Notes under the pieces: generated by a model
Databases searched by the model: none
The model's input: only the letters and a program-made list of their open reading frames with translations
What the model was told of the DNA's origin: nothing
Shown here: positions 1 through 64,000 of the stretch, piece after piece
How the letters are laid out: each line of letters begins with the position of its first letter
Position numbering within the stretch: the first letter of the stretch is position 1
Translations under genes and position numbers: made by a program
Source: an uncultured Verrucomicrobiae bacterium
GTDB taxonomy: Bacteria; Verrucomicrobiota; Verrucomicrobiia; Chthoniobacterales; UBA10450
Assembly (NCBI GenBank): GCA_963834385.1
Contig: CAWIBO010000005.1
Coordinates: 416,001 to 480,000, forward strand
Direction of reading: 5' to 3'
Length of the DNA: 64,000 bases

Positions 1-966
1 GAGAGACCAGAACGGGGTGACCAGGGCAAACAGGACCAGGACGCGCAGGACGGCGCGGACGCCATCGATGGCGTCGTCGGGATGCCGGCCGCGGACCGCC
101 TCGAGCTGGAGCCAGATGCCGAGGCCGGCGAAGAGGATCAGGGAGACCAGGGCGAGGCAGGCGGCGATGACGAAACCGAGCTGCGGAATCGAAATCAGGG
201 CAACGACGACGCCGGCAACGCCGAGGGCGGCGAGGACCTGGCCGCGCGTGCCCGAGCGGAGCGCGGACAACGAGACGCGCAGGAAGGAATGCGGGTTGGG
301 CGGGGAGGGCGGCACCATGACGTAGCGTTTGCGCGCGAGCCAGAGGATGAAGGTGGCGATGAACATGAGCGCGCCGGGAATGCCGAAGGCGACGCTCCCC
401 CCGAGGTGCCGCAGGAAAATCGGCATGAGGAAAGAGGCAAAGAGCGAACCGAAATTGATGATCCAATAGAAGGCATCGAAGACCACTTTGGCCCGATGCT
501 TGTTGCTCTGGTCGAACTGATCGCCGACAAAGGCCGCCACACAGGGCTTGATTCCGCCGGAGCCGAGCGCGATCAGGGCCAGCCCGGTAAAGAAACCGGT
601 GCGGTTGTTCTCGAAGATGGCGAGGCAGGCGTGCCCGGCGCAGTAAACCAGGCTGAGCCAGAGGATGGTGTTGTATTTCCCGAAGAAACGGTCGGCCAGC
701 CAGCCGCCGAGAAGCGGGAAAAAGTAAACGCCGATGACAAAGGTGTGAAAGATATCCTTGGCGGCGGTGGCCCGGTCGCCCTCCGGGAGATAGGTGAGAA
801 GCGACGAGACCAGGAAGACGGTCAGGATGTTACGCATCCCATAAAAGCTGAACCGTTCGCACCCTTCGTTCGCGATGATGTAACGGATCTGCGACGGGAT
901 CGGCGCCTTCGGGTCGGGCGGAAGGCCGGCGCCGGGTGGAATATTCGGGTCGGCGATCTCTTTCAC
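1..966 (-). CDS. POT/PTR2 family proton-dependent oligopeptide transporter (runs off window start)
   Basis: Manual minus-strand translation from GTG at 966 gives IIANEGCERFSFYGMRNILTVFL (ExxERFxxYG POT signature), followed by hydrophobic helices. Missing from the ORF track because there is no stop in the window. Confidence 0.9.
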   Translation of the reverse strand, partial: MKEIADPNIPPGAGLPPDPKAPIPSQIRYIIANEGCERFSFYGMRNILTVFLVSSLLTYLPEGDRATAAKDIFHTFVIGVYFFPLLGGWLADRFFGKYNTILWLSLVYCAGHACLAIFENNRTGFFTGLALIALGSGGIKPCVAAFVGDQFDQSNKHRAKVVFDAFYWIINFGSLFASFLMPIFLRHLGGSVAFGIPGALMFIATFILWLARKRYVMVPPSPPNPHSFLRVSLSALRSGTRGQVLAALGVAGVVVALISIPQLGFVIAACLALVSLILFAGLGIWLQLEAVRGRHPDDAIDGVRAVLRVLVLFALVTPFWSL

Positions 967-1015
967 AGGGGCGAGGGTCGGCAGAAGAGCCGGATCGTGC
1001 AACCCGAAACCGCGT

Positions 1016-2443
1016 TCACGGCGACCGTTTTTCGGCAGCGGGTTCGTGCGGCAGGGTGATATCCAGACCGTCACTGATAAGACGGTAAAGTCCGTGTTCG
1101 TGATCGCGGAAAGCATTTACGCGTCCATCCTGATTGCGCTCGCCGTGGTGAATAAAATAGAGGGCGACGTTGTAGGACGGGAAAAGCAGGCTCAAGGCCG
1201 CCAACACCGGCAAGAGCCGGCGGCGGATCCACCCGCGGGGATCTTCCAGATGATGGAGACTGGCGACGCAGAGGAGCAGCCCGACGAATCCGAAATTGGC
1301 GAAGCGCGTCACATCCCAGGCAACGAAAAGCAGCGGAAGAAACGAGCAGGTGACACCGGCCAGCCCGAGCGCGAGAAACCGGCGTTGCCGGACCATGGCG
1401 GCGCCGAGAGCGACCGGCACGGCCAACCAGAAGAATTTGAAACTGGCAAAGATGCCGAAGAGCACGACACCGGGATGGCGCCAGAGATCAGCTATGAACG
1501 AATCCTGCCCGATTGTTTGGTGCTGCTCGAAAGGAGTCTGCAGTTTGAATTCATGACTGAGCGCGAAGAAAAAGAGATAAAATCCGACGACGGCCAGGCC
1601 CTGCCAGCGTTCGCGTGACGGAAAACAAAAGCAGACCAGCGCGGCCGCCACGACGATGGCGCCGTCAAAGGCGGTCGAGGCAAGGACAATCGAGGCGAGG
1701 CGACCTGCGCCGGTCAGGGGCACGACGGCGGGCAGAAGAAGAAAGATGAAAGCGAAGGTCTCCGGGTAACCCGGCCACTCGATTCCCACCATGATCTGTC
1801 CGCAGGTGGAGAGTGCGAGGACAGTGAGGGCGCCCCGCCCCCACGCGCCCGCCGGGAGCAGCGCGCCCGCGCTTCGGAGGCGGAGGAAATGAACCTGCAG
1901 GCAGAGAAGAAGAAAAACGCTGCCGAGAGACAAGAACCCATACCGGACCAGACCATCAAGCTGCAGCCAGTGCGCCAGGAGCGGCTGCAAAAGACGACGG
2001 TAGAAGAGTTCGTTGCTTTCTGTAAACGGATGCAGGCTCATCCGCGCATAGTCGGTTCCGAGGCCATGCTCGATCTGGAGGGCGCCGCCCGCGGACCAGG
2101 CAACTGGGAAAATCAGGAGACAAAGAAGAGGAAAAATCAGGGCCGCTGCGCCGAGCGAGAGAGCGATCTCTCTCCGGGAGGAACGCACATGGAGGTAAAG
2201 ATCGCGCAGGAGGGGAAGAGCGATTCCGAGCAGGGCGATGACACAAACCAGGCCCCGCACGGTGGCCCAGCCTGCCTCCGAGAACAAACCGGCCGAGGCG
2301 GCCAGACGCGCAGACGGATGGTGGAGCGCCGCGAAGAGCAAAAGGGCGGCAGCCCAGAAGACGAGACCCGCCCGCCTTCCCTCGGGCAGCTCGGGTAACC
2401 GAAGAAACTCGTCCTCGCTGGACAAAATCTTGACGCTACTCAT
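1016..2443 (-). CDS. Polytopic membrane protein, possibly a GT-C fold glycosyltransferase
   Basis: 475 aa with about 10 or more hydrophobic segments; divergent from a GT2 gene. Function is inferred. Confidence 0.55.
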   Translation of the reverse strand: MSSVKILSSEDEFLRLPELPEGRRAGLVFWAAALLLFAALHHPSARLAASAGLFSEAGWATVRGLVCVIALLGIALPLLRDLYLHVRSSRREIALSLGAAALIFPLLCLLIFPVAWSAGGALQIEHGLGTDYARMSLHPFTESNELFYRRLLQPLLAHWLQLDGLVRYGFLSLGSVFLLLCLQVHFLRLRSAGALLPAGAWGRGALTVLALSTCGQIMVGIEWPGYPETFAFIFLLLPAVVPLTGAGRLASIVLASTAFDGAIVVAAALVCFCFPSRERWQGLAVVGFYLFFFALSHEFKLQTPFEQHQTIGQDSFIADLWRHPGVVLFGIFASFKFFWLAVPVALGAAMVRQRRFLALGLAGVTCSFLPLLFVAWDVTRFANFGFVGLLLCVASLHHLEDPRGWIRRRLLPVLAALSLLFPSYNVALYFIHHGERNQDGRVNAFRDHEHGLYRLISDGLDITLPHEPAAEKRSP

Positions 2444-2483
2444 GCGGAGACGAAATCATCCGGGAAAGACAGACCGTCTCGAA

Positions 2484-3296
2484 ATGCCCACTGAAAACTC
2501 CGTCGCCAAGCCGAAGCCGTTCACCAACCGGTGGGGCGCCCTTGACCTGATTGTGCCCGTTCATAATGAGGAGAAATCGATCGCGGAATCCTTGCGGGAA
2601 TTATCGGAGGCGATGGCGAAGCGGGTGGGGGACCAGTATCGCCTGCTGATCTGTGAGGATGGATCAACCGACAAAACCCTGGCCATCGTCAAGCAATTGT
2701 CGTCGGAACTTCCGCTGCTGATCATCACCTCGCGCACACGGAAGGGTTATGCGCGGGCGGTGGCGGATGGTCTCCGGGCTTCCACCGCCGGACTCTGCGC
2801 GGTGGTGGAAGGCGACGGGCAGACCGACCCGGACAGCCTTGGTCTTCTGCTGGAACGCATCGAGGCAAACGATCTCTGCGTGGGCTGGAGAAATCCGCGG
2901 AGCGACAACTTCCTGCGTCGCTTTCTGTCGCGCGCCTACCGCTCCGTTTATCGGATGGTGGTGGGCGTGCCGCTTCTTGATCCCTCCTACGCCTGCATCC
3001 TGGTCCGGCGCGAGGCGCTTCTCCGCATCATGGATCACTTCACCTTTCGTCTGCCCGACGGTTTTTTCTGGGAGTTCAACGCCTGGGCGTGCGCGCTCTC
3101 GCTGCGCACGGTGGAGGTGCCGGTGTTGCACCGGGCCCGGCGCGACGGGCGCACGCGCGTTTTCCGGTTTCGGCGTCTGCCCGCGATTTCCCTCCGCAAC
3201 ATCGTGGGGCTGATCCGTCTGCGCCGCGACCTCCGGCAAACCAGCGGAGCGCCGCTGGTTGCGTCTTTCCCTGATCCCTCCCAGGCGGAAGGGTGA
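2484..3296 (+). CDS. Glycosyltransferase family 2 (polyprenol-phosphate sugar synthase/DPM1-like)
   Basis: IVPVHNEE, EDGSTDKT, GYARAV, EGDGQ and GWR motifs; ATG at 2484 chosen within ORF 2238-3296. Confidence 0.85.
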   Translation: MPTENSVAKPKPFTNRWGALDLIVPVHNEEKSIAESLRELSEAMAKRVGDQYRLLICEDGSTDKTLAIVKQLSSELPLLIITSRTRKGYARAVADGLRASTAGLCAVVEGDGQTDPDSLGLLLERIEANDLCVGWRNPRSDNFLRRFLSRAYRSVYRMVVGVPLLDPSYACILVRREALLRIMDHFTFRLPDGFFWEFNAWACALSLRTVEVPVLHRARRDGRTRVFRFRRLPAISLRNIVGLIRLRRDLRQTSGAPLVASFPDPSQAEG

Positions 3297-3349
3297 TGAG
3301 CCGGAGCCTTCCTTTGGCAACTTTCTGCCATTCCCTATAGTTTGACCTC

Positions 3350-3919
3350 ATGCAGCGGTGGCAAAGAAACTGGCAACGACGTTTTTTGCGCGCCTGGCCG
3401 CGCCGACGCCATCTGCGCGGAAGCCGGCTCCATCGACTGGTCGGCGAAGGTCTTTTCCAGCGTGAACTCTGGGCGCTGACGCGTCGGGGCCTGGCGGAAG
3501 GCCTCGCGGTCGGCCTTTTCATCGGCTGCACGCCCACGATGGGATTTCAAGTGATCCTCGGGGGACTGGCCGCCTATCTCCTGAAAGTAAACATCCCGGT
3601 GACGCTCCTGGCCACGCTGGTAAGCAATCCGCTGAGCGCCCCCATCCTTTACCCGCTCGAGTATCAGCTTGGGGTCTGGATGATCGGCCTGCCGGAAGGG
3701 AAGGATCTCGCCGGGTTCACCGGGGCCATGCGCAGCTTCTTTGGTTATGCCCGGCCGCTCTGGGCGGGTTCCCTCGTCTTTGGCCTGGTGTCCGGCGTCC
3801 TGGGCTACGGCCTCGGCACGCTGGTCTGGTGGAGCCGGAAGTTTTTTCGGCGCCGGCCGGCGCGCGTCACTGCTGGCGCGGTCCGGCGTCCGGAAGAGGA
3901 GCACGCCGGGATTCGCTGA
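3350..3919 (+). CDS. DUF2062 domain membrane protein
   Basis: GLAVGLFIGCTP...SNPLS pattern typical of DUF2062. Confidence 0.8.
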   Translation: MQRWQRNWQRRFLRAWPRRRHLRGSRLHRLVGEGLFQRELWALTRRGLAEGLAVGLFIGCTPTMGFQVILGGLAAYLLKVNIPVTLLATLVSNPLSAPILYPLEYQLGVWMIGLPEGKDLAGFTGAMRSFFGYARPLWAGSLVFGLVSGVLGYGLGTLVWWSRKFFRRRPARVTAGAVRRPEEEHAGIR

Positions 3920-4430
3920 GGAGGCGAGCCCAGCGCGGGCTGTAGGGATGAACGCGGGTGGCGGGCCGGCCCGCCTGCACAAGCGGTCGCCCTTCGTTCG
4001 CCCAGGCAAAGATCGAGCCGGACAAATTGCGGACATCGCGGTAACCGGCCTCCAATAAACGCTCCGCGAGGGCCGCGGAGCGGTATCCGACGGAGCAATA
4101 GGTCACAATGGGACGGTCCTTCGGCAGATCGAGTGTCGCCGGCCGGGCCTCCGGCGAAACCTGGCGGGCGCCGCGAAGATGGCTGACGGCGAATTCCTCC
4201 GCGGTGCGGACATCAAGCAGGAGCGGTTGCGGGCGGCGTTTATCAGCCTGCCACGCGGCCAGCTCCTCCGTGGAAAGCCGGGGCACGCGCGGGAAGTCAT
4301 GGCGCACTTTCCAGTTTACCAGCGCCCATTCGAGGAAGTTGGCCCGGGCGCTCACCGGAAAGAGCACGCCGAGGGAGAGGAGGAAGGCAAAAAGAACTCG
4401 TGTGACCAAGCCAGGACCACGGAAGAACAT
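3867..4430 (-). CDS. Rhodanese-like domain protein, exported
   Basis: LLDVRTAEEFAVSHLRGA, YCSVGYRS, LSGSIFAW; N-terminal hydrophobic segment. The 3' end overlaps the DUF2062 gene end. Confidence 0.85.
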   Translation of the reverse strand: MFFRGPGLVTRVLFAFLLSLGVLFPVSARANFLEWALVNWKVRHDFPRVPRLSTEELAAWQADKRRPQPLLLDVRTAEEFAVSHLRGARQVSPEARPATLDLPKDRPIVTYCSVGYRSAALAERLLEAGYRDVRNLSGSIFAWANEGRPLVQAGRPATRVHPYSPRWARLLSESRRAPLPDAGPRQQ

Positions 4431-4469
4431 CGCCCAATGGAGCGCGCCCGCGTCGAATGTCGAAAGAAT

Positions 4470-4967
4470 CTAGTGGTTTTCGGTCGTCGCGGGCGCGGGA
4501 AGATCCGAGTTCCACATATCGAGACTGGACTTCCAGGTTCCGTCCGCCTGTTTTTGCCAGACCACGAGGAACTTCCCGTTGTCCTGGACCGGTTTCCCGC
4601 CATCCGCCGGAGTGATCGTCACTTCGTAGGTCCCGCTCGTGATCCCCATGTCCCCGGAAGCGGCGACTTCAACCCGTGTCGATTTCCAGCTGATCTTGAA
4701 GCCCGGGATGTTGAACATCTCACTCCAGGTTTTTCGGATCGCCTCTTTCGTGGTGGCGGCCGGTGCGTTCGGCGGCATGACCACGGCGTCTTCGGTATAA
4801 TAGGAAACAACCTTCTCCAGGTCGCCCGAAGCCGCGGCGTCCGACCATTTTGCATTCAATTCTCGCAGGGTCTTTTCGACAGCCACGGTGTCCGCCCCGG
4901 CCGCGGGCAGGGCCGCGAGGACGAGGAGAGCGACGATCGAGCCGAATGAGATTGATCGATTTTTCAT
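4470..4967 (-). CDS. SnoaL/DUF4440 (NTF2-like, YybH family) exported protein
   Basis: Signal peptide from ATG 4967; YTEDAVVMPP, SGDMG and GKFLVVWQKQADGTWK motifs. Confidence 0.85.
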   Translation of the reverse strand: MKNRSISFGSIVALLVLAALPAAGADTVAVEKTLRELNAKWSDAAASGDLEKVVSYYTEDAVVMPPNAPAATTKEAIRKTWSEMFNIPGFKISWKSTRVEVAASGDMGITSGTYEVTITPADGGKPVQDNGKFLVVWQKQADGTWKSSLDMWNSDLPAPATTENH

Positions 4968-5054
4968 CAGGCCATTAAACGTTCGGAGAACCGAAAAGGA
5001 AAAGAAGAAACGGAAGGGGAACTGTAAATATGCGGCGCAGCCGGTGGAAGCATC

Positions 5055-6644
5055 TTGCGAGGCGAGGCGGCCAATCGCCCTCATTTTGCCGATTCAGGTG
5101 CGTTGAACTTCCGCAAACTTCTCCCACGGGCCGTTCTCCCGGCATTTTTTCTTCTCCTATCCTTCAACCTGGCCGAGGCGCAGGTCGGCGTGGTCGAGAT
5201 CACCTTTGAGGTGACACTCCCGGCGAACACCCCGCCGGGAGACAACATTTTCATCGCCGGGAATTTCCAGGGATGGGACCCGGGAGCCACCATGCTTTCC
5301 CGGGACAGCGCCACGCATGCTTCCGGCACGGTCACGGTCACCCAGGGTTCCGCGATGGAGTTCAAATTTACCCGGGGCGACTGGGGACGGGGCGAGAAGG
5401 CGGCGGATTGCAATGAGATCCCGAACCGGCAAGCCACGGCGAACGAGAACAAGACCATTTATTTGACGGTCGCGAACTGGGGCGACATCTGCGTCGCTTT
5501 TTACGACACCCGGGCGCAGAAGATCCGGCTGGAAACGACGGTGCTCGGGGTGCCGAAGGAGTTCTACGTTTACACACCGCCGGGCTACGAACAGTCACCC
5601 ACGCGGCGTTACCCTGTGCTTTATCTCTTCCGCGGGCACGAGAAGGAATGGATCAACAAGTTCGAAGACGGCACCCGCGGGGGGAGGAATGTGATCGACG
5701 TTTATGAGACGCTGCTCGCCGCCGGCGACGTCGGCCCGATGCTGCTCGTGTTCCCGGGCATCAGCAGCAACAACAACGCCATTTCCGGCATGCTCACCAA
5801 CTTCAAGTCGCCGGAGCTGACCTCGGCTCCCGGCATCGGGAACGGCCGCTTTGAGGATTACTTCATCCAGGATGTCATGGGTCATGTGGACGCAAACTTT
5901 CGCACGGTGGCGAACCGGCACGGGCGCGGGGTGGACGGGTTCTCCCTGGGTGGATTCATGAGCGCCAAGATCGCCTCCCAGCATCCGGAACTGTTCAAGA
6001 CCGTCGGGGTTTTCGATGGCACGCATTTCTATGCCGACCTCGACTGCTCGGACGTGGACGGGGTGCGCGATGCCAACACCTTTACCGCGAACGACATGTT
6101 CGACCCGGTCTACGGCGAACCGCGGGATACCGCCTTTGCCGCCCTGAACAATGGGCCAACCCTGGTTTGCAACAGCACACCGGGCCTGATGCAGAGCCTG
6201 CATTGGTTTGTGCAATACGGGCCGCTCAGCGGCGAACCGCTCAGCTCGAACTATCTGCGTGGCGATCATCTCATGGAAAAACTTACGGCCAAGGGCGTGA
6301 CCAACGGGATCACGGCGGTCCTGGAAGGCGGCCACAACTGGGCCACGGCGGATGAACACATGCGGCAGACCCTGCCGCTGCACTGGGAGGTGCTGGGGCC
6401 GGCCACGGTGATTGATCCGCCGCCGTTGCGCGTGACCGGCATCACCATGCTTTCCAATGGCAACGTGACCGTGGAGGGACTCGGACTTCCGTTTGGGGCG
6501 CACACGGTGGAAGCGACCGGCGAAATCACCGGGGAATTTCTGCCCGTGGCCACGATCACGGCGGACAGCAACGGGACACTTCTCTTCGAAGACACCGAAG
6601 CGGCCGGCGTCGATGCGCGTTTCTACCGGCTGACCTATCCCTGA
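5055..6644 (+). CDS. Secreted CBM20-like domain + alpha/beta-hydrolase esterase with C-terminal RFYR-type domain
   Basis: FIAGNFQGWDP...EFKFTRGDW (CBM20-like); YTPPGY...YPVLYL, GFSLGG nucleophile elbow, GGHNW; ends RFYRLTYP. True start may be the TTG near 5103. Confidence 0.8.
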   Translation: MRGEAANRPHFADSGALNFRKLLPRAVLPAFFLLLSFNLAEAQVGVVEITFEVTLPANTPPGDNIFIAGNFQGWDPGATMLSRDSATHASGTVTVTQGSAMEFKFTRGDWGRGEKAADCNEIPNRQATANENKTIYLTVANWGDICVAFYDTRAQKIRLETTVLGVPKEFYVYTPPGYEQSPTRRYPVLYLFRGHEKEWINKFEDGTRGGRNVIDVYETLLAAGDVGPMLLVFPGISSNNNAISGMLTNFKSPELTSAPGIGNGRFEDYFIQDVMGHVDANFRTVANRHGRGVDGFSLGGFMSAKIASQHPELFKTVGVFDGTHFYADLDCSDVDGVRDANTFTANDMFDPVYGEPRDTAFAALNNGPTLVCNSTPGLMQSLHWFVQYGPLSGEPLSSNYLRGDHLMEKLTAKGVTNGITAVLEGGHNWATADEHMRQTLPLHWEVLGPATVIDPPPLRVTGITMLSNGNVTVEGLGLPFGAHTVEATGEITGEFLPVATITADSNGTLLFEDTEAAGVDARFYRLTYP

Positions 6645-6729
6645 ACCGGGCGCGCGGCAGCAGCAGGAACATCGCCCGTTCTTTTTGGAGATTGTCTCCA
6701 TCGGCCTCCCGGTTTATGCCAGCGGGCGG

Positions 6730-9355
6730 ATGTCGCGGAGATCAGCGAAGTTAGATCGCGGCCGGCTCGTTTGTCGGGTGGCGAGGCCACCACGTGTTGA
6801 GCGCAGATGGAAGGGCGTCCTCCTTACGGCCTGTTTGCTTTGGATGGCGGTTTCCGCTGCCGTCGGCGCCACCCAGGCCAGCGACGCCGTGAGGATCGCG
6901 CCGGTTCCTGCATGGGTTGCCGAAACAAGGGTGGAGAAGAACGCGTGGGAAGTTCAGGATTCGGGCGGGGTCGGCCTTGTCCTGATGGATCGACAATTGC
7001 AGGTCGAACCGCGCGAATCATTTCATCGCGAGATCAGGCGCATCACCTCGGAAACCGGGGTCCAGCATGGGGCGGCCTTCAGTGTGACTTTTGATCCGGC
7101 TTATCAGGCCGTGGTTTTTCACGAGATTCTGCTTACACGCAACGGCCGCACCGTTTCGAGGCTGGCGCGTGACCAGATTAAACTTTTCCAGCGGGAACGG
7201 GAGCTGGAACGGTTCATCTACGACGGTTCTTTCACCGCGCAGTACGACGTCCCTGACGTTCGGGTCGGCGATGCGATTCAGTTTTCCTATACCGTTACGG
7301 GGGCCAACCCGGTGAAGGATGGGCGCTGTTCGATCATCTACTGGCTCGATTTTTCCTATCCGGTGGGGCAGAGCTTTCTCCGCATTGTGCACCCGGAGAA
7401 TCGTTCGGTGGCCGTGCGCTTGCTTCCGGAGACCGTGAAAGCGGCGATTTCCACGCGCAACGGGACCACCGAGATCGTGCACCGGGAACAGGGAGTGGCC
7501 GCGCGCCGCTTCGACGGCAATCTGCCCGTCGATTATGATCCCCGCCGCGCCATTCAGATTTCAGAATTTGAGACATGGGCGGAGCTGGCGCGGTGGGGCG
7601 CCGGGTTGTTTGCCCGCGGAGAAGGTTCTCTCTCGGCGGAATTGCAGGCCGAGGTCGGCCGATTGCAGCAGCTCGCCGAACCCGAGGCACAGGTGCTGGA
7701 AGCGTTGCGCTTCGTCCAGGATGAGGTGCGCTACCTTGGTTTCGAGGCAGGTGAGAATTCGCACCGGCCGACGCCTCCGGCCGAGGTTCTGCGTCGCCGC
7801 TTCGGCGACTGCAAGGATAAGACGCTCCTTCTGGCCACGCTCCTGCGAGAGTGCGGAATCGCGGCGGACCCGGCCCTCGTGAGCAACTTTTATCGGAGGA
7901 CGACCCCCGACTACCTGCCGGCTCCCGAATTTTTCGATCACGTTATCCTGCGTGTGCGCGTAAATGGAAAAACGCGCTGGTTGGACGCGACGCGCTCGAA
8001 ACAGCGCGGCCCTCTCTCGCAGATTTATGTGCCGGATTTTGGGCATGCCCTGGTGCTGACGGCGGACACGACCTCGTTGACGACTGGTGACGTCTCCGCG
8101 CGGCGCGCTGCCCAGGAAAAAGATCGTCAACACTTTCAGGATCGGGGCGCCGGGCGGCACCGCCGAGCTCGATGTCATAACCGAGTATCGTGGCGTGGCG
8201 GCCGATCGCCTGCGCGGATCGCTCGCTTCCATCCCTCGGGATGATGTGCAGCGCGATTATCTGAAGTTCTACAGCCGTCGTTTCCCCGGGGCCAAGGTCA
8301 GGAAACCGTTTGTCCTTGAGGAACACCCGGGGGCGAACGCGTGCACGGTCAAAGAGGCCTATCTCCTTCCTGATCTGTGGCATCTTAACGAGAAGGAGAA
8401 GCAGTATTCGCTCACCCTCATGCCGGACGAGCTCGAGGGGGCGCTCGGCCAGGTTCATTCCTCGTCGCGGGATGATCCTCTGGCGGTGGATCATCCGGTT
8501 GATCTGACGGAGGAGATCATCGCGATCATGTTCCAGTCCTGGCATCTGACAGCCAGTTCATCACCGGTGGCCAATGAGTTTTTCCGGTTCACTGAAAGAA
8601 CTGAGGGGCAGGGAAAACGGCTCCGTTTTGCCTACAGCTACAGGACCCTGACTGACCGGGTGCCAGCGGATAAGATCGCCGACTACAACCGCGCGATCTC
8701 CGACATCCGGGATACCCTCGGATATACCCTCGGTTACCGCACGCCCGCGCAGCTCGGACAGTGGTCTGGTCTTGCGAACTTCAACTGGCTCGTCGCGGCG
8801 GCGCTGCTGCCCTTTCTGGGTGTCATCACACTTCTCGCGGGCTTTTTCTTCTTCCTGAGCAAACGCGCTTCCCCGTTGCCGCCGCCTCTGGAGCCCGCAC
8901 TCCAGGGCATTGGCGGTTGGCTGATCCTTCCCCTGCTGGGTTTGATCATCCGGCCTTTTTCCTATCTTTGGGCGATGCTGCAGCTGATCCCATCGGTCTT
9001 TGTGAGCAAGACCTGGCGTTCGCTGACGGATGGCGCCTCCCCGCAGTTTGATGCCCAATGGGCTCCGGCTCTTCTCTTCGAACTTTTCTACAATTCGTTC
9101 GCTCTTATCCTGACGTTCCTCGTGCTGGCGCTCTTTTTCGCCAGGCGGGCGTGGTGGCCTCGTCTTTTCATCGGCTTACTCATCCTCGATGCGATCGCAA
9201 TCCTGACCGACCTTATCTTTGCGATGAATCTACCCGTCGATCCGGGAGTGGTGACCGGCGCACGCGCGCTTCTCGTGGGAGCCGTCGTCGGGGCGGCGAT
9301 CTGGATTCCGTATGTGCTCGTTTCGCGCCGGGTAAAGGCGACATTCCGTTTTTGA
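6730..9355 (+). CDS. DUF3857 + transglutaminase-like + DUF2569 membrane protein (frameshift near 8090)
   Basis: ORFs 6685-8244 and 8087-9355 join into one architecture; catalytic-type GDCKDK, FDHVI and WLD; C-terminal IGGWL...WIPY..SRRVKATF typical of DUF2569. Start uncertain. Confidence 0.8.
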
Positions 9356-9417
9356 GCAGAGATCCGCCCCGTCCCGCCTCGGGGGCGTGTCCACCCGGCA
9401 CCGACAGAACACGCAGT

Positions 9418-11502
9418 TTACTTCGCTTCCATATGGTGGACGCCGTCCCATGCTGGCGGCGGATGGTCGGCCAGCGCGGCGCACCGGCTCGCCAGCAGGG
9501 CCGACGGTTTATCGCCGAACTCGTCCGCCAGGCGCTGGAACTGACCACGGGCCGTGGCGAATTCGCCCTTCAGGTAGAGCGCAAAGGCGGCTTCGTAACC
9601 TGAGCAAATCTCCTCGAAGCGCGCCGGACTGGCCGGGTGCGACAGTTCCGTCAGTTCCACGGGCGCGGTTTTGCCTTTGACCACTACCCGGTCGACCAAC
9701 CGTCCCGGGCCGCGTTCCGGCAGCGCGGCCAGCAATTCTCCCGTGACGAGAAACATGACCCCGTAAAATTTGGTCAGCGCCTCCACCCGGGCCGCTTCGT
9801 TGATGGTGTCGCCCACCAGTCCGTAATCGAGCCGCATGGCGGATCCTTTGTTTCCGCAGAGCACGCTTCCTTTGTGCAGGGCCACGCCGTAGCCGAAAAT
9901 GTCGCGCACGGCCGGGGCCAGGCCGGCTTTCACCTCCTGCATCGCGCTGATCAACTTGCGCGCGGCGCGCAGGGCGCGCTCCGGAGCGTCGGGTTGTTCC
10001 TGCGGCGCGCCCCAATAGCTGAGGAACTGGTCGCCAAGGAAGTGCTCAAGATTGCCTTCCTCGCTCATGATCGCGCCGGTTTGCGCCTCGAAGACACGGT
10101 TGAAAAGATCGAACATGCCGCCCGGCCCCAGCGTTTCGGCGAGCGGCGTGGAATTGCGCAGGTCGGTCAGGAGAACCGTGACCTCGGCGGCGCGCGGCTG
10201 CATGGAGCCGGGGTTGGAAAGGACTTCCTCCAGGACGCGGGGCGAGAAGTAATAGCTCATGGTCGTCCGGAGCCGGAGCCGTTCCAGGCGTTCATGGATG
10301 AAGTCGTGGGTGAGCGCGGCCAGCCCGAGCCCGAGCAGGAGAAGGAGCGGGCTGACGGTGAGGACAAGGAACCCGGCTCCATTGAAAAGAAGCTGGGTGA
10401 CAAAAACGAAGAGGACCGCCAGGACGAGCATGAGTCCGAGGCGCTTGACCGGCTGGTTGAGTCGCCGGCAAAGCCAGGCCGCGAGCAGCCCGGACCCGGC
10501 GATCAGGGCGAAACCCGTGACCCGGGAGGTTTCGCGCAACAGCTCACCCTGCAGGGCCGCCCCGATGATGTTGAGATGAATCTCCGGGCCGACCATGCGC
10601 GCGCCCGCGAACGGCGTGGAATGGTCATCATGAAAACTGCGGGCGTCGGTGGGGCCGATCAGGATGATTTTGTCGCGGAAAAACTCACCGTTTCCGTAGT
10701 TGCGCTCCCAGGCGCGGGGCGAGAGCACATCGCCGACCGGGTGAGGCCGATAGCCGAGGCCGGGTGGAGCGGTGTAACGGAAACGGTGCAGCGAGAAATC
10801 GGACGGGATGCGGTCGGCAAACCCCGCCTGCTGCAGGGCGCGCGCGGCCAGCGAAGCCGTGACCGCCTCCGGCCCGGCTGGGATGACGCTCTGGAGTTGT
10901 TCGTTCTCCAGCCGGAAAGCGGCGCGCCGCATGATCTGGTCGGGATCGGGCCAGATGTTGACGAAGCCGACACGCGCATCGAGGGCGGAACTGGCGGCCG
11001 CAGACTCGAGGACATCGGGGTGGGGCGGGGTGAAGCGCCAGAACTTGCCGCGATCCGTCTGCACATCGCTAAGGGAACTGCCGATGACGACCCGGCCGGC
11101 ATGCTTTGCCAGAACTTCACGGAGAGCGGCGTCGCCCGGGCCCGGCCCGGCAAAGACCAGGTCGATGACCACGGTGCGCGCCCCGGCCGCGAGCAGTTTC
11201 TCGATCAGGACCGCCCAGACCTGGCGCGACCAGGGGAATTGCCGGCGCAGTTCCTCGAGGACGGGGGCGACGGCGAGTTCGTCCGGGCTGAAATCACTGG
11301 CATAACTGGGGCGATCGATCCCGATCAGGACCAGTCGGGGATCGACGGGTGTTTTCCGGCCGAGGCGCAGGCGCCAGTCCTGCACGGACCATTCCGCCTC
11401 CTGGAGGGGGGCAAAGCCGGCCCCGTAAAGGAAGAGGAAGAGAGCGGTGAGAACGAGGCAGTAACCTGCCTGGATAAAGGAGCGTTTTGTTTTTGCTTCC
11501 AC
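9418..11502 (-). CDS. CHASE2-domain class III nucleotide cyclase with atypical specificity residues
   Basis: LVLIGID, FPWSR, VVIDLVF, GFVN..PDPD and GPEIH (CHASE2); three TM helices; TDLRNST, FLGD, GDTINEAARVE and VKGK; GTG start at 11502 chosen. Confidence 0.9.
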   Translation of the reverse strand: MEAKTKRSFIQAGYCLVLTALFLFLYGAGFAPLQEAEWSVQDWRLRLGRKTPVDPRLVLIGIDRPSYASDFSPDELAVAPVLEELRRQFPWSRQVWAVLIEKLLAAGARTVVIDLVFAGPGPGDAALREVLAKHAGRVVIGSSLSDVQTDRGKFWRFTPPHPDVLESAAASSALDARVGFVNIWPDPDQIMRRAAFRLENEQLQSVIPAGPEAVTASLAARALQQAGFADRIPSDFSLHRFRYTAPPGLGYRPHPVGDVLSPRAWERNYGNGEFFRDKIILIGPTDARSFHDDHSTPFAGARMVGPEIHLNIIGAALQGELLRETSRVTGFALIAGSGLLAAWLCRRLNQPVKRLGLMLVLAVLFVFVTQLLFNGAGFLVLTVSPLLLLLGLGLAALTHDFIHERLERLRLRTTMSYYFSPRVLEEVLSNPGSMQPRAAEVTVLLTDLRNSTPLAETLGPGGMFDLFNRVFEAQTGAIMSEEGNLEHFLGDQFLSYWGAPQEQPDAPERALRAARKLISAMQEVKAGLAPAVRDIFGYGVALHKGSVLCGNKGSAMRLDYGLVGDTINEAARVEALTKFYGVMFLVTGELLAALPERGPGRLVDRVVVKGKTAPVELTELSHPASPARFEEICSGYEAAFALYLKGEFATARGQFQRLADEFGDKPSALLASRCAALADHPPPAWDGVHHMEAK

Positions 11503-11514
11503 CGAAAGGTTTGA

Positions 11515-11530
11515 TGTGATGGAGTGCGCA
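11515..11530. promoter_or_regulatory. Possible CRP-family binding site
   Basis: TGTGA-tggagt-GCGCA, an 8/10 match to TGTGA-N6-TCACA, in the short divergent intergenic region. Confidence 0.3.
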
Positions 11531-11567
11531 TGTTGCCTGTTTACAACCCTGCGAGGCAACGACCGTT

Positions 11568-12401
11568 TTGAAGCGAACCCTTCTAATCATGGCTGCCGGC
11601 GCGCTGGCTATCGGCGGTGCAAACGGCGCCGAACCGTTGACCGAGGGCACTTTTACCGAGGTCGTGCGCGACGTGGCGGTGATTGACGCACAGACGCAGC
11701 AGGCGGTCTCAGCCTCCCGGAACGGGACCGTGCGCGCGCCCAACCTGGTGCGGACCGGCCCGGCCTCGCGCGCGGAGCTTTCGTCGCCTGACCAGAGTGT
11801 GACGCGGATCGGCGCCAACACCGTCTTTTCGTTTGTCCCCTCCGAGCGCGAGCTGCAATTGCAGAAGGGGAGCGTGCTCTTCCATACGCCGTCCGGCAAA
11901 GGCGGGTTGAAGGTGGAGACCAGCGGCGCCTCGGCTGCGGTTCTCGGCACCACCATCATTATTGTGGCCACGCCGAACGGCGGGTTCAAGATCATCGTGC
12001 TGGAAGGGAAAGCCCGTGTTTTCCTGCCCGGTATGGCGGCGCGCATCGTCGGGGCCGGCCAACTGGCCTTTGTTCTTCCGGGGCAGAAACGACTTGGGCC
12101 CGTCCTCACGATCAACCTGGCCAAGCTCGTGGCCGGGGCCAGGCTTGTGCATGGATTCGAAAACGGCCTGCCCTCCATGCCGGCGATTGAGGCGGCCATC
12201 GCCCAGCAACAGCAGATGCTCGCGTCCGGCGAGGCAACTGATACCGGCGAGCCCGCAGATACCGCGGCGGGAAAACCGGGCAATAGCGTGGACGATACCC
12301 ACGAACTGATCGCGCTGAACGTGCGCGGATTTTACGGGACCCCGAAGAAAGACGCGTCCGGCCAGGGGGGATTCATCCAGCCGACGCCTCCCCCGTTTTG
12401 A
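11568..12401 (+). CDS. Exported FecR-domain protein
   Basis: Signal peptide; VRTGPASRAEL...RIGANT...LQKGSVL...AAVLGT...VLEGKA FecR pattern. Confidence 0.85.
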   Translation: MKRTLLIMAAGALAIGGANGAEPLTEGTFTEVVRDVAVIDAQTQQAVSASRNGTVRAPNLVRTGPASRAELSSPDQSVTRIGANTVFSFVPSERELQLQKGSVLFHTPSGKGGLKVETSGASAAVLGTTIIIVATPNGGFKIIVLEGKARVFLPGMAARIVGAGQLAFVLPGQKRLGPVLTINLAKLVAGARLVHGFENGLPSMPAIEAAIAQQQQMLASGEATDTGEPADTAAGKPGNSVDDTHELIALNVRGFYGTPKKDASGQGGFIQPTPPPF

Positions 12402-13420
12402 GAACCTGTTTTCTTGTCGGCCTGATTACGTTCGCGGCCGGCGCCGTGCCTTTGTTGGCGCAGGTGCCCACAGCCGCGGAACGGCTCGATGAAATGCGCA
12501 ACCGGCCCCCGACGACCTCCGGGGCCTCGGAGGAGGAGTCGTCCGTGCCGGAACTTTATCCCGGGGAAACAGGCGACACCGGCAAACAGATCGTCCTGCG
12601 CATGGAGCCGCGCCGGAAGTTCTTCGAGGTCTCGGCCACGACCGACTTCTTTTATACCGACAACATGTTCCTCGAGGAAAACGACCCGCGGGAGACATGG
12701 GTGTTTACCAGCACGGTGGAAGCGGCCCTGGCTCCCGATCCTTATGACTGGGGACCGGGAAAATTCCTGCCCCGCCTCGGCTACCGCCATCAGTGGTTCG
12801 TCTACGGCTTTGAAGGTCTCAAGGACCCGCTGGAACCCGCTCCGCTGCCCCCGCAGATCATGCCACCCCCGCCGGTGACGGAATTTGATTTCAACGCGCA
12901 GACTGTTTTCGCCGAGGCGCGTTATCTTTGCGGCAACTGGCTCCTCGAGGCCGGGGTCGACTGGAGCCGGCTGATGGAGTCGGAGGAATACACCGAGTTT
13001 TATGTCGATTACGCGCCGTTCTGGGGAGTGCGCCGGCTGATCCCGGTGGATGAATGGCATTCTTTCCAGGTGGGTTACGCCGGCCGTTTTCATTTCGCCG
13101 AGCTGCGTTTTCTGCCCGACGTGCCGGAGGACATCACGGAGCGGCTCGATCATGTTTTCAGCGCCGCCTACACCTGGAACTGGAATGATCGGTTGCTGGC
13201 GCAGCCTTACTACCGGTTCAAATACACCGATTTCACCCGGAAAAGCGACTGGGAGGATTGTCTGCATTCGACCGGGATCTCGGTGCAATATCTCGTGACC
13301 CGCTGGTTGAGCGCGCGGGTGTTTGTCGCCTACGACGCCAAGGAATCGACCAACCCGGGCGTGGACGATTACACGAAGATCGACGCCGGCGGCGGGCTCA
13401 CGGTGAACCTGCGGTTCTAG
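12398..13420 (+). CDS. Outer-membrane beta-barrel protein
   Basis: Signal peptide, YTDN motif, alternating aromatic beta-strands, C-terminal Phe (LTVNLRF); start overlaps the FecR stop. Confidence 0.75.
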   Translation: MRTCFLVGLITFAAGAVPLLAQVPTAAERLDEMRNRPPTTSGASEEESSVPELYPGETGDTGKQIVLRMEPRRKFFEVSATTDFFYTDNMFLEENDPRETWVFTSTVEAALAPDPYDWGPGKFLPRLGYRHQWFVYGFEGLKDPLEPAPLPPQIMPPPPVTEFDFNAQTVFAEARYLCGNWLLEAGVDWSRLMESEEYTEFYVDYAPFWGVRRLIPVDEWHSFQVGYAGRFHFAELRFLPDVPEDITERLDHVFSAAYTWNWNDRLLAQPYYRFKYTDFTRKSDWEDCLHSTGISVQYLVTRWLSARVFVAYDAKESTNPGVDDYTKIDAGGGLTVNLRF

Positions 13421-13796
13421 GCGCTCGCGCGAGACTCTGCCGAGCCTGGGTTTACCACAGAGGCGCGGAGGGCGCAGAGGAGGCGGATTTACCACAGAGG
13501 GCACGGAGGACACGGAGGCAAGCGGATTCGGAAAACTATTCACGATCCACGATTCACCATTCACGCTGCTCGTCCCCCGGTAGGGCGAGACTCTGTCGAG
13601 CCTGGTTACCACAGAGACGCAGAGGGCGCAGATCAGGATTTTCGGGGAGGGGAAGACACAGCGCGTGAGGTTTTAGCGGCGCGTGCTCCCAGGCTCCGCG
13701 GAGCGTCGCCCTACCGAGAGGTCGCTCGCCTACCATTCACAATTCACTATTCACCATTCACGCCCCTTGGGGGGTCCCTCGCTTCGCTCGGGATGA
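13421..13796. repeat. Mosaic intergenic repeat, copy A (inverted REP-like pair, 9-mer and 7-mer tandem repeats)
   Basis: cggtagggcgagactctgtcgagcctgg (13578-13605) is inverted to ccaggctccgcggagcgtcgccctaccg (13689-13716); ACCACAGAG-type 9-mers; NATTCAC heptamers at 13537-13564 and 13734-13761. Confidence 0.9.
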
Positions 13797-13807
13797 GCGT
13801 CGCGCCG

Positions 13808-14497
13808 CTACAAGAGCCTGACGCTGGTCACGGCAATCCGGCCGCCGAAACAGACGTCCACGTCCGCGCCCGGGGTCCGGCCGCGATCGGTGTATTCGCC
13901 CGCGAAATAAAGGCCGCTCTCCTCCTCGTGCCGATACTTCAGGGGCAGGGGATTCGGGTCGAGCGGGCACCAGACGACTTCCGGATCGGGTGCGTCCCGG
14001 TCGAGGTGAGGCAGGTTCACATTATAGAAGAGGCCGGGCTCGCGCGGCCGCGCAAACAGCTCGCGCAGGACCGGACCGATCCAGCGGGCGGCACGCGGCC
14101 AGTCGAAACCCATTCCCGCCTTGTGATAGTGCGAAAGCGCGATGCCAGGCCAGCCGTGCAGCACGGCCTCGCGCACCGCCGCCACCGTCCCGGAATAATG
14201 CATATCCGCCCCGAGATTGGAGCCATGATTGATCCCGCTGAGCACCCAGGCGGCCTCGGGAACGAGGTGGAGCAGTCCCAGACGGGTGCAATCGGCAGGC
14301 GTGCCGTGAATGGCAAACCGCTTCTCGCCCCGCGGTTCGATCCGCACCCCTTCGCGCCAGGTCACGGCATGGCTTACGCCCGACTGCGGCCCGGCCGGCG
14401 CCACCACCACAGGATCGCCGAAGGCCGCAGCCGCCTCCTGCAAGGCTTTCAGTCCGGGGGCATCGACGCCGTCGTCGTTGGTCACGAGGAATTGCAC
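13808..14497 (-). CDS. surE: 5'/3'-nucleotidase SurE
   Basis: LVTNDDG, QSGVSHA, GTPADC, SGINHGSNLG, YSGTVAA. Confidence 0.95.
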   Translation of the reverse strand: MQFLVTNDDGVDAPGLKALQEAAAAFGDPVVVAPAGPQSGVSHAVTWREGVRIEPRGEKRFAIHGTPADCTRLGLLHLVPEAAWVLSGINHGSNLGADMHYSGTVAAVREAVLHGWPGIALSHYHKAGMGFDWPRAARWIGPVLRELFARPREPGLFYNVNLPHLDRDAPDPEVVWCPLDPNPLPLKYRHEEESGLYFAGEYTDRGRTPGADVDVCFGGRIAVTSVRLL

Positions 14498-14556
14498 GCG
14501 CCCAAACTAACAATGCTTTATGTGTTCGCCACCTGAAGTAACGTCACCGGCGCGCC

Positions 14557-16140
14557 ATGAAAGCGAAATACGACGTCGTCATCCTCGGGGCCGGCCATAA
14601 CGGGCTGGTCGCCGCCAGTTACCTGGCCCAGGCCGGGCTGAGCGTGCTCATGCTGGAAAAGAACGATTATCTCGGCGGCGCGACCGTCTCCCAGCAGATC
14701 TTCCCGGACTTCGACGCGCGGCTCTCCCGCTATTCCTACCTCGTCAGTCTTTTCCCGGAGAAAATCATCCGCGACCTGGGCTTAAACCTGGAATTGCGGC
14801 GACGGGAAATATCCTCGTTCACCCCGTATCGCCGCAATGGCGCCGAGCGCGCCCTGCTCCTGAGCAACGTCTCGCTCGAGCAAAGCCGGGAATCCGTCGC
14901 CGAATTGACCGGCGGAACAAGCGAGTTCGACCAGCTCGGGCGTTTCTATGGCCTGGCGCGCAATTTCGCGGACAAGGTCTGGGACGGGCTTCTCCAGCCG
15001 TTGCCCGGGAAGATGGAACTCCGCCGAAAGTTCGAGACCGACGAGGAATCGCGCGAGGCCTGGCGGGCCCTGGCGGAGGAACCGCTCGGAATCGCTTTGG
15101 AGCGTCACCTGCAGGATGATCTCCTGCGCGGGATGGTCTTCACCGATGCCAAGATCGGCGTCTTTACGCATCCGCACGATCCCACCCTTCTGCAGAACCG
15201 TTGTTTTCTTTACCACCTGATCGGCAATCGCACCGGAGAATGGAAAGTGCCGGTGGGCGGGATGGGCGCCGTCGCGGGGGAACTCGAGCGCGTGGCGCGC
15301 GCCTCGGGCGTGGAAATGGAGACAAATATCCGGCTTCTCGCGCTCGATTTGACCGGACCGGAGAAAACGATCGAGTTCGAGGTGGACGGCCGTCCCGGTC
15401 AGGTCGGCGCGCGTTTTGTCCTGGTTAATTTTGGGCGCAACATCCTTTCCAGGCTGACGGGCCGGCCGTATCAGCCGGGCGCCTCGGATGAAGGTTCCGT
15501 TTTCAAGATCAACATGCTGCTGCAGCGTTTGCCCCGTTTAAAGGCGCAGAAGCATTCTGCGGCCGAAGCTTTCGGCGGCACTTTCCACAGTGACGAGGGC
15601 TATGCGCAGATGATCGCCAGTTTCGAACAGGCCACACGCGGCCAACTGCCGGAACGGCCGCCCTGCGAAGTTTACTGTCATACCCTGACCGACTCCTCGA
15701 TTCTTGGGCCCTCTTTGCGTGACGAGGGTTATCACACCCTGACCCTGTTCGGACTGGATACGCCATGGAGTGTGTTTGCGCATGACAACAAAGCGCTGCG
15801 TGAGGAGGCGACCCGCCGTTTCCTTGCCAGTCTCAACCAATGGCTGGAAGAACCGATCGAGGATTGCCTGGCCCGGGCGCGTGACGGCAGTCTCTGCCTG
15901 GAAAGCAAAAGCCCGGTGGACATCGAGGACGCCCTCGGGATGTATCACGGCAACATCTTCCACGATGCGCCCAGCTTCCCGTTTGCCGACACGCCCGAGG
16001 AGGTCGGGCAATGGGGGGTGGAGACCGAGTGGGAGAATGTCTTTATCTGCGGATCCGCCGCCCGCCGCGGCGGCGCGGTCAGCGGGATTCCCGGCCACAA
16101 CGCGGCCATGAAACTGCTGGGCGTTCTCGGAAAGCAGTAG
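14557..16140 (+). CDS. Phytoene desaturase-family FAD-dependent oxidoreductase
   Basis: GAGHNGLVAA Rossmann motif, GGMG, GNIFH, GGAVSGIPGHNAA. Confidence 0.85.
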   Translation: MKAKYDVVILGAGHNGLVAASYLAQAGLSVLMLEKNDYLGGATVSQQIFPDFDARLSRYSYLVSLFPEKIIRDLGLNLELRRREISSFTPYRRNGAERALLLSNVSLEQSRESVAELTGGTSEFDQLGRFYGLARNFADKVWDGLLQPLPGKMELRRKFETDEESREAWRALAEEPLGIALERHLQDDLLRGMVFTDAKIGVFTHPHDPTLLQNRCFLYHLIGNRTGEWKVPVGGMGAVAGELERVARASGVEMETNIRLLALDLTGPEKTIEFEVDGRPGQVGARFVLVNFGRNILSRLTGRPYQPGASDEGSVFKINMLLQRLPRLKAQKHSAAEAFGGTFHSDEGYAQMIASFEQATRGQLPERPPCEVYCHTLTDSSILGPSLRDEGYHTLTLFGLDTPWSVFAHDNKALREEATRRFLASLNQWLEEPIEDCLARARDGSLCLESKSPVDIEDALGMYHGNIFHDAPSFPFADTPEEVGQWGVETEWENVFICGSAARRGGAVSGIPGHNAAMKLLGVLGKQ

Positions 16141-16147
16141 CCCCCGG

Positions 16148-18478
16148 TTACTTCGATTTCATGACCCAGACGCCGTTCCACTCGCCTGCGGGCGGGTTGG
16201 CCTTGAGGTACTCGCAGCGGTTGATGTAGGTCTGGCTCAGTTTGTCGCCCGGGTGCAGCGCGAGGACCTCGCGGAACTGGGCGATCGCGCGGTCGAAATC
16301 GCCTGCCCGATAGTATTTCAGGCCGCCCCGGAACTGGTTGATCGCCTCGGGCATGCTGGGAAACGTCTCGTCAGAATGAAAATCGAGGATTTCGTGGATG
16401 GCGACCGGCTCGGTCTTGCCTTTCACGATCACCAGATCGATCTCGCGTGACCGGTAGGTGCCGCGCAGTTTGCGGTAGGTGTTGTCGCTGCAGAGGATCT
16501 GCGCGGAATATTCCTTGCAGGCGCTTTCCAGGCGCGAGGCCAGGTTGACCCCGTCGCCGATGACGGTGTAATCCATCCGCTTGGGCGAACCGATGTTGCC
16601 GGAGACGATGGTGTCGGTGTTCAGGCCGATGCCGATCTGGATCGGCTTTTGTCCGCGCCCGGCCCGCTGCCGGTTCAGGCCGTCGAGCTGCCGGATCATG
16701 GCAATGGCGGCGCGCATGGCGCGGTCGGGGTCGTCATCGTGCGGCACCGGAATGCCGAACTCGGCCATGATGGCGTCGCCGATGAACTTGTCGAGCATGC
16801 CGCCCTCCTCGGCGATGCAGTTGACCATGAGGGAGAAATATTCGTTGAGGAGGGCGACCGTGCCCGGGGCGCCGACCTCCTCGGTGAGGGTGGTAAAGGA
16901 GCGGATGTCGGAGAACAAGACCGTCGCCTCGACGCTTTGGCCGCCGAGAATTTCGCCGCCGGCGGCGAGGAGCCGGTCGGCCAGGCCCGGGTCCATGTAG
17001 CGCGACATGGTCGATTTCATCCGTTTCTCGCCGCTGATGTCCTCCAGCATGAGCATGGTGCCGAGGCGCTTTTCCTTCAGGCTGATCAGCGGCTGGATGG
17101 TGAGGTTCACGTTGACCTTTTCGCCGCCGAACTCGGCCTCGGCGTCCATCAGGACATCGCTTTCATTCGTCTCGGCGACGCGCGCGATGCGATCGTTGAT
17201 CCACTGGTTGTTGGCGGCGAAAAGGTCGGTGGCCGATTTTCCGATGAGTTCCTCGTCCGTCGCGCGCAGGATGCGGTTGCCGGCGGCGTTGCAGGTATGG
17301 ATCCGGCCCTCTTCATCCAGCGTGATGACGCCGCTCGACATGCTTTCGAGGATCGACTCGTTGTAGTTCTTCATGTTCTGCACGTCATCGAAGAGATTGG
17401 CGTTCTCGAGCGCGATCGAGACCTGTGCGGTGAAGGCCTTCAGGCGCGCCTCATCCTCGTCGGTGAAAGGGCCGCCGGCCCTGTTCAACGCCTGGGTTAC
17501 GCCAATGACGCGCCCGCTTTTGTTGATCACCGGGACGCAGAGAATGGAACGGGTGAAATATCCGGTCTTTTTGTCAAAGGCCGGGTTGAACCGGAGATCG
17601 GCATAGGCGTGCGGGATGTTGACGCTTTTGCCCGACTGGAAAACGGTGCCGGCGATGCCGGCGTGGTCGGGCAGCCGGAGCTGAACGGCGTTCAAGCCTT
17701 CGCCCACTTCGGACCAGAGCTCCTTCGTCTTTGGATCGTGCAGGAAGAGAGTGGACCGGTCCGCCTTGAGCATGCGGGTGGCCTCGCTCATGACGCGCCG
17801 GAGCAGGAGGGACAGATCGAGCGAGCTGGTGATATCCGCGACCAGGTCGAGGAATTCCATTTCCTGCTGGCGCGTTTTCCGCATCTTTTCCACGAACTGC
17901 GAGCTTTGCAGGGCGACCGAGGCCTGCGTGGCCATGGCCTCGAGCAGGTCGAGATCGTCCATGGTGAACTGTTCTTCACGTTTGTTCAGGGCCTGGACCA
18001 CGCCGATGACGTCGCCGCGCGCCGTCTTGATCGGGGCGCAGAGGATGGAGCGGGTGGTGAAGTTGGTCTGCTCGTCCACGTCCCGGTTGAAGCGGGGATC
18101 GGAGTAGGCGTCGGGCACGATCTCGCCGCAGCCCTGCTGGAAGACGGCGCCGGCGATGCCGCTGTTGTTCAGGATGCGGATCTCACGGTGGAACGTTCCC
18201 TGCGCCACCCGGGAATAAAGCTCGTTCGTGGCCGCGTCGTTCAGGAAGAGGGTGCCGCGTTCCGCGTTCGTTTCCGCGGTCACAATTTCGACCAGGGTGG
18301 CGAGCAACTCGTCGAGGCTGTCGATGGCGGCGACGCGGCGGCTGAGCTGGAGCAGGCGTTCGGTCTGGCGCAGGCGCGACCGGAGCAGGGCCAGCGTCTC
18401 GCGCGGCGGCTTTTCCTTCGTCCCGCCGCGGCGGGCGGTTTTTGTCCCGCCCGGGGCGCCGTTACGATCAGCGGCCAT
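16148..18478 (-). CDS. GAF-GAF-PAS class III adenylate cyclase
   Basis: Two GAF domains (GIAG...DxRFN..D..T.FTTRSILC.P), a PAS domain, and canonical SDIRSFT, DKFIGD, DYTVIGDGVNLASRLE; TPR-like tail. Confidence 0.93.
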   Translation of the reverse strand: MAADRNGAPGGTKTARRGGTKEKPPRETLALLRSRLRQTERLLQLSRRVAAIDSLDELLATLVEIVTAETNAERGTLFLNDAATNELYSRVAQGTFHREIRILNNSGIAGAVFQQGCGEIVPDAYSDPRFNRDVDEQTNFTTRSILCAPIKTARGDVIGVVQALNKREEQFTMDDLDLLEAMATQASVALQSSQFVEKMRKTRQQEMEFLDLVADITSSLDLSLLLRRVMSEATRMLKADRSTLFLHDPKTKELWSEVGEGLNAVQLRLPDHAGIAGTVFQSGKSVNIPHAYADLRFNPAFDKKTGYFTRSILCVPVINKSGRVIGVTQALNRAGGPFTDEDEARLKAFTAQVSIALENANLFDDVQNMKNYNESILESMSSGVITLDEEGRIHTCNAAGNRILRATDEELIGKSATDLFAANNQWINDRIARVAETNESDVLMDAEAEFGGEKVNVNLTIQPLISLKEKRLGTMLMLEDISGEKRMKSTMSRYMDPGLADRLLAAGGEILGGQSVEATVLFSDIRSFTTLTEEVGAPGTVALLNEYFSLMVNCIAEEGGMLDKFIGDAIMAEFGIPVPHDDDPDRAMRAAIAMIRQLDGLNRQRAGRGQKPIQIGIGLNTDTIVSGNIGSPKRMDYTVIGDGVNLASRLESACKEYSAQILCSDNTYRKLRGTYRSREIDLVIVKGKTEPVAIHEILDFHSDETFPSMPEAINQFRGGLKYYRAGDFDRAIAQFREVLALHPGDKLSQTYINRCEYLKANPPAGEWNGVWVMKSK

Positions 18479-18920
18479 GGGTTTCAAGCTGTTGCCGGAG
18501 GAGGGCGATGGTTTCCCGCAACTGGCGCGCTTCGTCTGCGGCCCTTTGTTTCACCTGCTCCAGGGCGGTGGCCTGTTCGTGGGCCTGCCGTTCCATCTCG
18601 TCGCGCAGGGTGGCGATGGTGGCGTGCAATTGCCGGGCCTCATCTTTCCCGGAGGCCTGGGTCGCCTGCACGGCCTCGCGTTTGGCCAGGTCGAGTTCCT
18701 CCATTTGCGCGCGCAAACTCCCGATGGTGGCCTGGAGCTGCTGCGCTTCGCCCCGGCCGGCAGCGCGCGCGGCCTGCACCTCCTCCTGGCGCGCCGCCTG
18801 CAAACTCTCCATCTCCTCGCGCAGGGCTGCGATGGTGTTCCTCAAGTGCCGCGTCTCCGTTTGCAGACGGTACGTCTCGGCCGCGGCGTCCTGGTCGATC
18901 AGATCGGTCTTCTCCGGCAC
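18468..18920 (-). CDS. Small coiled-coil protein with 36-aa repeats, overlapping the cyclase start
   Basis: Four ExxxLxxTIxxLRxxxE motifs at 36-aa spacing; stop overlaps the cyclase ATG; GTG 18920 chosen as start. Confidence 0.7.
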   Translation of the reverse strand: MPEKTDLIDQDAAAETYRLQTETRHLRNTIAALREEMESLQAARQEEVQAARAAGRGEAQQLQATIGSLRAQMEELDLAKREAVQATQASGKDEARQLHATIATLRDEMERQAHEQATALEQVKQRAADEARQLRETIALLRQQLETHGR

Positions 18921-19002
18921 CCCACAAGTGTCGCGAATAAGGATGGGCGCCCGCAAGAGGGAAGTGGGGGCCGGCTCAGGTCTGAGCCGCCCCCAGCCAG
19001 GC

Positions 19003-22000
19003 CTACTTCATGATGTTTGGCTCGAGCGTTGTAAGCTTCGACCAGGCCGACGCCGGTCGTGTTGCTCGCTCCCTTGACGATGGCGGTGTTAAGTCGGCCG
19101 TGCCCGGGGAAGAAGACGAGGGCCGATTCCTTCGGGTCGGTTGGGGCCAGCCCATAAGCGGTGATCGTGGCCGCGTCCGGGGAGTTGGCCCAGTCATCGT
19201 TGCTGTCGATGAGCTGCCCGTTGGCATTATAGAGTTCCAACACGGGATCCAGGAGCGGATCAGGCACGCCGTGGGCGGCGAGGGAAGGGCCGATCGCGCG
19301 CACCACCACCTCGGCCTGGTTGTTCCCGCGCACAATGATGCCGCCGATCAGCACCTCGTCACCGGTCTGGACATGGGCCCGGGTGGAGATGTTGGCCAGG
19401 GTCGAGCCGTTGTGGATTTCCAGGTCGTAGATCTCGACCAGGCCGATCCCGGTAGTGTCGTTCTTTCCGCTCAGGACCGCGGTGTAATTGGCGTTGGCCA
19501 CAAGTTCCACCAGGATGGCCGCTTCGTTCTGTTCGTCCGGGGCCAGGCCGGTGGCGGTGATCTCATCGGCGTTGGCCGCGTCCTGCCAGTCATCGTTCTC
19601 CGCCAGGAGCATGCCGTTGCTGTCGTAGAGCTTGATGACCGGATCATCCAGGTCGCCGGTCATGTCGAGGGACGGACCCAACCCGCGGATGAGCACCGTC
19701 TTGTTCGGGATCGGGAAGCCGCGCGGGGCGCGGTCCGGGATCTGGGGCCCGCGGACAATAAAGCCGCCGATGGCCACGTTGTCGCCGGTGCCGACGTCGG
19801 CGCGCGAGGAGATTTCGGCGAACTCGCGTTCGCCGTCGCAGAAGTCGCCGATCTGGTTGTTATCGGAATCGGCCTGGTTGGCGTTGGAGACCAGCGGGCA
19901 GTTATCCTCGGTGTCATTGACGCCGTCGTTGTCGTCGTCGGGATCGCAGAGGTCGCCCCGGCCATCCTGGTCGTTGTCGGCCTGGTCGGTATTGGCAGTG
20001 CCTTCGCAGTTATCGATGTCGTCGCAGACATCGTCGCTGTCGGCATCATTGTTGATGTCGTTGGGGCAGGCGTCGCAGGCGTCACCTAAGCCGTCGGTGT
20101 CGCTGTCGAGCTGATCGGGGTTGGAGTCGGTGGGGCAGTTATCAAGGTCGCCGCAGACATCGTCGCTGTCGGCGTCATTGTTGATGTCGTTGGGGCAGGC
20201 GTCGCAGGCGTCACCTAAGCCGTCGGTGTCGCTGTCGAGCTGATCGGGGTTGGAGTCGGTCCGGACAGTTGTCAACGTCGTTCGAGATGCCGTCGCCGTC
20301 GTCGTCGTCGCCGCCGGGCTGGCCCAGAACGAGATACGCGGCTTCGCTCGGGATGCCGTTGGTGAAGACGGTGACCAGGGCCGGGCCTTCCGGGAAACCG
20401 GAGATGGGGGTGGAAGTGAAGCTGGTGTCCGACCAGCCGAGGGTCATATCGACGAGGAGAAAGCGGACCTGCTCGCTGTCGAGCCGGCGCAACTGGACCA
20501 CGGGGTAATTGGTGGAGGAATCCTGGAAGTTGCCGCCGGAGGCCTGGGAGATGCCCTGGAAGCGGAGACCTGTCAGTTCAAGTTGGCCGTCGGGGAGGAC
20601 GAAACGGCGAGACGGTGAGAATCTCCGGCTGCCAGGCAGCGCTGAAGCCAAGTCCCACGTCATAAAGCTCCGCGCTGGCGAGAGTGCCGCTGTCCGTCAT
20701 CGCCGCCGGCGACGAGGACCTTGCCATTGGGCAGGAGGGTGGCCGTGTGAACATACCGCGCGGTGGCGAGGCTGCCGGTGGGGCTCCAGGGGCCGGTGGC
20801 CGGGTCATAAAGCTCCGCGCTGGCGAGAGGGCCGCTGCTCCCAAAGCCGCCGGCGACGAGGACCTTGCCATTGGGCAGGAGGGTGGCCGTGTGTATGATG
20901 CCGCGCGGTGGCGAGGCTGCCGGTGGGGCTCCAGGAGCCGGTGGCCGGGTCATAAAGCTCCGCGCTGGCGAGAAGGCGAGACTGCTATCAGCGCCGCCGG
21001 CGACGAGCGACCTTGCCATTGGGCAGGAGGGTGGCCGTGTGCTGAATACCGCGCGGTGGCGAGGCTGCCGGTGGAGCTCCAGGTGCCGGTGGCCGGGTCA
21101 TAAAGCTCCGCGCTGGCGAGAACGCCGCTGTTTCCATAGCCGCCGGCGACGAGGACCTTGCCATTGGGCAGGAGGGTGGCCGTGTGATATATCGCGCGTC
21201 GGCGAGGTTGCCGGTGGAGCTCCAGGAGCCGGTGGCCGGGTCATAAAGCTCCGCGCTGGCGAGAATGCTGCTGCTGCCAAAGCCGCCGGCGACGAGGACC
21301 TTGCCATTGGGCAGGAGGGTGGCCGTGTGAGAAGACCGCGCGGTGGCGAGGTTGCCGGTGGGGCTCCAGGGGCCGGTGGCCGGGTCATAGAGCTCCGCGC
21401 TGGCGAGAGCGCTGCTGCCGTCCCATAGCCGCCGGCGACGAGGACCTTGCCATTGGGCAGGAGGGTGGCCGTGTGAACAGTACCGCGCGGTGGCGAGGCT
21501 GCCGGTGGGGCTCCAGGAGCCGGTGGCCGGGTCATAAAGCTCCGCGCTGGCGAGGCTGTCGCTGCCACTCATGGCCGCCGGCGACGAGGACCTTGCCATT
21601 GGGCAGGAGGGTGGCCGTGTGACGATACCGCGCGGTGGCGAGGTTGCCGGTGGGGCTCCAGGAGCCGGTGGCCGGGTCATAAAGCTCCGCGCTGGCGAGA
21701 CGGCCGCTGGTCGCTAAGCCGCCGGCGACGAGGACCTTGCCATTGGGCAGGAGGGTGGCCGTGTGATAATTCCGCGCGGTGGCGAGGCTGCCGGTGGAGC
21801 TCCAGGTGCCGATGTCCGGGTCATAAAGCTCCGCGCTGGCGAGAACGCCGCTGTCCCACGCCGCCGGCGACGAGGACCTTGCCATTGGGCAGGAGGGTGG
21901 CCGTGTGAAGATACCGCGCGGCTGGCGAGGCTGCCGGTGGAGCTCCAGGTGCCGATGTCCGGGTCATAAAGCTCCGCGCTGGCGAGAGGGGTGCAACTGC

Positions 22001-22794
22001 TCCAACGCCGCCGGCGACGAGGACCTTGCCATTGGGCAGGAGGGTGGCCGTGTGATCATACCGCGCGGTGGCGAGGCTGCCGGTGGAGCTCCAGGTGCCG
22101 GTGTCCGGGTCATAAAGCTCCGCGCTGGCGAGAACGCTCTGCTGCCAAAGCCGCCGGCGACGAGGACCTTGCCATTGGGCAGAAGGGTGGCCGTGTGAGA
22201 ATACCGCGCGGTGGCGAGGTTGCCGGTGGAACTCCAGAGGCCGGTGGCCGGGTCATAAAGCTCCGCGCTGGCGAGACGGCTGCTAGTCCCATCGCCGCCG
22301 GCGACGAGGACCTTGCCATTGGGCAGGAGGGTGGCCGTGTGATAATACCGCGCGGTGGCGAGGCTGCCGGTGGAGCTCCAGGAGCCGGTGGCCGGGTCAT
22401 AAAGCTCCGCGCTGGCGAGAGTGCTGACTGCTGCCAAGAGCCGCCGGCGACGAGGACCTTGCCATTGGGCAGGAGGGTGGCCGTGTGAACATACCGCGCG
22501 GTGGCGAGGCTGCCGGTGGGGCTCCAGGAGCCGGTGGCCGGGTCATAAAGCTCCGCGCTGGCGAGAGCGCTGCTGCCAAAGCCGCCGGCGACGAGGACCT
22601 TGCCATTGGGCAGGAGGGTGGCCGTGTGAAAATACCGCGCGGTGGCGAGGCTGCCGGTGTCGCCAAAGGTGAAAGGCGAAGCTTCGGCTAGCGGCGCAAA
22701 AAACGTTGTCGCCAAAGCCAGCCAAAGGAGGCAGAAGCCAAAGAGGCCGGTGGGAAGAACGTGACGGAGACGGACGAGACAGGGGAGTATTCAT
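19003..22794 (-). CDS. Large secreted protein: 14 kelch repeats + linker domain + thrombospondin type 3 repeats + duplicated ISxR C-terminal domain (many frameshifts)
   Basis: Signal peptide (..[23 protein letters not shown]); repeated [26 protein letters not shown]...LASAELYDP; DxDxDGxGDACD repeats; [13 protein letters not shown] and [13 protein letters not shown]; reconstructed end YNLEPNIMK* at 19003. Confidence 0.85.
20023..20260. repeat. Direct repeat of about 109 nt (129-nt period) within the TSP3 region
   Basis: 20023-20131 and 20152-20260 differ at one position by eye. Confidence 0.85.
20660..22660 (-). repeat. Tandem array of 14 near-identical ~144-bp kelch-coding units
   Basis: The core gacgaggaccttgccattgggcaggagggtggccgtgtg occurs 14 times (two copies with a single change) at about 144-nt spacing. 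Confidence 0.95.
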
Positions 22795-22982
22795 GGAGGA
22801 GGTGGGGTTAAGCCGGTGGTGGTCCGCCTCGTAACCAGCCGTCCTCCCTCGTGAAGATGACGTCCGGTTCCAGTGCCGACCTGGTGATTAGCGCCAGCGC
22901 CGGCGGCGCTGCGCCGGCAAACGCCGGCTGCATCAGCCGGCTCCGGAGGAACGTCGAGACGTCGATGACTCGATCGCCGCGG

Positions 22983-23042
22983 AGACTGCGGAGACCGAAT
23001 CTCGGCGTCAAGCGGAAAAACGTATTCTAATTAAAAAATTAA
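22983..23042 (-). promoter_or_regulatory. Putative sigma70 promoter of the kelch gene with an AT-rich UP-like element
   Basis: Minus strand TTGACG (23011-23006), 17-nt spacer, CAGTCT (22988-22983), preceded by aattttttaattagaatacgttttt. Confidence 0.45.
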
Positions 23043-23296
23043 TGCCGCGAGTGCCGCGGGACGACGAGCGCGCACCAGAGCATGGATCGCGGGGGCCCAG
23101 GTGATCCGCTCTCGCGAAGTGGCAAACGGAAGATCGCGTCAACGACATGGTGTCAGGGACGCGATCGGCGAAAGAACTACAGAATTGCCAGAATCGGCGA
23201 CAAGAGTGAAAACGCGCCCGCCGTATTAGTCTTGGGAGGGTTGTACCGGGATCGGTTCGCGCAGAGAGCACCGGAGCGCAATCGTGGATCCGATCC

Positions 23297-24085
23297 CTAG
23301 GAAGAAACCTTGACCGTGACGGTGACGAAGTCGCTTTCCCAGTCGAAGCCTGCCTTGGCTGATTTTCGCAAATCCGTTCCGCGCAGAAGCCAGCGACCAC
23401 TTTTCGGGAGTTGGAAGGTGACAAAACCCTCCGCATCAGTCTCCCGGGTTTCGCCGCCAGTTTCGCCTTCGCGCAGAGCGTTGACCCGAAAACCGGGAAG
23501 TGGTTTGCCATTCCTCAAGGCTCGCACCGCAAACGATGCGCCGGGGGTCAGGCGGGTGGGATCCTGCGTGGGGACCAGCTCCAGGGCAAGGCCCGCCGGC
23601 TCTTTCCACGAAGAATCATCGGCGTCGCCGACCCTGATGAACGTGGTCGCATGTTTGGTGTAGGATTCGCGGAAGCTCTTCGCCTTCATGGCTTCTGCGC
23701 GTGTTTCCGCGGAGACACTGATCTCCTCGAGATATTCCTTCACCTGGGCCGGGGTGAGCTCGATCGAGCGCGCGGGCGACTCGAGCCAGACCAGCGCGAT
23801 CCCGGGCTTGGCGGCCGCTCCGCGAAATTTCATTGATTGCTTTCCCGGTGGCGAATCCTTCAGTCGAAATGTCTGCCCGGCGAGGCGGACCTGGACAAGG
23901 CGTTCCTTGTTGGGTTTGGGTGCGGAATCGAGCGCGGGAAACGCCATGCCGCTGGTCAGCTCAACCGTAATGGTCTGGCCTGGGGCGAGGGCGAACTTCG
24001 CCGGCATCAGCCAGGTGTCGTGCCCGTAAAGCAGACTCGCGCCGCCCAAAAACGCGAGGCAAATGAAAATCGCGCGCTTGTTCAC
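23297..24085 (-). CDS. DUF4198 domain periplasmic protein
   Basis: Signal peptide then HDTWL; GLALELVP..DP, TDAEG, GRWLLRG. Confidence 0.8.
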   Translation of the reverse strand: MNKRAIFICLAFLGGASLLYGHDTWLMPAKFALAPGQTITVELTSGMAFPALDSAPKPNKERLVQVRLAGQTFRLKDSPPGKQSMKFRGAAAKPGIALVWLESPARSIELTPAQVKEYLEEISVSAETRAEAMKAKSFRESYTKHATTFIRVGDADDSSWKEPAGLALELVPTQDPTRLTPGASFAVRALRNGKPLPGFRVNALREGETGGETRETDAEGFVTFQLPKSGRWLLRGTDLRKSAKAGFDWESDFVTVTVKVSS

Positions 24086-24519
24086 GGCGCCAGCGCTTCG
24101 GCGGGATATTGGGCTTTCACCAGCTTGAGCGCGGCCTGGAGCTTCCGGAATTGCACTCGCGTCATCGGCATGTCGCTCTTGTCGGCGGCGTGATGGACGC
24201 TGTCCGCCAGGCGAAGGGCCTGGGCCAGGGCCGAACTGAGGCGGGTGGCCTTCTCTCCGGTGACCATGGGGCTGTTCTTCTCGAGGTAACGCAGTCCCGA
24301 CGAAACCTTCGCTTCCAGGTCATGGATGGCCTGGTACTGTTTGGCTTCAATCGCCGCCTCGATAGCGCGCATGTTCTCCTCCACGACCTTCCAGGCGGCA
24401 CCCGTCCCGGCGTGATCTTCCGCCGGTGCGGCATGGGAATGTTCATCTCCGTCGTCGTGGGCAAAAACAGGAATCACCCCAAGGAAGAGGGCGAGGAGGC
24501 AAAGGCGCACGGATCTCAT
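24082..24519 (-). CDS. Exported His-rich helical protein, possibly metal-binding
   Basis: Signal peptide then HDDGDEHSH; 4-bp overlap with the DUF4198 gene. Confidence 0.6.
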   Translation of the reverse strand: MRSVRLCLLALFLGVIPVFAHDDGDEHSHAAPAEDHAGTGAAWKVVEENMRAIEAAIEAKQYQAIHDLEAKVSSGLRYLEKNSPMVTGEKATRLSSALAQALRLADSVHHAADKSDMPMTRVQFRKLQAALKLVKAQYPAEALAP

Positions 24520-24610
24520 AGGTCAGCGTAGAGCGAAATCGCATTACAAGCCAGTCCCCGGGGGCGATTTCTCCACGCATTCGGACCGGCAGGTGCGAAC
24601 TTTCTGGCGT

Positions 24611-25444
24611 ATGCGTGCCATCTGGAAAGGGAGTATCAGCTTTGGTCTCGTCAACATCCCGATCGCGCTCTATTCGGCCACGCGGCGGGAGGAACTGAAG
24701 TTCCGGCTGTTGCGGGAGTCCGACCTGAGCCCGGTCAATTACAAACGGGTGGCGGAGAAGGATGGCAAGGAGGTGCCCTGGGGAAAGATCGTTAAAGGCT
24801 ACGAATACGAGAAGGGGAAATTCGTGGTCCTGAACGAGAAGGATTTCCAACGAGTCGACCTCGAGGCCACCCAGACCGTCGACATCCAGGACTTCGTGGA
24901 TGTGGAGGAGATCGACCCGATGTTTTTCTACAAGCCTTACTACCTGGAGCCGCAGAAAGGCGGCGACAAAGCCTACTCCCTCCTGCGCAAGGCGCTGGAG
25001 GAGTCAGGCAAAGTGGGCATTGCCAAGGTGGTGATCAAGACGCGGCAATACCTGGCCGGGGTCAAGGCCAAGGACGAAGTGCTCGTGCTCGAGCTGATGC
25101 ATTTTGCCGATGAATTGGCGGCGACGGACAAGCTGAAGGTGCCGCAGAAGATCACGCCCGGGAAAAAAGAGGTGGAGATGGCGCAGGCGCTGATCAAGAG
25201 CATGACGGCAAAGTGGGACCCGGAGAAGTACACCGACGATTACAAGGAAGCGCTCATGGAGGTGATTGAGGAGAAGGTGGAATCGGGCGGAAAGGAGCTC
25301 GAGGAGAAGCCGAAGAAGAAGGAGCCCTCGTCGAAGGTGATCGACCTGGTGGCGGTCCTGCAGCAAAGCCTGGAGCAATCGAAAGGCGGCAAGAAAACGA
25401 AGGGCAGGAAGAAGAGCGCGAAGACGCAGAAGAAGGCGGCCTGA
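24611..25444 (+). CDS. ku: Non-homologous end joining protein Ku
   Basis: MRAIWKGSISFGLVNIPI...IVKGYEY...PYYLEP; Lys-rich tail. Confidence 0.95.
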   Translation: MRAIWKGSISFGLVNIPIALYSATRREELKFRLLRESDLSPVNYKRVAEKDGKEVPWGKIVKGYEYEKGKFVVLNEKDFQRVDLEATQTVDIQDFVDVEEIDPMFFYKPYYLEPQKGGDKAYSLLRKALEESGKVGIAKVVIKTRQYLAGVKAKDEVLVLELMHFADELAATDKLKVPQKITPGKKEVEMAQALIKSMTAKWDPEKYTDDYKEALMEVIEEKVESGGKELEEKPKKKEPSSKVIDLVAVLQQSLEQSKGGKKTKGRKKSAKTQKKAA

Positions 25445-25775
25445 GGCGGGGGAGATTTACCACAGAGACGCAGAGGACACAGAGAAGGCGGATTTACCAC
25501 AGAGAGCACGGAGGGCACAGAGGAAAGCGGATTCGGGACCATTCACCATCCACGACTCACCATTCACGCCCATCGTCCCTCCCCGGTGGGGCGAGACTCT
25601 GTCGAGCCTGGATCACCACAGAGACGCAGAGGACGCAGGAGGATCAGGATTCTCGAGGGAAGGGAGATAGCCTGCGTCCGACTGTTCGCGGCGCGTGCTC
25701 CCAGGCTCCGCGGAGCGTCGCCCTACCGGGGGAGGCAACGCCGCGCACTATTCACGATTCACCATTTACTATTCA
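25445..25775. repeat. Mosaic intergenic repeat, copy B
   Basis: Same module order as copy A: 9-mers, heptamers, REP-left 25584-25611, 9-mers, REP-right 25701-25728, heptamers. Confidence 0.9.
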
Positions 25776-26640
25776 CGCCCCTCGTTCCTCCCACGCGGTG
25801 AGGAAAGCGTCGATTAGTTCCGGCAGTTCATCGCTGTAGCCGCCTTCAAGGATAGCTGCGGCTGGCACCCCGGATTCTTTTAACCATTCGCCACACTGGG
25901 CGAAGTCCTCCTTCTCGAGGGTCATTTCCGTGATCGGGTCGTTTATGTAGGCGTCGAACCCGGCCGAGACCAGGAGCAGGTCCACCTTCGCTTCGAGCAG
26001 ACAATCCAGCCCTCGCCGAATCTCGGTCATGTGCCGGAGAGCGGGCGGTTCCGGGCTGCACGGGATAGTTATAAATGTTTCCGGATGATTCGGTCCCGGT
26101 GCCCGGGTAACCCGGATACTGATGAATGGAAGCAAAGACAATCTGCGGGTGCCCGGCCACGATGGCTTCGGTGCCATTGCCGTGGTGCGCGTCGAAATCC
26201 CAGATCCCGACGCGCCGGACGCCGTGCGCGACAGCTTCAAGCGCGGCGATGGCGATGTGGCTGAAAAAACAAAACCCCATGGCCTGGTCGCGTGTCGCGT
26301 GGTGTCCGGGCGGGCGCATGAGACTGAAAGCCTGGCCCCCCTCCATCGCGACGTGCGCGGCGGCGACGGCTGCTCCGGCCGCGCGGGCTGCGTGCTCGTA
26401 AACGCCGGCGTAGGCAGGTGAGTCGGCGTCGAAATCTTCGCGGGCGGCCCGGATCGTCTCCAGGTGTCCGGGTGTGTGCGCGCGCAAAAGCATCTCTTCG
26501 CTCGCAGCCTCCGGCTGGCGCCATTCCCACTCCGGGTGCCTTTGTTTGAGCACGGGAACGGTGCGAGCAATCCGGGCCGGTCGCTCGGGATGCCCGGGAC
26601 GGGCAAACTCCGTTGAACGAGGGTCGTGAAGAATAATCAT
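25773..26640 (-). CDS. Histone deacetylase family (acetoin utilization AcuC-like) protein (frameshift near 26040)
   Basis: GHPERPAR, RPPGHHA, GFC and DFDAHHGNGT in one frame; SAGFDAY and LEGGY in the other. Confidence 0.9.
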
Positions 26641-26732
26641 GGGCGCAGGTCGGCCCTCTGACCTTAAAAAAGGCCGGGGCGCGCGCAACGAACGATTGTC
26701 TCCGGCGGCACCCCGCGTTATCTGGCAGGGCA

Positions 26733-28968
26733 ATGTCAGCCCGGCGCAAACAACCGCGACAGCCTGCGGGAAAACCGCTGATCGCCGCCGATGCCGCCGC
26801 GGGTCGGCCAATAATGGCGTGGCTGGTTTGCCTGATCCTGGCGGTCATGACCTGGGCCGTCTTTGGCCAGACGCTCCGGCACGATTTTGTCGACTACGAC
26901 GATCGCGACTACGTGCTGGAGAATGACGTGGTGAAACGGGGCCTGACGGCGGAAGGTTTTCGTTACGCCTTCGCCCGGGTGCACGCCGGCAACTGGCATC
27001 CGCTCACCACCTTGTCGCACATGGCCGACGTGGAGTGGCACGGGTTGAAACCGGGCGGCCACCACCTGACGAATGTGGTCCTGCACGGCGGCGCGGTTCT
27101 CCTGCTCTTTGTCGCTTTGCGCCGGATGACGGGGTCCATCTGGCGCAGCGCGCTTGTTGCGGCGATTTTTGCGATTCATCCGCTCCGCGCGGAATCGGTG
27201 GCCTGGATTGCCGAGCGGAAGGATGTCCTCAGCGGCTTCTTCTTCGTGGCCACCCTCGTGGCTTACTCGTGGTACGCCAGCCGCGTGCAATCGCACTGGC
27301 GCTACCTCACTGTGATCATCCTGGCCGTCGCCGGCATGATGTCGAAACCGATGCTGGTGACCCTGCCGTTCGTGCTTCTTTTGCTGGATGTGTGGCCCCT
27401 GCGCCGGTTCCCGACGGGGGCCTCGGGCCATTGGACTGCACTGTGGCCCCTGGTGCGCGAGAAGATCCCGCTCTTCCTGCTTTCGGCTGGATCAAGCGCC
27501 GTGACCGTTTTCGCGCAGGAGACAGCCGTAGTGCCGCTGCAGGATCTGCCGACCGGCATGCGGATGGCCAACGCCGTGGTGAGCTATTGCGTTTATTTGA
27601 TCAAACTGGTCTGGCCGATGGGCTTGGCCCCCTTTTACCCGCACCAGCACGAAACGATTCCCGTCTGGCAGATCGCGGGGGGATTGCTGTGGCTCGGCGG
27701 GGTAACCACCGCCGTGGTCTGGCAATGGCGTCGGCGGCCTTATCTGCTCGTGGGCTGGTTCTGGTATCTGGGCATGCTTTTCCCCGTGATCGGGATCATG
27801 CAGGTGGGCATGCAGGCCCGGGCGGACCGTTACACCTATCTGCCGGTCATCGGGGTGGTCTTTGCCCTGGTCTGGCTTCTGCGTGAACTGATCGGGGAGC
27901 GACGGGTTCTGAAGATCGTCCGCAGGCCTGGGTGCGCTTGTCGTTGTCGCGCTCCTGGCGCTGGCCGCCTCACGCCAGGTTTCGTTCTGGAAAAACTCTG
28001 AAATCCTCTGGCGACACGCCTTGACGATCAACAACGACAGCCCGGTGGCGCACAACGCACTCGCTTTCACCCTGATGAAAAGCAACCGGGAGACGGAAGC
28101 GGTTGGTCACCTGGAGCAGGCCATGCGTCTGCAGCCGGGGTCCGTCGAGGTCGGGGCGAATTTGGGAGTGGCCCTGACGAAGATCGGCCGGACCGGCGAA
28201 GGGATCGCCTTGTTGCGTAAAGTCGCGCAAGCGATGGGCGACGATCCAAAAGGCCACGGCTATCTCGGGACCGCCTTGGTGCGCGCGGGCCGGTTCGAGG
28301 AAGGCGCGGCCGCGTTCCGGCAGGCCCTGTTGAAGCAACCCGGCAATGCCACCACCCATTTCAAACTTGGAGAGGCGCTGGCTTCCGGTGGGCAAAGGGA
28401 GGAAGCGCTGGAGGCCTTTCGCGAATCTGTCCGGCAGGACCCAAAGGTTCCTGAGACCCGTCTCGCTCTTGGCAATACGCTGGTGGAACTCGGACGCGTG
28501 CAGGAGGCGATCCCGCACTTCGAGAGCGCTCTGGAGATCGCCCCGAAACTGGTCGACGCCCACTTCAATCTCGGGATTGCCCTGATCATGACCCAGCGAT
28601 TTTCCGAGGCGGTCGAACATTGGCGGAAGGCCTACGAGCTGGCGCCGGAGCTTCCGGGTTTGCGACAAAACCTTGCCTGGATTCTGGCGACCCATCCGGA
28701 CCCAGCGGTTCGAAACGGGGAGGAAAGTGTCGCGCTCGGTCGCGCCCTGATTGCGGCCGCTCCGCAGGATGCGATGGCGCGACGCACTTATGCGGCCGGC
28801 CTGGCGGAGGTGGGACGGTTCGAAGAGGCCGGGGCCGTGGCGAGCCAGGGGTTGGAGATGGCGCGGGCAGGCGCGAACAGCGGCCTGGCGGCTGCCTTGG
28901 AGGCGGACCTGGCGAGTTATCAACGGCAGCAACCGGTGCGCGACCAGAGTTTGGGGTCGGCACGGTGA
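26733..28968 (+). CDS. TMTC-like membrane glycosyltransferase with C-terminal TPR repeats (frameshift near 27925)
   Basis: DYDD, NWHPLT, HPLRAESVAWIAERKD, ADRYTYLP, then TPR repeats in 28021-28968. Confidence 0.85.
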
Positions 28969-29335
28969 AGCGCGGGGAAACGCGAGACTCAGTCGAGCTT
29001 GGATTTACCACAGAGACGCAGAGGGCGCAGAGGACAGCTGGAGCCGGTAGGGCGAGACTCTGTCGAGCCTGGGAGCACGCGCTGCCAATGGAGGGACCTG
29101 CTTCCGCAGGTCCGAGGACGAGCGGAAGCTCGTCCCTCCGTCTTTTCTAGGACAGGATTAACAGGAGGGACAGGATTGTGTTCGCAAAATCACGCGTCAA
29201 AGAGCTGGCCGCGCGTGCTCCCAGGCTCCGCGGAGCGTCGCCCTACCGAAGAAGCCAACTCGGCACGCCATTCACACTATTCTCTTCTCCACGGTAGGGC
29301 GAGACTCTGTCGAGCCTGGGAGCACGCGCCGCCAC
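28969..29335. repeat. Mosaic intergenic repeat, copy C
   Basis: REP-left at 29045-29072 and 29292-29319, REP-right at 29221-29248, a nested GGAG-type palindrome pair at 29090-29139, GACAGGATT 9-mers at 29151-29177. Confidence 0.9.
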
Positions 29336-29360
29336 CATATTCGACACAGAGCAGAAAGAA

Positions 29361-29435
29361 TGGTGCGCGCTACAGGGTTCGAACCTGTGACTTCTTGCGT
29401 GTGAAGCAAGCGCTCTACCACTGAGCTAAGCGCGC
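29361..29435 (-). tRNA. tRNA-Val (CAC)
   Basis: GCGCGCTTAGCTCAGTGGTAGAGCGCTTGCTT-CAC-ACGCAAGAAGTCACAGGTTCGAACCCTGTAGCGCGCACCA: complete cloverleaf with encoded CCA. Confidence 0.97.
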
Positions 29436-29527
29436 GCGCGAGCCGACTAAGTTATGGCGAATGCGCGGCCGTGCCACCGGAAAAACGCGCCCCTTGTCAC
29501 CGTCCCCGCGCGACCGTATCTAGGAGG

Positions 29528-29971
29528 ATGTCCGAACATAAAGTCACTCTGAAATGGGAGCGCGGCGATGAGGAGTTTTCCTACCAGAAATATCCGCGCG
29601 ACCACCAATGGACCTTTGACGGCGGCCACAGCATGACCGCGACGGCTGCGCCGGCCTACCTGGGGAACCCGGCGAACGTGGACCCGGAGGAAGCCTTTGT
29701 GGCTTCGCTCTCGAGTTGCCACATGCTCACCTTCCTCGCCATCGCCTGTAAACAGAAGTTCGTGCTCGATTCCTACGAGGACGAGGCGGTCGGCCACATG
29801 GAGAAAAACGCGGACGGCAAAATGGCCATCACCCGCGTGGTTTTGCGCCCGAAAATCAAATGGTCGGGCGAGAAAACCCCGAGCGACGACGAACTGCAGA
29901 AGATCCATCACGCCGCGCACGACAACTGTTTCATCGCCAACTCGGTCAAGACCGAGGTCACGGTGGAATAA
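29528..29971 (+). CDS. OsmC family protein
   Basis: DPEEAFVASLSSCHMLTF and AHDNCFIANSVKT; AGGAGG lies just upstream of the ATG. Confidence 0.92.
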   Translation: MSEHKVTLKWERGDEEFSYQKYPRDHQWTFDGGHSMTATAAPAYLGNPANVDPEEAFVASLSSCHMLTFLAIACKQKFVLDSYEDEAVGHMEKNADGKMAITRVVLRPKIKWSGEKTPSDDELQKIHHAAHDNCFIANSVKTEVTVE

Positions 29972-29978
29972 GGCGCGT

Positions 29979-32900
29979 TTAGAAAACGCTGATTTCGTAG
30001 AAGCGCTGTGCCGCCGGGAAGGGAGCGGTCAGGGTGCCGTCGTCCGTCCAGTGAATGATGCTGCCGTCGCCGATGTGGACCGGGCTGAGCGTCAGCCAGG
30101 CCGGCGCGTCGAGTGACGCCTTCCAGCCGACGCGATAGCTGATTCCCTCCACGCCCGGCCAGGAAAGCATGAACCCGCCGGCGGCGGGAGCAACCGCGGT
30201 GACGGAGAAACGACTCGCCTCATCGTGCGGATCGGTTCCCCCGTGATATTCGGCGCGATTGCTCGCGCCATCGCCGTCGTCATCCGCGTCGTCCTCGATC
30301 ACGCCATGGAACTGCTTCCAGGAATCGGTCACACCGTGCGGGGAAACGCCGGCGCCGAACCGGACCTCACTGTTCCCGCCCGCGTGCCCAAATTTGATAA
30401 AGAGGCAGGCGGCGGCGGGGTCGTGCCACCATCCCGACGCGCTGCTCTCCCATTCGGCCAGGGTGGCACGCGCGGCCAAACGAATGCCGTTGCGCTCAAC
30501 CCCGGCCGGGGCGGTGGCCGCCATGACCTTGAACGAAACCGGACGCGCGCTGGAATCCAGGGCAAGCCGGGTGATCCCCCCGCTGACGCTACGCTGCGCC
30601 ACCGTGCCGTCATACAGGGTGAAGCTGCCGCCGGTGCCGGGTGAAACGAGGAACCGCAGGCCGGCCGTGGGCGTGGTGATCGCGGGATTGTTGACGTAAT
30701 TCGCGTCGGCCAAAGTCTGCGGGACATCTTCCAGCAACGGGACAATGGCGTCGCCCCGGAGAAAAAGAGGGAACCGGGCCGGGTCCGCATCGGTCCACGC
30801 AACCGTCTGGGCTCCGGCGTGTGCGGCGTGCGTCCAGTAGTCATACCATGTCCCGGCCGGGAGATAGACCATGCGGGTGGTGCTGTTGGCCGTGTTCATC
30901 GGCGCCACGAGCAGTTCATTCCCCAAAAGGTAGGTGTGCCGGATGGGATGAGTGTTCGGATCCGCCTGATGCAGGAGCACGAGGGGACGGATCATTGGCA
31001 GTCCGGTCTGGCTCGCTTCCTCTGCGTAAGTGTACAGATACGGGAAGAGCTGGGTGTGGAAGCGTGCCCAGAAGACGTAGTTGGCCAATGCGGTCGCGCC
31101 GTAGCCCCACGGATACTGGCGAAGATTCCCCGGGTCGACCTGTCGATGAAGCTGCATGATCGGCGTGAGCGCGCCGAACTGCGTCCAGCGCATGAAAAGA
31201 TCGGCTGTGTTCGTCTCGAAATTACTGTTCTGGTAGCCGCCGATGTCGTGACTCCAGAGCGAAAACCCGCTCAGGGCCGCGCTTAGTCCCGCGACGATGA
31301 CGCTTTGCAGCCCGTTGCCGGCGCCAAAGTTCGGCTCGTTGTCACCCGCCCAGCCGACCGGGAAACGCTGGGTGCCGCTGAAACCGCTGCGGGCGAAAAG
31401 CACGCCGGCAGGCCCGAGCACGCTCGCCACCGTTTCATGGTAGCCGAGGCAGTAGCCGTTGCGCATCTCGACCCCGGTGCGGCCGTCGAAATAGGAGGCG
31501 TGCAGGGGAATGTAGGTCTGGGAACCGTTGCTCGTTTCGCCGTCATCGGTCTTGAATCCGCCGATGGCCGGCTCGAGCGAGGCCCCGGCCGTGGTCACCT
31601 TGCTGCCGTCGACGAGCGCCTCGAGCTGCCCCTTCAACCAGTCGCGGGCGCCGGGATTGGTGAAATCAACCGGGCTGCCGCTCCCTTTCCACCAGGGAAC
31701 CACCAGCGGCGGTCCGCCCGGGGAGCTGCGCACGAAATAATTGTTCGCCTGGCCTTCGGCGTAATTCGGCGAGGTCCCGGTGTTTTGCCCGGGCACGCCC
31801 TCGTTGTTCGAGGAGGTGTTGACGAACGGCGTCATCCAGCAAACCACCTTAAGACCGCTGCGCTGGAGAAAAGTCATCATCTCTCCGATGGAAGCGAAGC
31901 CGGGATAAGTGACGCCTTCGTAGGTGCCGGCGGTGGCCCACTGCGTCGTGTTCCAGAGGAAATCGTTGTAGGAAAATTCCCAGGGCGAATCAAAAACGAT
32001 CACGCTCGAGGGGATGCCGTGCTCGAGGAACTTCGTCACCGCGTAGCGCACCTCGCCGCCGGTGCGCCAGATATCGGAGGAAATCCACGGACCAAAGGCC
32101 CACGGAGGGGGAAGCGGCGGGCGTCCCGTGTAACCGGTGTAACGACTGAGCACATCCCGCAGATCAGGCCCGGCCACGACGTGGAACTTGAGCGAGCGAA
32201 AGAGATTCTGGACCACGTAACGGTCGGGCGCGCCGTGGCGCATGTCGAAATAGCTCTCCGCGGTGGAATCAAGATGGAACCCGTAACCCCGGCTGCTCAG
32301 AGAACCATGGCACCGGCTTGTAGGATTGGTCGCCCTTTGTGCCCGGCGGATCCCAGGTCAGCATCCGGACCCGGTTTCCCGTCTGGTTCACCGCGTTGAA
32401 TTTTTCCCCGAACCCAAAAAACTGCTCGGTGGCGTCGGAACCGGCCGTGACCAGGGTCTCAGAAGGAACAAGGCCATTCCAATCGACCACCTCAAAGGTC
32501 AGGACACCGCCGGTGTTCAGGGTGAGCCGGGTGGTGACGGTGGTGCCGCCGAGGGTCTGGACCAGTTCGAGGCCATCGGGAATGGGAATGGAGGAAACAA
32601 CGGGGCCAAGGCTGTAAAGGCGGTCGGCGATCCGGGCCGACGGCGGCGCAAAAGTGATGGCATTGGCGAGAGGCGTACCGTTCAGGTCGGGCTGGAGCAG
32701 GACGATGTGTCCGGAACCGGTGTGGATGCGGCCGGCAAAAGCGCCGCTCGTGATCTCGAGATGGTCGCCTGAGGGTTGCAGAGGCCAGGGGACAGTGAAA
32801 ACAAACGGGCTGGCGCGCGCGACTTCCTCCAGCTCGCTTGTCTGCGAGAGGGAATCGCTCCCGTGCAGGAACGTGGGCAGATGATCGGAGAACGGAACCC

Positions 32901-33741
32901 GGAGATAATATTGAATGGTATCGCCGGGGTTGAGGGCGGCGGCCGGGATCACCCCGCCGTAATACTTGTTGTTGCCGGCCTGGCTGTGAAAGGTCATGGC
33001 CGCGGACGACCAGGCCGAGTCGGTGATCTTTTTGTAAAAGACGGTGCTGCCGGTCTGCGTCTGGTTGCCGGGATCACCGGCCCCCTGGAACTGGCTGCCG
33101 TTATAGATCGTAACCCCGGCGCCGGCCCCCGGCGTGAAGGGCGAGCGCATGGTGGCGCCGCCCGGTTCGGCGCTGGAGGGAATGTGCCAGGCGTTGCCGG
33201 TGTGCGCATGGAATGCCGCGTTCGTCGTCAGGATGATCCGGTCGATGCGCAGGCCATCTTCCCGCATCCAGAGATTGACCGTGTGGGTGCCGGCCGAGGG
33301 CACGGTGATCGATCCGCCGGCGGCGCCACCCTGCAGGGTGTTGCTCCACTGCCAGGCGTCATACTGCGAAAGGGTGAAAGCTGCGCTGCCCGCTCCATTC
33401 AGGCCCACGTGCGCCGAATCGTCGTTGCCGGTCGCGGCGTGTCCGCGCAGCCAGACATAACGCACTCCGCTGCCCTGGAACGTGACCGCGAACTGGAGCT
33501 CGGGACTGGTGGCGCCCGCGGCGAGGTTGGCGGTGTTGTTGGGCAGGCTTTCCATGTAGCCGCTCCCGGAGAAGCCCGGGACGCTTTGCCCATGGGTCCA
33601 GTCATGTCCCGAGCGGGGCGAATTGTTCACCGAAAAATTCTCCGCCTCGAGCACGACCACGCCGTTGCTTTCGACGACCTGGGCAGAAAGAGGCAGGGAC
33701 GCCGCGAGCAGGCAGAGGGCTGGGAGCAGGACCCGCTTCAT
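29979..33741 (-). CDS. Secreted multidomain glycoside hydrolase family 31 (frameshift near 32290)
   Basis: Signal peptide from ATG 33741; FFGFGEKF, YKPVPW, YTGRPPLPPPWAFG, GFKTDDGE (nucleophile), WAGDN (acid/base), HDIGGY, RWTQFG; C-terminal RFYEI domain. Confidence 0.88.
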
Positions 33742-33833
33742 CAAGGGCGGGGATGGTATCACCCTCGCGGAAGAGGAGCGATGGAAAAGGAAAGGGATTG
33801 CCAAAGGAAGCGGGAGGTCGCAGTTGTAGGCCC

Positions 33834-35194
33834 ATGGCAGCCACCGCCGAAACCCAGCGCATGGAAAAGATCGTCAGCCTGTGCAAACGGCGCGGGTTCA
33901 TTTTCCAGTCGAGCGAGATCTACGGGGGCTTGAATGGGAGCTGGGACTACGGCCCGCTCGGGGTGGAGCTGAAAAGGAACCTGAAGGATTACTGGTGGCG
34001 CGTGATGGTGCGCGAACGCGAGGACGTGGTCGGGCTCGACGGCTCCATCCTCATGAACCGCGCGGTCTGGAAGGCGAGCGGTCACGAGGAAACCTTCAGT
34101 GACCCGATGGTCGATTGTCGCACCTGCAAGGCGCGGCTGCGGGCCGACCAGCTCCCGGAGAAAAACGGCGAGAAACAATGTTCGAACTGCGGTGGCAAGG
34201 ACCTGACCCCGCCGCGCGCCTTCAACCTCATGTTCAAGACCTACGTCGGCGCGACCGAGGACGAATCGAGCGTGACTTATCTTCGCCCGGAGACGGCGCA
34301 GGCCATCTTTGTCCAGTTCAAGAACGTGCTTGATACCTCGCGGCAGAGATTGCCCTTCGGCATCGCGCAGATCGGGAAAGCGTTCCGGAACGAGATCAAC
34401 CCGCGCAATTTCACCTTTCGCTCGCGCGAGTTCGAGCAGATGGAGCTGGAATATTTCTGCCGGCCGGAGCAGGGGCTGGCGCTGCTGGATTACTGGAAGG
34501 AGGAACGGCTGAAGTTCTACGAGAACATCGGGCTGCGCCGCGACCAGTTGCATGTCCTCACCGTGCCCGAGGCCGACCGCGCCTTTTATTCCCAGGGGAC
34601 TTACGACATCGAGTTCGATTTTCCCTTTGGCCGACAGGAACTCGAGGGCGTGGCCTACCGGACCGATTACGACCTGAAACAGCACCAGACCGCCAGCGGC
34701 AAACCGCTCGAGTATTTCGACGACGAAGCCAAGGAGCGGTTCATTCCGCACGTGGTCGAACCGAGCGCTGGGGTGGACCGGACGGTGCTCGCGCTGATCT
34801 GCAGCGCTTACGATGAGGAAACGGTGACCGATGACAAAGGGAAGGCGGAAACGCGCATCGTGCTCCGGTTCCATCCGCGAATGGCGCCGATCAAGGTGGC
34901 GGTTTTCCCTTGCTGAAGAACAAGGAGGAGCTGGTCCGGAAGGCGCGGGAAGTTTACGATGCGCTCAAGGGCGAGATGGCGGCGTTTTACGATGAAGGCG
35001 GCGCGATTGGGCGGCGTTACCGGCGCCAGGACGAGGCCGGCACGCCGTTCGGCATCACGATCGATTTCGAGACCCTGGGTGAGCGAGGGGACGAGCTGCG
35101 CGACACCGTCACCCTGCGCCATCGCGACAGCATGAAGCAGGAGCGGATCAGCATCGCCGAATTGCCGGGGCGTCTCCGCGACGCGATTCGGTAG
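33834..35194 (+). CDS. glyQS: Glycine--tRNA ligase, alpha2 type (frameshift near 34908, probably sequencing error)
   Basis: KRRGFIFQSSEIYGG, LRPETAQ, FRSREFEQME, EPSAGVDR; anticodon domain IGRRYRRQDEAGTPF in the next frame. Confidence 0.95.
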
Positions 35195-35197
35195 CTG

Positions 35198-35639
35198 ATG
35201 CACGCAGCGGAGTTCAGGGAAGCCTGCCTGCGTCTTGCCCGGCACGGAAGAGACGCTGCCCTTCGGACCGGACGTTCTGGTCTACAAGGTGGGTGGGAAG
35301 ATGTTTGCCCTCATGGCCCCGGACGAGGTCCCGGTGACCGTAAACCTGAAATGTGATCCGGATCAGGCGCTCGCCCTGCGCGACCGCTATGAAGATGTGC
35401 GGCCCGGTTATCACATGAACAAACGGCACTGGAACACGGTCGTCCTCGGCGGCGGCGTGCCCGACGCAGAACTGCGGCGAATGCTTGAACATTCGTATGA
35501 ACTGGTCGTGGCCAGCCTGCCGCGGGCGCGGCGGGAGACATTGAGCAGCCGGTCGGCGGCTGCCGCCGCCCGCCCCCGCCGCACGCCACGGAAGAATGAG
35601 TGGCCGGGTAGTCGGGCCGGCAGGGGCCAACCGCCCTAA
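35198..35639 (+). CDS. MmcQ/YjbR family DNA-binding protein (frameshift near 35232)
   Basis: MHAAEFREACL / LPGTEETLPFGPDVLVYKVGGKMFA...NLKCDP...PGYHMNKRHWNT. Confidence 0.88.
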
Positions 35640-35758
35640 AAAGCGTTCCGTAGGGATTGGCGCGGGCGAAGACCGTCGTCCATCCAGTGCGCCGCCGGCC
35701 TTTCAGGAAAAGGGGCGGTCTGGCTTGACCCGCCATGCGCTCCGGTGAACATCGTTCT

Positions 35759-36394
35759 ATGCGCGGCCAGACATTGTGGGAAGGACGATGGATTTTTGCC
35801 GTCCTCGTCGTGCTCACGGTGGTGAGCTGGTTTTTGCTGCCGTGGCTGGCGTTGCTCTGGCTCGCCCTGATCCTCTACACGCTCGCTTTTTTTCGCGACC
35901 CGGAACGGATCGCCCCGCCTGACCCGGACGTGGTCGTGGCCGCGGCCGACGGCGTGGTGGCCGACATCGCGGAGCTGGAGGAACCGGAAGTTCTGAAGGC
36001 GAAGACGCGCCGGGTCGGGATTTTCCTCTCGGTTTTCGACGTGCACACCAACCGCGCGCCGGTGGAAGGCCGGGTGGTGTATCGGCAGCATCGCCGGGGG
36101 CTTTGTCTCGATGCGCGCAGCCTGGACTGCTCGGAAAAGAACGAGGCCATGACCTGGGCGTTCGAGAATCCGCGGGTGACGATCGTGGTGCGCCAGCTGA
36201 CGGGCGCGATTGCCCGGCGGATCGTGGGCTGGTCCCGGGTGGGCGATGAGCTGGCGCGGGGGGAACGTTTCGGAATGATTCGTTTTGGCTCGCGCACGGA
36301 AGTTTATTTGCCGCTGGACGCCACCGTGACGGTGAAAAAAGGCGACCGGGTGGTCGGCGGCCTGACGGTGATTGCGCGTTTGCCCCGGGCCTGA
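35759..36394 (+). CDS. psd: Phosphatidylserine decarboxylase proenzyme
   Basis: FFRDPER, IFLSVFDVH.NRAP, GMIRFGSRT (GS cleavage site). Confidence 0.93.
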   Translation: MRGQTLWEGRWIFAVLVVLTVVSWFLLPWLALLWLALILYTLAFFRDPERIAPPDPDVVVAAADGVVADIAELEEPEVLKAKTRRVGIFLSVFDVHTNRAPVEGRVVYRQHRRGLCLDARSLDCSEKNEAMTWAFENPRVTIVVRQLTGAIARRIVGWSRVGDELARGERFGMIRFGSRTEVYLPLDATVTVKKGDRVVGGLTVIARLPRA

Positions 36395-37218
36395 TGAGCG
36401 ACAACAACCCGAAAATCTACCTGCTGCCGAACCTGATGACGGCGGGGAACCTGTTTTGCGGGTTCGCAGCCACGCTCAAGATTGTGCAGGGCGCTCTCCT
36501 GCAATCGTCCGATCCCGACGCGGCCGCGATCCTTTTCCACACGGCCATCTGGTATATCCTCGGCGCCTGCATCTTTGACCTGCTGGACGGCCGGTTGGCG
36601 CGTTTGGGCGGGCAGGACAGCGCCTTTGGGCGCGAATTCGATTCGCTGGCCGACATTGTCTCGTTCGGGGTGGCGCCGGCGCTCCTGGTTTACCGGATCG
36701 TCCTGCTCGAGTTCCCGCGGGCCGGCTGGGTGGTGGCCTTCATTTATCTTCTTTGCGGCGCGCTGCGCCTCTCCCGTTTCAATGTCATCGCCGCCAGTGG
36801 CGGGCCGGCCTCGGCCGACAAGAACTTCCGCGGCTTCCCGATCCCGGCGGCGGCCGGAGTGATTGCCTCGCTGACCCTGTTTCTGCTTTGGTGGCTGGGG
36901 GAACGCGAGCACGAGATCGGGCGCTGGAAATGGGTTCTGCCTCCGCTGCTTCTCTTCCTTTCCTTCATGATGTTCAGCGGGTTCAAGTATCCCAGCTTCA
37001 AGGGGCTGGGCTGGCGGTCCACCCGTTCGGTCCCGCGTTTCCTTGCCATCATCGTCATCGTCGTGGCGACGGTCATGAACTACGAGTGGATGCCGGCCGT
37101 CCTCTTCATCTCCTACCTTCTCTACGGCTTCGTCCGGCCCTTTATCTCGAAATCGTGGCAGCGCGAGATCGAGGAAGAGATTGGCGACGAACCGATCGAT
37201 CCGCCGGAAAACGCCTGA
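36394..37218 (+). CDS. pssA: CDP-diacylglycerol--serine O-phosphatidyltransferase
   Basis: LPNLMTAGNLFCG; DLLDGRLAR...FGREFDSLADIVSFGVAP; coupled to psd. Confidence 0.92.
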   Translation: MSDNNPKIYLLPNLMTAGNLFCGFAATLKIVQGALLQSSDPDAAAILFHTAIWYILGACIFDLLDGRLARLGGQDSAFGREFDSLADIVSFGVAPALLVYRIVLLEFPRAGWVVAFIYLLCGALRLSRFNVIAASGGPASADKNFRGFPIPAAAGVIASLTLFLLWWLGEREHEIGRWKWVLPPLLLFLSFMMFSGFKYPSFKGLGWRSTRSVPRFLAIIVIVVATVMNYEWMPAVLFISYLLYGFVRPFISKSWQREIEEEIGDEPIDPPENA

Positions 37219-37249
37219 AACGGCCGGGGGCGCCGCAAGCCCCGGCGAA

Positions 37250-37967
37250 TCAGGAGAGCGGCTGGTTCAGCCGCGCCAGAATTTCCGGGTCGCGCACATC
37301 GTGCCAGTCGCCGGTGAGCTCGAGGGCCTGGACCCGGCGGCCGGACTGGGCGAGCTCGCGAATCGCGTCCGTCAGCTCGTATTCGCCGCGCGGGGAAGGC
37401 TGGAGCTTCGCCGTGAAGTCAAAAATGCTGCGGCGAAACATGTAGATGCCGGCGTTATACCAGGGGCTGGTCGGCTCGCCCGGTTTCGGTTTTTCGCGGA
37501 GATCGACCAGGTCAAAACGGTCGTTCACAAAAACAGCGCCGCCCTGGCTGACGTCATCGCTTCGTTTCACCGTGACGATGGCCTCGGTTTCCGGGGCAGG
37601 GGAGACAAGCCGGCGATAGTTGGCCGGGTCCACCAGGATGTCGCCATAGCTGAGGAGAAAGGGATCGTCACCGCAGAAGTCGCGGGCCAGTTCGACCACG
37701 CGCCCGGTCCCGTCCTGCACGGCCTGCGTGACATACCGGATCCGCGCCCTGGAAATCCTTTCCCTCGCCGAAATGCTCCTGCACCACCTCCGCGCGCCAG
37801 CCGACCACGATGAGGAAGTCGGTGACGCCGGCGCCGGCCAGGCCCTCGACGATGTGCTGCAGGACGGGCCTGCCGCGCACCGGCAGCATCGGTTTCGGAA
37901 GATCGTCCGTCAGGTTGCGCATGCGGGTCCCGCGACCGGCCGCGAGCAGGACAGCTTTGGTGATCAT
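37250..37967 (-). CDS. Sugar-phosphate nucleotidyltransferase (frameshift near 37745)
   Basis: AVLLAAGRGTRM...PKPML; QDGTG, YGD, EKP, RGEYELTDA. Confidence 0.88.
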
Positions 37968-38026
37968 GGCAGCACCTGTAAGCCTTTCGATTGCAATTCG
38001 CACGCGCCGGCTTCAATCTCGCGCGC

Positions 38027-38431
38027 ATGGGTCTCCAGTTCCTCTCCAAATACCGCGAGACCGGCCTGCTCCTTCTCCGTTCCAGCGTCGGCCTTATCCT
38101 CCTCATCCTGACGGCACCTGTCCTCATGGCCGGGAGCGGCGGGTGGCGCCGCTTTGGGAGCGCGCTTCGGCATATCGGCTTTGAATCGAACTACGAGTTC
38201 TGGGGTTTTCTTGGGGTGGTCGGCGCCTGCGCCGCGGGGGTTTTCCTCATCATCGGGCTCTGGTTTCGAGGCGCCGCGCTCGTGGCCCTCTTCATCGCGG
38301 CCATCCATGCCAGCGCGGTCTGGAGCGGCGATCCGCCGCTGCGTCTTCTCCTCGTTCCCCTGGAGTTCTGCCTCCTCCTGGTGGCCCTGATTTTTATCGG
38401 ACCGGGCAAATACAGCGTCGACAAGAACTGA
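38027..38431 (+). CDS. DoxX family membrane protein
   Basis: Four TM segments, GLLLLR..., GPGKYSVD. Confidence 0.8.
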   Translation: MGLQFLSKYRETGLLLLRSSVGLILLILTAPVLMAGSGGWRRFGSALRHIGFESNYEFWGFLGVVGACAAGVFLIIGLWFRGAALVALFIAAIHASAVWSGDPPLRLLLVPLEFCLLLVALIFIGPGKYSVDKN

Positions 38432-38517
38432 ACGCCGGCGGGAGGCGAATGGTCAAAGTTGGCCGCGGTCGCTGGCGTCGCCTTGTGAATAACCGGCGCG
38501 AGCGTAACGTTTTCCCC

Positions 38518-38991
38518 ATGGGCAAAGAGCGCGGATTCACGCTGGTGGAGCTGGCCATCGCCGTCTTCATCCTGCTCCTGATCCTGCTCCTGGCGGTGCC
38601 CAGCCTGCGCGGGGTCATGGCCGACAGGGAACTGCGGCGCTCGTTTGAAGCCTTTACCGCGCTGGCCAGCCAGGCCCAGGAATTGAGCATGACCGAGCGG
38701 CGACCTTATCTTTTGATCTGGGAAAAGGGGGCCATTGTCCTGCGACCGGAGGTCTTTGCCCCCGGGGAGGAGGAAGCGGCCACGGCGGTGCTCACCACCG
38801 GGCGCGGCGATGCCTATACCCTCAACCTGCCGGCGGCTCTCTCGGAAAAGCCGGCGCCGGAATGGATTTTCTGGCCTTCCGGCACCTGCGAACCGGCCCT
38901 GGTCGGCTACAAGGGATCGCCCGGTTCCTGGACGGCCTACTTTTCGCCGCTGACCGGGCGTGCTGACCTGACCAATTATGCGGCGAACTAG
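38518..38991 (+). CDS. Minor pseudopilin (GspH-like)
   Basis: RGFTLVEL prepilin cleavage/methylation motif; FWPSG. Confidence 0.8.
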   Translation: MGKERGFTLVELAIAVFILLLILLLAVPSLRGVMADRELRRSFEAFTALASQAQELSMTERRPYLLIWEKGAIVLRPEVFAPGEEEAATAVLTTGRGDAYTLNLPAALSEKPAPEWIFWPSGTCEPALVGYKGSPGSWTAYFSPLTGRADLTNYAAN

Positions 38992-39376
38992 CACGCGAGC
39001 CGGGTTCGCCCTTTACGAGGTGTTGATCGGCGTGACCATCTTCGCCGTTGGCATCCTGGCCCTTGGTCGTTCGGTGGAGAATTGCCTGAATGCCAGCGCG
39101 CTCACGGCCGAGGAAAATCGCATCCGGCAGCTTCTTTCCAACCGGATGGCGGAGATCCAGGCCACGCCGGGCCGCCCGGACGAGACCAAGACCACGAAGA
39201 TCGACAGCGGCTACGGGGAAGTGGTGCTGCAGGAACGAGCCACTGCGGCGGAGATGAAAAGCGACGAGGGGATCGACCTGGTCGGGGTCTTCCGCATCGA
39301 CCTGGCCGCAAAATGGGTCCGGCATGGGATCGAGCAACAACGCGAGGTGATGTTTTATGTCTACCGCCAGCGCTAG
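38978..39376 (+). CDS. Minor pseudopilin (GspI-like)
   Basis: AGFALYEVL prepilin motif; position in cluster. Confidence 0.75.
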   Translation: MRRTSTRAGFALYEVLIGVTIFAVGILALGRSVENCLNASALTAEENRIRQLLSNRMAEIQATPGRPDETKTTKIDSGYGEVVLQERATAAEMKSDEGIDLVGVFRIDLAAKWVRHGIEQQREVMFYVYRQR

Positions 39377-39980
39377 GACGTCGCTCCGCGGCTTCACGCT
39401 CCTGGAGATCGTGCTCGCCGTCCTGATTCTCTCGATGATGTCCTTCGCCATCTATCGGTTTGTGACTTCCAACCTCATTGCCGTCCGTCTTTCCGGCGAA
39501 CAAATGAGCGCGGACGAACGCTACGACGGCTTGCAGGCGTTGCTCACTGCGCAGTGGCAGTCGATCAGCCCGGGCCAGGGCGCCCTGCTGGGCGAGCCGC
39601 TCAAGATGAACGATCGGTCCCGGGATGAGATCACCTGGCTTTCCCCCGCCGGGCCGGGGCTGCTCACCCGCTATGCCCAGGGGGAATACAAGGTGACCCT
39701 CCGCCTGCGGCCGTCGCCCAACCAGCCGGATCGCATGGAACTGGGGTTGTTCCGCCGGCCGCGCTCCGCGCCGGAAGGGAGCGGCGAAGGTTCGTGGGTG
39801 AGTTTGCTCGACCGGGTGGAAAGCGTTGAAATAAAATACTTCGATCCGCGGGTGAATACCTGGGTGACGCGCTGGACGGATACGATTGCGCTGCCGCGCC
39901 TGGTGCGCCTCGTGATCGGGCGCACCGACACCGCCAAACCATGGGAAGGCGTTATCGCGATCGCGCGAACCCCGTTATGA
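39357..39980 (+). CDS. Minor pseudopilin (GspJ-like)
   Basis: RGFTLLEI; C-terminal W..RW...LPRLVRL. Confidence 0.8.
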   Translation: MSTASARTSLRGFTLLEIVLAVLILSMMSFAIYRFVTSNLIAVRLSGEQMSADERYDGLQALLTAQWQSISPGQGALLGEPLKMNDRSRDEITWLSPAGPGLLTRYAQGEYKVTLRLRPSPNQPDRMELGLFRRPRSAPEGSGEGSWVSLLDRVESVEIKYFDPRVNTWVTRWTDTIALPRLVRLVIGRTDTAKPWEGVIAIARTPL

Positions 39981-40885
39981 AACTGACGCCTCGACAAAAC
40001 CGGTCCGGGGCGGCGCTCATGCTCGCGCTCTGGGCGCTGTTTCTCCTCGCAGCCGTGGTCATGGCGTGGGCGACGCAGATTGATGCCCGCATTTCCATGG
40101 GCGGCGCGGCCAACCGCAACCTCGAGGCGGAGGCGATGGCCTGTTCCGGCGCGGAAGTGGCCCTGCATCCCGCGATCAAACCGGGCGCGGCCGTGCTCGA
40201 GGGTCAGCCGTTGCCCGGACAATCGTGGTCGGTCCGCATCACCGGGGAAGGGGGCCGCCTCAACCTGAACTGGCTGCTCGCGGGCGAGAACCCGCAGCGA
40301 CTGGAGATCCTGCGCCGCTTCCTCGAGCTCAAGGGCATTGACCTGAATGAGCGCGATCACATGATCGACACGCTGCTGGACTGGGTGGATCCCGACAACC
40401 TGGTCCGGCTCAACGGCGCCGAGGCCGAGGGCGACTATCGCCCGGCGAACATTCTTTTCACGAGGGTGACCGAGTTGAAACGCGTCCGCGGCTGGGAGGC
40501 GTTTACCTCGCCGGAGAACTGGGATGATGAGCTGACCCTGAACAGCTCGGGGCCGGTCGATCTGCGCTGGGCGCCGCGCGACGTGCTCCTGAGCCTGCCC
40601 GGCATGGATGAAGGCATGGTCGACCGTTACATCGCTCTGCGAAGCGGCCCGGACGAGCTCGACGGCACGGTCGACGACGCGGAATTCAAGACCATGGACG
40701 AAATCCGTGATGCCCTCGGTTTTTCCATTGAACAATTCAAACAGCTTGCTCCCCTCGTGGGATTCAACGATCAGGTGCAGCGCATTGTCAGCGTCGGAAG
40801 GTCGGGCAACGTGTCGCGCACGGTGCAGATGGTTGTCCGAAAAACCGGCGCGGCCCCGCAGATGATCACCTGGAAGGAGATTTAG
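39977..40885 (+). CDS. gspK: Type II secretion system protein GspK
   Basis: GAALMLALW (no Glu5), EGGRLNLN, LDWVDPD, ELKRVRGW, LLSLPGM. Confidence 0.88.
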   Translation: MKLTPRQNRSGAALMLALWALFLLAAVVMAWATQIDARISMGGAANRNLEAEAMACSGAEVALHPAIKPGAAVLEGQPLPGQSWSVRITGEGGRLNLNWLLAGENPQRLEILRRFLELKGIDLNERDHMIDTLLDWVDPDNLVRLNGAEAEGDYRPANILFTRVTELKRVRGWEAFTSPENWDDELTLNSSGPVDLRWAPRDVLLSLPGMDEGMVDRYIALRSGPDELDGTVDDAEFKTMDEIRDALGFSIEQFKQLAPLVGFNDQVQRIVSVGRSGNVSRTVQMVVRKTGAAPQMITWKEI

Positions 40886-40886
40886 C

Positions 40887-42125
40887 ATCGAGACCAAGCC
40901 ACAGCCTGTTTACCTCATTCCCGCGCAGGGCGGCTGGAACATGGTCCGTTCTCCCGACGGCAACGGCACCTGGCAGGTGCAGGCCCTGGCCGCGCTCGAG
41001 GAGGCGGTCGCCTTTATTCAACCGGCCGATGAAGTGGTCCTTGGCCTGCCCATCAGCGCCATCCTCGCGCAGCGCCTTCGTCTGCCCACCGTGGAAGGCG
41101 AAGACTTCGGCGAGATGGTCCGGATCCAGGTCGAAAAGTCGCTCCCCTATGCGCCGGAAGAAGTCACAAGCGATTTCGATGTCATCGAGAAAACGGACGA
41201 CGAGTCCATCGTTTCCGCCGTCTCCGTCCATCACGCCAGCCTGAACGAGCTGGCCGCGCCACTTCTTTCCCGGGGCGTCATCCCGAGCCGCGTCACGGTT
41301 TACGCCGCCCAGCGTGCCGCCACCCGCGCCCATGAAGGCCCGGCTCTCCTCATCCATCCGGAAGGCGACGCTGTCGTTTCCGTCATCACGGAAAATGGAA
41401 AGCTTAGTTTCACCCGCATTTTTCCGACGTCCGAACCGACACAGATCGAGGCTGACCTGCCCCAACTGGCGCTGGGCGCCGAGATGCAGGGGATCAGCAC
41501 CACTTTTCCCAGCATTCTCCTCGACGAGAACTGCCTTGCCCTGCGGAGCGCGGTTGAGGAGACCTTCGCGCGCCGGACGCAACTGGTGGGAGTGGAAACG
41601 CCGCCCGCGCCTACGGCGCTCAACCTTCTTCCGCCCTCGTGGCAGCGGCAGCGGCAACAGGTGGCCCGGCGCGCGCTCTGGCAAAAACGGCTGCTTCTCG
41701 CCGGGGCGGTTTATCTTGCGCTCGTCCTGCTCGGGTTGCTTTACCTCGGCGTCCTGAAGTTTCTCCTCGGCAGCCTCGAGGGCCGCATCGCCAAGGACGC
41801 GCCCAAGGTGGAATTCGTGCAGGAGACCTCCGCGAAATGGGATGCGCTGGCCCCGGCGCTCGAGCCACGCTTTTACCCGATCGAAATCCTGCTGCATCTT
41901 TCGCAAAGCCTGCCATCGCCTGAAGTGCACATCACCAGCTATACCCAGAGCGCCCGCCAGATCTCCGTGGAAGGCGAGGCCAAAAGCGCCGCGCTCGCCT
42001 ATCAATTCGCCGAGAACGTGAAGAAGAAACCGGAGCTGCGGAAGTTTCAGTTCGACATGGGCACGCCGCGCATCCTGCCCGGGGGCGAGCGCGCCCAATT
42101 CCGTCTGGAGGGCAAACCGAAATGA
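40887..42125 (+). CDS. GspL/PilM-PilN-like assembly platform protein
   Basis: Cytoplasmic domain (EKSLPYAPEE), LNLLP, one TM helix, periplasmic ISVEGEA. First ATG is at 40941, but the frame is open from ATC 40887 after an SD-like AAGGAG. Confidence 0.75.
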   Translation: METKPQPVYLIPAQGGWNMVRSPDGNGTWQVQALAALEEAVAFIQPADEVVLGLPISAILAQRLRLPTVEGEDFGEMVRIQVEKSLPYAPEEVTSDFDVIEKTDDESIVSAVSVHHASLNELAAPLLSRGVIPSRVTVYAAQRAATRAHEGPALLIHPEGDAVVSVITENGKLSFTRIFPTSEPTQIEADLPQLALGAEMQGISTTFPSILLDENCLALRSAVEETFARRTQLVGVETPPAPTALNLLPPSWQRQRQQVARRALWQKRLLLAGAVYLALVLLGLLYLGVLKFLLGSLEGRIAKDAPKVEFVQETSAKWDALAPALEPRFYPIEILLHLSQSLPSPEVHITSYTQSARQISVEGEAKSAALAYQFAENVKKKPELRKFQFDMGTPRILPGGERAQFRLEGKPK

Positions 42126-42682
42126 ACTGGGCCTGGTTCGAGCGCCTGAGCAAACGGGAACGGCTCCTGGCCGTGCTGGTCGGCGGCACCGTCTTTTTGC
42201 TCATCAACTACCTGCTCTGGGACGGTCTCCTTTCCGCCGCCGACCGGACGCGGGCCGACCTGGCGGTGCGCAATTCCGAGCGGAACATCCAGAAAGTCTT
42301 CATGCAGGAGCGCGATCCCTGGTCGAAACGCGAGGCCTGGCTGAAGAAGAATCAGCCGGTGGTGCGCAACGCGGGCGAATCTTCCGCCGTGCTCGATGAC
42401 ATCAAGCAGGTGGCCTCGAAGCACAACATTGTCCTGGAAAACCCCCAGCTCGTGACCGGGGAGAAAAATGCCAACTACCAGGCGCTGGGCGCTTCCTTCG
42501 AGACGAAAACGCCCTGGCCGCCGCTGGTGCGTTTTCTCTACGATCTCCAGCAGCCCGGCAAATTTCTCGTCTTCGAAAATTTGAACCTCAGCATCGACGG
42601 CGCTGACAACACCCAGATGCGGGGCAAATTCAAGGTGACCCGCTGGTTTGCCCCGGCCGGGACGGTTTCCAATGCGAAGTAG
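42122..42682 (+). CDS. GspM/PilO-like protein
   Basis: LSKRERLL + TM helix, LVRFLYDLQ; 4-bp overlap with upstream gene. Confidence 0.75.
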   Translation: MNWAWFERLSKRERLLAVLVGGTVFLLINYLLWDGLLSAADRTRADLAVRNSERNIQKVFMQERDPWSKREAWLKKNQPVVRNAGESSAVLDDIKQVASKHNIVLENPQLVTGEKNANYQALGASFETKTPWPPLVRFLYDLQQPGKFLVFENLNLSIDGADNTQMRGKFKVTRWFAPAGTVSNAK

Positions 42683-43310
42683 CCTCCTGTCCCTGCTGCT
42701 GGTCGGAGGTGTGATTGGCACCGGCTTTGTCCTCGCCGAGAGCGAGATCCCCCAGCAGGCCCCGTTTTCGCGTTACCAGGTGATGCTGGACAAATCGCCG
42801 TTCGCCGTGGCCACGGCGGTGGCGGCGCCTGCTGCCACCCCCAACTTCGCCAAGGACCTTTACGTCGCCAATGCCGCGCGCACCGCCGATGGCGCGGTCG
42901 TCACCATCGCCTCGAGCACCGATAAAAATTTCAAGAAGTACCTGAACACGGCCGCGCCGGTGGACGGCTTTGCCATCACCAACATCGAGTGGTCGGAAAA
43001 GGTCGGGGCCACCCGCGTCACCATCACCAAGGATGGGCAGGTCGCCACCCTGAGCTTCAACCAGGCGCTGCTTGCGCAACCCGCCGCGAACGCGCCGCCG
43101 AGCGCCGCCGCGCAGCAGCCGCCCGCAGCCAATATCCCGGCCGCTCCCGGGCAGCGTCCGCAGAATTTTCCGCGTCCGGCGCCGATCCCGAGCCTGCCGA
43201 TGCCGACGCCGCCGCCGCGGGTGCGCGGGTTGATCCAGAAAAATCCGCAGCAGATCCCGGGTGTGCCTACGCCAGCGCCGAATGTTACTCCGGATCTGCC
43301 GGAGGAATAG
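42672..43310 (+). CDS. Exported Pro-rich protein of the T2SS cluster (GspC/PilP-like position)
   Basis: Signal/TM segment, SPF motif, short beta domain, Pro-rich tail. Confidence 0.55.
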   Translation: MRSSLLSLLLVGGVIGTGFVLAESEIPQQAPFSRYQVMLDKSPFAVATAVAAPAATPNFAKDLYVANAARTADGAVVTIASSTDKNFKKYLNTAAPVDGFAITNIEWSEKVGATRVTITKDGQVATLSFNQALLAQPAANAPPSAAAQQPPAANIPAAPGQRPQNFPRPAPIPSLPMPTPPPRVRGLIQKNPQQIPGVPTPAPNVTPDLPEE

Positions 43311-43319
43311 CCAGGTGCC

Positions 43320-43730
43320 TTAGCGGCCCCAGTCGTCGTCCGCCGTGTCTGGTTTACGGTCCGGGCCGGCGGAATAAAGGTCGAAGGTGTTCTGGTTGCG
43401 TTTGCCGGGGTTGAGATAAACGAACTCGGTGTTCCAGGGATCCTTGGGCACTTCGTCGAAAAGCTGGGTCCAGCGCGAGGGGAGGGGTTCGGAGGAAGGC
43501 CGGCTCACCAGCGCCTGCAGTCCCTGTTCCGTTGTGGGCATGAAACCGTTCATGCTCTCGTAGAGTTTCAGCTGGGTCTGGATGCTCTGGAGGGAGCTTT
43601 GCACAGCCACGGCCCGGCCGACCTCGACGTTGCCGCGCAGCTTGTAGATGGCGGTTCCGAGAAGCAGGGCAATGATCGTCACCACCAGCATGATCTCGAG
43701 AAGGGTGAAGGCGCTTTCCTTGTGTTTCAT
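43320..43730 (-). CDS. gspG: Type II secretion major pseudopilin GspG
   Basis: AFTLLEIM, PTTEQGLQAL, KDPW, YSAGPD...TADD. Confidence 0.92.
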   Translation of the reverse strand: MKHKESAFTLLEIMLVVTIIALLLGTAIYKLRGNVEVGRAVAVQSSLQSIQTQLKLYESMNGFMPTTEQGLQALVSRPSSEPLPSRWTQLFDEVPKDPWNTEFVYLNPGKRNQNTFDLYSAGPDRKPDTADDDWGR

Positions 43731-43840
43731 ATTTTCAAGATGTTCGGCAATGTCGGCCCGGAGTTTGCCAGGCGCAGTGGCTTAGACAACGCGAACCCCA
43801 AATTTACTCAGCTTCCCCGCGCTGTCTCCTCCCTCCGCGG

Positions 43841-44902
43841 TCAGGGCCGAAGGAGATAATCCGATTTTTCCCAGAGATATTTGAGCTGGATCTGGGTGGC
43901 CCGGATGGCTGACTTGGCGCCGCCGCCCATGATGACAATGCTGTTGGTGCCCGCCCGGAGATAAGCCGCCGGCACGACTTTTTGGGCCCGGACCCAGCCG
44001 GTATACTGAAATTGCATCTCCGGCACCAGGCTCGTCATCTGCCCGCGATAACCGGGGTCGGCCAAATCGGGCAGAAGGAGGGCGGCGTAGCCCAGCTCGG
44101 CCCCGTTGACCAGCACCTGCGGAGGCGAGTCGATCTGCGGGGCGGCCACTTCGAAGGTAAGCAGCGCGAGGAGCGGCTGCGCTTCCAGGGCAAACTCGAA
44201 GCTCGCGCTTTCGTCATAGGTCAGCCCGAGCGGGACTATTTCCTCCGCCAGGCTGGCCGTGACCGTTCCAAACCGTTCGTTGTCCTGCCCCGGGGCGGTC
44301 AACCGGGGAGAAGCCGCGAAAGGCGCTGTGACCAGACTCTTCTCATCCGCGCCCGCCGGGCGGGTGATCTCGGCCGTGCCCATCCAGTCGAGATAAACGC
44401 CGCGCACGGTGGTGCCGTCGCCCGGCACTTCCACATCGATGGCCGAGGCGCGGATGGCCGGCTTGATGACAATGGAATCGGAGATGGGCAGGTTGACGCC
44501 CGAGCCGAGCGGCCCCGAGCGAACAACCTGTTCGCCGGTCTCATCCCAGGCCACCACTTCAGGCTGGGCGTAAACCATGTCGTCGAAAAAGAGGCGGACG
44601 AGCAGCGAATGAAGCTCGGGGCGCGGCTGTTCGAAGCGAATCCGAAAAACGCTGCGCGGTTCGCCTTCGCCGTGCGGGTTGGGCGGGATGAGCCGGACCG
44701 ATTCGATCCATACCGGCGCCTGCTGTTCCTTGGCGGTGCGCGCGTTGGTCTGGCGGAGATCAAGCCAGGCGCTGGTGGTGAGGGCGCCGGTCGCATTGCC
44801 GTTGGCATCGACCAGAGGCTTGACCGGGCCGTCGCCCGTCTGGGCAAGGGTGGACGACACCACGGCGATGAAAAGGAGAATCGCTGGGGACCGTCTGGGC
44901 AT
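43841..44902 (-). CDS. Exported hypothetical beta-rich protein between gspF and gspG
   Basis: 353-aa ORF with signal peptide; no family recognised. Confidence 0.65.
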   Translation of the reverse strand: MPRRSPAILLFIAVVSSTLAQTGDGPVKPLVDANGNATGALTTSAWLDLRQTNARTAKEQQAPVWIESVRLIPPNPHGEGEPRSVFRIRFEQPRPELHSLLVRLFFDDMVYAQPEVVAWDETGEQVVRSGPLGSGVNLPISDSIVIKPAIRASAIDVEVPGDGTTVRGVYLDWMGTAEITRPAGADEKSLVTAPFAASPRLTAPGQDNERFGTVTASLAEEIVPLGLTYDESASFEFALEAQPLLALLTFEVAAPQIDSPPQVLVNGAELGYAALLLPDLADPGYRGQMTSLVPEMQFQYTGWVRAQKVVPAAYLRAGTNSIVIMGGGAKSAIRATQIQLKYLWEKSDYLLRP

Positions 44903-44921
44903 CGTTGAGGCCGACGTTACC

Positions 44922-46217
44922 TTATCGCGGCCGCACCTGCAATCCCCGTGTCATGTCGAAAACGGCCGTGAGAATGCTGAAGACAACAAACCCGACCACG
45001 ATCGCGATCAGCACGATAATGACCGGCGGAATCAGGGCCGAGATCACCTGCACGGTACGGTCGAGCTCGCGCTCATAAACATCGGCAATGGTCTGCATCG
45101 TTTCCGAGAAATGCCCGGTCTGTTCGCCCACCGCCATCATGTCGGTGAACAGATCGGGAAATAGATCCTGGGCCGACAGAGCGGTGGAGAGGGTCGCGCC
45201 ATCGACCACCGCGCGGCGAACCGCTGCGAGTTTTTGCTCGAGATAACGGTTGCCCGCGATCTCCGTCACGAGATCGAGCGACCGCAGGAGCGGCACCCCG
45301 TTTTCCATGAGCGTCCCAAGTGTCCGGGCAAACTGCGCATAGTAACGATGCCGGATGATGCGGCCGTAGCCGGGCACCGAAAGGCGAAAACGGTCCCAGG
45401 CCGTGCGCCCCTCGTCGCTGCGCACCAGCGCACGGAAGCCAAGGACGGCGCCGGCGGCGAGCGCGGCAAAGAGCCACCAGTATCCCGTGATGATCACGTT
45501 GGTCTGAAGCAGGATGCGGGTCGGCAGCGGCAGCACGCCCCCGGTCGAGGCCATGAACCCGGTCAACTGCGGCACCATGTAGGTGATGAAAAGAATGATC
45601 AGGACAATCCCGGCGAAGGCGAGGAACGAGGGATAAATGAGCGCCTGTTGCACGCGGTCGCGCAGATTTTTCGCCTGCATCAGGTGGGCCACCAGCCGGG
45701 AAAGAATGTCAGGGAGAGCGCCGCTGGCTTCGCCGGCCGCGACAAGGTTCACATAGATCGGCGGGAAAATGCGGGGGAACTCGCGGAGCGATTGCGAGAA
45801 ACTGCGGCCGTCCACCAGGGCCTGATGCAGCGCGTGCGTCATCTGCTGGACCCGCGGCTGTTTCAAGCGCTTTTCCAGGACGGACAACCCTTCGTCGAGG
45901 GTCATGCCGGCCCGAAGCAGATGCGCCAGTTGTTCCGTGAAGATTAAAAGCTGGCCATGTGGAATGCGGAGATTGGCCGACGGCGTCGGGGCGGACTCAC
46001 CGAAACGCGCCAGCGAGGGCATGGCCGCGGGCCGGGGAGCGGCGCCCTTGGTGGGCGAGGCCGCGGTGGGCGCCGGGGCTGATACCGGCTCAATGCGCAG
46101 CGGAATGCAGTTTTGCTGCTCGATCTGGCGGATCGCCACGGCGCGGTCCGGGCAGTTGAGGACGCCTTCAACGACCCCGCCCTCGGCGTTGCGGGCTTTG
46201 TAGGCGAACTGTGGCAC
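44922..46217 (-). CDS. gspF: Type II secretion inner membrane protein GspF/PilC
   Basis: FAYKA, FTEQLAHLLRAG, AGEASGAL, ALIYP, VGEQTG. Confidence 0.92.
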   Translation of the reverse strand: MPQFAYKARNAEGGVVEGVLNCPDRAVAIRQIEQQNCIPLRIEPVSAPAPTAASPTKGAAPRPAAMPSLARFGESAPTPSANLRIPHGQLLIFTEQLAHLLRAGMTLDEGLSVLEKRLKQPRVQQMTHALHQALVDGRSFSQSLREFPRIFPPIYVNLVAAGEASGALPDILSRLVAHLMQAKNLRDRVQQALIYPSFLAFAGIVLIILFITYMVPQLTGFMASTGGVLPLPTRILLQTNVIITGYWWLFAALAAGAVLGFRALVRSDEGRTAWDRFRLSVPGYGRIIRHRYYAQFARTLGTLMENGVPLLRSLDLVTEIAGNRYLEQKLAAVRRAVVDGATLSTALSAQDLFPDLFTDMMAVGEQTGHFSETMQTIADVYERELDRTVQVISALIPPVIIVLIAIVVGFVVFSILTAVFDMTRGLQVRPR

Positions 46218-46327
46218 GGCGGCCCAGCTTATCGCCGGGTGCGTGGAACGTCCAGCGGACCACTGAAACGAAAGGGGACGTAAAATCGGCGCTCGTGTTG
46301 GCGCAATTCCAGCTCTTTTTCCCGGGC

Positions 46328-47182
46328 GTGACCTTTCGTTCCCGCCCCCGCGCCCTGGCGCTTCGCTTTCTTGTCATTCTTCTCGGCCTTTTTCTGGTCG
46401 CGGACGTTTTCGCCCAGCGCCCGGGCTCGCGTCATGCCCGGGTGCGCAAAACCGTGCTGCGCGTCGCCTTGCAGCCTTTTACATTCGACACGCCGGTGAA
46501 GCGGACGATTCGCCGCACACTGGCCCCGCGGTCGCTGCGCGTGGCTTATTATTCGCCTTCCGTCATCCGGCGTGGCCAACCCGTCGACGAGGCCGCTTAT
46601 TATTTACCGCGGCGCGTTCCCCGCGCGCGTCCGCCGCAGGGCGCGGAGGAATACGATGCCGAGCCGTTTGCTGATGAGGAGGAGGACGATGGCCGTCCGG
46701 CGAACTTTGATCGCGACGAGGAAAACGAGGCGCCGCGGATGCTTGGCGGCAGTCGCCCGACCGTGGCCGGGAACCGCGCGGTCCTGCGGAACGGCGTCGC
46801 CTACGCTCCTGCCAATGCTCCGGACCGGGTGAAAGCCGCGATCTGGGCCGCCAACACCCTGCGTCGCAAACCGTACCGGTGGGGCGGGGGACATGGATCG
46901 TTTCAAGATTCCGGCTACGACTGCTCGGGCACGGTCTCCTTTGCCCTGCACCATGCCGGGGCTTTGCGGTCGCCGCTCCCGTCCTCCAGCTTCATGAACT
47001 ACGGGGAACGCGGACGGGGCCGCTGGATCACGGTTTACTCACGACGCGGCCACACCTTTGCCGTCATTGCCGGTCTGCGCCTCGACACGACCGATTTCCG
47101 GGGTGGGCGCGACGGTCCGCGCTGGCACGCCGATGGACGGAGCACCTCGGGCTACGTGGCACGCCACCCGACCGGCCTCTAG
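46328..47182 (+). CDS. NlpC/P60 (C40)-like peptidoglycan endopeptidase
   Basis: PYRWGGG, YDCSG, GHTF; N-terminal hydrophobic segment; start uncertain. Confidence 0.8.
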   Translation: MTFRSRPRALALRFLVILLGLFLVADVFAQRPGSRHARVRKTVLRVALQPFTFDTPVKRTIRRTLAPRSLRVAYYSPSVIRRGQPVDEAAYYLPRRVPRARPPQGAEEYDAEPFADEEEDDGRPANFDRDEENEAPRMLGGSRPTVAGNRAVLRNGVAYAPANAPDRVKAAIWAANTLRRKPYRWGGGHGSFQDSGYDCSGTVSFALHHAGALRSPLPSSSFMNYGERGRGRWITVYSRRGHTFAVIAGLRLDTTDFRGGRDGPRWHADGRSTSGYVARHPTGL

Positions 47183-47218
47183 GCGCCCGCTCGCGGGCTT
47201 CTGCGCGCCAGGATCAAA

Positions 47219-48433
47219 TCACTGCGCGCAATCCTCGTAGGAATCGCCGCGCAGGTGCGCGAGGGCTTCCCCCACGAAGTGCAGGGAGCCGGTGATGAGG
47301 ATCGGCTCAGAATAACTGCGGGCGGTTTCCAGGCCCGCCGGGAAATCGTCGGCTACGCTGGCCGGCGTGGCGGGATTGACGCGGTTGATTGCGGCTTCGA
47401 GCAACGGGGGCGGCAGGGCACGCTCGCTGCCGATCTGCGGAAGCACGAAGCGCGCGGCCAGCGGCGCGAGGCCTCGGATCATTTCGTCCGCCTCCTTGTC
47501 GCGCAGGATGGCGAGGATCACCGTTGCCCTGGCTTCTCCCATGACATCCCGCCAGGCGCTCACCAGGCGTTCCATGCCGGCGGGGTTATGGGCGCCGTCG
47601 ATGATCACCCGATCGTCCCAACGTTGGAAACGGCCCGGCCATTCCACGCGCTCAAGGCCGGTGGCAATTGCCGCCGCAGAAACTTCGATCCGGGCCGCGC
47701 TCAGCGCCGCCACGGCCACCGCGGCGTTCTCGCGCTGGTGCGGGCCGGCCAGGCCCACCCGGCGAGCCGGGTCCGGAGGTTCGACTTCGCGAAGCGGCGC
47801 GTTCCGTTCCGCGGCGGCCGCATGGATCACCTCGGCGGCCTCGGGAGGTTGCCGGGCGGTGACTACGGGCACGCCGGGCTTGATGATCCCGGCCTTCTCC
47901 AGGGCGATCGCGCTCAGGCTGGAGCCGAGCCATTTTTGATGGTCGAGCGCGATCGGGGTCAGGACAGCCACCGCCGGAGTGAGCGCGTTGGTGGCGTCGA
48001 GCCGGCCGCCCATCCCGGTCTCGAGAACCACGATCTCACACCGGGTGCGCTCGAAATGCAGCAGGGCGAGGACGGTGGTGATTTCAAAAAAAGTCGGGTG
48101 CGGCTCCCAGCCATCGACCAGATGGCGCAGGCGGGTGAGGCCGGCGGCGACTTCCTCGGCGCTGATCATCTCACCATCCACCCGGATGCGTTCGCGGAAG
48201 GTGACCAGGTGCGGCGAGGTGAAAAGACCGGTGCGCAGGCCCTGAACGCGGCAGATCGAATCGATCATGGCGCAGACGGAACCTTTGCCGTTGGTCCCGG
48301 CGACGTGCACGATCCGGGCGGTGGGAGACGTCAGCTGCAGCTCGCGCAGGAGACGTTCGGTGTTCTCCAGGCCAAGCTTGATCCCAAAACGCTGCGTGGC
48401 GTAAAGCCAGCCGAGCGCGTCGCGATAGTTCAC
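47219..48433 (-). CDS. folC: Folylpolyglutamate synthase/dihydrofolate synthase
   Basis: HVAGTNGKGS, FTSPHL, ETGMGGRLDATN, DGAHNP. Confidence 0.95.
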   Translation of the reverse strand: MNYRDALGWLYATQRFGIKLGLENTERLLRELQLTSPTARIVHVAGTNGKGSVCAMIDSICRVQGLRTGLFTSPHLVTFRERIRVDGEMISAEEVAAGLTRLRHLVDGWEPHPTFFEITTVLALLHFERTRCEIVVLETGMGGRLDATNALTPAVAVLTPIALDHQKWLGSSLSAIALEKAGIIKPGVPVVTARQPPEAAEVIHAAAAERNAPLREVEPPDPARRVGLAGPHQRENAAVAVAALSAARIEVSAAAIATGLERVEWPGRFQRWDDRVIIDGAHNPAGMERLVSAWRDVMGEARATVILAILRDKEADEMIRGLAPLAARFVLPQIGSERALPPPLLEAAINRVNPATPASVADDFPAGLETARSYSEPILITGSLHFVGEALAHLRGDSYEDCAQ

Positions 48434-49275
48434 TGCCCGGTGGCGAGGTATCCCAGGAGCTGCGCCACCTGCGGTCGCATCTGTTTGCGATGCACGATCA
48501 GGTCCAACAGGCCGCGTTCCTCGAGGAACTCGGCGGTCTGGAAACCCTTCGGCAGGTCCTGGTGGGTGGTTTCCTTGATCACGCGCGGCCCGGCGAACCC
48601 AATCATGCTGCGCGGCTCCGCCATGATGATGTCGCCCAGCGAAGCATAACTGGCCATGACGCCGGCGGTGGTGGGATTGGTCAGGATGGAGATGTAGGGG
48701 AGGCGGGCCGCCGCATGGAGAGCGAGGGCGCCGCTGGTCTTGGCCATCTGCATGAGCGAAAGCATCCCTTCATACATGCGGGCGCCGCCGGAAGCGGCCA
48801 CGATGATGACGGCGCACTTGTGCTTGGTGCCGTATTCGATCACGCGCGTGATGCGTTCCCCGACGACCGAGCCCATGGTGGCGGCGAGAAAATCAAATTC
48901 CATCACGGCCACGGCGACCTTGTAGCCCTCGAGCAGGCCGTGTCCGCTGAGGACGGCATCAACCAACCCGGTGGCATCCTGGTATTTCTTGAGGCGGTCC
49001 TTGTAGCTGGCCATGCCCTGGAACTGGAGGGTGTCGACCGAGGAGAGCCCGGCGTCGAACTCCGTGAAAGAGTCGGGGTCAAGCAGCATCTCGATCCGTT
49101 CCTTGGCCGAGATGGTGAAATGATAATCGCACCGGGGACAGACCCGCTGGTTTTGGGTCAGCTCAATCTCGTGCACCACCTCGGAACAACCGGGACACTT
49201 GCGCCAGAGGCCCTGCGGCATCTCGCGTTTTTTGCTCGATTCAGACCGGATGGTCGGTTTTTTGAAAATGGCCAT
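48430..49275 (-). CDS. accD: Acetyl-CoA carboxylase carboxyltransferase beta subunit
   Basis: LWRKCPGC...CPRC zinc finger, SGGARMYEG, SLMQMAKTS, GFAGPRVI. Confidence 0.95.
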   Translation of the reverse strand: MAIFKKPTIRSESSKKREMPQGLWRKCPGCSEVVHEIELTQNQRVCPRCDYHFTISAKERIEMLLDPDSFTEFDAGLSSVDTLQFQGMASYKDRLKKYQDATGLVDAVLSGHGLLEGYKVAVAVMEFDFLAATMGSVVGERITRVIEYGTKHKCAVIIVAASGGARMYEGMLSLMQMAKTSGALALHAAARLPYISILTNPTTAGVMASYASLGDIIMAEPRSMIGFAGPRVIKETTHQDLPKGFQTAEFLEERGLLDLIVHRKQMRPQVAQLLGYLATGQ

Positions 49276-49279
49276 GTAA

Positions 49280-49996
49280 TCAGGCGCGTGCCGCCGTCAC
49301 CGCGTGGACCGAAGCCGCGCCGCCCGCCCGCAGGACGCGCGCACACTCGCTCAAGGTCGACCCGGTGGTCAGGACATCATCAATTAGTAGCACGCGCAAC
49401 CCTCGCACGTCGGCATTTTTCCGTAAACGGAAGGCATTACGCAAGTTTTCCATGCGCTCCGCCCGGTCGAAGGCTGTCTGGGTGGTGGTAAACCGGACCC
49501 GTTGCAGGAGCGGACGGAGCGGCAGGTCGGTGTGCCCGGAGAGGACCTCGGCAAGGAGCTGCGCCTGGTTGAACCCGCGGGAGCGCTGCCGGGCCGGGTG
49601 CAGCGGGACCGGCACGAGCAGATCGAAGGTCTGACCCCGGAGACGTTCGTCCTCCATCGCCTCGACCAGCCACTGGCCCAGCGGGTAACGCAGGTAAAGC
49701 GCCTTGCGGTATTTGAACTCGTGCAGGAGCTGGCGGACAAGGCCCCGGCTGCGGTAGGCGGAGACCGCCGCCTCGAAATGAACCGTGCGGTGCCCGCAAT
49801 TGGCGCAGTCAAACGGGCTGGTGATGTCGCCGGGAAACGGTTCCGAACATTTCCGGCAGAACGGCGGACTGATTCTCGGCGCCCGCCGAAGGCAGGGTTC
49901 GCAGAGATACTGGCCGGCCGGCACGCTCATCCCGCAACCCTCGCAAAGCGACGGATAAAACAGGGAGACCAGCGCCCGGCACGATTCAGCGAGCAT
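49280..49996 (-). CDS. comF: ComF family phosphoribosyltransferase-like protein
   Basis: Double zinc ribbon, VPVPLH, RGFNQA, LLIDDVLTTGST. Confidence 0.9.
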   Translation of the reverse strand: MLAESCRALVSLFYPSLCEGCGMSVPAGQYLCEPCLRRAPRISPPFCRKCSEPFPGDITSPFDCANCGHRTVHFEAAVSAYRSRGLVRQLLHEFKYRKALYLRYPLGQWLVEAMEDERLRGQTFDLLVPVPLHPARQRSRGFNQAQLLAEVLSGHTDLPLRPLLQRVRFTTTQTAFDRAERMENLRNAFRLRKNADVRGLRVLLIDDVLTTGSTLSECARVLRAGGAASVHAVTAARA

Positions 49997-50867
49997 GGCG
50001 CCCTGTCTTCTTTAGATAAAAAATCAGCGCGCCCCAGGTGATCAGCGCGACCAGGACCGGCACCACGCCGAGGCGCAGGTTGTCGCCGATCCAGGGCCAG
50101 GCGGGCGAATCGAGCCGGGCCATCTTGTTAAAGGCGCCGTTGGCCAGGATCCATCCGGCATGCAGGCCGATGGGCAGCCAGAGCGACCGGGTGCGCCAGC
50201 GGGCCACGCCCATGATGAGACCAAGGACGAAGAGCGTGGCGCAGGCCGCCCAGGTCTCGCCCGGCTCGGTTTGGAAGGAATGAAAACCCTGCCCCGCGAG
50301 GGCGAAACCCGACTGCCAGAAGACCGGTTGATCCGCGACCTCGGGAGCTTTCAGGAAATGAATCACCGAATAGAACGCCGAGGTGAGCAGGAGCCCGAGG
50401 GTCGCCTGGGCCCGCCGGGCAAAAAGACCGAGCAGAAAACCGCGAAAAAAGAATTCCTCGATCACCGGAACGATGAGAGCGGCCAGGGCGACCTGCCCGA
50501 GGCCGGACCAGCGCGGGTTGGTCCGGATCAGATAGACATCGAGCAGAACGAGCAGGCCGGCGGCGGCGGCCAGCGGGAGAGCGGCCAGGCAAAACCCGGT
50601 CGCCGCATCGCGGCCCCCGCGGGGATTCGGGACGAGATCGAGGTCGCTCAGCCGGCGGATCTCGAGGCTGCGCCAGAGCGGATAGAGCAAAGCCAGCGCG
50701 GCCAGGAGCAAAGCCCGGTGAAAAAAACTCCGGAACCCGTAACCGGTCAGATCGGGCCCGCCCTGCGCGGCGAGGGCCTGCGCTCCCCAGAAGAGAGGCG
50801 GCGCGAGGAGCGCGCCGAGCAGCACGACCGCGACAAAGTAGGCCAGCACTCGCGCTGCGTCTTTCAA
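49986..50867 (-). CDS. CPBP (CAAX/Abi) intramembrane metalloprotease
   Basis: EEFFFRG, FYSVIH, SLWLPIGLHAGW. Confidence 0.88.
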   Translation of the reverse strand: MKDAARVLAYFVAVVLLGALLAPPLFWGAQALAAQGGPDLTGYGFRSFFHRALLLAALALLYPLWRSLEIRRLSDLDLVPNPRGGRDAATGFCLAALPLAAAAGLLVLLDVYLIRTNPRWSGLGQVALAALIVPVIEEFFFRGFLLGLFARRAQATLGLLLTSAFYSVIHFLKAPEVADQPVFWQSGFALAGQGFHSFQTEPGETWAACATLFVLGLIMGVARWRTRSLWLPIGLHAGWILANGAFNKMARLDSPAWPWIGDNLRLGVVPVLVALITWGALIFYLKKTGRHAR

Positions 50868-50892
50868 GATCCTAATGTAGAGTCGCGACGGA

Positions 50893-51150
50893 ATGCCCAG
50901 TCAACACATATGGACGGAGCGGGACGAGGAAGGCCGGAAACGCGAGGTTCGCGCGGTCAAATTCGGCGGCAAATGGAAGCTACAGGCGAAATTCGTCGAT
51001 GAAGAAAACTGGACCTATTACGAGGAACCGCTTCTGGCCGATCTCAGGGCCCTGCACGACCTGCTCTTCCGGAAATATCAGCGCCGGCGGGTTCCGGCCG
51101 AGGATGTCACCGCGATCGAGCGGATGCTGCACGAGCACCCCGGCGAATGA
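50893..51150 (+). CDS. Small hypothetical protein
   Basis: 85-aa ORF with normal codon usage, 4-bp overlap with bioA. Confidence 0.7.
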   Translation: MPSQHIWTERDEEGRKREVRAVKFGGKWKLQAKFVDEENWTYYEEPLLADLRALHDLLFRKYQRRRVPAEDVTAIERMLHEHPGE

Positions 51151-52432
51151 GCGCCTGGAAAACAGAGGAGCTGGCGGCGGCCGACAAGCGGCATCTCTGG
51201 CACCCTTTCACCCCGCTGCACGCCTGGTGCGCGGATGATCATGAACCGATCGTGCTGGTGGAAGGGGAGGGGGCGCTTCTCCGGGACAGCCGGGGCCGCG
51301 AGTATATCGACGGCAATTCGTCCATTTGGACCAACATCCACGGGCACAACCATCCGCGCCTCAACCAGGCCATCCGGGAGCAGCTCGGGCGCGTGGCCCA
51401 CACCTCTTTCCTCGGATTCTCCAACCCGCGAGCCATCGAACTGGCCACCCGGCTGATTGGCCTGTTCCCACCCGGGGCCTTTTCCCGGGTGTTTTTCTCC
51501 GACAACGGCTCCACCGGGATCGAGGTGGCCCTGCGGATAGCCGACCAATATTGGCGGTTGCGCGGGGAGAACCGGCCGGAATTTGTCTCGTTTGCGCGGG
51601 GATACCATGGCGACACCGCGGGGGCGGCGGCCTTGGGGGCCCAGAGCCTCTTCCCGAACGGGCCGGCGGGGTGGGGATTCCCGGTGCGCCAGGTGTCGTC
51701 CGTCGAAGAGCTGGAAGAGGGGGAGAGCCGAAATGTCGCGGCGGTGGTGATCGAGCCGCTGATCCAGGGAGCCGCCGGGATGCAACCATGGCCAGAAGGG
51801 GTGCTCGCCGACCTCAAGCGGTGGTGTACGGTCAGCGGCGCCCTTCTTGTAGCCGATGAAGTGATGACCGGGTTCGGCCGGACCGGAACCATGTTCGCCT
51901 GCGAGCAGGAAGGCGTTTTACCGGACATCGTGGTTCTCGGTAAAGCGTTGACGGGAGGATATGTTCCGTTGGCTGCTACTTTAATAACGGAACAAGTATC
52001 AGAGCTGTTTTTGCGTGATTCTGACCCCCGGCGGACGCTGTTTTACGGGCATTCTTATGCCGGAAATCCGATTGGCTGCGCCGTGGCCCTGGCCAGTCTC
52101 GATTTGTTCGGGGAAGAGCGGAACCCTGCAACGTCTCCAAGACTCCATCCAGCTCCTCCGGGACGAACTGTCGCGCCTCGCAGACGCGGTCGGACGTCGC
52201 GGAGGTTCGGCAATGCGGCTTCATCGCGGGCGTTGAACTGGCGCCGCGCGCCGAAAAGTCGGGTCCGAAACGTCGGCTCGGGGCGGAGGTCTGCCAGGCG
52301 GCCCGGCAGCACGGGCTTTTGACCCGTCCCATTGGGGACACGGTGGTTCTGATGCCGCCTTATTGCATCACCCCCGACCAGCTAAAGCAGTCGGTCCGGG
52401 CGATCGAGCTGGCCCTCGAGGAGGTCATGTGA
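51147..52432 (+). CDS. bioA: Adenosylmethionine--8-amino-7-oxononanoate transaminase (frameshifts near 52121 and 52187)
   Basis: LWHPFT, DGNSSIW, SDNGS, YHGDT, ADEVMTGFGRTG, GKALTGG, HSYAGNP; C-terminus RPIGDTVVLMPP ends with TGA at 52432. Confidence 0.92.
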
Positions 52433-53166
52433 GCCTGAAGTCGCGCCTGGACGTCGCCCTGGTGGAGCGCGGCCTTTTTGATACCCGCGAGAAGGCGCAG
52501 CGCGCGATCATGGCCGGGAAGGTCAGGGTGAACGACCAGATCGCCGCCAAAGCCTCGCTCACGGTCAGGCGGGAGACGCCCATCGAGGTGGAGCCCGACC
52601 GGGAATTTGTCGGCCGCGGCGGCACCAAGCTGGCGGGGGCCCTGGAGCATTTCGGCCTCGACCCTTCGGGGCAGACCGCCCTCGACATCGGGGCTTCCAC
52701 CGGCGGGTTCACCGATTGCCTGCTGCAACGGGGCGCCGCGCATGTTTATGCGGTGGACGTCGGGCATAGCCAGCTCGCCTGGAAGATCCGGTCGGATCCC
52801 CGGGTGACGGTGCTGGAGAAGGTGAATGCCCGCTATCTTGGCCCGGCTGAAATTCCCGGGCCGATAGACCTCTGCGTGATCGATGTCTCGTTTATCTCGC
52901 TGACTTTGATCTTGCCGCCGGCGCTCCAATTGGTAAGGGCAGGGGGCGTGATCCTGGCCCTGATCAAACCGCAGTTCGAATTGCAGCCCGGCGAGGTCGG
53001 CCGCGGAGGCGTCGTCACCGAGAGCGCGTTCCATGAGAAGGCGGTGCGACGGATCGAGGATTTTTGCGGGAACATTGCCGAGCTCGAAAATAAGGGGGTG
53101 ATCCCGTCGCCCATCACCGGCACCGAGGGGAACCGTGAATTTTTCATATGCCTGCAAAAACAATAG
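52429..53166 (+). CDS. tlyA: TlyA family rRNA methyltransferase
   Basis: RLDVALV S4 domain, LDIGASTGGFTD, DVSFISL, LIKPQFE, GNREF. Confidence 0.93.
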   Translation: MSLKSRLDVALVERGLFDTREKAQRAIMAGKVRVNDQIAAKASLTVRRETPIEVEPDREFVGRGGTKLAGALEHFGLDPSGQTALDIGASTGGFTDCLLQRGAAHVYAVDVGHSQLAWKIRSDPRVTVLEKVNARYLGPAEIPGPIDLCVIDVSFISLTLILPPALQLVRAGGVILALIKPQFELQPGEVGRGGVVTESAFHEKAVRRIEDFCGNIAELENKGVIPSPITGTEGNREFFICLQKQ

Positions 53167-54007
53167 GGATCATCGCCCATACCGGGAAACCGGGGGTGCA
53201 GGAGCTGGTGGCGCGGCTGGCCGAAGGCTTTGCCCGGGAGAAGATCGAGGTCCTGGTCGAGGACAAAACCGCGGCGGTGGCGGGGCGGGAGGGCGGATTG
53301 CCGATCGGCGAAGTGGGAAAACGGTCCGACCTGCTCGTGGTCCTGGGTGGTGACGGCACCATCCTGAACGCGGTCGGCCGGCTTGGCCCGAACCTGAAAC
53401 CTGTTTTCGGCATCAATATTGGCTCGCTCGGGTTCCTGACCTGCCTCAATTCCGCGTCGGCCGAGGAAGCGGTCGCGGCCATCGCCTCGGAGAAGATCTC
53501 GCTCAGTTCACGGACCCTGCTCAGGGTCGAACTGCCCGGGCGAAAAGAGGAGGCGCTGATCGGCCTGAACGACGCCGTCCTGAGCCGGGGGAAGTTTCGC
53601 GGCTGGTCCGGATGCTGGTGAGCGTGGAGGGCGAGGCGCTGACCGAGTTTAACGCGGACGGGCTGGTTATTGCCACGCCGACCGGTTCCACGGCTTACTC
53701 GTTATCGGCCGGCGGCCCGATCATGTCGCCGGACTCGGGTGTTTTCGTGATCACGCCGATCTGCCCGCATGTTTTGACCAACCGGTCGCTGGTGATCTCC
53801 GAGCGCTCGACCATTGAGGTGCGGGTGACCGAGCGTGATTACCCGGTGTTCCTGAATGTGGACGGGAACGACCCGGTGCGGCTGGAACGGGACGAGATCG
53901 TCCGGATCCGCCGGCACGACCGAAAGCTGGAACTGGCGGCCCTGCCCGGAACCTCCTTCTTCAGCGTGGTCCGCCAGAAGCTGAAGTGGAGCGGAAGCAG
54001 CGTGTAA
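53148..54007 (+). CDS. nadK: NAD+ kinase (frameshift in G-run near 53590)
   Basis: LGGDGT, GSLGFL, LNDAV / ADGLVIATPTGSTAYSLSAGGP. Confidence 0.93.
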
Positions 54008-54293
54008 CGGCCCAGCCAAGCCGGGGCTTGTTTCTTCGCCATAAACCCCGGTCACCTTCGTCATTCCAATAGGCTTCAAAGCGCAAGAATCGACCACGCG
54101 CTGTGTAAACGATCCGGTAGCTCCGGTATCCCATACTGCGTCCCCTTCACAAGCCGCAGGGCGCGTGGCCTCGTTTAGATTTACAGCGTTTGCCGGGAAA
54201 CCTGAATTGCCGGAAATGTACCGCGCAGACCGCTGCTTTTGAGTTGCCTGCTACTGGGGTGCGGACCAGGATGTCGGAATCGCCCACATCAAA

Positions 54294-54965
54294 ATGCGAA
54301 ATTCGTTCGTGATTCTGATTCTTCGGCGCGCCGCGCTCATGGCGATTCTTCTCACGGCTGGATATTCCTCCGGCCACGCGACCGGACAGACAGCGGCTTG
54401 GGAGCGCGAGCTCGACCATTTGCGCGCGAAAAAGGCTCAAGTGACGGCCCGGATCAAGACTCTCGAAGCGGAAATTCTTCGCGAATTGGCCAAGCGCCCT
54501 AAATCGGTGATAGACCGATTTCTAGAAGAATTAGCGCAGAGAGCAACGATCGATCCACCTGATGATCCGGTCCTGCGGCGCGTGCTTCAGCTCACGAGAG
54601 AAGTCTGGGTGCTGCAAGACGAGCTCGCCGCGGTCGATTACCGGATCAAGGGAATAGTCCATGAGATGAGAGCCGCTGAGGAACAGCTGAAACGAAGCCG
54701 TAAGGTGATTGAAGTCGATCAGTCGAACACCGGCACGGTGAGAAGGGCCTTCCGTTACTCGCACGCCCTCCAGGAGGTCGGGGGCAGTTCGGCCTTAGAT
54801 CGGCGCGCGTTCACTGGCACCGTGATAGAAAAAGCCATACTCAGTCGACAGGTCGCCATCACGACTGGTGTTGGTGCCGTTTTCAAACGGCACCAACACC
54901 TCACGACTTCATATGACATATATTGTATGATGTTATTGAAGGGTGTTCTCGGGTCTGGGGCTTGA
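54294..54965 (+). CDS. Hypothetical exported coiled-coil protein with atypical codon usage
   Basis: 223-aa ORF with a signal-like N-terminus; visibly lower GC with ATA, AGA, TTA and CTA codons. Confidence 0.5.
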   Translation: MRNSFVILILRRAALMAILLTAGYSSGHATGQTAAWERELDHLRAKKAQVTARIKTLEAEILRELAKRPKSVIDRFLEELAQRATIDPPDDPVLRRVLQLTREVWVLQDELAAVDYRIKGIVHEMRAAEEQLKRSRKVIEVDQSNTGTVRRAFRYSHALQEVGGSSALDRRAFTGTVIEKAILSRQVAITTGVGAVFKRHQHLTTSYDIYCMMLLKGVLGSGA

Positions 54966-54994
54966 ATGTTTCCGCGGGTCGCGCACTCTCCCCC

Positions 54995-55450
54995 GTGCCT
55001 GACCCTTTATCGCCCGTTTCGCCTGATTCTCCCCAGGATTGGGACGATTATTACGATCTGCGCTGGCGGGTGCTTCGCGCCCCTTGGAACCAGCCGCGCG
55101 GATCCGAGCGGGATGAACTCGAGGATTCGGCGATTCACCTGATGATTCGGTCCCCGAAAGGCCCGGTGGTGGCTGTCGGGCGGGTCCATCTCACCTCGCC
55201 CGGCGAGGCGGTGATCCGGTTCATGGCCGTGGAACCTTCCTGGAGCAGCCGCGGGTATGGCACCCGCATCCTCGCGGGTCTGGAAGCCAGGGCGGCCGCC
55301 GCCGGCGCCCGGTCCATCCAGCTCAACGCGCGGGAATATGCCCGCCGCTTCTACTCCCGACATGGCTACGAGGAGATCGGGCCGGGCCCAACCCTCTTCG
55401 ACGCCATTCGACATGTCCGGATGCAAAAGCAGCTGCCGACCGCGGGATAA
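54995..55450 (+). CDS. GNAT family N-acetyltransferase
   Basis: LRWRVLRAPW, IRFMAV...RGYG, LNARE.A..FY..GY. Confidence 0.88.
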   Translation: MPDPLSPVSPDSPQDWDDYYDLRWRVLRAPWNQPRGSERDELEDSAIHLMIRSPKGPVVAVGRVHLTSPGEAVIRFMAVEPSWSSRGYGTRILAGLEARAAAAGARSIQLNAREYARRFYSRHGYEEIGPGPTLFDAIRHVRMQKQLPTAG

Positions 55451-55710
55451 GGGCGAGACGAGCGCCGATGGGGGTTCGGCCACGTGATCATTACACCCGT
55501 GCCGCGAACCGGTTGCGCTACTTCTTACCTTAACCACGTAGTCTCATTTCGTACTGGTTACGGGCGGATGGACCATGTAAATGGAGGCATCAGGATCGCG
55601 GTGACGGGGAACTTCGATGGGTTCCGCCGCGCTCAGGTCCGGCTGTTCGCGGCCTCTTGGCTTGACGATCGTCCCCTCCCCGTTAACCTCGCGACCCACT
55701 CCTATTTGCC

Positions 55711-56325
55711 ATGATTTATCTTCGTTTCCTTCTCCTTCCGGCCCTGTTCTGGGCAGTTTCCACCTCGCAAATGTCCGCCCAGGAAGTTGAGGGGGCCGAA
55801 GAGGTGAAATCAGAGCCCGAAGAGGAACTGGCGGACGATCTGACCCCGGTGCGCAAGGCGACGGCGGAGCCGTCGAGGAGCGAGGCGACCCCCGAGAAGA
55901 GTGAAGCCCGTCCGTCGGGCCAGGCGGTGGTCAAAGGCCCGGTGCAGGAGATGATGACCCCTGAGCAGTTCAAGGCGGCGGGGTTGAACAAGCTGACCCC
56001 GGCCGAGCTGAACAAGCTCAACGAATTTCTCCTTGGTTTCCGGCAGGAGACGCTGGCAAAGGCGGAGACCCAGGCAAAGATCGAAAAGCAGGACCTCATC
56101 ATCAGCCGCGTGGACGGGGCGTTTGAAGGGTTGAAGGGCAAAACGCTCATCCGGCTGGCCAATGGCACCGTCTGGAAACAGGCCAACTCGAGCGATCGCT
56201 ACAAAGGCCCGGGCCGGCCGGGCGAGTACGTCAACCTGGCGGCCGTGGTGATGAAGAAGGGTCTGTTCGGCTACAAAATGCGGATCGAGGGCACGCCCGA
56301 GTTCTACGTGACCAAGGTCCAGTAG
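55711..56325 (+). CDS. Exported hypothetical protein
   Basis: Signal peptide, acidic linker, MTPEQFKAAGLNKL..EL..LN motif, L.NG.VWKQ. Confidence 0.75.
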   Translation: MIYLRFLLLPALFWAVSTSQMSAQEVEGAEEVKSEPEEELADDLTPVRKATAEPSRSEATPEKSEARPSGQAVVKGPVQEMMTPEQFKAAGLNKLTPAELNKLNEFLLGFRQETLAKAETQAKIEKQDLIISRVDGAFEGLKGKTLIRLANGTVWKQANSSDRYKGPGRPGEYVNLAAVVMKKGLFGYKMRIEGTPEFYVTKVQ

Positions 56326-56338
56326 GCGGCTCCCGCTC

Positions 56339-56559
56339 CTCCAGAACCGCTGAGGAGAGCGGACGCTACAGCGCGCCATCGCTCCGTCAGCGTCGTCCGC
56401 GAATCCACGCTGTCGCGTGTGCCGTCCCCGGCGCATCCCCTCCTGCTCTTGCTCTTAATCCTGATCCTGCTCCTCCAGATCCGCTAAAGAGAGCGGACGC
56501 CACCGCGCGCCATCTCCGGGCCGCGCATTCCAACTAAGAGAGCGGACGTTGCGCGCTAC
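56339..56559. repeat. Intergenic direct repeats with hairpin and hexamer tract
   Basis: GAGAGCGGACG occurs three times; ~42-nt copies at 56339-56380 and 56473-56514; ctcctg/ctcttg/ctctta/atcctg hexamers at 56440-56475. Confidence 0.7.
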
Positions 56560-57800
56560 CCCGCGCCGCCACCGACCGGCGGGACAAACTTGGCCAGTTT
56601 AAAGGTCTCGTGCGTGAGCTGGGCAGCCCGGTCAGCGTCTTTTTCGTCGATGACCACGGCGATCTTGATCTCCGAAGTGGAGATAAGCTGGATGTTGACG
56701 CCCCCTTCCCCAAGGCATTGGAAGAGCCGGGCGGCCACGCCGGAATGCGAGCGCATCCCGATGCCGACCACGCTCAGCTTGGCCAGCCCGCTCTTGCAGG
56801 AAATGCCGGTGGCGCCGATCTCGTGCAGGAGCGGTTGCAGAAGTTCCTCCGAGCGGGGCGCGTCGTTCTGCGGGACCGTAAAGGAAATATCGGTGGTCGA
56901 CTCGCTGGCCACGTTCTGCACGATCATGTCGACGTTGATATTGGCGGCGGAAACCGCCGAGAAAATGCGGCCGGCGACCCCGGCGGTGTCCGGCACGCCC
57001 GAGACCGTGAGCTTGGCCTGGGCCCGGTCGAGGCTGACGCCGCGCACGACGACGTCCTCCATGTTCGGCGTTTCCTCTTTCGCCAGCGTGCCTTTTTTAT
57101 CGTGGAAACTGGACCGGACCTCGAAAGGGACGCTGAATTTCTTGGCGAACTCAACCGCGCGCGACTGCATCACCTTGGCCCCGGCCCCGGCCATCTCGAG
57201 CAGCTCGTCGTAGGCAATCTCGTCGACCTTCTGCGCTTCCGGCACAACCCGCGGATCGCAGGTGAAAACGCCGTCAACATCGGTGTAGATCTGGCAGGCG
57301 TCGGCGCCGAGGGCGCCGGCAAGGGCGATGGCGGTCAGGTCGGAACCGCCGCGCCCGAGCGTGGTGATGTCACCTTCCGGGGTCTGGCCCTGGAAACCGG
57401 CGACAATGACAATGAAATCCTCCGCGAGCAGCTCGTGAATGCGGCGCGGGGTGATGTTCGAGATCTTGGCCCGGGTGTGGGCGCGGTCGGTCAGGATGCC
57501 GGCCTCGGCGCCGGTCAGGGAAATGGCGCGGCCGCCGAGCGCGTTGATGGCCATGGCGGTCAGCGCCATGGTGGTCTGTTCGCCGGTGGCGAGGAGCGCG
57601 TCCATCTCGCGTTCCGCCGGTTGCGGCGCGAGCTCTCTCGCCATTTTGATCAGGTTGTCCGTGACCCCGGCCATGGCTGAAACCACCGCCACGACCCGCG
57701 CCCCCTCCTTTTGGGTGGCGAGGATGCGCTCAGCCACCTTGCGGATGCGCTCCGGCGTGCCCACGGAGGTGCCGCCAAATTTCTGGACAACAAGACGCAT
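56556..57800 (-). CDS. lysC: Aspartate kinase
   Basis: VQKFGGTSV, TTLGRGGSD, YTDVDG, two ACT domains, ISTSEIK. Confidence 0.95.
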   Translation of the reverse strand: MRLVVQKFGGTSVGTPERIRKVAERILATQKEGARVVAVVSAMAGVTDNLIKMARELAPQPAEREMDALLATGEQTTMALTAMAINALGGRAISLTGAEAGILTDRAHTRAKISNITPRRIHELLAEDFIVIVAGFQGQTPEGDITTLGRGGSDLTAIALAGALGADACQIYTDVDGVFTCDPRVVPEAQKVDEIAYDELLEMAGAGAKVMQSRAVEFAKKFSVPFEVRSSFHDKKGTLAKEETPNMEDVVVRGVSLDRAQAKLTVSGVPDTAGVAGRIFSAVSAANINVDMIVQNVASESTTDISFTVPQNDAPRSEELLQPLLHEIGATGISCKSGLAKLSVVGIGMRSHSGVAARLFQCLGEGGVNIQLISTSEIKIAVVIDEKDADRAAQLTHETFKLAKFVPPVGGGAG

Positions 57801-57882
57801 GCTTAAGAGCGCACGGGCATGGAGAAAAAGTAACAGGTCACCGGCGGAAGCGTTTTCGTTTTTCTGGCGTCGGTGTCAATCC

Positions 57883-58953
57883 TCAAAGCTCCAGCGCGCG
57901 CAAGAGATCGGTCTCCTCCGGGGCTGCCGGCACCGCGTCCGGCAGCCGGCCGGTTTCCACCTCAGGATCTTTCAACCCATGACCCGTAATGGTGCAGACG
58001 ATGGTGCGACCCCGCAGTTGTAACGACAAGTCCGTTTTCGCGCGGGCGGCCTTGAGCAGACCCGCCACCGGCGCGGCGCTGGCCGGCTCGGCAAAAAGTC
58101 CGTCGTGCCCCGCGAGCCATTGCTGCGCCTCGAGAATCTCCTCGTCGGTCACGATGTCGATGGCGCCTTCCGACTCGCGCACGGCGGCCCGGGCGCTTTC
58201 CCAGCTTGCGGGATGGCCGATGCGAATGGCCGTGGCCACCGTCTCCGGTTTCGAGATCACGCGGTTGTGATAAATCGGCGCGGCCCCGGCGGCCTGGAAC
58301 CCAAGCAGTCGAGGCCGCCGCCCGGCCGTTTCCCCGGCCTCGAGATAACCCTGCCAGTGCGCGGTGATGTTTCCGGCGTTGCCCACTGGCAGGAGATGAA
58401 AGTCAGGAGCCGCGCCCAGTTGTTCGATGACTTCAAAGGCGATGGTTTTCTGGCCGGCGATGCGGTCGGGATTCGTGGAATTGACCACGCAGACCCCGGG
58501 ACGTCGACCCACGCTTTGCACAAGGCGAAGGGCGTCGTCGAAGTTTCCGTCGAGCGCGACGATGCGCGCTCCGTGCATCCGGGCCTGGAGAAGTTTGCCC
58601 CGGGCAATCCTGCCCGCGGGCAAAACCACGGCACAACGGATTCCGGCCCGGGCGGCATAGGCCGCGGCGGAGGCGGAGGTGTTGCCAGTGGACGCGCAGA
58701 GGAGCACTTGCACGCCGGCAGCGGCCGCCGCGGTCACGGCCACGGTCATGCCGCGATCCTTGAACGAACCCGTCGGGTTGCTCCCTTCAAACTTCAGGTA
58801 CACCTCGGCTTGCACCATTTCCGAAAGCGCCGCGCTGCGGAGTAGCGGGGTGTCCCCTTCCCCAAGCGAGATCACCGTGGCGCCTTCCGGCACCGGAAGC
58901 CGGTCGCGATAACGGGCGATGAGACCGGAAGTCGCAACGACAGGCAGGGGCAT
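57883..58953 (-). CDS. thrC: Threonine synthase
   Basis: SLGEGDTPL, NPTGSFKDRG, ASTGNTSAS, PVGNAGN, TGHGLKD. Confidence 0.95.
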   Translation of the reverse strand: MPLPVVATSGLIARYRDRLPVPEGATVISLGEGDTPLLRSAALSEMVQAEVYLKFEGSNPTGSFKDRGMTVAVTAAAAAGVQVLLCASTGNTSASAAAYAARAGIRCAVVLPAGRIARGKLLQARMHGARIVALDGNFDDALRLVQSVGRRPGVCVVNSTNPDRIAGQKTIAFEVIEQLGAAPDFHLLPVGNAGNITAHWQGYLEAGETAGRRPRLLGFQAAGAAPIYHNRVISKPETVATAIRIGHPASWESARAAVRESEGAIDIVTDEEILEAQQWLAGHDGLFAEPASAAPVAGLLKAARAKTDLSLQLRGRTIVCTITGHGLKDPEVETGRLPDAVPAAPEETDLLRALEL

Positions 58954-59083
58954 TCCGGAATGGAAGCGCAGCGGCGCCCTTCGTCGAGTCCCTTGTGGGC
59001 CGAAGCCGGGGTCCTGTGATTTATTTGCAAAGTTGGGCGGTCTGTCGTCCCTTAGCTCACGCCCATTCCGGCGTTTTTTTCCC

Positions 59084-62000
59084 ATGGCTTCCCTGAGCAA
59101 AGACGATCAACTGCGGCTTCTGACCATCATGCTGGAGAGCCGGCATGGCGACCTTCGCGAGCAGAACCTGAACCGGCAGGGCAAAGGGCATTTTCATGTT
59201 TCCGGAATGGGGCACGAGGCGCTTGCGGCCATTTCCTACGCCATGGAGGAGGGGGACTATATCTGCCCCTATTATCGCGACCGTGGGCTGGTCCTGGGGC
59301 GCGGGGTTTCCTCGGCCGATCTCGCCCTCGATTATTTCGCGAAGAAACAGGGGCAAAGCCACGGCCGGCAGATGCCGTCCCATTTCAGCTATGCCTCGCA
59401 CCACATCTGGAGTGTCCCGACGCCGACCGGCGCCCAGCTTTTGCCCGCCTGCGGCATTGCCTGGGGCATTCGGCTCGACGGGAAAAAGAACATCGTCGTA
59501 ACGACGATCGGCGATGCCGCCACCCGCCAGGGCGACTTTTACGAGGCGGTTTGTTTTGCCAAGGAGCGAAAGCTTCCGGTTTTGTTCGTCGTGGAAGACA
59601 ACGGCTACGGCATCAGCAGTCCCACGCGCAAGATCAACCCGCGCGCGCTCGACGTATTGCAGCCGAACGACTGGCGGGAAGTGGACGGGACCGATGTGAA
59701 GGCCGTTTATGAGGCCGGCCAGGAAGCGATGGCGCACATGCGCGCCGGGAAGGGTCCGGTCTTCTTCTGGGTGATGATGGAACGGCTTTCCAGCCATACC
59801 AGTTCCGACGACCAGAAACTTTACCGTTCGGCCGAGGAGCTGGAGACACTCGAGGAACGGGATCCCTTGCGGAAATGGAAGGAACGGCTCATCGCCGACG
59901 GCATCCTCACGGAGGAAGCCTACGCCAGGCTTGACCAGGAAGTGAAGGAACGCATTCGCTCCGAGTTCAGCAGCGCCGAGAAGGCGGAGGACCCCTCAGC
60001 GGATGACCTGGAGCTCGAGGTGCGCGGCGAGTTCGCGGGCAAGGGCGATGAAGTGCTGCCGGCCGGCAAGTATCGGATCGGCGACACCATCAACAAAACG
60101 CTGCATGCCGGGTTGAAGGCCGACTCGGACCGGATCGTCTTCGGCGAAGACATCGAGGACCCGAAAGGCGGCGTCTTCCGCCTGACCCAACGTCTTTCCA
60201 CCGACTTCCCTGAGCAGGTTTTCAATTCTCCGTTGGCGGAGTCAACCATTGTCGGCGTGGCCTGCGGCCTCGCTTCCTATGGAAAACGGCCGGTGTTCGA
60301 GCTGCAATTTATTGATTTCATTGGACCGGCCTGGAATCAGGTGGTGACCAATCTTTCGACCCTGCGCTGGCGTTCCTTTGGCACCTGGAAATGTCCGCTC
60401 GTCATCTATGCGCCCTATGGGGCCTATCTGCCGGGCGGCAGCCTCTGGCACAGCCAGGCCAACGAGGCGCCCCTGGCGCATTTCCCCGGCATCAACGTCG
60501 CCATTCCCAGCACCCCGGCCGACGCCGCCGGCCTGCTCTGGAGCGCGATGCACGCCGAGGACCCAACCTTTATCCTGATCCCCAAGCATCTCCTCTGGGC
60601 CGAACACGAATACGCCGAGCCCATCGAGGCCGTGCCCCTCGGCCAGGCCCGCCACGTCCGGAACGGCCGCGAGGTCACCCTCGTCGGTTGGGGCAACACC
60701 ATCGAGAAAGCGCTCGAGGCGCTGGAAGAAATCGGCGACGACATCAGCATCGATCTGATTGATCTGCGCTCCGTCGCCCCATGGGACCGCGCCGCCGTGG
60801 AACGCTCCGTGCGCAAGACCGGTCGTCTCGTGGTCGTCCAGGAAGACACCGAGAATTGCAGCGTTGGGCAAATGGTCATCTCCCACATCGCCTCGCAGTC
60901 CGAGCTTTGGGAAAGCATGATCAGCCCGCCCGTCTTGGTCAGCAAAGGGAACGTCATGATCGGCTACAACCCGATCTATGAGTATGCCGCGCTGCCGGAC
61001 GTGAAACGGATCGTCGCCGCCGTCCGTCAAAGCATGGAACGGAAGGCGACGCGCCCGGGCGGCACCTCGGCGCCGCCGGCGAAAGAGCCTTCGCGCGAAA
61101 ACACGGCCGGGTCATCGGCCCCGACCAGGGAAGCGACGCCCCCGGCCGCGCCCCCGCAGGAATCCAAACAGCGCGCCCAGACCGTGACGGTGCCGATCAT
61201 GGGAGAAGGCATCCGCAACGCCAAGGTCGTCTCCCTCCTGAAGAAGCCGGGTGATGCGATTGAGCTGGATGATCCGCTCTGCGAACTCGAGACCGACAAG
61301 GCGGTCTATCCGGTTGAATCCTCTTTCGCGGGCGTCATGGGCGATTGGAAAGTAGCCTCGGGCGACACGGTGGAGATCGGCCAGGATCTGGGCACGATCC
61401 TGACGGGGGAATCCGGGTTTGCTGACCAGATGCAGGATGCGGCCGCGGCCTCCCCGGGTCCGAAGGAAAACGGCGCTTCGCAGCAGAGTTCGAGTCGGAT
61501 CCGGCAGCGCGCGAAGTCGGACGGGGTTGAGCCCGCCCTGTCCGCCACGATCACGCGACGACTTTACAGCGTCATTCCGGCGAATCTTCAGATCGACGCG
61601 GAATGGGACGCGATCCGGAAAGCGCGCGAAGCGGCCAAGAAAGACCAGGGTGGAAAAGCCCCCTCCCCGTCGGTCATGGTGGCCTGGGCGGTGACGCGGG
61701 CGATGGAAAAACATGCGCCTTTCCGCCGGCAAATGACGGAGGAGGACCGCATCATTGAAAAGGAGAATTTCGATCTTGGCATTGCGGTGGCGATGGATGA
61801 TGACCGCCTCGCCACGGCCGTGATCGCGGATGCCAACAAAAAGTCGTGGGAGGAGTTCGTGCGCAGCTTCCATGAAACGGTCGAGGAAACACGGCAGGGC
61901 CGGGTGGATGCCATGAACGCGCCGGTGGTCATCAGCAGCCTTGGCGCCTTTGGCGTTCGCGCCGGCGCACCCATCGTGGTGCCGCCTTCGGTCGGGACGC

Positions 62001-62206
62001 TTTTTGTCGGCTCAGCCCATGCCGCCATGGTGGGCGACGGTCGCAAGGCGAGAAACGCGGAGGTCATCACCCTCTCCCTGACCTTTGATCACCGGATTGT
62101 GAATGGCGCGGGCGCGGCCAGTTTCGTCCATGAGATCAAGGAGCTGATCGAAAATTTCCAGCTTCCGGGCGCGAAGAAAAAAGCCGCCGCCAAAAGCAAG
62201 GGCTAG
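59084..62206 (+). CDS. Fused 2-oxoacid dehydrogenase E1alpha-E1beta-lipoyl-E2 acyltransferase
   Basis: GDAAT...EDNGYGIS (TPP binding), SHTSSDD, GEDI..GGVF, NSPLAES, ELQFIDF, ELETDKA (lipoyl Lys), LTFDHRIVNG, all in one frame. Confidence 0.9.
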   Translation: MASLSKDDQLRLLTIMLESRHGDLREQNLNRQGKGHFHVSGMGHEALAAISYAMEEGDYICPYYRDRGLVLGRGVSSADLALDYFAKKQGQSHGRQMPSHFSYASHHIWSVPTPTGAQLLPACGIAWGIRLDGKKNIVVTTIGDAATRQGDFYEAVCFAKERKLPVLFVVEDNGYGISSPTRKINPRALDVLQPNDWREVDGTDVKAVYEAGQEAMAHMRAGKGPVFFWVMMERLSSHTSSDDQKLYRSAEELETLEERDPLRKWKERLIADGILTEEAYARLDQEVKERIRSEFSSAEKAEDPSADDLELEVRGEFAGKGDEVLPAGKYRIGDTINKTLHAGLKADSDRIVFGEDIEDPKGGVFRLTQRLSTDFPEQVFNSPLAESTIVGVACGLASYGKRPVFELQFIDFIGPAWNQVVTNLSTLRWRSFGTWKCPLVIYAPYGAYLPGGSLWHSQANEAPLAHFPGINVAIPSTPADAAGLLWSAMHAEDPTFILIPKHLLWAEHEYAEPIEAVPLGQARHVRNGREVTLVGWGNTIEKALEALEEIGDDISIDLIDLRSVAPWDRAAVERSVRKTGRLVVVQEDTENCSVGQMVISHIASQSELWESMISPPVLVSKGNVMIGYNPIYEYAALPDVKRIVAAVRQSMERKATRPGGTSAPPAKEPSRENTAGSSAPTREATPPAAPPQESKQRAQTVTVPIMGEGIRNAKVVSLLKKPGDAIELDDPLCELETDKAVYPVESSFAGVMGDWKVASGDTVEIGQDLGTILTGESGFADQMQDAAAASPGPKENGASQQSSSRIRQRAKSDGVEPALSATITRRLYSVIPANLQIDAEWDAIRKAREAAKKDQGGKAPSPSVMVAWAVTRAMEKHAPFRRQMTEEDRIIEKENFDLGIAVAMDDDRLATAVIADANKKSWEEFVRSFHETVEETRQGRVDAMNAPVVISSLGAFGVRAGAPIVVPPSVGTLFVGSAHAAMVGDGRKARNAEVITLSLTFDHRIVNGAGAASFVHEIKELIENFQLPGAKKKAAAKSKG

Positions 62207-63462
62207 CCGCCCGGTGCAGCAGGCTTGTCGCCCGGCGGCGGCGTTGGCGTCTGTTCCACGGGAAATTTGATCGCTTCCGCCAGGGCCGGATTGTTCCCGG
62301 CTACTTTCCGGAAGAAGAGATCATTCGCGCCGGCTCGGAACAGGCGGACCTGGTCACGGCTGCGCGCCTCCTCGATCAGCCGGATGGCTTCATTAATCTT
62401 GTTCTCCCGCAGACGCAGCGCGGCCTCGGTCAGCAGCCAGTCGATGCTGAGCGTTCCCTTCGCCTTTTCCTCCCCGAGAGCCGCCTCGAGCACGCCGGTT
62501 TCCCCCGCTTCGAGGCGGGCCAGGCGAATCTTGTACTGGCAGACCATCAGGTCCTGCTCGCTCGTGGCGCGGGCCGCGGCCTGCCGATACCAGGGGATGG
62601 CGTCGGAGGGTTTCTCCTCCATCCTGAGCGCTTCCCCGGCAAAGTAATGATATTCCGCCGTGAGCGGTTCGGTCTCGGCGGCGGCGGCGAAAAAGCGGTG
62701 CGCCGTGGGGAAATCGTTCCGGCGCAGGGCGATCAGGCCGCGGGAGAACTGCGCCTGGTGAACGTCTTCGCCGAAGGCAATGGCCCGCTCAAAGGCGGCG
62801 TCCGCGCCCACCAGTTCGCCGAGGTTGAAACTGATCCGGCCCACCCGGTAAAGAACGCCCCGGAGAAAAAGGTTTTTCTTCTTGGCCGCGATGAAAAGAT
62901 CGACCGCCTCGGACCAGCGCCGCTCGCGTTCCGCCGCAAACGCCTCCTCGATGAGCTGGTCCGGCCCTTTATCCGGAAACTTGTCGGCCACCGCCAGGTC
63001 GGGCTGCTGATACTTCTTCACAAATTGGTAGCGCCAGTAGTCGAAACGCTTGCCGACGTAGAAAACGGCCGCGAGCAGAACAAGGCCGCCGATCAGGAAA
63101 GCCACCGTCACGAACGCGGAACGGCTCGCCGTTTCCTTGTCGGGGCCGACTGCGCGCGGCTCCGCGCCCGCTGCGGGGCGCCCTTGGGAAGTGACGGCGG
63201 GCTTCTCGCCCTCCGCCGGCTCGGTGCGCCGTTCGGACATCACGCGTGGGCGCGGCGTGATCTTGGCGTGGGTCGGTTCCGGATGCGACGGCGGGGCCGG
63301 ATCCGCCCCGGGTTTTCCGGGCGCCTCCGCGGCGTCGCCGGGCGTCTCCGAAGGCTCCCGATGTTTCGGGGTCTGGAGAAACCGCCGCTGCTCCGGGGTG
63401 AGCGCGCTGCGGCGAAGGGGTTGTTCCTGCCCGGATGGGTCTTCGTGCTTGTCGTCCGCCAT
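62203..63462 (-). CDS. Membrane-anchored TPR repeat protein
   Basis: Disordered N-terminus, one TM helix, several TPR-like helical pairs. Confidence 0.75.
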   Translation of the reverse strand: MADDKHEDPSGQEQPLRRSALTPEQRRFLQTPKHREPSETPGDAAEAPGKPGADPAPPSHPEPTHAKITPRPRVMSERRTEPAEGEKPAVTSQGRPAAGAEPRAVGPDKETASRSAFVTVAFLIGGLVLLAAVFYVGKRFDYWRYQFVKKYQQPDLAVADKFPDKGPDQLIEEAFAAERERRWSEAVDLFIAAKKKNLFLRGVLYRVGRISFNLGELVGADAAFERAIAFGEDVHQAQFSRGLIALRRNDFPTAHRFFAAAAETEPLTAEYHYFAGEALRMEEKPSDAIPWYRQAAARATSEQDLMVCQYKIRLARLEAGETGVLEAALGEEKAKGTLSIDWLLTEAALRLRENKINEAIRLIEEARSRDQVRLFRAGANDLFFRKVAGNNPALAEAIKFPVEQTPTPPPGDKPAAPGG

Positions 63463-63465
63463 GAG

Positions 63466-64000
63466 CTAATCCTGCCAGTTCGGGGGCCGCTTTTCGAGAA
63501 AAGCCGAGACTCCCTCGCTCGCCTCCGGCGATTCGCGCGCGGTCATGTGGTGTCGGAGGGCCGCCTCCACGTCCTCGCGCACCGTGCTTGACCAGAGTTC
63601 CTCGATGAGCCGTTTGCTGCTGGCCATGGCCATGGGCGCACCGAGCAGCGCCCGCTCGACAATCTCCTGCACCGCGGCTTCCAGCCTCTCCGCCTCCACC
63701 ACCCGGTTGACCAGGCCCATCGCGCGCGCGCGTTCCGCGTCGATCAGTTCAGCCTCAAGCAGCAGTTCGCGCAGGTCGCGTTCCCGCAACTGGCGCCGGA
63801 GAAAAGTCATGACCAGTCCGGCGACGAGCCCGCGCCGGACCTCCGGGTAACCAATCCGGGTGCCCGCCGCCGCCACCACGAAATCACAGGCAGACATCAG
63901 GCCGGCCCCGCCCGCGACAGCCGCGCCGTGCACGGCGGCGATCGTAACCAGCCTCGTCTCCGCCAGCGCCAGCAAAACAGCCGCCACCGCCTCGCCCGAA
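63466..64000 (-). CDS. Enoyl-CoA hydratase/isomerase (methylglutaconyl-CoA hydratase-like), 5' end outside window
   Basis: IAAVHGAAVAGGAGL..ACD, YPEVRRGL, GLVN, EGVSAFLEKRPP.W. Confidence 0.88.
   Translation of the reverse strand, partial: SGEAVAAVLLALAETRLVTIAAVHGAAVAGGAGLMSACDFVVAAAGTRIGYPEVRRGLVAGLVMTFLRRQLRERDLRELLLEAELIDAERARAMGLVNRVVEAERLEAAVQEIVERALLGAPMAMASSKRLIEELWSSTVREDVEAALRHHMTARESPEASEGVSAFLEKRPPNWQD

Follow-up and report, generated by a model that had tools for sequence, protein, structure and literature searches.

A conserved, non-canonical base pocket in an unstudied family of CHASE2 class III cyclases

We found that a 64,000-nucleotide stretch of DNA from an uncultured Verrucomicrobiae bacterium (hereafter the window) encodes a CHASE2 class III nucleotide cyclase. 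Judged by its sequence, this is an intact sensor enzyme of the membrane, and the bacterial family to which it belongs is unstudied. Its base-binding pocket differs in a real, strongly conserved and new way from those of other enzymes of this known kind. We observed the clade-wide fixation of Leu464, His506, Gln511 and Gly580, together with the complete catalytic set, the domain architecture and the gene neighbourhood. A product other than cAMP is slightly favoured. Our preferred, though tentative, explanation is that the protein is an active sensor cyclase, homodimeric and anchored in the membrane, and that a single retooling of its pocket on the clade's stem made it prefer GTP and produce cGMP, possibly with some ATP activity.

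Domain organization and pocket residues

The features of the cyclase gene and its surroundings are collected in Table 1, in which residues are numbered on the 713-aa open frame that extends to TTG 11559. A monomer model of aa 434–713 (pLDDT 91.9) matched the folds of OaPAC, CyaC, Cya2 and CyaB in a tie (Z 20.9–21.8, rmsd 1.9–2.4), with Cya2 at Z 21.0 and rmsd 2.3 over 193 aligned residues. The helices that follow the cyclase domain may be TPR-like, by analogy with the similar tail of the second cyclase in the window.

Table 1. Features of the cyclase gene, its pocket and its neighbours in the window
Feature	Position	Strand	Basis or remark
CHASE2-TM-class III cyclase gene	9418..11502	(-)	694 aa from GTG 11502, the start in the database copy
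TM1 (predicted), N-terminal hydrophobic segment, aa 28-46	11422..11478	(-)	hydropathy
CHASE2 extracytoplasmic sensor domain, aa 41-355	10495..11439	(-)	Pfam PF05226, E 2e-40
Two TM helices (predicted), aa 374-392 and 398-416	10312..10440	(-)	hydropathy
Class III nucleotide cyclase domain, about aa 456-640	9640..10194	(-)	PF00211 above cut-off; model; fold matches
Three-helix, putatively TPR-like C-terminal tail	9421..9627	(-)	helices in model
Leu464, in place of base-cleft Phe (RhGC F455)	10168..10170	(-)	119/119; mapped by spacing
Asp466, first metal ligand	10162..10164	(-)	codon reading; homologue alignment
Glu505-His506; His at the Lys (AC) / Glu (GC) position	10042..10047	(-)	alignment; His506 codon CAC, 10042-10044
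Asp510 (second metal ligand) and Gln511	10027..10032	(-)	Gln511 the most constant clade marker, 34/36 representatives; codon CAG, 10027-10029
Lys571 of GNKGS, dimerisation arm	9847..9849	(-)	ordinary enzymes: Ile/Met/Val
Asp578-Tyr-Gly580; Gly at the Thr/Asp (AC), Cys (GC) or Gly (Cya2) position	9820..9828	(-)	Gly580 codon GGA, 9820-9822
Asn587 and Arg591, transition-state pair	9787..9801	(-)	codon reading; homologue alignment
Lys628, gamma-phosphate Lys (RhGC K612)	9676..9678	(-)	118/119; role as reported for RhGC
Secreted FecR-domain protein gene, divergent from cyclase	11568..12401	(+)	PF04773, E 2e-13
Probable outer-membrane beta-barrel, 340 aa	12398..13420	(+)	atlas neighbours BBP2, SlipAM at 0.97; no Pfam match
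GAF-GAF-PAS adenylate cyclase, canonical Lys/Thr	16148..18478	(-)	internal control, outside module

The residue set of a class III cyclase is complete, with two metal-binding Asp, the Asn/Arg pair and the phosphate Lys. A first-pass annotation of the window had listed the metal Asp and the Asn/Arg pair as retained, and Asp466, Asp510, Asn587 and Arg591 are all present; its reading of Lys to His and Thr to Gly is borne out by the codons. In an alignment to Cya2 and OaPAC, the Lys/Glu position is occupied by His506 and the Thr/Asp/Cys position by Gly580. Of the side chains by which a canonical adenylate cyclase reads its base, the Lys for adenine N1 is absent and replaced by His506, and the Asp/Thr for adenine N6 is absent and replaced by Gly580. 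The second cyclase in the window is canonical, as the same annotation had stated, with motifs that read DKFIGDA and DYTVIGD. The one feature that it had wrongly counted as unusual is NST: Asn is ordinary here, RhGC is reported to have Asn-Phe-Thr with backbone contacts, and deeper members of the family read NFT. The change from Phe to Leu464 had been missing from its list of pocket changes.

The base cleft of CaAC has been described as F455, V496, K497, I499, L504, D566 and L567, which correspond by spacing to Leu464, Glu505, His506, Leu508, Leu513, Gly580 and Leu581. In the model Gln511 opens strand beta3 and alternates onto the face of Leu513, a strand register which, read from the ligand-free model, suggests that Gln511 may reach the base.

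Conservation of the pocket across homologues

Of 8000 candidates searched with aa 425–713, 776 proteins matched at E <= 0.001. We counted residues in the best 120 of the 776 matches, one of which is the window's own protein, leaving 119 homologues with 64–73% identity to it. Leu464, Asp466, Arg468, Asn469, Ser470, Gln493, Glu505, His506, Asp510, Gln511, Lys571, Asp578, Gly580, Asn587 and Arg591 are invariant in all 119, and Lys628 is kept in all except one. The core has 74 invariant columns out of 185, the tail 8 out of 73. At the DNA level, 103 distinct loci (109 supplied, with identical DNA merged) showed synonymous variation in the codons for His506, Gly580, Lys571 and Leu464 with the amino acid constant. 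Gln511 is present in 102 of the 103 (one stop) and Asp510 in 102 (one Glu). Patterns containing His and Gln had been used to choose 80 of the loci, which makes the counts for these two residues partly circular there and leaves those for Gly580, Lys571 and Leu464 free of this effect. The invariance in 119/119 homologues and the synonymous-only codon variation in the 103 loci led us to reject sequencing error or drift as the origin of the pocket. The conservation of the His/Gln/Lys571/Gly set, which the first-pass annotation had left as a point to check, therefore stands, and the remodelling of the base pocket that it proposed holds across the whole clade.

A class-wide profile search, which returned mostly ordinary CHASE2 cyclases, served as the control: CHASE2-like cyclases of the ordinary type in the same class have Lys at position 506 in 22/22 cases and Thr at position 580 in 20/22. 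Every named member of the family is annotated as an adenylate (or adenylate/guanylate) cyclase.

We built a tree of 81 rows from the best 150 representatives (50% clustering), leaving out 13 short matches and thinning the ordinary Lys enzymes to about one in three; it was made by a quick method with SH-aLRT support and no bootstrap. The window's protein falls with 35 other rows in one clade (SH-aLRT 100). Within these 36 rows, position 464 is always Leu, Ile or Met, and rows outside the clade nearly all have Phe; position 511 is Gln in 34, with one Arg and one apparently frameshifted row; position 580 is Gly in 27 and Thr in none; and position 506 is His in 24, Lys in four, Asn in two, Arg in two and other residues in four. 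By these counts, the clade is marked better by Gln511 and by its lack of Phe and Thr than by His. The Lys506 members (four representatives, with Gly580) are nested within the clade and carry Pro507 and His578, their motif reading EKPVGDQ, and one ordinary Thr enzyme (P0255) carries His.

Named records of the family come from Verrucomicrobia and Acidobacteriota. Its distribution is patchy, with matches in 1/301 genomes of the phylum sample, 13/301 of the order sample and 15/201 from the order of genome G775. The genome under study keeps Lys/Thr cyclases besides the His-type enzyme, as well as one truly degenerate CHASE2 cyclase in which the transition-state motif has Arg changed to Lys.

Comparison with characterised cyclases

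No characterised enzyme with a matching pocket was found, nor did we find a description of the family or of a His/Gly class III pocket in the literature searched, which included few subscription papers; the outgroup cyclases in the Pucsar supplement could include members. The top PDB sequence matches are Cya2, the CHASE2 guanylyl cyclase of Synechocystis PCC 6803 (PDB 2W01; E 1e-16, 28% identity), and its E488K fusion 6FHT. The window's cyclase shares with Cya2 the CHASE2-TM-cyclase layout and the Gly at the second specificity position, but has His for Glu488, Asp578 for the supporting Lys, Ala590 for the Tyr before the catalytic Arg, and Gln for the Gly after the second Asp. With two of four features in common (layout and Gly, but neither Glu plus Lys nor Tyr), we rejected membership of the Cya2 type. 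Ordinary class III adenylate cyclases (OaPAC, CyaC, CyaB) have the fold, the metal ligands and the transition-state residues in common with it, and differ by Lys to His, Thr to Gly, Phe to Leu, Ala to Gln and Ile/Met to Lys.

The Pycsar PycC and Pucsar PucC enzymes likewise combine a class III scaffold with a changed pocket and, possibly as here, a product other than cAMP. Unlike the window's membrane sensor, they are soluble defence enzymes encoded beside CNBD-TIR or TM effectors, and their pocket residues (Tyr/Asp/Arg, Phe/Arg/Gln, Phe/Lys/Phe and Glu/Lys) are not those found here. In PucC the reported guanine pair is Glu/Lys (E118/K195), in place of which the window's cyclase has His/Gly. 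We rejected PycC/PucC membership on the absence of two of three PycC pocket features, the profile rank and the neighbours. No PycC chain stands among the PDB sequence or fold matches listed, which by itself excludes nothing; on the N-terminal helix that typifies the PycC fold, the monomer model and the fold matches listed point neither way. In layout the enzyme resembles Cya2 or CyaK, but on the residues compared it falls outside the canonical adenylate cyclase, Cya2, PycC and PucC groups.

Genomic neighbourhood

Next to the cyclase in the window are the genes for the FecR protein, the barrel and a DUF2569 protein, and no gene for a CNBD-TIR or TM effector. Atlas neighbours alone make the product of 12398..13420 a probable outer-membrane barrel. 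Across 100 cyclase-bearing stretches, made up of 99 loci (many of them short) and the window, FecR genes occur in 52, barrels in 33, PtdE in 23 and CHAT in 15; a SurE-like neighbour in the window recurs in 0 of the 99 related loci. Complex prediction for CHASE2 with the FecR protein gave no answer either way (score 0.00).

In Sinorhizobium meliloti, sensing by a CHASE2 cyclase is reported to involve an outer-membrane barrel as partner (NsrA-CyaK), and the pairing is common to that system (CyaD1/CyaD2/CyaK, NsrA and Clr) and to the window, where the cyclase is linked to a gene taken as a barrel from the atlas. The S. meliloti cyclases are reported to make cAMP. The partner here is a separate FecR protein plus the 340-aa barrel, and no Crp-like gene adjoins the cyclase. 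Through the barrel and the FecR-like protein a signal from outside would reach CHASE2, much as NsrA passes its signal on to CyaK.

A sister branch of the cyclase sits among CHAT/TIR genes. The CHAT-type loci, which come from two genera of the same order and from Acidobacteria, have a secreted protein of 220–240 aa upstream of the cyclase and nearby genes for TPR-CHAT, caspase, TIR, patatin, STAND or TPR-S cyclase proteins. The earlier placement of the enzyme outside a defence context fits the window's own locus, but 15 of the 100 stretches carry CHAT, some of them with TIR, patatin or STAND neighbours. The FecR/barrel and CHAT loci together imply two sensory settings for one and the same pocket, of which one is conflict-like.

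On the output side, the His-type cyclase module is often found inside the ptd cluster, which has been described in silico as the Ptd electron-transfer complex and is uncharacterised, and whose PtdE protein combines cNMP-binding domains with 4Fe-4S clusters. An ABC exporter with a C-terminal CNBD follows the cyclase in 6 loci, and a CNBD gene is present in 31/112 loci and in 25/62 of the loci of at least 10 kb (raw counts, not enrichment). These CNBD neighbours fit an active enzyme. PtdE is present in 10 of 15 His-type genomes against 3.7 expected (Fisher p 0.0004, overstated since related genomes are not independent). Among PtdE genomes, which are drafts, 39/49 are without a His-type match; the PtdE binding motif is alike with and without the His-type cyclase, and in the genome under study the ptd cluster lies on contig C1 (L031), apart from the cyclase. 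For these three reasons we rejected PtdE as a dedicated, co-evolving receptor. We also rejected reading the ligand from the neighbouring CNBDs, which carry an Arg-Thr/Arg-Ser phosphate cassette regardless of the cyclase.

Of 25 ptd regions from genomes without a His-type match, 24 have no cyclase. The remaining region (L181) holds, in the slot and orientation that the His-type module has in L201, a CHASE2 cyclase of an unrelated family whose Lys position is Asp and whose partner is a fused FecR-TPR-barrel-like protein; an Asn version of the unrelated CHASE2 family lies on the other flank of ptd in G775 (L200). Both CHASE2 families recruited to ptd are without the Lys, which, for two families only, leans slightly against cAMP.

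Nucleotide specificity

Adenine is reported to be recognised in CaAC by Lys at N1 and by Asp/Thr plus a backbone carbonyl at N6, and guanine in Cya2 by Glu with a supporting Lys, plus Gly with Tyr. In a guanylate cyclase structure with GTP, the first position alone was described as bonding guanine, with the second giving shape. Thr to Gly is not diagnostic here, because Cya2 has Gly and its E488K variant (Lys plus Gly) is ATP-specific, and Ma1120 D157G is likewise reported to remain ATP-preferring. With both adenine side chains gone and Gly permissive, the choice of base falls to His506 and Gln511. When an Asp-His pair is neutral, its free nitrogen accepts a hydrogen bond, which suits guanine N1-H; when the pair is protonated, this nitrogen donates, which suits adenine N1. 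Since His can either donate or accept, ATP remains compatible with the pocket.

In the GTP-preferring enzyme that we tentatively favour, Thr to Gly would remove the adenine N6 acceptor and leave space for a 6-oxo base, as in Cya2, and His506, held by Asp578, would present its unprotonated nitrogen to guanine N1-H. Phe to Leu would free space for Gln511 close to the N3/C2 edge of the purine, at which guanine but not adenine carries an amino group, and the job of the usual Glu would be split between His506 and Gln511. GTP in this way accounts for every pocket change, including the new polar group near the 2-position. The product would be read by cNMP-binding proteins such as PtdE and the ABC-CNBD exporter, separately from the cAMP that the Lys/Thr cyclases supply; with those separate enzymes in the same genome, a second messenger would be insulated.

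The strongest competitor, which is possible but which we consider doubtful, is that the enzyme has remained an adenylate cyclase or has relaxed to use both ATP and GTP, with the other changes tuning regulation or the response to pH. Protonated His506, with Asp578, would then donate to adenine N1, and the carbonyl of residue 581 would read N6, as a backbone carbonyl is reported to accept this bond in CaAC. Counting against GTP are the lack of a Glu at position 506, the Asp578 and Ala590 that stand for the Lys and Tyr of Cya2, the ATP preference of Ma1120 D157G, the ordinary Thr enzyme with His (P0255) and the 39/49 PtdE genomes without a His-type match. The nested Lys506 plus Gly580 subclade, a PtdE that is the same with or without a His-type cyclase and the ATP specificity of Cya2-E488K count against GTP and also speak for ATP. 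For ATP, too, Asp578 is retained as in bacterial adenylate cyclases, where guanylate cyclases have Lys/Arg, and residue swaps in Ma1120 are reported to be poor predictors of specificity. However, retention of ATP leaves unexplained why four pocket positions changed together and are fixed across two phyla, when 22/22 ordinary enzymes keep Lys, and it gives no account of the new Gln511.

A dedicated maker of a cyclic pyrimidine (cUMP or cCMP) or a rare purine (cIMP or cXMP) in ordinary sensory signalling is unlikely. A 6-oxo purine other than guanine would suit the same pocket logic. For a pyrimidine, the reported PycC sets are F100/R142/Q144 in EaPycC (D102/D146), F60/K104/F109 in AnPycC (D62/D106) and Y50/D94/R97 in BcPycC. 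Gln511 stands directly after the second Asp, a long-polar position like Arg97 of BcPycC if the Asp pair of that enzyme is 52/96, as a 44-residue spacing suggests, and two deeper members have Arg at position 506, like Arg142 of the CTP-using EaPycC. Against this, the aromatic residue two before the first Asp in the PycC enzymes described (Tyr50, Phe100, Phe60) is here Leu464, and the polar residue two before the second Asp (Asp94, Gln144, Lys104) is Leu508; Gly580 enlarges the pocket, whereas the reported PycC determinants narrow it. The PADLOC PycC profile scores the window's CHASE2 cyclase (best E 1e-16) below its ordinary adenylate cyclase (6e-25), and no PycTIR or PycTM gene adjoins the cyclase. 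Of the first-pass proposal of an active enzyme with a remodelled base pocket, possibly making cGMP or a cyclic pyrimidine, the clade-conserved pocket and the intact residues are upheld, but Thr to Gly is a weak sign and the pyrimidine is poorly backed. It is slightly less probable again, and improbable overall, that the clade as a whole is dedicated to a messenger other than cAMP or cGMP (cUMP, cCMP, cIMP or cXMP) and is tied to an envelope sensor, with PtdE and ABC-CNBD proteins as readers, in routine signalling separate from phage defence.

Least probable is a catalytically dead or partner-dependent protein, either a nucleotide-binding regulator or half of a heterodimer with another cyclase, as might be suggested by the Phe to Ser change that core-clade members have in the alpha1 phosphate loop, by an Asn-type CNBD-cyclase lying tail-to-tail with the His-type cyclase in two loci (L053 and L206), and by single copies with Asp510 changed to Glu (L030) or a stop at Gln511 (L212). 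Dead or heterodimer-specialised cyclase subunits usually lose one catalytic half; here both halves are conserved, the metal-binding one as well as the one with Asn/Arg/Lys, and the truly degenerate CHASE2 cyclase of the same genome has Arg to Lys instead.

Implications

Class III cyclases are all annotated by the rule that Lys with Asp/Thr means ATP and Glu with Cys/Gly means GTP; a His/Gln/Gly pocket that has become fixed would read the base in a novel way. If the product is a pyrimidine or a rare purine, such messengers would extend beyond defence; if it is cAMP, the family is still a clear exception to the specificity rule. If the product is cGMP, as we tentatively propose, the few known bacterial guanylate cyclases would gain a sizeable family, and cGMP would be tied to envelope sensing and possibly to the Ptd electron-transfer complex.

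Neighbours of the His-type cyclase and a second CHASE2 family

At six related loci (L050, L062, L104, L106, L110 and L113) an ABC exporter carrying a C-terminal cNMP-binding domain is encoded immediately 3' of the His-type cyclase, and this exporter is a second receptor candidate for the cyclase product. At L053 and L206 the His-type cyclase lies tail-to-tail with a fusion of a cNMP-binding domain and a cyclase that bears Asn at the Lys position (residue 506), a pair that could possibly act as a relay or a heterodimer. Inside or adjoining ptd clusters is a second CHASE2 cyclase family, in which Asp or Asn replaces Lys and Thr is retained; at L181 and L200 its partner is a FecR-TPR-barrel-like protein of ~1200 aa.

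Features at related loci
Feature	Locus and coordinates	Genome:contig
ABC exporter with C-terminal cNMP-binding domain	L050:2748-5207	
Fusion of cNMP-binding domain and cyclase, Asn at Lys position	L053:1698-3011	
Fusion of cNMP-binding domain and cyclase, Asn at Lys position	L206:8488-9762	
Second CHASE2 cyclase family and partner	L181:1498-7162	G850:C252
Second CHASE2 cyclase family and partner	L200:5871-11514	G775:C105

Other pocket variants

Five proteins (P0177, P0216, P0238, P0256 and P0262) form a separate clade in which Asp or Ser occupies the Lys position, the second Asp is followed by Glu or Gly, and beta5 contains Lys-Tyr-Gly; this Asp/Glu/Lys/Gly set could be a shifted version of a Cya2-like GTP pocket. 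A subclade nested within the His-type clade (P0135, P0137, P0138, P0144, P0153 and P0161) has Lys and His replacing His506 and Asp578, plus Pro507, with Ala rather than Lys at 506 in P0144.

Other genes of the window and its genome

Elsewhere in the genome, a CHASE2 cyclase (L032, G000:C2:1023217-1025289), divergent from a long FecR-like gene, has the Lys/Thr pair and Lys in place of the catalytic Arg (NVTWK), and is possibly weak or dead. A PtdE-like gene of divergent type, encoding cNMP-binding domains and 4Fe-4S clusters (L031, G000:C1:49383-51482), has two phosphate cassettes, both intact-looking, and belongs to a ptd cluster without a cyclase.

Within the window, DUF3857/transglutaminase and DUF2569 ORFs overlapping out of frame (6685-9355) look like a single frameshifted gene, and assembly indels likely explain the many broken frames of a gene rich in [16 protein letters not shown] repeat units (20211-22715). 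The ORF at 13808-14497, which we take to be SurE-like from its TNDDG motif, had no match in Pfam or NCBIfam, and it does not recur next to the His-type cyclase in relatives. Immediately 5' of the GAF-GAF-PAS cyclase, and overlapping it, is a 162-aa coiled-coil repeat ORF (18468-18956).

The CHAT/caspase branch

One branch of the His-type clade, the CHAT/caspase branch, comprises L035-L044, L003-L005, L112 and L117. Near its cyclases are genes for TIR, patatin, nSTAND1, S8 protease, GAF and TPR-S cyclase, and these loci look like conflict or cell-death loci.

Follow-up and report, generated by a model that had tools for sequence, protein, structure and literature searches.

A repetitive fourteen-blade kelch array with two variable loops per blade in a putatively secreted protein of an uncultured Verrucomicrobiae bacterium

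The window, by which we mean the whole 64-kb stretch of DNA that was analysed, carries on its minus strand a large gene whose parts follow one another in the order signal peptide, 14 kelch blades, post-kelch domain, thrombospondin type 3 (TSP3) repeats and C-terminal module (Table 1), an architecture that in genomes of the same family is found as one open frame of 918 to 1,226 aa. The ATG at 22794 opens the peptide MNTPLSRPS... in one frame, and the hydrophobic core and cleavage-like site lie in the frame of the kelch blades. The motif of the post-kelch domain recurs behind the kelch arrays of four relatives (L032, L033, L035 and L036) and in the consensus of the alignment of relatives described below (A1); neither for this domain nor for the C-terminal module did Pfam and NCBIfam give a family above cut-off. 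A 129-base tandem repeat (TRF, 20006-20280) lies within the TSP3 region, and near 20258-20265 the frame switches inside a DNCP...TDSNPDQ motif. The C-terminal module, common to many secreted proteins of the lineage, has many paralogs: the genome to which the window belongs gave 37 matches to it, and genomes of the same family gave dozens. Pfam assigned only Kelch and TSP_3 to the gene pieces, with no NACHT, NB-ARC or STAND NTPase domain among them. The product is presumably a secreted or cell-surface protein with a putative binding function.

Table 1. Parts of the kelch gene, with positions counted along the window
Feature	Position	Strand	Basis
Whole gene, ~1,298 codons, many frames as assembled	18899..22794	-	ORF pieces, Pfam
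Start codon and signal peptide, separated by a frame break near 22778	22660..22794	-	translation
Kelch array: partial blade U0, units U1 to U13, head of blade 14	~20660..22660	-	tandem-repeat search, Pfam
Starts of U1-U13 (minus-strand reading)	22562, 22416, 22272, 22129, 21983, 21840, 21696, 21551, 21404, 21260, 21117, 20969, 20824	-	
Start of blade 14 head	20679	-	
Post-kelch domain, contains ...WQPEI...	20300..20679	-	motif comparison with relatives
Thrombospondin type 3 (calcium-binding) repeats	19900..20300	-	Pfam TSP_3, E = 9.2e-20
C-terminal module, ~270 aa, two similar halves	18899..19830	-	matches across genomes

The tandem array of 14 kelch units described in the original prediction was recovered both by TRF (period 144, 13.8 copies, 89% matches, patches included) and by Pfam, and comprises 13 full units with a partial first blade before them and the head of a 14th behind. 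A kelch repeat was taken to be a unit of 44-56 residues that has a GG doublet and conserved Y, W and R residues and matches a Kelch model significantly, and on this basis the array consists of kelch repeats (Pfam Kelch_1-6), the matches being to Kelch_1, Kelch_2, Kelch_3, Kelch_4 and Kelch_6, all above the curated cut-offs (E = 5.6e-17 for Kelch_4 and 7.4e-13 for Kelch_1). As predicted, the differences between units fall in two patches and are not evenly spread. Over the 39 scaffold codons compared in 11 units, pS was 0.022 and pN 0.033, whereas the two codons of AR-xx-H (patch 1), compared in 8 clean units, gave a pS of 0 and a pN of 0.41, that is, an excess of amino-acid change at a few hypervariable positions. 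Scaffold identity from blade to blade, which reaches down to silent sites, is that of recently amplified propellers (PMC9218822), so the near-identity at synonymous positions claimed earlier holds as a measurement, but its extent may be partly inflated by consensus polishing. Selection would drive the diversity of the loops, judging from pN/pS between paralogous blades in a consensus that is possibly over-polished. All nine patch-1 codon pairs listed in the original prediction are present, and so is the near-fixed third-position T in a genome that disfavours it: the third base was T in 20 of 20 patch-1 codons (10 blades with a 6-base patch, U0 included), as against 12.7% of codons genome-wide (1238 long ORFs).

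The two variable patches are a property of the whole family and recur in thousands of proteins from different phyla. The blade consensus and the same two patches, with loops of 5 to 9 residues, are shared by at least 7,999 proteins, and in 24 aligned full-length relatives (alignment A1) the consensus has its 'x' at just the ARxxH and GGxxxxxxL positions in 14 of 14 blades. Close orthologs of the array itself were not found, since megablast of positions 18001-24000 of the window against the fetched loci found nothing that reached 600 bases. The window protein being broken as assembled, the intact 14-blade relative L032, from the same family, was modelled with AF2 in its place, giving an all-beta model with four strands per repeat (pLDDT 88.2). 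Against PDB sequences an intact relative matched best the Keap1/KLHL kelch domains (E = 3e-55), and the only structures retrieved by Foldseek were six-bladed kelch domains, with a TM-score, normalised to the target, of ~0.8. The best matches in sequence or fold, Keap1/KLHL kelch and the designed SAKe6 (PDB 2FLU, 6HRL, 7ONC, 8PJR), differ from the array in having six blades and in being eukaryotic or designed. The variable patches correspond to two loops, D-A (AR-xx-H) and B-C (after GG), and align to the D-A and B-C loops of these proteins. We take the contact residues of Keap1 to sit on the corresponding loops, and this homology, together with what is known of kelch structures, supports a ligand-binding face that would be formed by the D-A and B-C loops.

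Judged on its sequence, the array appears to be a new, secreted member of the highly repetitive propellers described by Pereira & Lupas (2022, PMC9218822), in which blades are near-identical in DNA with few synonymous differences and among whose lineages Kelch is included. It differs from the propellers of that report in being part of a secreted protein that also carries TSP3 repeats and a C-terminal module with paralogs; PMC9218822, in its passages on such propellers, does not mention any bias in the third base of variable codons. One member, WRAP (Npun_R6612) of Nostoc punctiforme, has 14 near-identical WD40 blades that are reported to fold as two 7-bladed propellers (PMC9218822). The window protein resembles WRAP in its fourteen blades and in their near identity at silent sites, but WRAP is a WD40 protein with its blades at the C-terminus of an intracellular STAND ATPase, whereas here the blades are kelch, a signal peptide precedes them and no NTPase domain is present. 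A second likeness, that of conserved repeats with few hypervariable positions, is to the WD40 repeats of the Podospora het-d/het-e NLRs, in which strong internal conservation goes together with diversifying selection at a few hypervariable positions (PMC12222747, PMC4986451); those proteins are eukaryotic, intracellular and WD40, in contrast to the window gene, which is without NACHT or NB-ARC. A secreted 14-blade kelch protein would thus join the known recently amplified propellers with variable binding faces, and such propellers may serve in the recognition of partners that change, for instance prey, phage, polysaccharide or kin.

The gene is heavily interrupted as assembled. Units U1-U13 measure 146, 144, 143, 146, 143, 144, 145, 147, 144, 143, 148, 145 and 145 bases, 9-10 of the 13 are not a multiple of 3, and between neighbouring blades the kelch reading shifts frame in 6 of 11 pairs, with all three frames in use. 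The array contains at least 14 indels that break the frame and the rest of the gene two, which makes at least 16. Four of the 14 array indels are in the AR-xx-H patch, in U8, U10, U11 and U12 (the four units in which patch 1 is not 6 bases long), eight are in the loop after GG and two are in the scaffold, in U11 and, immediately ahead of the patch, in U5. Hence 12 of the 14 fall within two patches estimated to make up ~19% of the unit, and array indels (14) outnumber single-unit scaffold substitutions (~7). The codon-level reading of the loops in the original prediction is affected accordingly: the NNT codons are there as listed, but it missed that the loop after GG is out of frame in 8 of 13 cases and that unit lengths range from 143 to 148 bases, and a codon-level reading of the loops is valid solely for U0, U2, U6, U9, U10 and U12.

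These breaks are most likely errors of the long-read consensus and not biology, since housekeeping genes are split in the same way, frame switches in related arrays go with Nanopore-only assembly, and short-read contigs read in frame. Five other genes of the window are divided between overlapping frames, namely a class II aaRS (core and anticodon domain), an NAD kinase (N and C domains), an HDAC, a GH31 and an aminotransferase class III gene. Among 80 named related loci, adjacent blades switched frame in 5 of the 17 from MFD records (15 of 115 pairs), which are Nanopore-only assemblies with one Medaka polishing (PMC12313526), and in none of the 63 others (0 of 332 pairs; Fisher p = 2.6e-4); in four arrays from outside the MFD records whose internal identity is equally high (L040, L064, L114 and L050), the frame never switched. 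The stretch is represented in only four soil runs, all of one study and with 6-9% of the sampled words present in each, which has no bearing on habitat. The contigs of these runs, at 90-100% identity, belong to relatives or other strains and span only a small part of the array and none of the out-of-frame loops, with 21472-22139 left bare in every run. Wherever a contig of a near relative does cover a break, it is in frame: a contig of run X4 has one base fewer at 22778, which would bring start codon and signal peptide into one frame, at 20258 or 20265 one base is missing from a contig of run X2 and from one of run X4, and a U10-like patch stands in frame in one contig. The loop of U2, in frame as assembled, is matched by a short-read contig with no listed difference. 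Counting against a reading as errors, the two breaks outside the array lie in ~2 kb and are therefore denser than the five detected, by an incomplete detection, over the other ~60 kb. As at least 16 breaks are probably consensus error, the fine detail of the loops is not trustworthy. Codon-level reading of near-identical repeats in MAGs built from long reads only is unsafe more generally, because errors of the consensus accumulate at just those positions that attract most interest, and in fungal NLRs too the repeat sequence depends on the platform, a Nanopore assembly having shown single-base misassembly (PMC12222747).

Taken together, we consider it probable (roughly 0.75) that the locus is one gene, encoding a secreted or cell-surface protein with 14 alike blades and a variable binding face, without a dedicated mutator, and that its breaks are consensus errors. 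The blades would have been amplified recently from one blade, or be kept alike by conversion between blades, while the two D-A residues and the B-C loop would be free to vary, or selected to vary, throughout a large bacterial family, the diversity arising by ordinary point mutation, blade duplication and selection. Reads placed in the wrong register would disagree where the units differ, and since they would disagree only there, indel errors would pile up at the variable patches.

An alternative is that the breaks are genuine and that we are looking at a pseudogene, a disrupted and decaying repetitive kelch propeller caught in the rapid turnover proposed for such genes. Real disrupted repetitive propellers have been reported, among them a kelch of a Verrucomicrobia MAG, in a study that itself cautions about assembly (PMC9218822); the gene is broken outside the array as well, near 22778 and 20258-20265, and no further kelch gene in its own genome attests to a need for the function. 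Random decay, however, is not expected to produce more indels than scaffold substitutions nor to place nearly all of them in the patches, and it would leave the equally broken housekeeping genes, the restriction of frame switches to Nanopore-only records and the in-frame contigs of relatives to be accounted for separately, so that we regard a pseudogene as unlikely. Still less probable is a collapsed or chimeric assembly of the arrays of several strains, in which unit number, order and loops would come from no single molecule. The source is MAG-like (5 contigs, 89.6% complete), arrays of this kind pose difficulties for assembly (PMC9218822, PMC12222747), and one contig of run X2 links 21477 back to 21048. 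In run X1, moreover, the flanks match the window with 0-2 differences per 100 bases, whereas the array contigs match no window unit exactly and show 5-8 differences, all at variable columns. Nevertheless, 14 blades are also found in intact relatives, making the unit count plausible, and a chimera of this kind would overlap with the single secreted gene that we favour without excluding it.

The pattern of change has much in common with that left by a diversity-generating retroelement (DGR), in which change is confined to codon positions 1-2, the third base is a fixed pyrimidine and the target is a ligand-binding surface (PMC10907252). The machinery is missing, however. The DGR-type reverse transcriptase raised in the original prediction had 0 matches (PF00078) in the window's own genome, 89.6% complete, and none in three array-rich genomes (G076, G003 and G053), while in two others (G016 and G020) RT and arrays are on different contigs. 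Avd-like genes (PF05635) do occur, with nine matches in the own genome, but none is in the window and none stands beside an RT. The silent or paralogous kelch cassettes also proposed there were absent: in the own genome, blastn of one unit matched the array only, a six-frame search at the protein level found the array only, and neither gave a template repeat. Nor is change confined to adenines, as the scaffold adenines (those of AAT, AAG, CAC, ACG and GAG among others) are the same in every unit, and the array also contains indels. A DGR, without RT, template copy or adenine specificity and with its Avd-like genes unlinked, was rejected; DGR targets also differ in being C-type lectins with one variable region, as opposed to a kelch fold with 14 tandem targets. 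What survives of the proposal of a homogeneous scaffold with a diversified binding face is the confinement of the differences to two loops; a dedicated system behind them, with neither RT nor second copy to its name, does not.

Active targeted loop diversification by a DGR-like or unknown agent, with a heterogeneous population garbling the consensus at the targeted sites, is compatible with the NNT pattern under a logic of AAY-templated mutagenesis, with the coincidence of substitutions and indels in the patches, with the near-identical flanks and differing arrays of run X1, with the nine Avd-like four-helix-bundle genes and with a T bias that peaks in the most homogeneous arrays and persists in Sorangium, but the missing RT and template, the unvarying scaffold adenines, the absence of Avd-like genes from the window and the fact that DGRs give substitutions, not indels, make it the least credible of these readings.

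The preference for T-ending codons lies outside the single-gene explanation preferred here. It is found at hypervariable codons also in Sorangium isolate genomes, and over 29 loci it increases with the homogeneity of the array (rho = 0.71). The bias is real, and amino-acid choice, codon context and a simple mutation-selection model do not account for it. Amino-acid composition gave expectations of 17.5, 16.2, 16.8 and 13.2 of 90, against 47, 54, 43 and 64 observed, and the effect of codon-pair context is too small (T at the third position in 16.9% of codons before CAC and 20.1% before CTC, compared to 12.7% overall). A toy codon model combining AT-biased mutation, a weak force favouring GC at third positions and strong positive selection, with arbitrary parameters, reached a third-position T of 0.41 at most and raised A as well, as opposed to 236 T and 46 A observed in four-fold boxes. 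We infer, as a decidedly doubtful proposal, that NNT at the four hypervariable codons per blade of near-identical kelch arrays might be kept or written by a strand-specific, non-DGR process in Verrucomicrobiota and in Sorangium (Myxococcota), either an unknown targeted diversification or selection for U-ending, wobble-read codons that would pace the one-at-a-time folding of identical blades, in which case the garbled consensus would be partly real heterogeneity. An excess of T-ending codons in high-GC genomes of two phyla could matter more widely. A founder effect alone is implausible in Sorangium, where only 1-3% of the constant codons end in T.

The tandem array carrying the kelch blades was recovered by Tandem Repeats Finder with a period of 144, 13.8 copies and 89% matches. 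Anchored on a 14-base motif, it comprises an incomplete opening blade (U0), 13 complete units (U1 to U13) and the start of a 14th blade, after which unique sequence takes over. In-frame pieces matched Pfam Kelch_1/2/3/4/6 above the curated cut-offs (e.g. Kelch_4, E = 5.6e-17), and a single long gene hosts the whole array (Table). Its C-terminal module matched 37 places in the window's genome and dozens across genomes of the same family, a tally that takes in the unpublished genomes G002 and G007; in these genomes the module forms the end of many large secreted proteins, and two further copies lie 8-12 kb before the window. On the 5' side, the Ku70/80-type gene (E = 1.2e-44) is 1.7 kb from the kelch gene, separated from it by a DUF4198 gene and a small ORF without a name, while two cyclases, with CHASE2 and GAF-GAF-PAS sensor domains, are found on the 3' side. 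A type II secretion/pilus-like cluster (T2SSK, PilN-like, T2SSM_b, T2SSG pseudopilin, T2SSF) is a possible export route for the kelch protein and others like it.

Features in and around the kelch gene (window positions, unless a contig, C2, C3 or C5, of the same genome is named)
Feature	Position	Strand	Details
Gene hosting the array	18899-22794	minus	
Start codon and signal peptide	5' end of 18899-22794	minus	
14 kelch blades	20659-22659	minus	Tandem Repeats Finder, Pfam Kelch
Conserved domain without name	after the 14 blades	minus	starts with a 10-residue stretch (not shown)
Thrombospondin type 3 (TSP3) repeats	within 18899-22794	minus	E = 9.2e-20
C-terminal module	18899-19830	minus	~270 residues, two similar halves; no name in Pfam or NCBIfam
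Two further module copies	C5:404485-409074		
Adenylate/guanylate cyclases	9421-11586; 16151-18550	minus	
DUF4198 gene	23297-24085		
Ku70/80-type gene	24416-25441	plus	
Histone-deacetylase-family gene	25773-26811		split; profile positions 1-208 in one frame, 228-287 in another
GH31 hydrolase	29982-33873		split between overlapping frames
Class II aaRS	33486-35191		split; core 33486-34913, anticodon-binding domain 34835-35191
Type II secretion/pilus-like cluster	39830-46373		
Region of 1.25 kb	47180-48432		G+C about 0.70
Class III aminotransferase	51003-52429		split between overlapping frames
NAD kinase	53139-54004		split; N domain 53139-53618, C domain 53354-54004
G+C dip	54001-55000		0.566
Open frame of 1,097 aa	58913-62203	plus	E1_dh, Transket_pyr, Transketolase_C, Biotin_lipoyl, 2-oxoacid_dh acyltransferase domain
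Avd-like family sites	C2:743024, C5:558249, C5:760259, C5:349580, C3:81120, C5:789487, C2:898757, C2:1006162		

With a two-blade query, 7,999 of the 8,000 candidates scored passed E ≤ 0.001; these were long proteins spread over many phyla, so the blade is not peculiar to this genome. Their shared 48-residue blade consensus varies at the same two patches and has loops 5 to 9 residues long, and when 24 full-length relatives were aligned the majority consensus was blank exactly at ARxxH (patch 1) and GGxxxxxxL (patch 2, the loop after GG) in all 14 blades. Intact genes with this architecture, in open frames of 918 to 1,226 aa, occur in same-family genomes, ranging from a single copy to many per genome. 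Among solved structures, an intact relative was best matched by designed symmetric kelch proteins (SAKe6) and by kelch domains from KLHL17, KLHL12 and Keap1, and an AF2 model of a relative's 14 blades reached a pLDDT of 88.2, with a confidence dip at residues 295-350, near the blade 7/8 boundary. In alignment, patches 1 and 2 fall on the D-A and B-C loops, which in Keap1 carry the ligand contacts. Judged from its sequence, the window array is real and ordinary and belongs to a class already known: a kelch propeller amplified recently, with probable binding-face variation in its loops, in a predicted secreted protein. Highly repetitive propellers, kelch included, have been described, as have cases of disruption and the trouble that such arrays cause in assembly (PMC9218822), and hypervariable positions together with platform-dependent sequences find a parallel in the WD40 repeats of fungal NLRs (PMC12222747).

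The core of the original prediction, a constant scaffold interrupted by variable patches, was borne out, with a pS of 0.022 and a pN of 0.033 in the scaffold (39 codons, 11 units) against 0 and 0.41, respectively, at the two AR-xx-H codons (8 clean units). All nine codon pairs listed for patch 1 occur in the array, and the claimed near-fixation of third-position T was seen in 20/20 codons (the 10 blades having a patch of 6 bases), compared with 12.7% of codons genome-wide (1238 long ORFs). The original prediction missed the irregular unit lengths and the frame-breaking indels, which are decisive for the fine codon reading. We counted 14 such indels in the array: 4 inside AR-xx-H (U8, U10, U11, U12), 8 inside the loop after GG and 2 in the scaffold (U5, just upstream of the patch, and U11, within the HTATLL...GG core). 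Unit lengths are 146, 144, 143, 146, 143, 144, 145, 147, 144, 143, 148, 145 and 145; only U2, U6 and U9 are in frame throughout, and in the ORF list the blades spread over three frames, with a switch at 6 of 11 adjacent pairs. Outside the array, the gene has one break separating the ATG from the signal peptide and another within a TSP3 motif near 20258-20265.

We consider these frameshifts most likely to be consensus errors of a long-read assembly (probability about 0.75-0.8). Five genes besides the kelch gene are divided between overlapping frames in the same 64 kb (Table), at junctions lacking long homopolymers, indicating scattered indel errors in the assembly. Among 80 named related loci fetched with the two-blade query, adjacent-blade frame switches occurred in 5/17 loci whose records bear the isolate-name tag 'MFD' (15/115 pairs) and in 0/63 of the others (0/332 pairs; Fisher p = 2.6e-4 for the locus contrast); they were absent from non-MFD arrays of equal internal identity, including those of complete Sorangium genomes. 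MFD long-read MAGs are, according to PMC12313526, Nanopore-only with one Medaka polishing round, so frame breaks in related arrays go with the way the records were assembled. One MFD locus, L039, has the symptom seen in the window: its loops run on into a frame-shifted LASAELYDP.

A true pseudogene, whose breaks would be genuine, is improbable. Substitutions outnumber indels in natural pseudogenes; here the 14 indels exceed the single-unit scaffold substitutions (about 7), and 12 of them fall within the two patches, an estimated 19% of the unit, a profile unlike decay. Consensus errors would cluster at the patches because only there do wrong-register reads disagree with the consensus. Contigs from four soil short-read runs (X1, X2 and X4 among them), which represent relatives or other strains and cover little of the array, lend weak support to an intact frame at the sites they cover: X1 flank pieces show 0-2 differences per ~100 bases, X2 and X4 contigs have one base fewer at 20258 or 20265, an X4 contig has one base fewer at 22778, an X1 contig holds an apparent in-frame version of the U10 patch, and the in-frame U2 loop has a short-read match without listed difference. 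A consensus chimeric between strains is less likely still as the source of the breaks.

Least probable of all is active diversification of the loops, the system proposed in the original prediction. RVT_1 had no match in the window's genome (89.6% complete), which also yielded no second, silent or paralogous copy of the unit at the DNA or protein level, and scaffold adenines are invariant across units. In five same-family array-bearing genomes, RT was absent from three and lay on contigs other than those of the arrays in two. Nine 23S_rRNA_IVP/Avd-like four-helix-bundle matches were found in the window's genome, none within the window, and a dedicated machine of the DGR type was rejected. One Avd-like match (C2:898757-899018) is itself divided between two frames.

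The one feature deserving follow-up is the third-base T bias, which extends beyond the window. In 90 intact blades from 12 same-family loci, T closed the first and second codons of AR-xx-H and the outermost codons of the loop (first, then last) in 47, 54, 43 and 64 blades, against 17.5, 16.2, 16.8 and 13.2 expected from the residues, whereas constant codons (n = 3,521) fitted expectation (403 against 394); z-scores and p-values overstate such contrasts, here and in the named loci that follow, because the two sets overlap in part and blades within an array are not independent. In the partially overlapping set of 80 named loci (327 blades, found in 72), 536/1,308 variable codons (41%) ended in T versus 1,511/12,797 constant (11.8%) and 21.5% of mid-loop codons, and the four-fold boxes of variable codons gave T 236, C 168, G 109 and A 46. 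The more alike the blades of an array were in DNA, the stronger the bias (Spearman 0.71, 29 loci); it reached 65% in 11 loci with a core identity of 0.80 or more, and recurred in another phylum, in the complete genomes of Sorangium cellulosum So0157-2 (28/40 variable codons; constant-codon T3 0.01), Sorangium sp. So ce375 (26/36; 0.03) and So ce388 (25/32; 0.02). Serine is encoded by TCT at hypervariable columns and AGC in mid-loop, so within a column the third base seems to be retained as positions 1 and 2 vary. Such column inheritance seems to account for T over A, but not for T itself in genomes where it is otherwise avoided; neither the choice of amino acid, nor codon context, nor a toy mutation-selection model was sufficient as a cause. 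The arrays of three complete Sorangium genomes (L050, L101, L114) also show a higher-order repeat, identical loop sequences recurring ~8 blades apart; their last two or three loop codons are NNT, and earlier loop codons for the same residues NNC (TTT versus TTC, TAT versus TAC).

Elsewhere in the window, the domains of the 1,097-aa open frame indicate that one polypeptide combines the E1 alpha, E1 beta and E2 parts of a 2-oxoacid dehydrogenase, and the 1.25-kb region of high G+C holds no ORF with the usual coding GC pattern.
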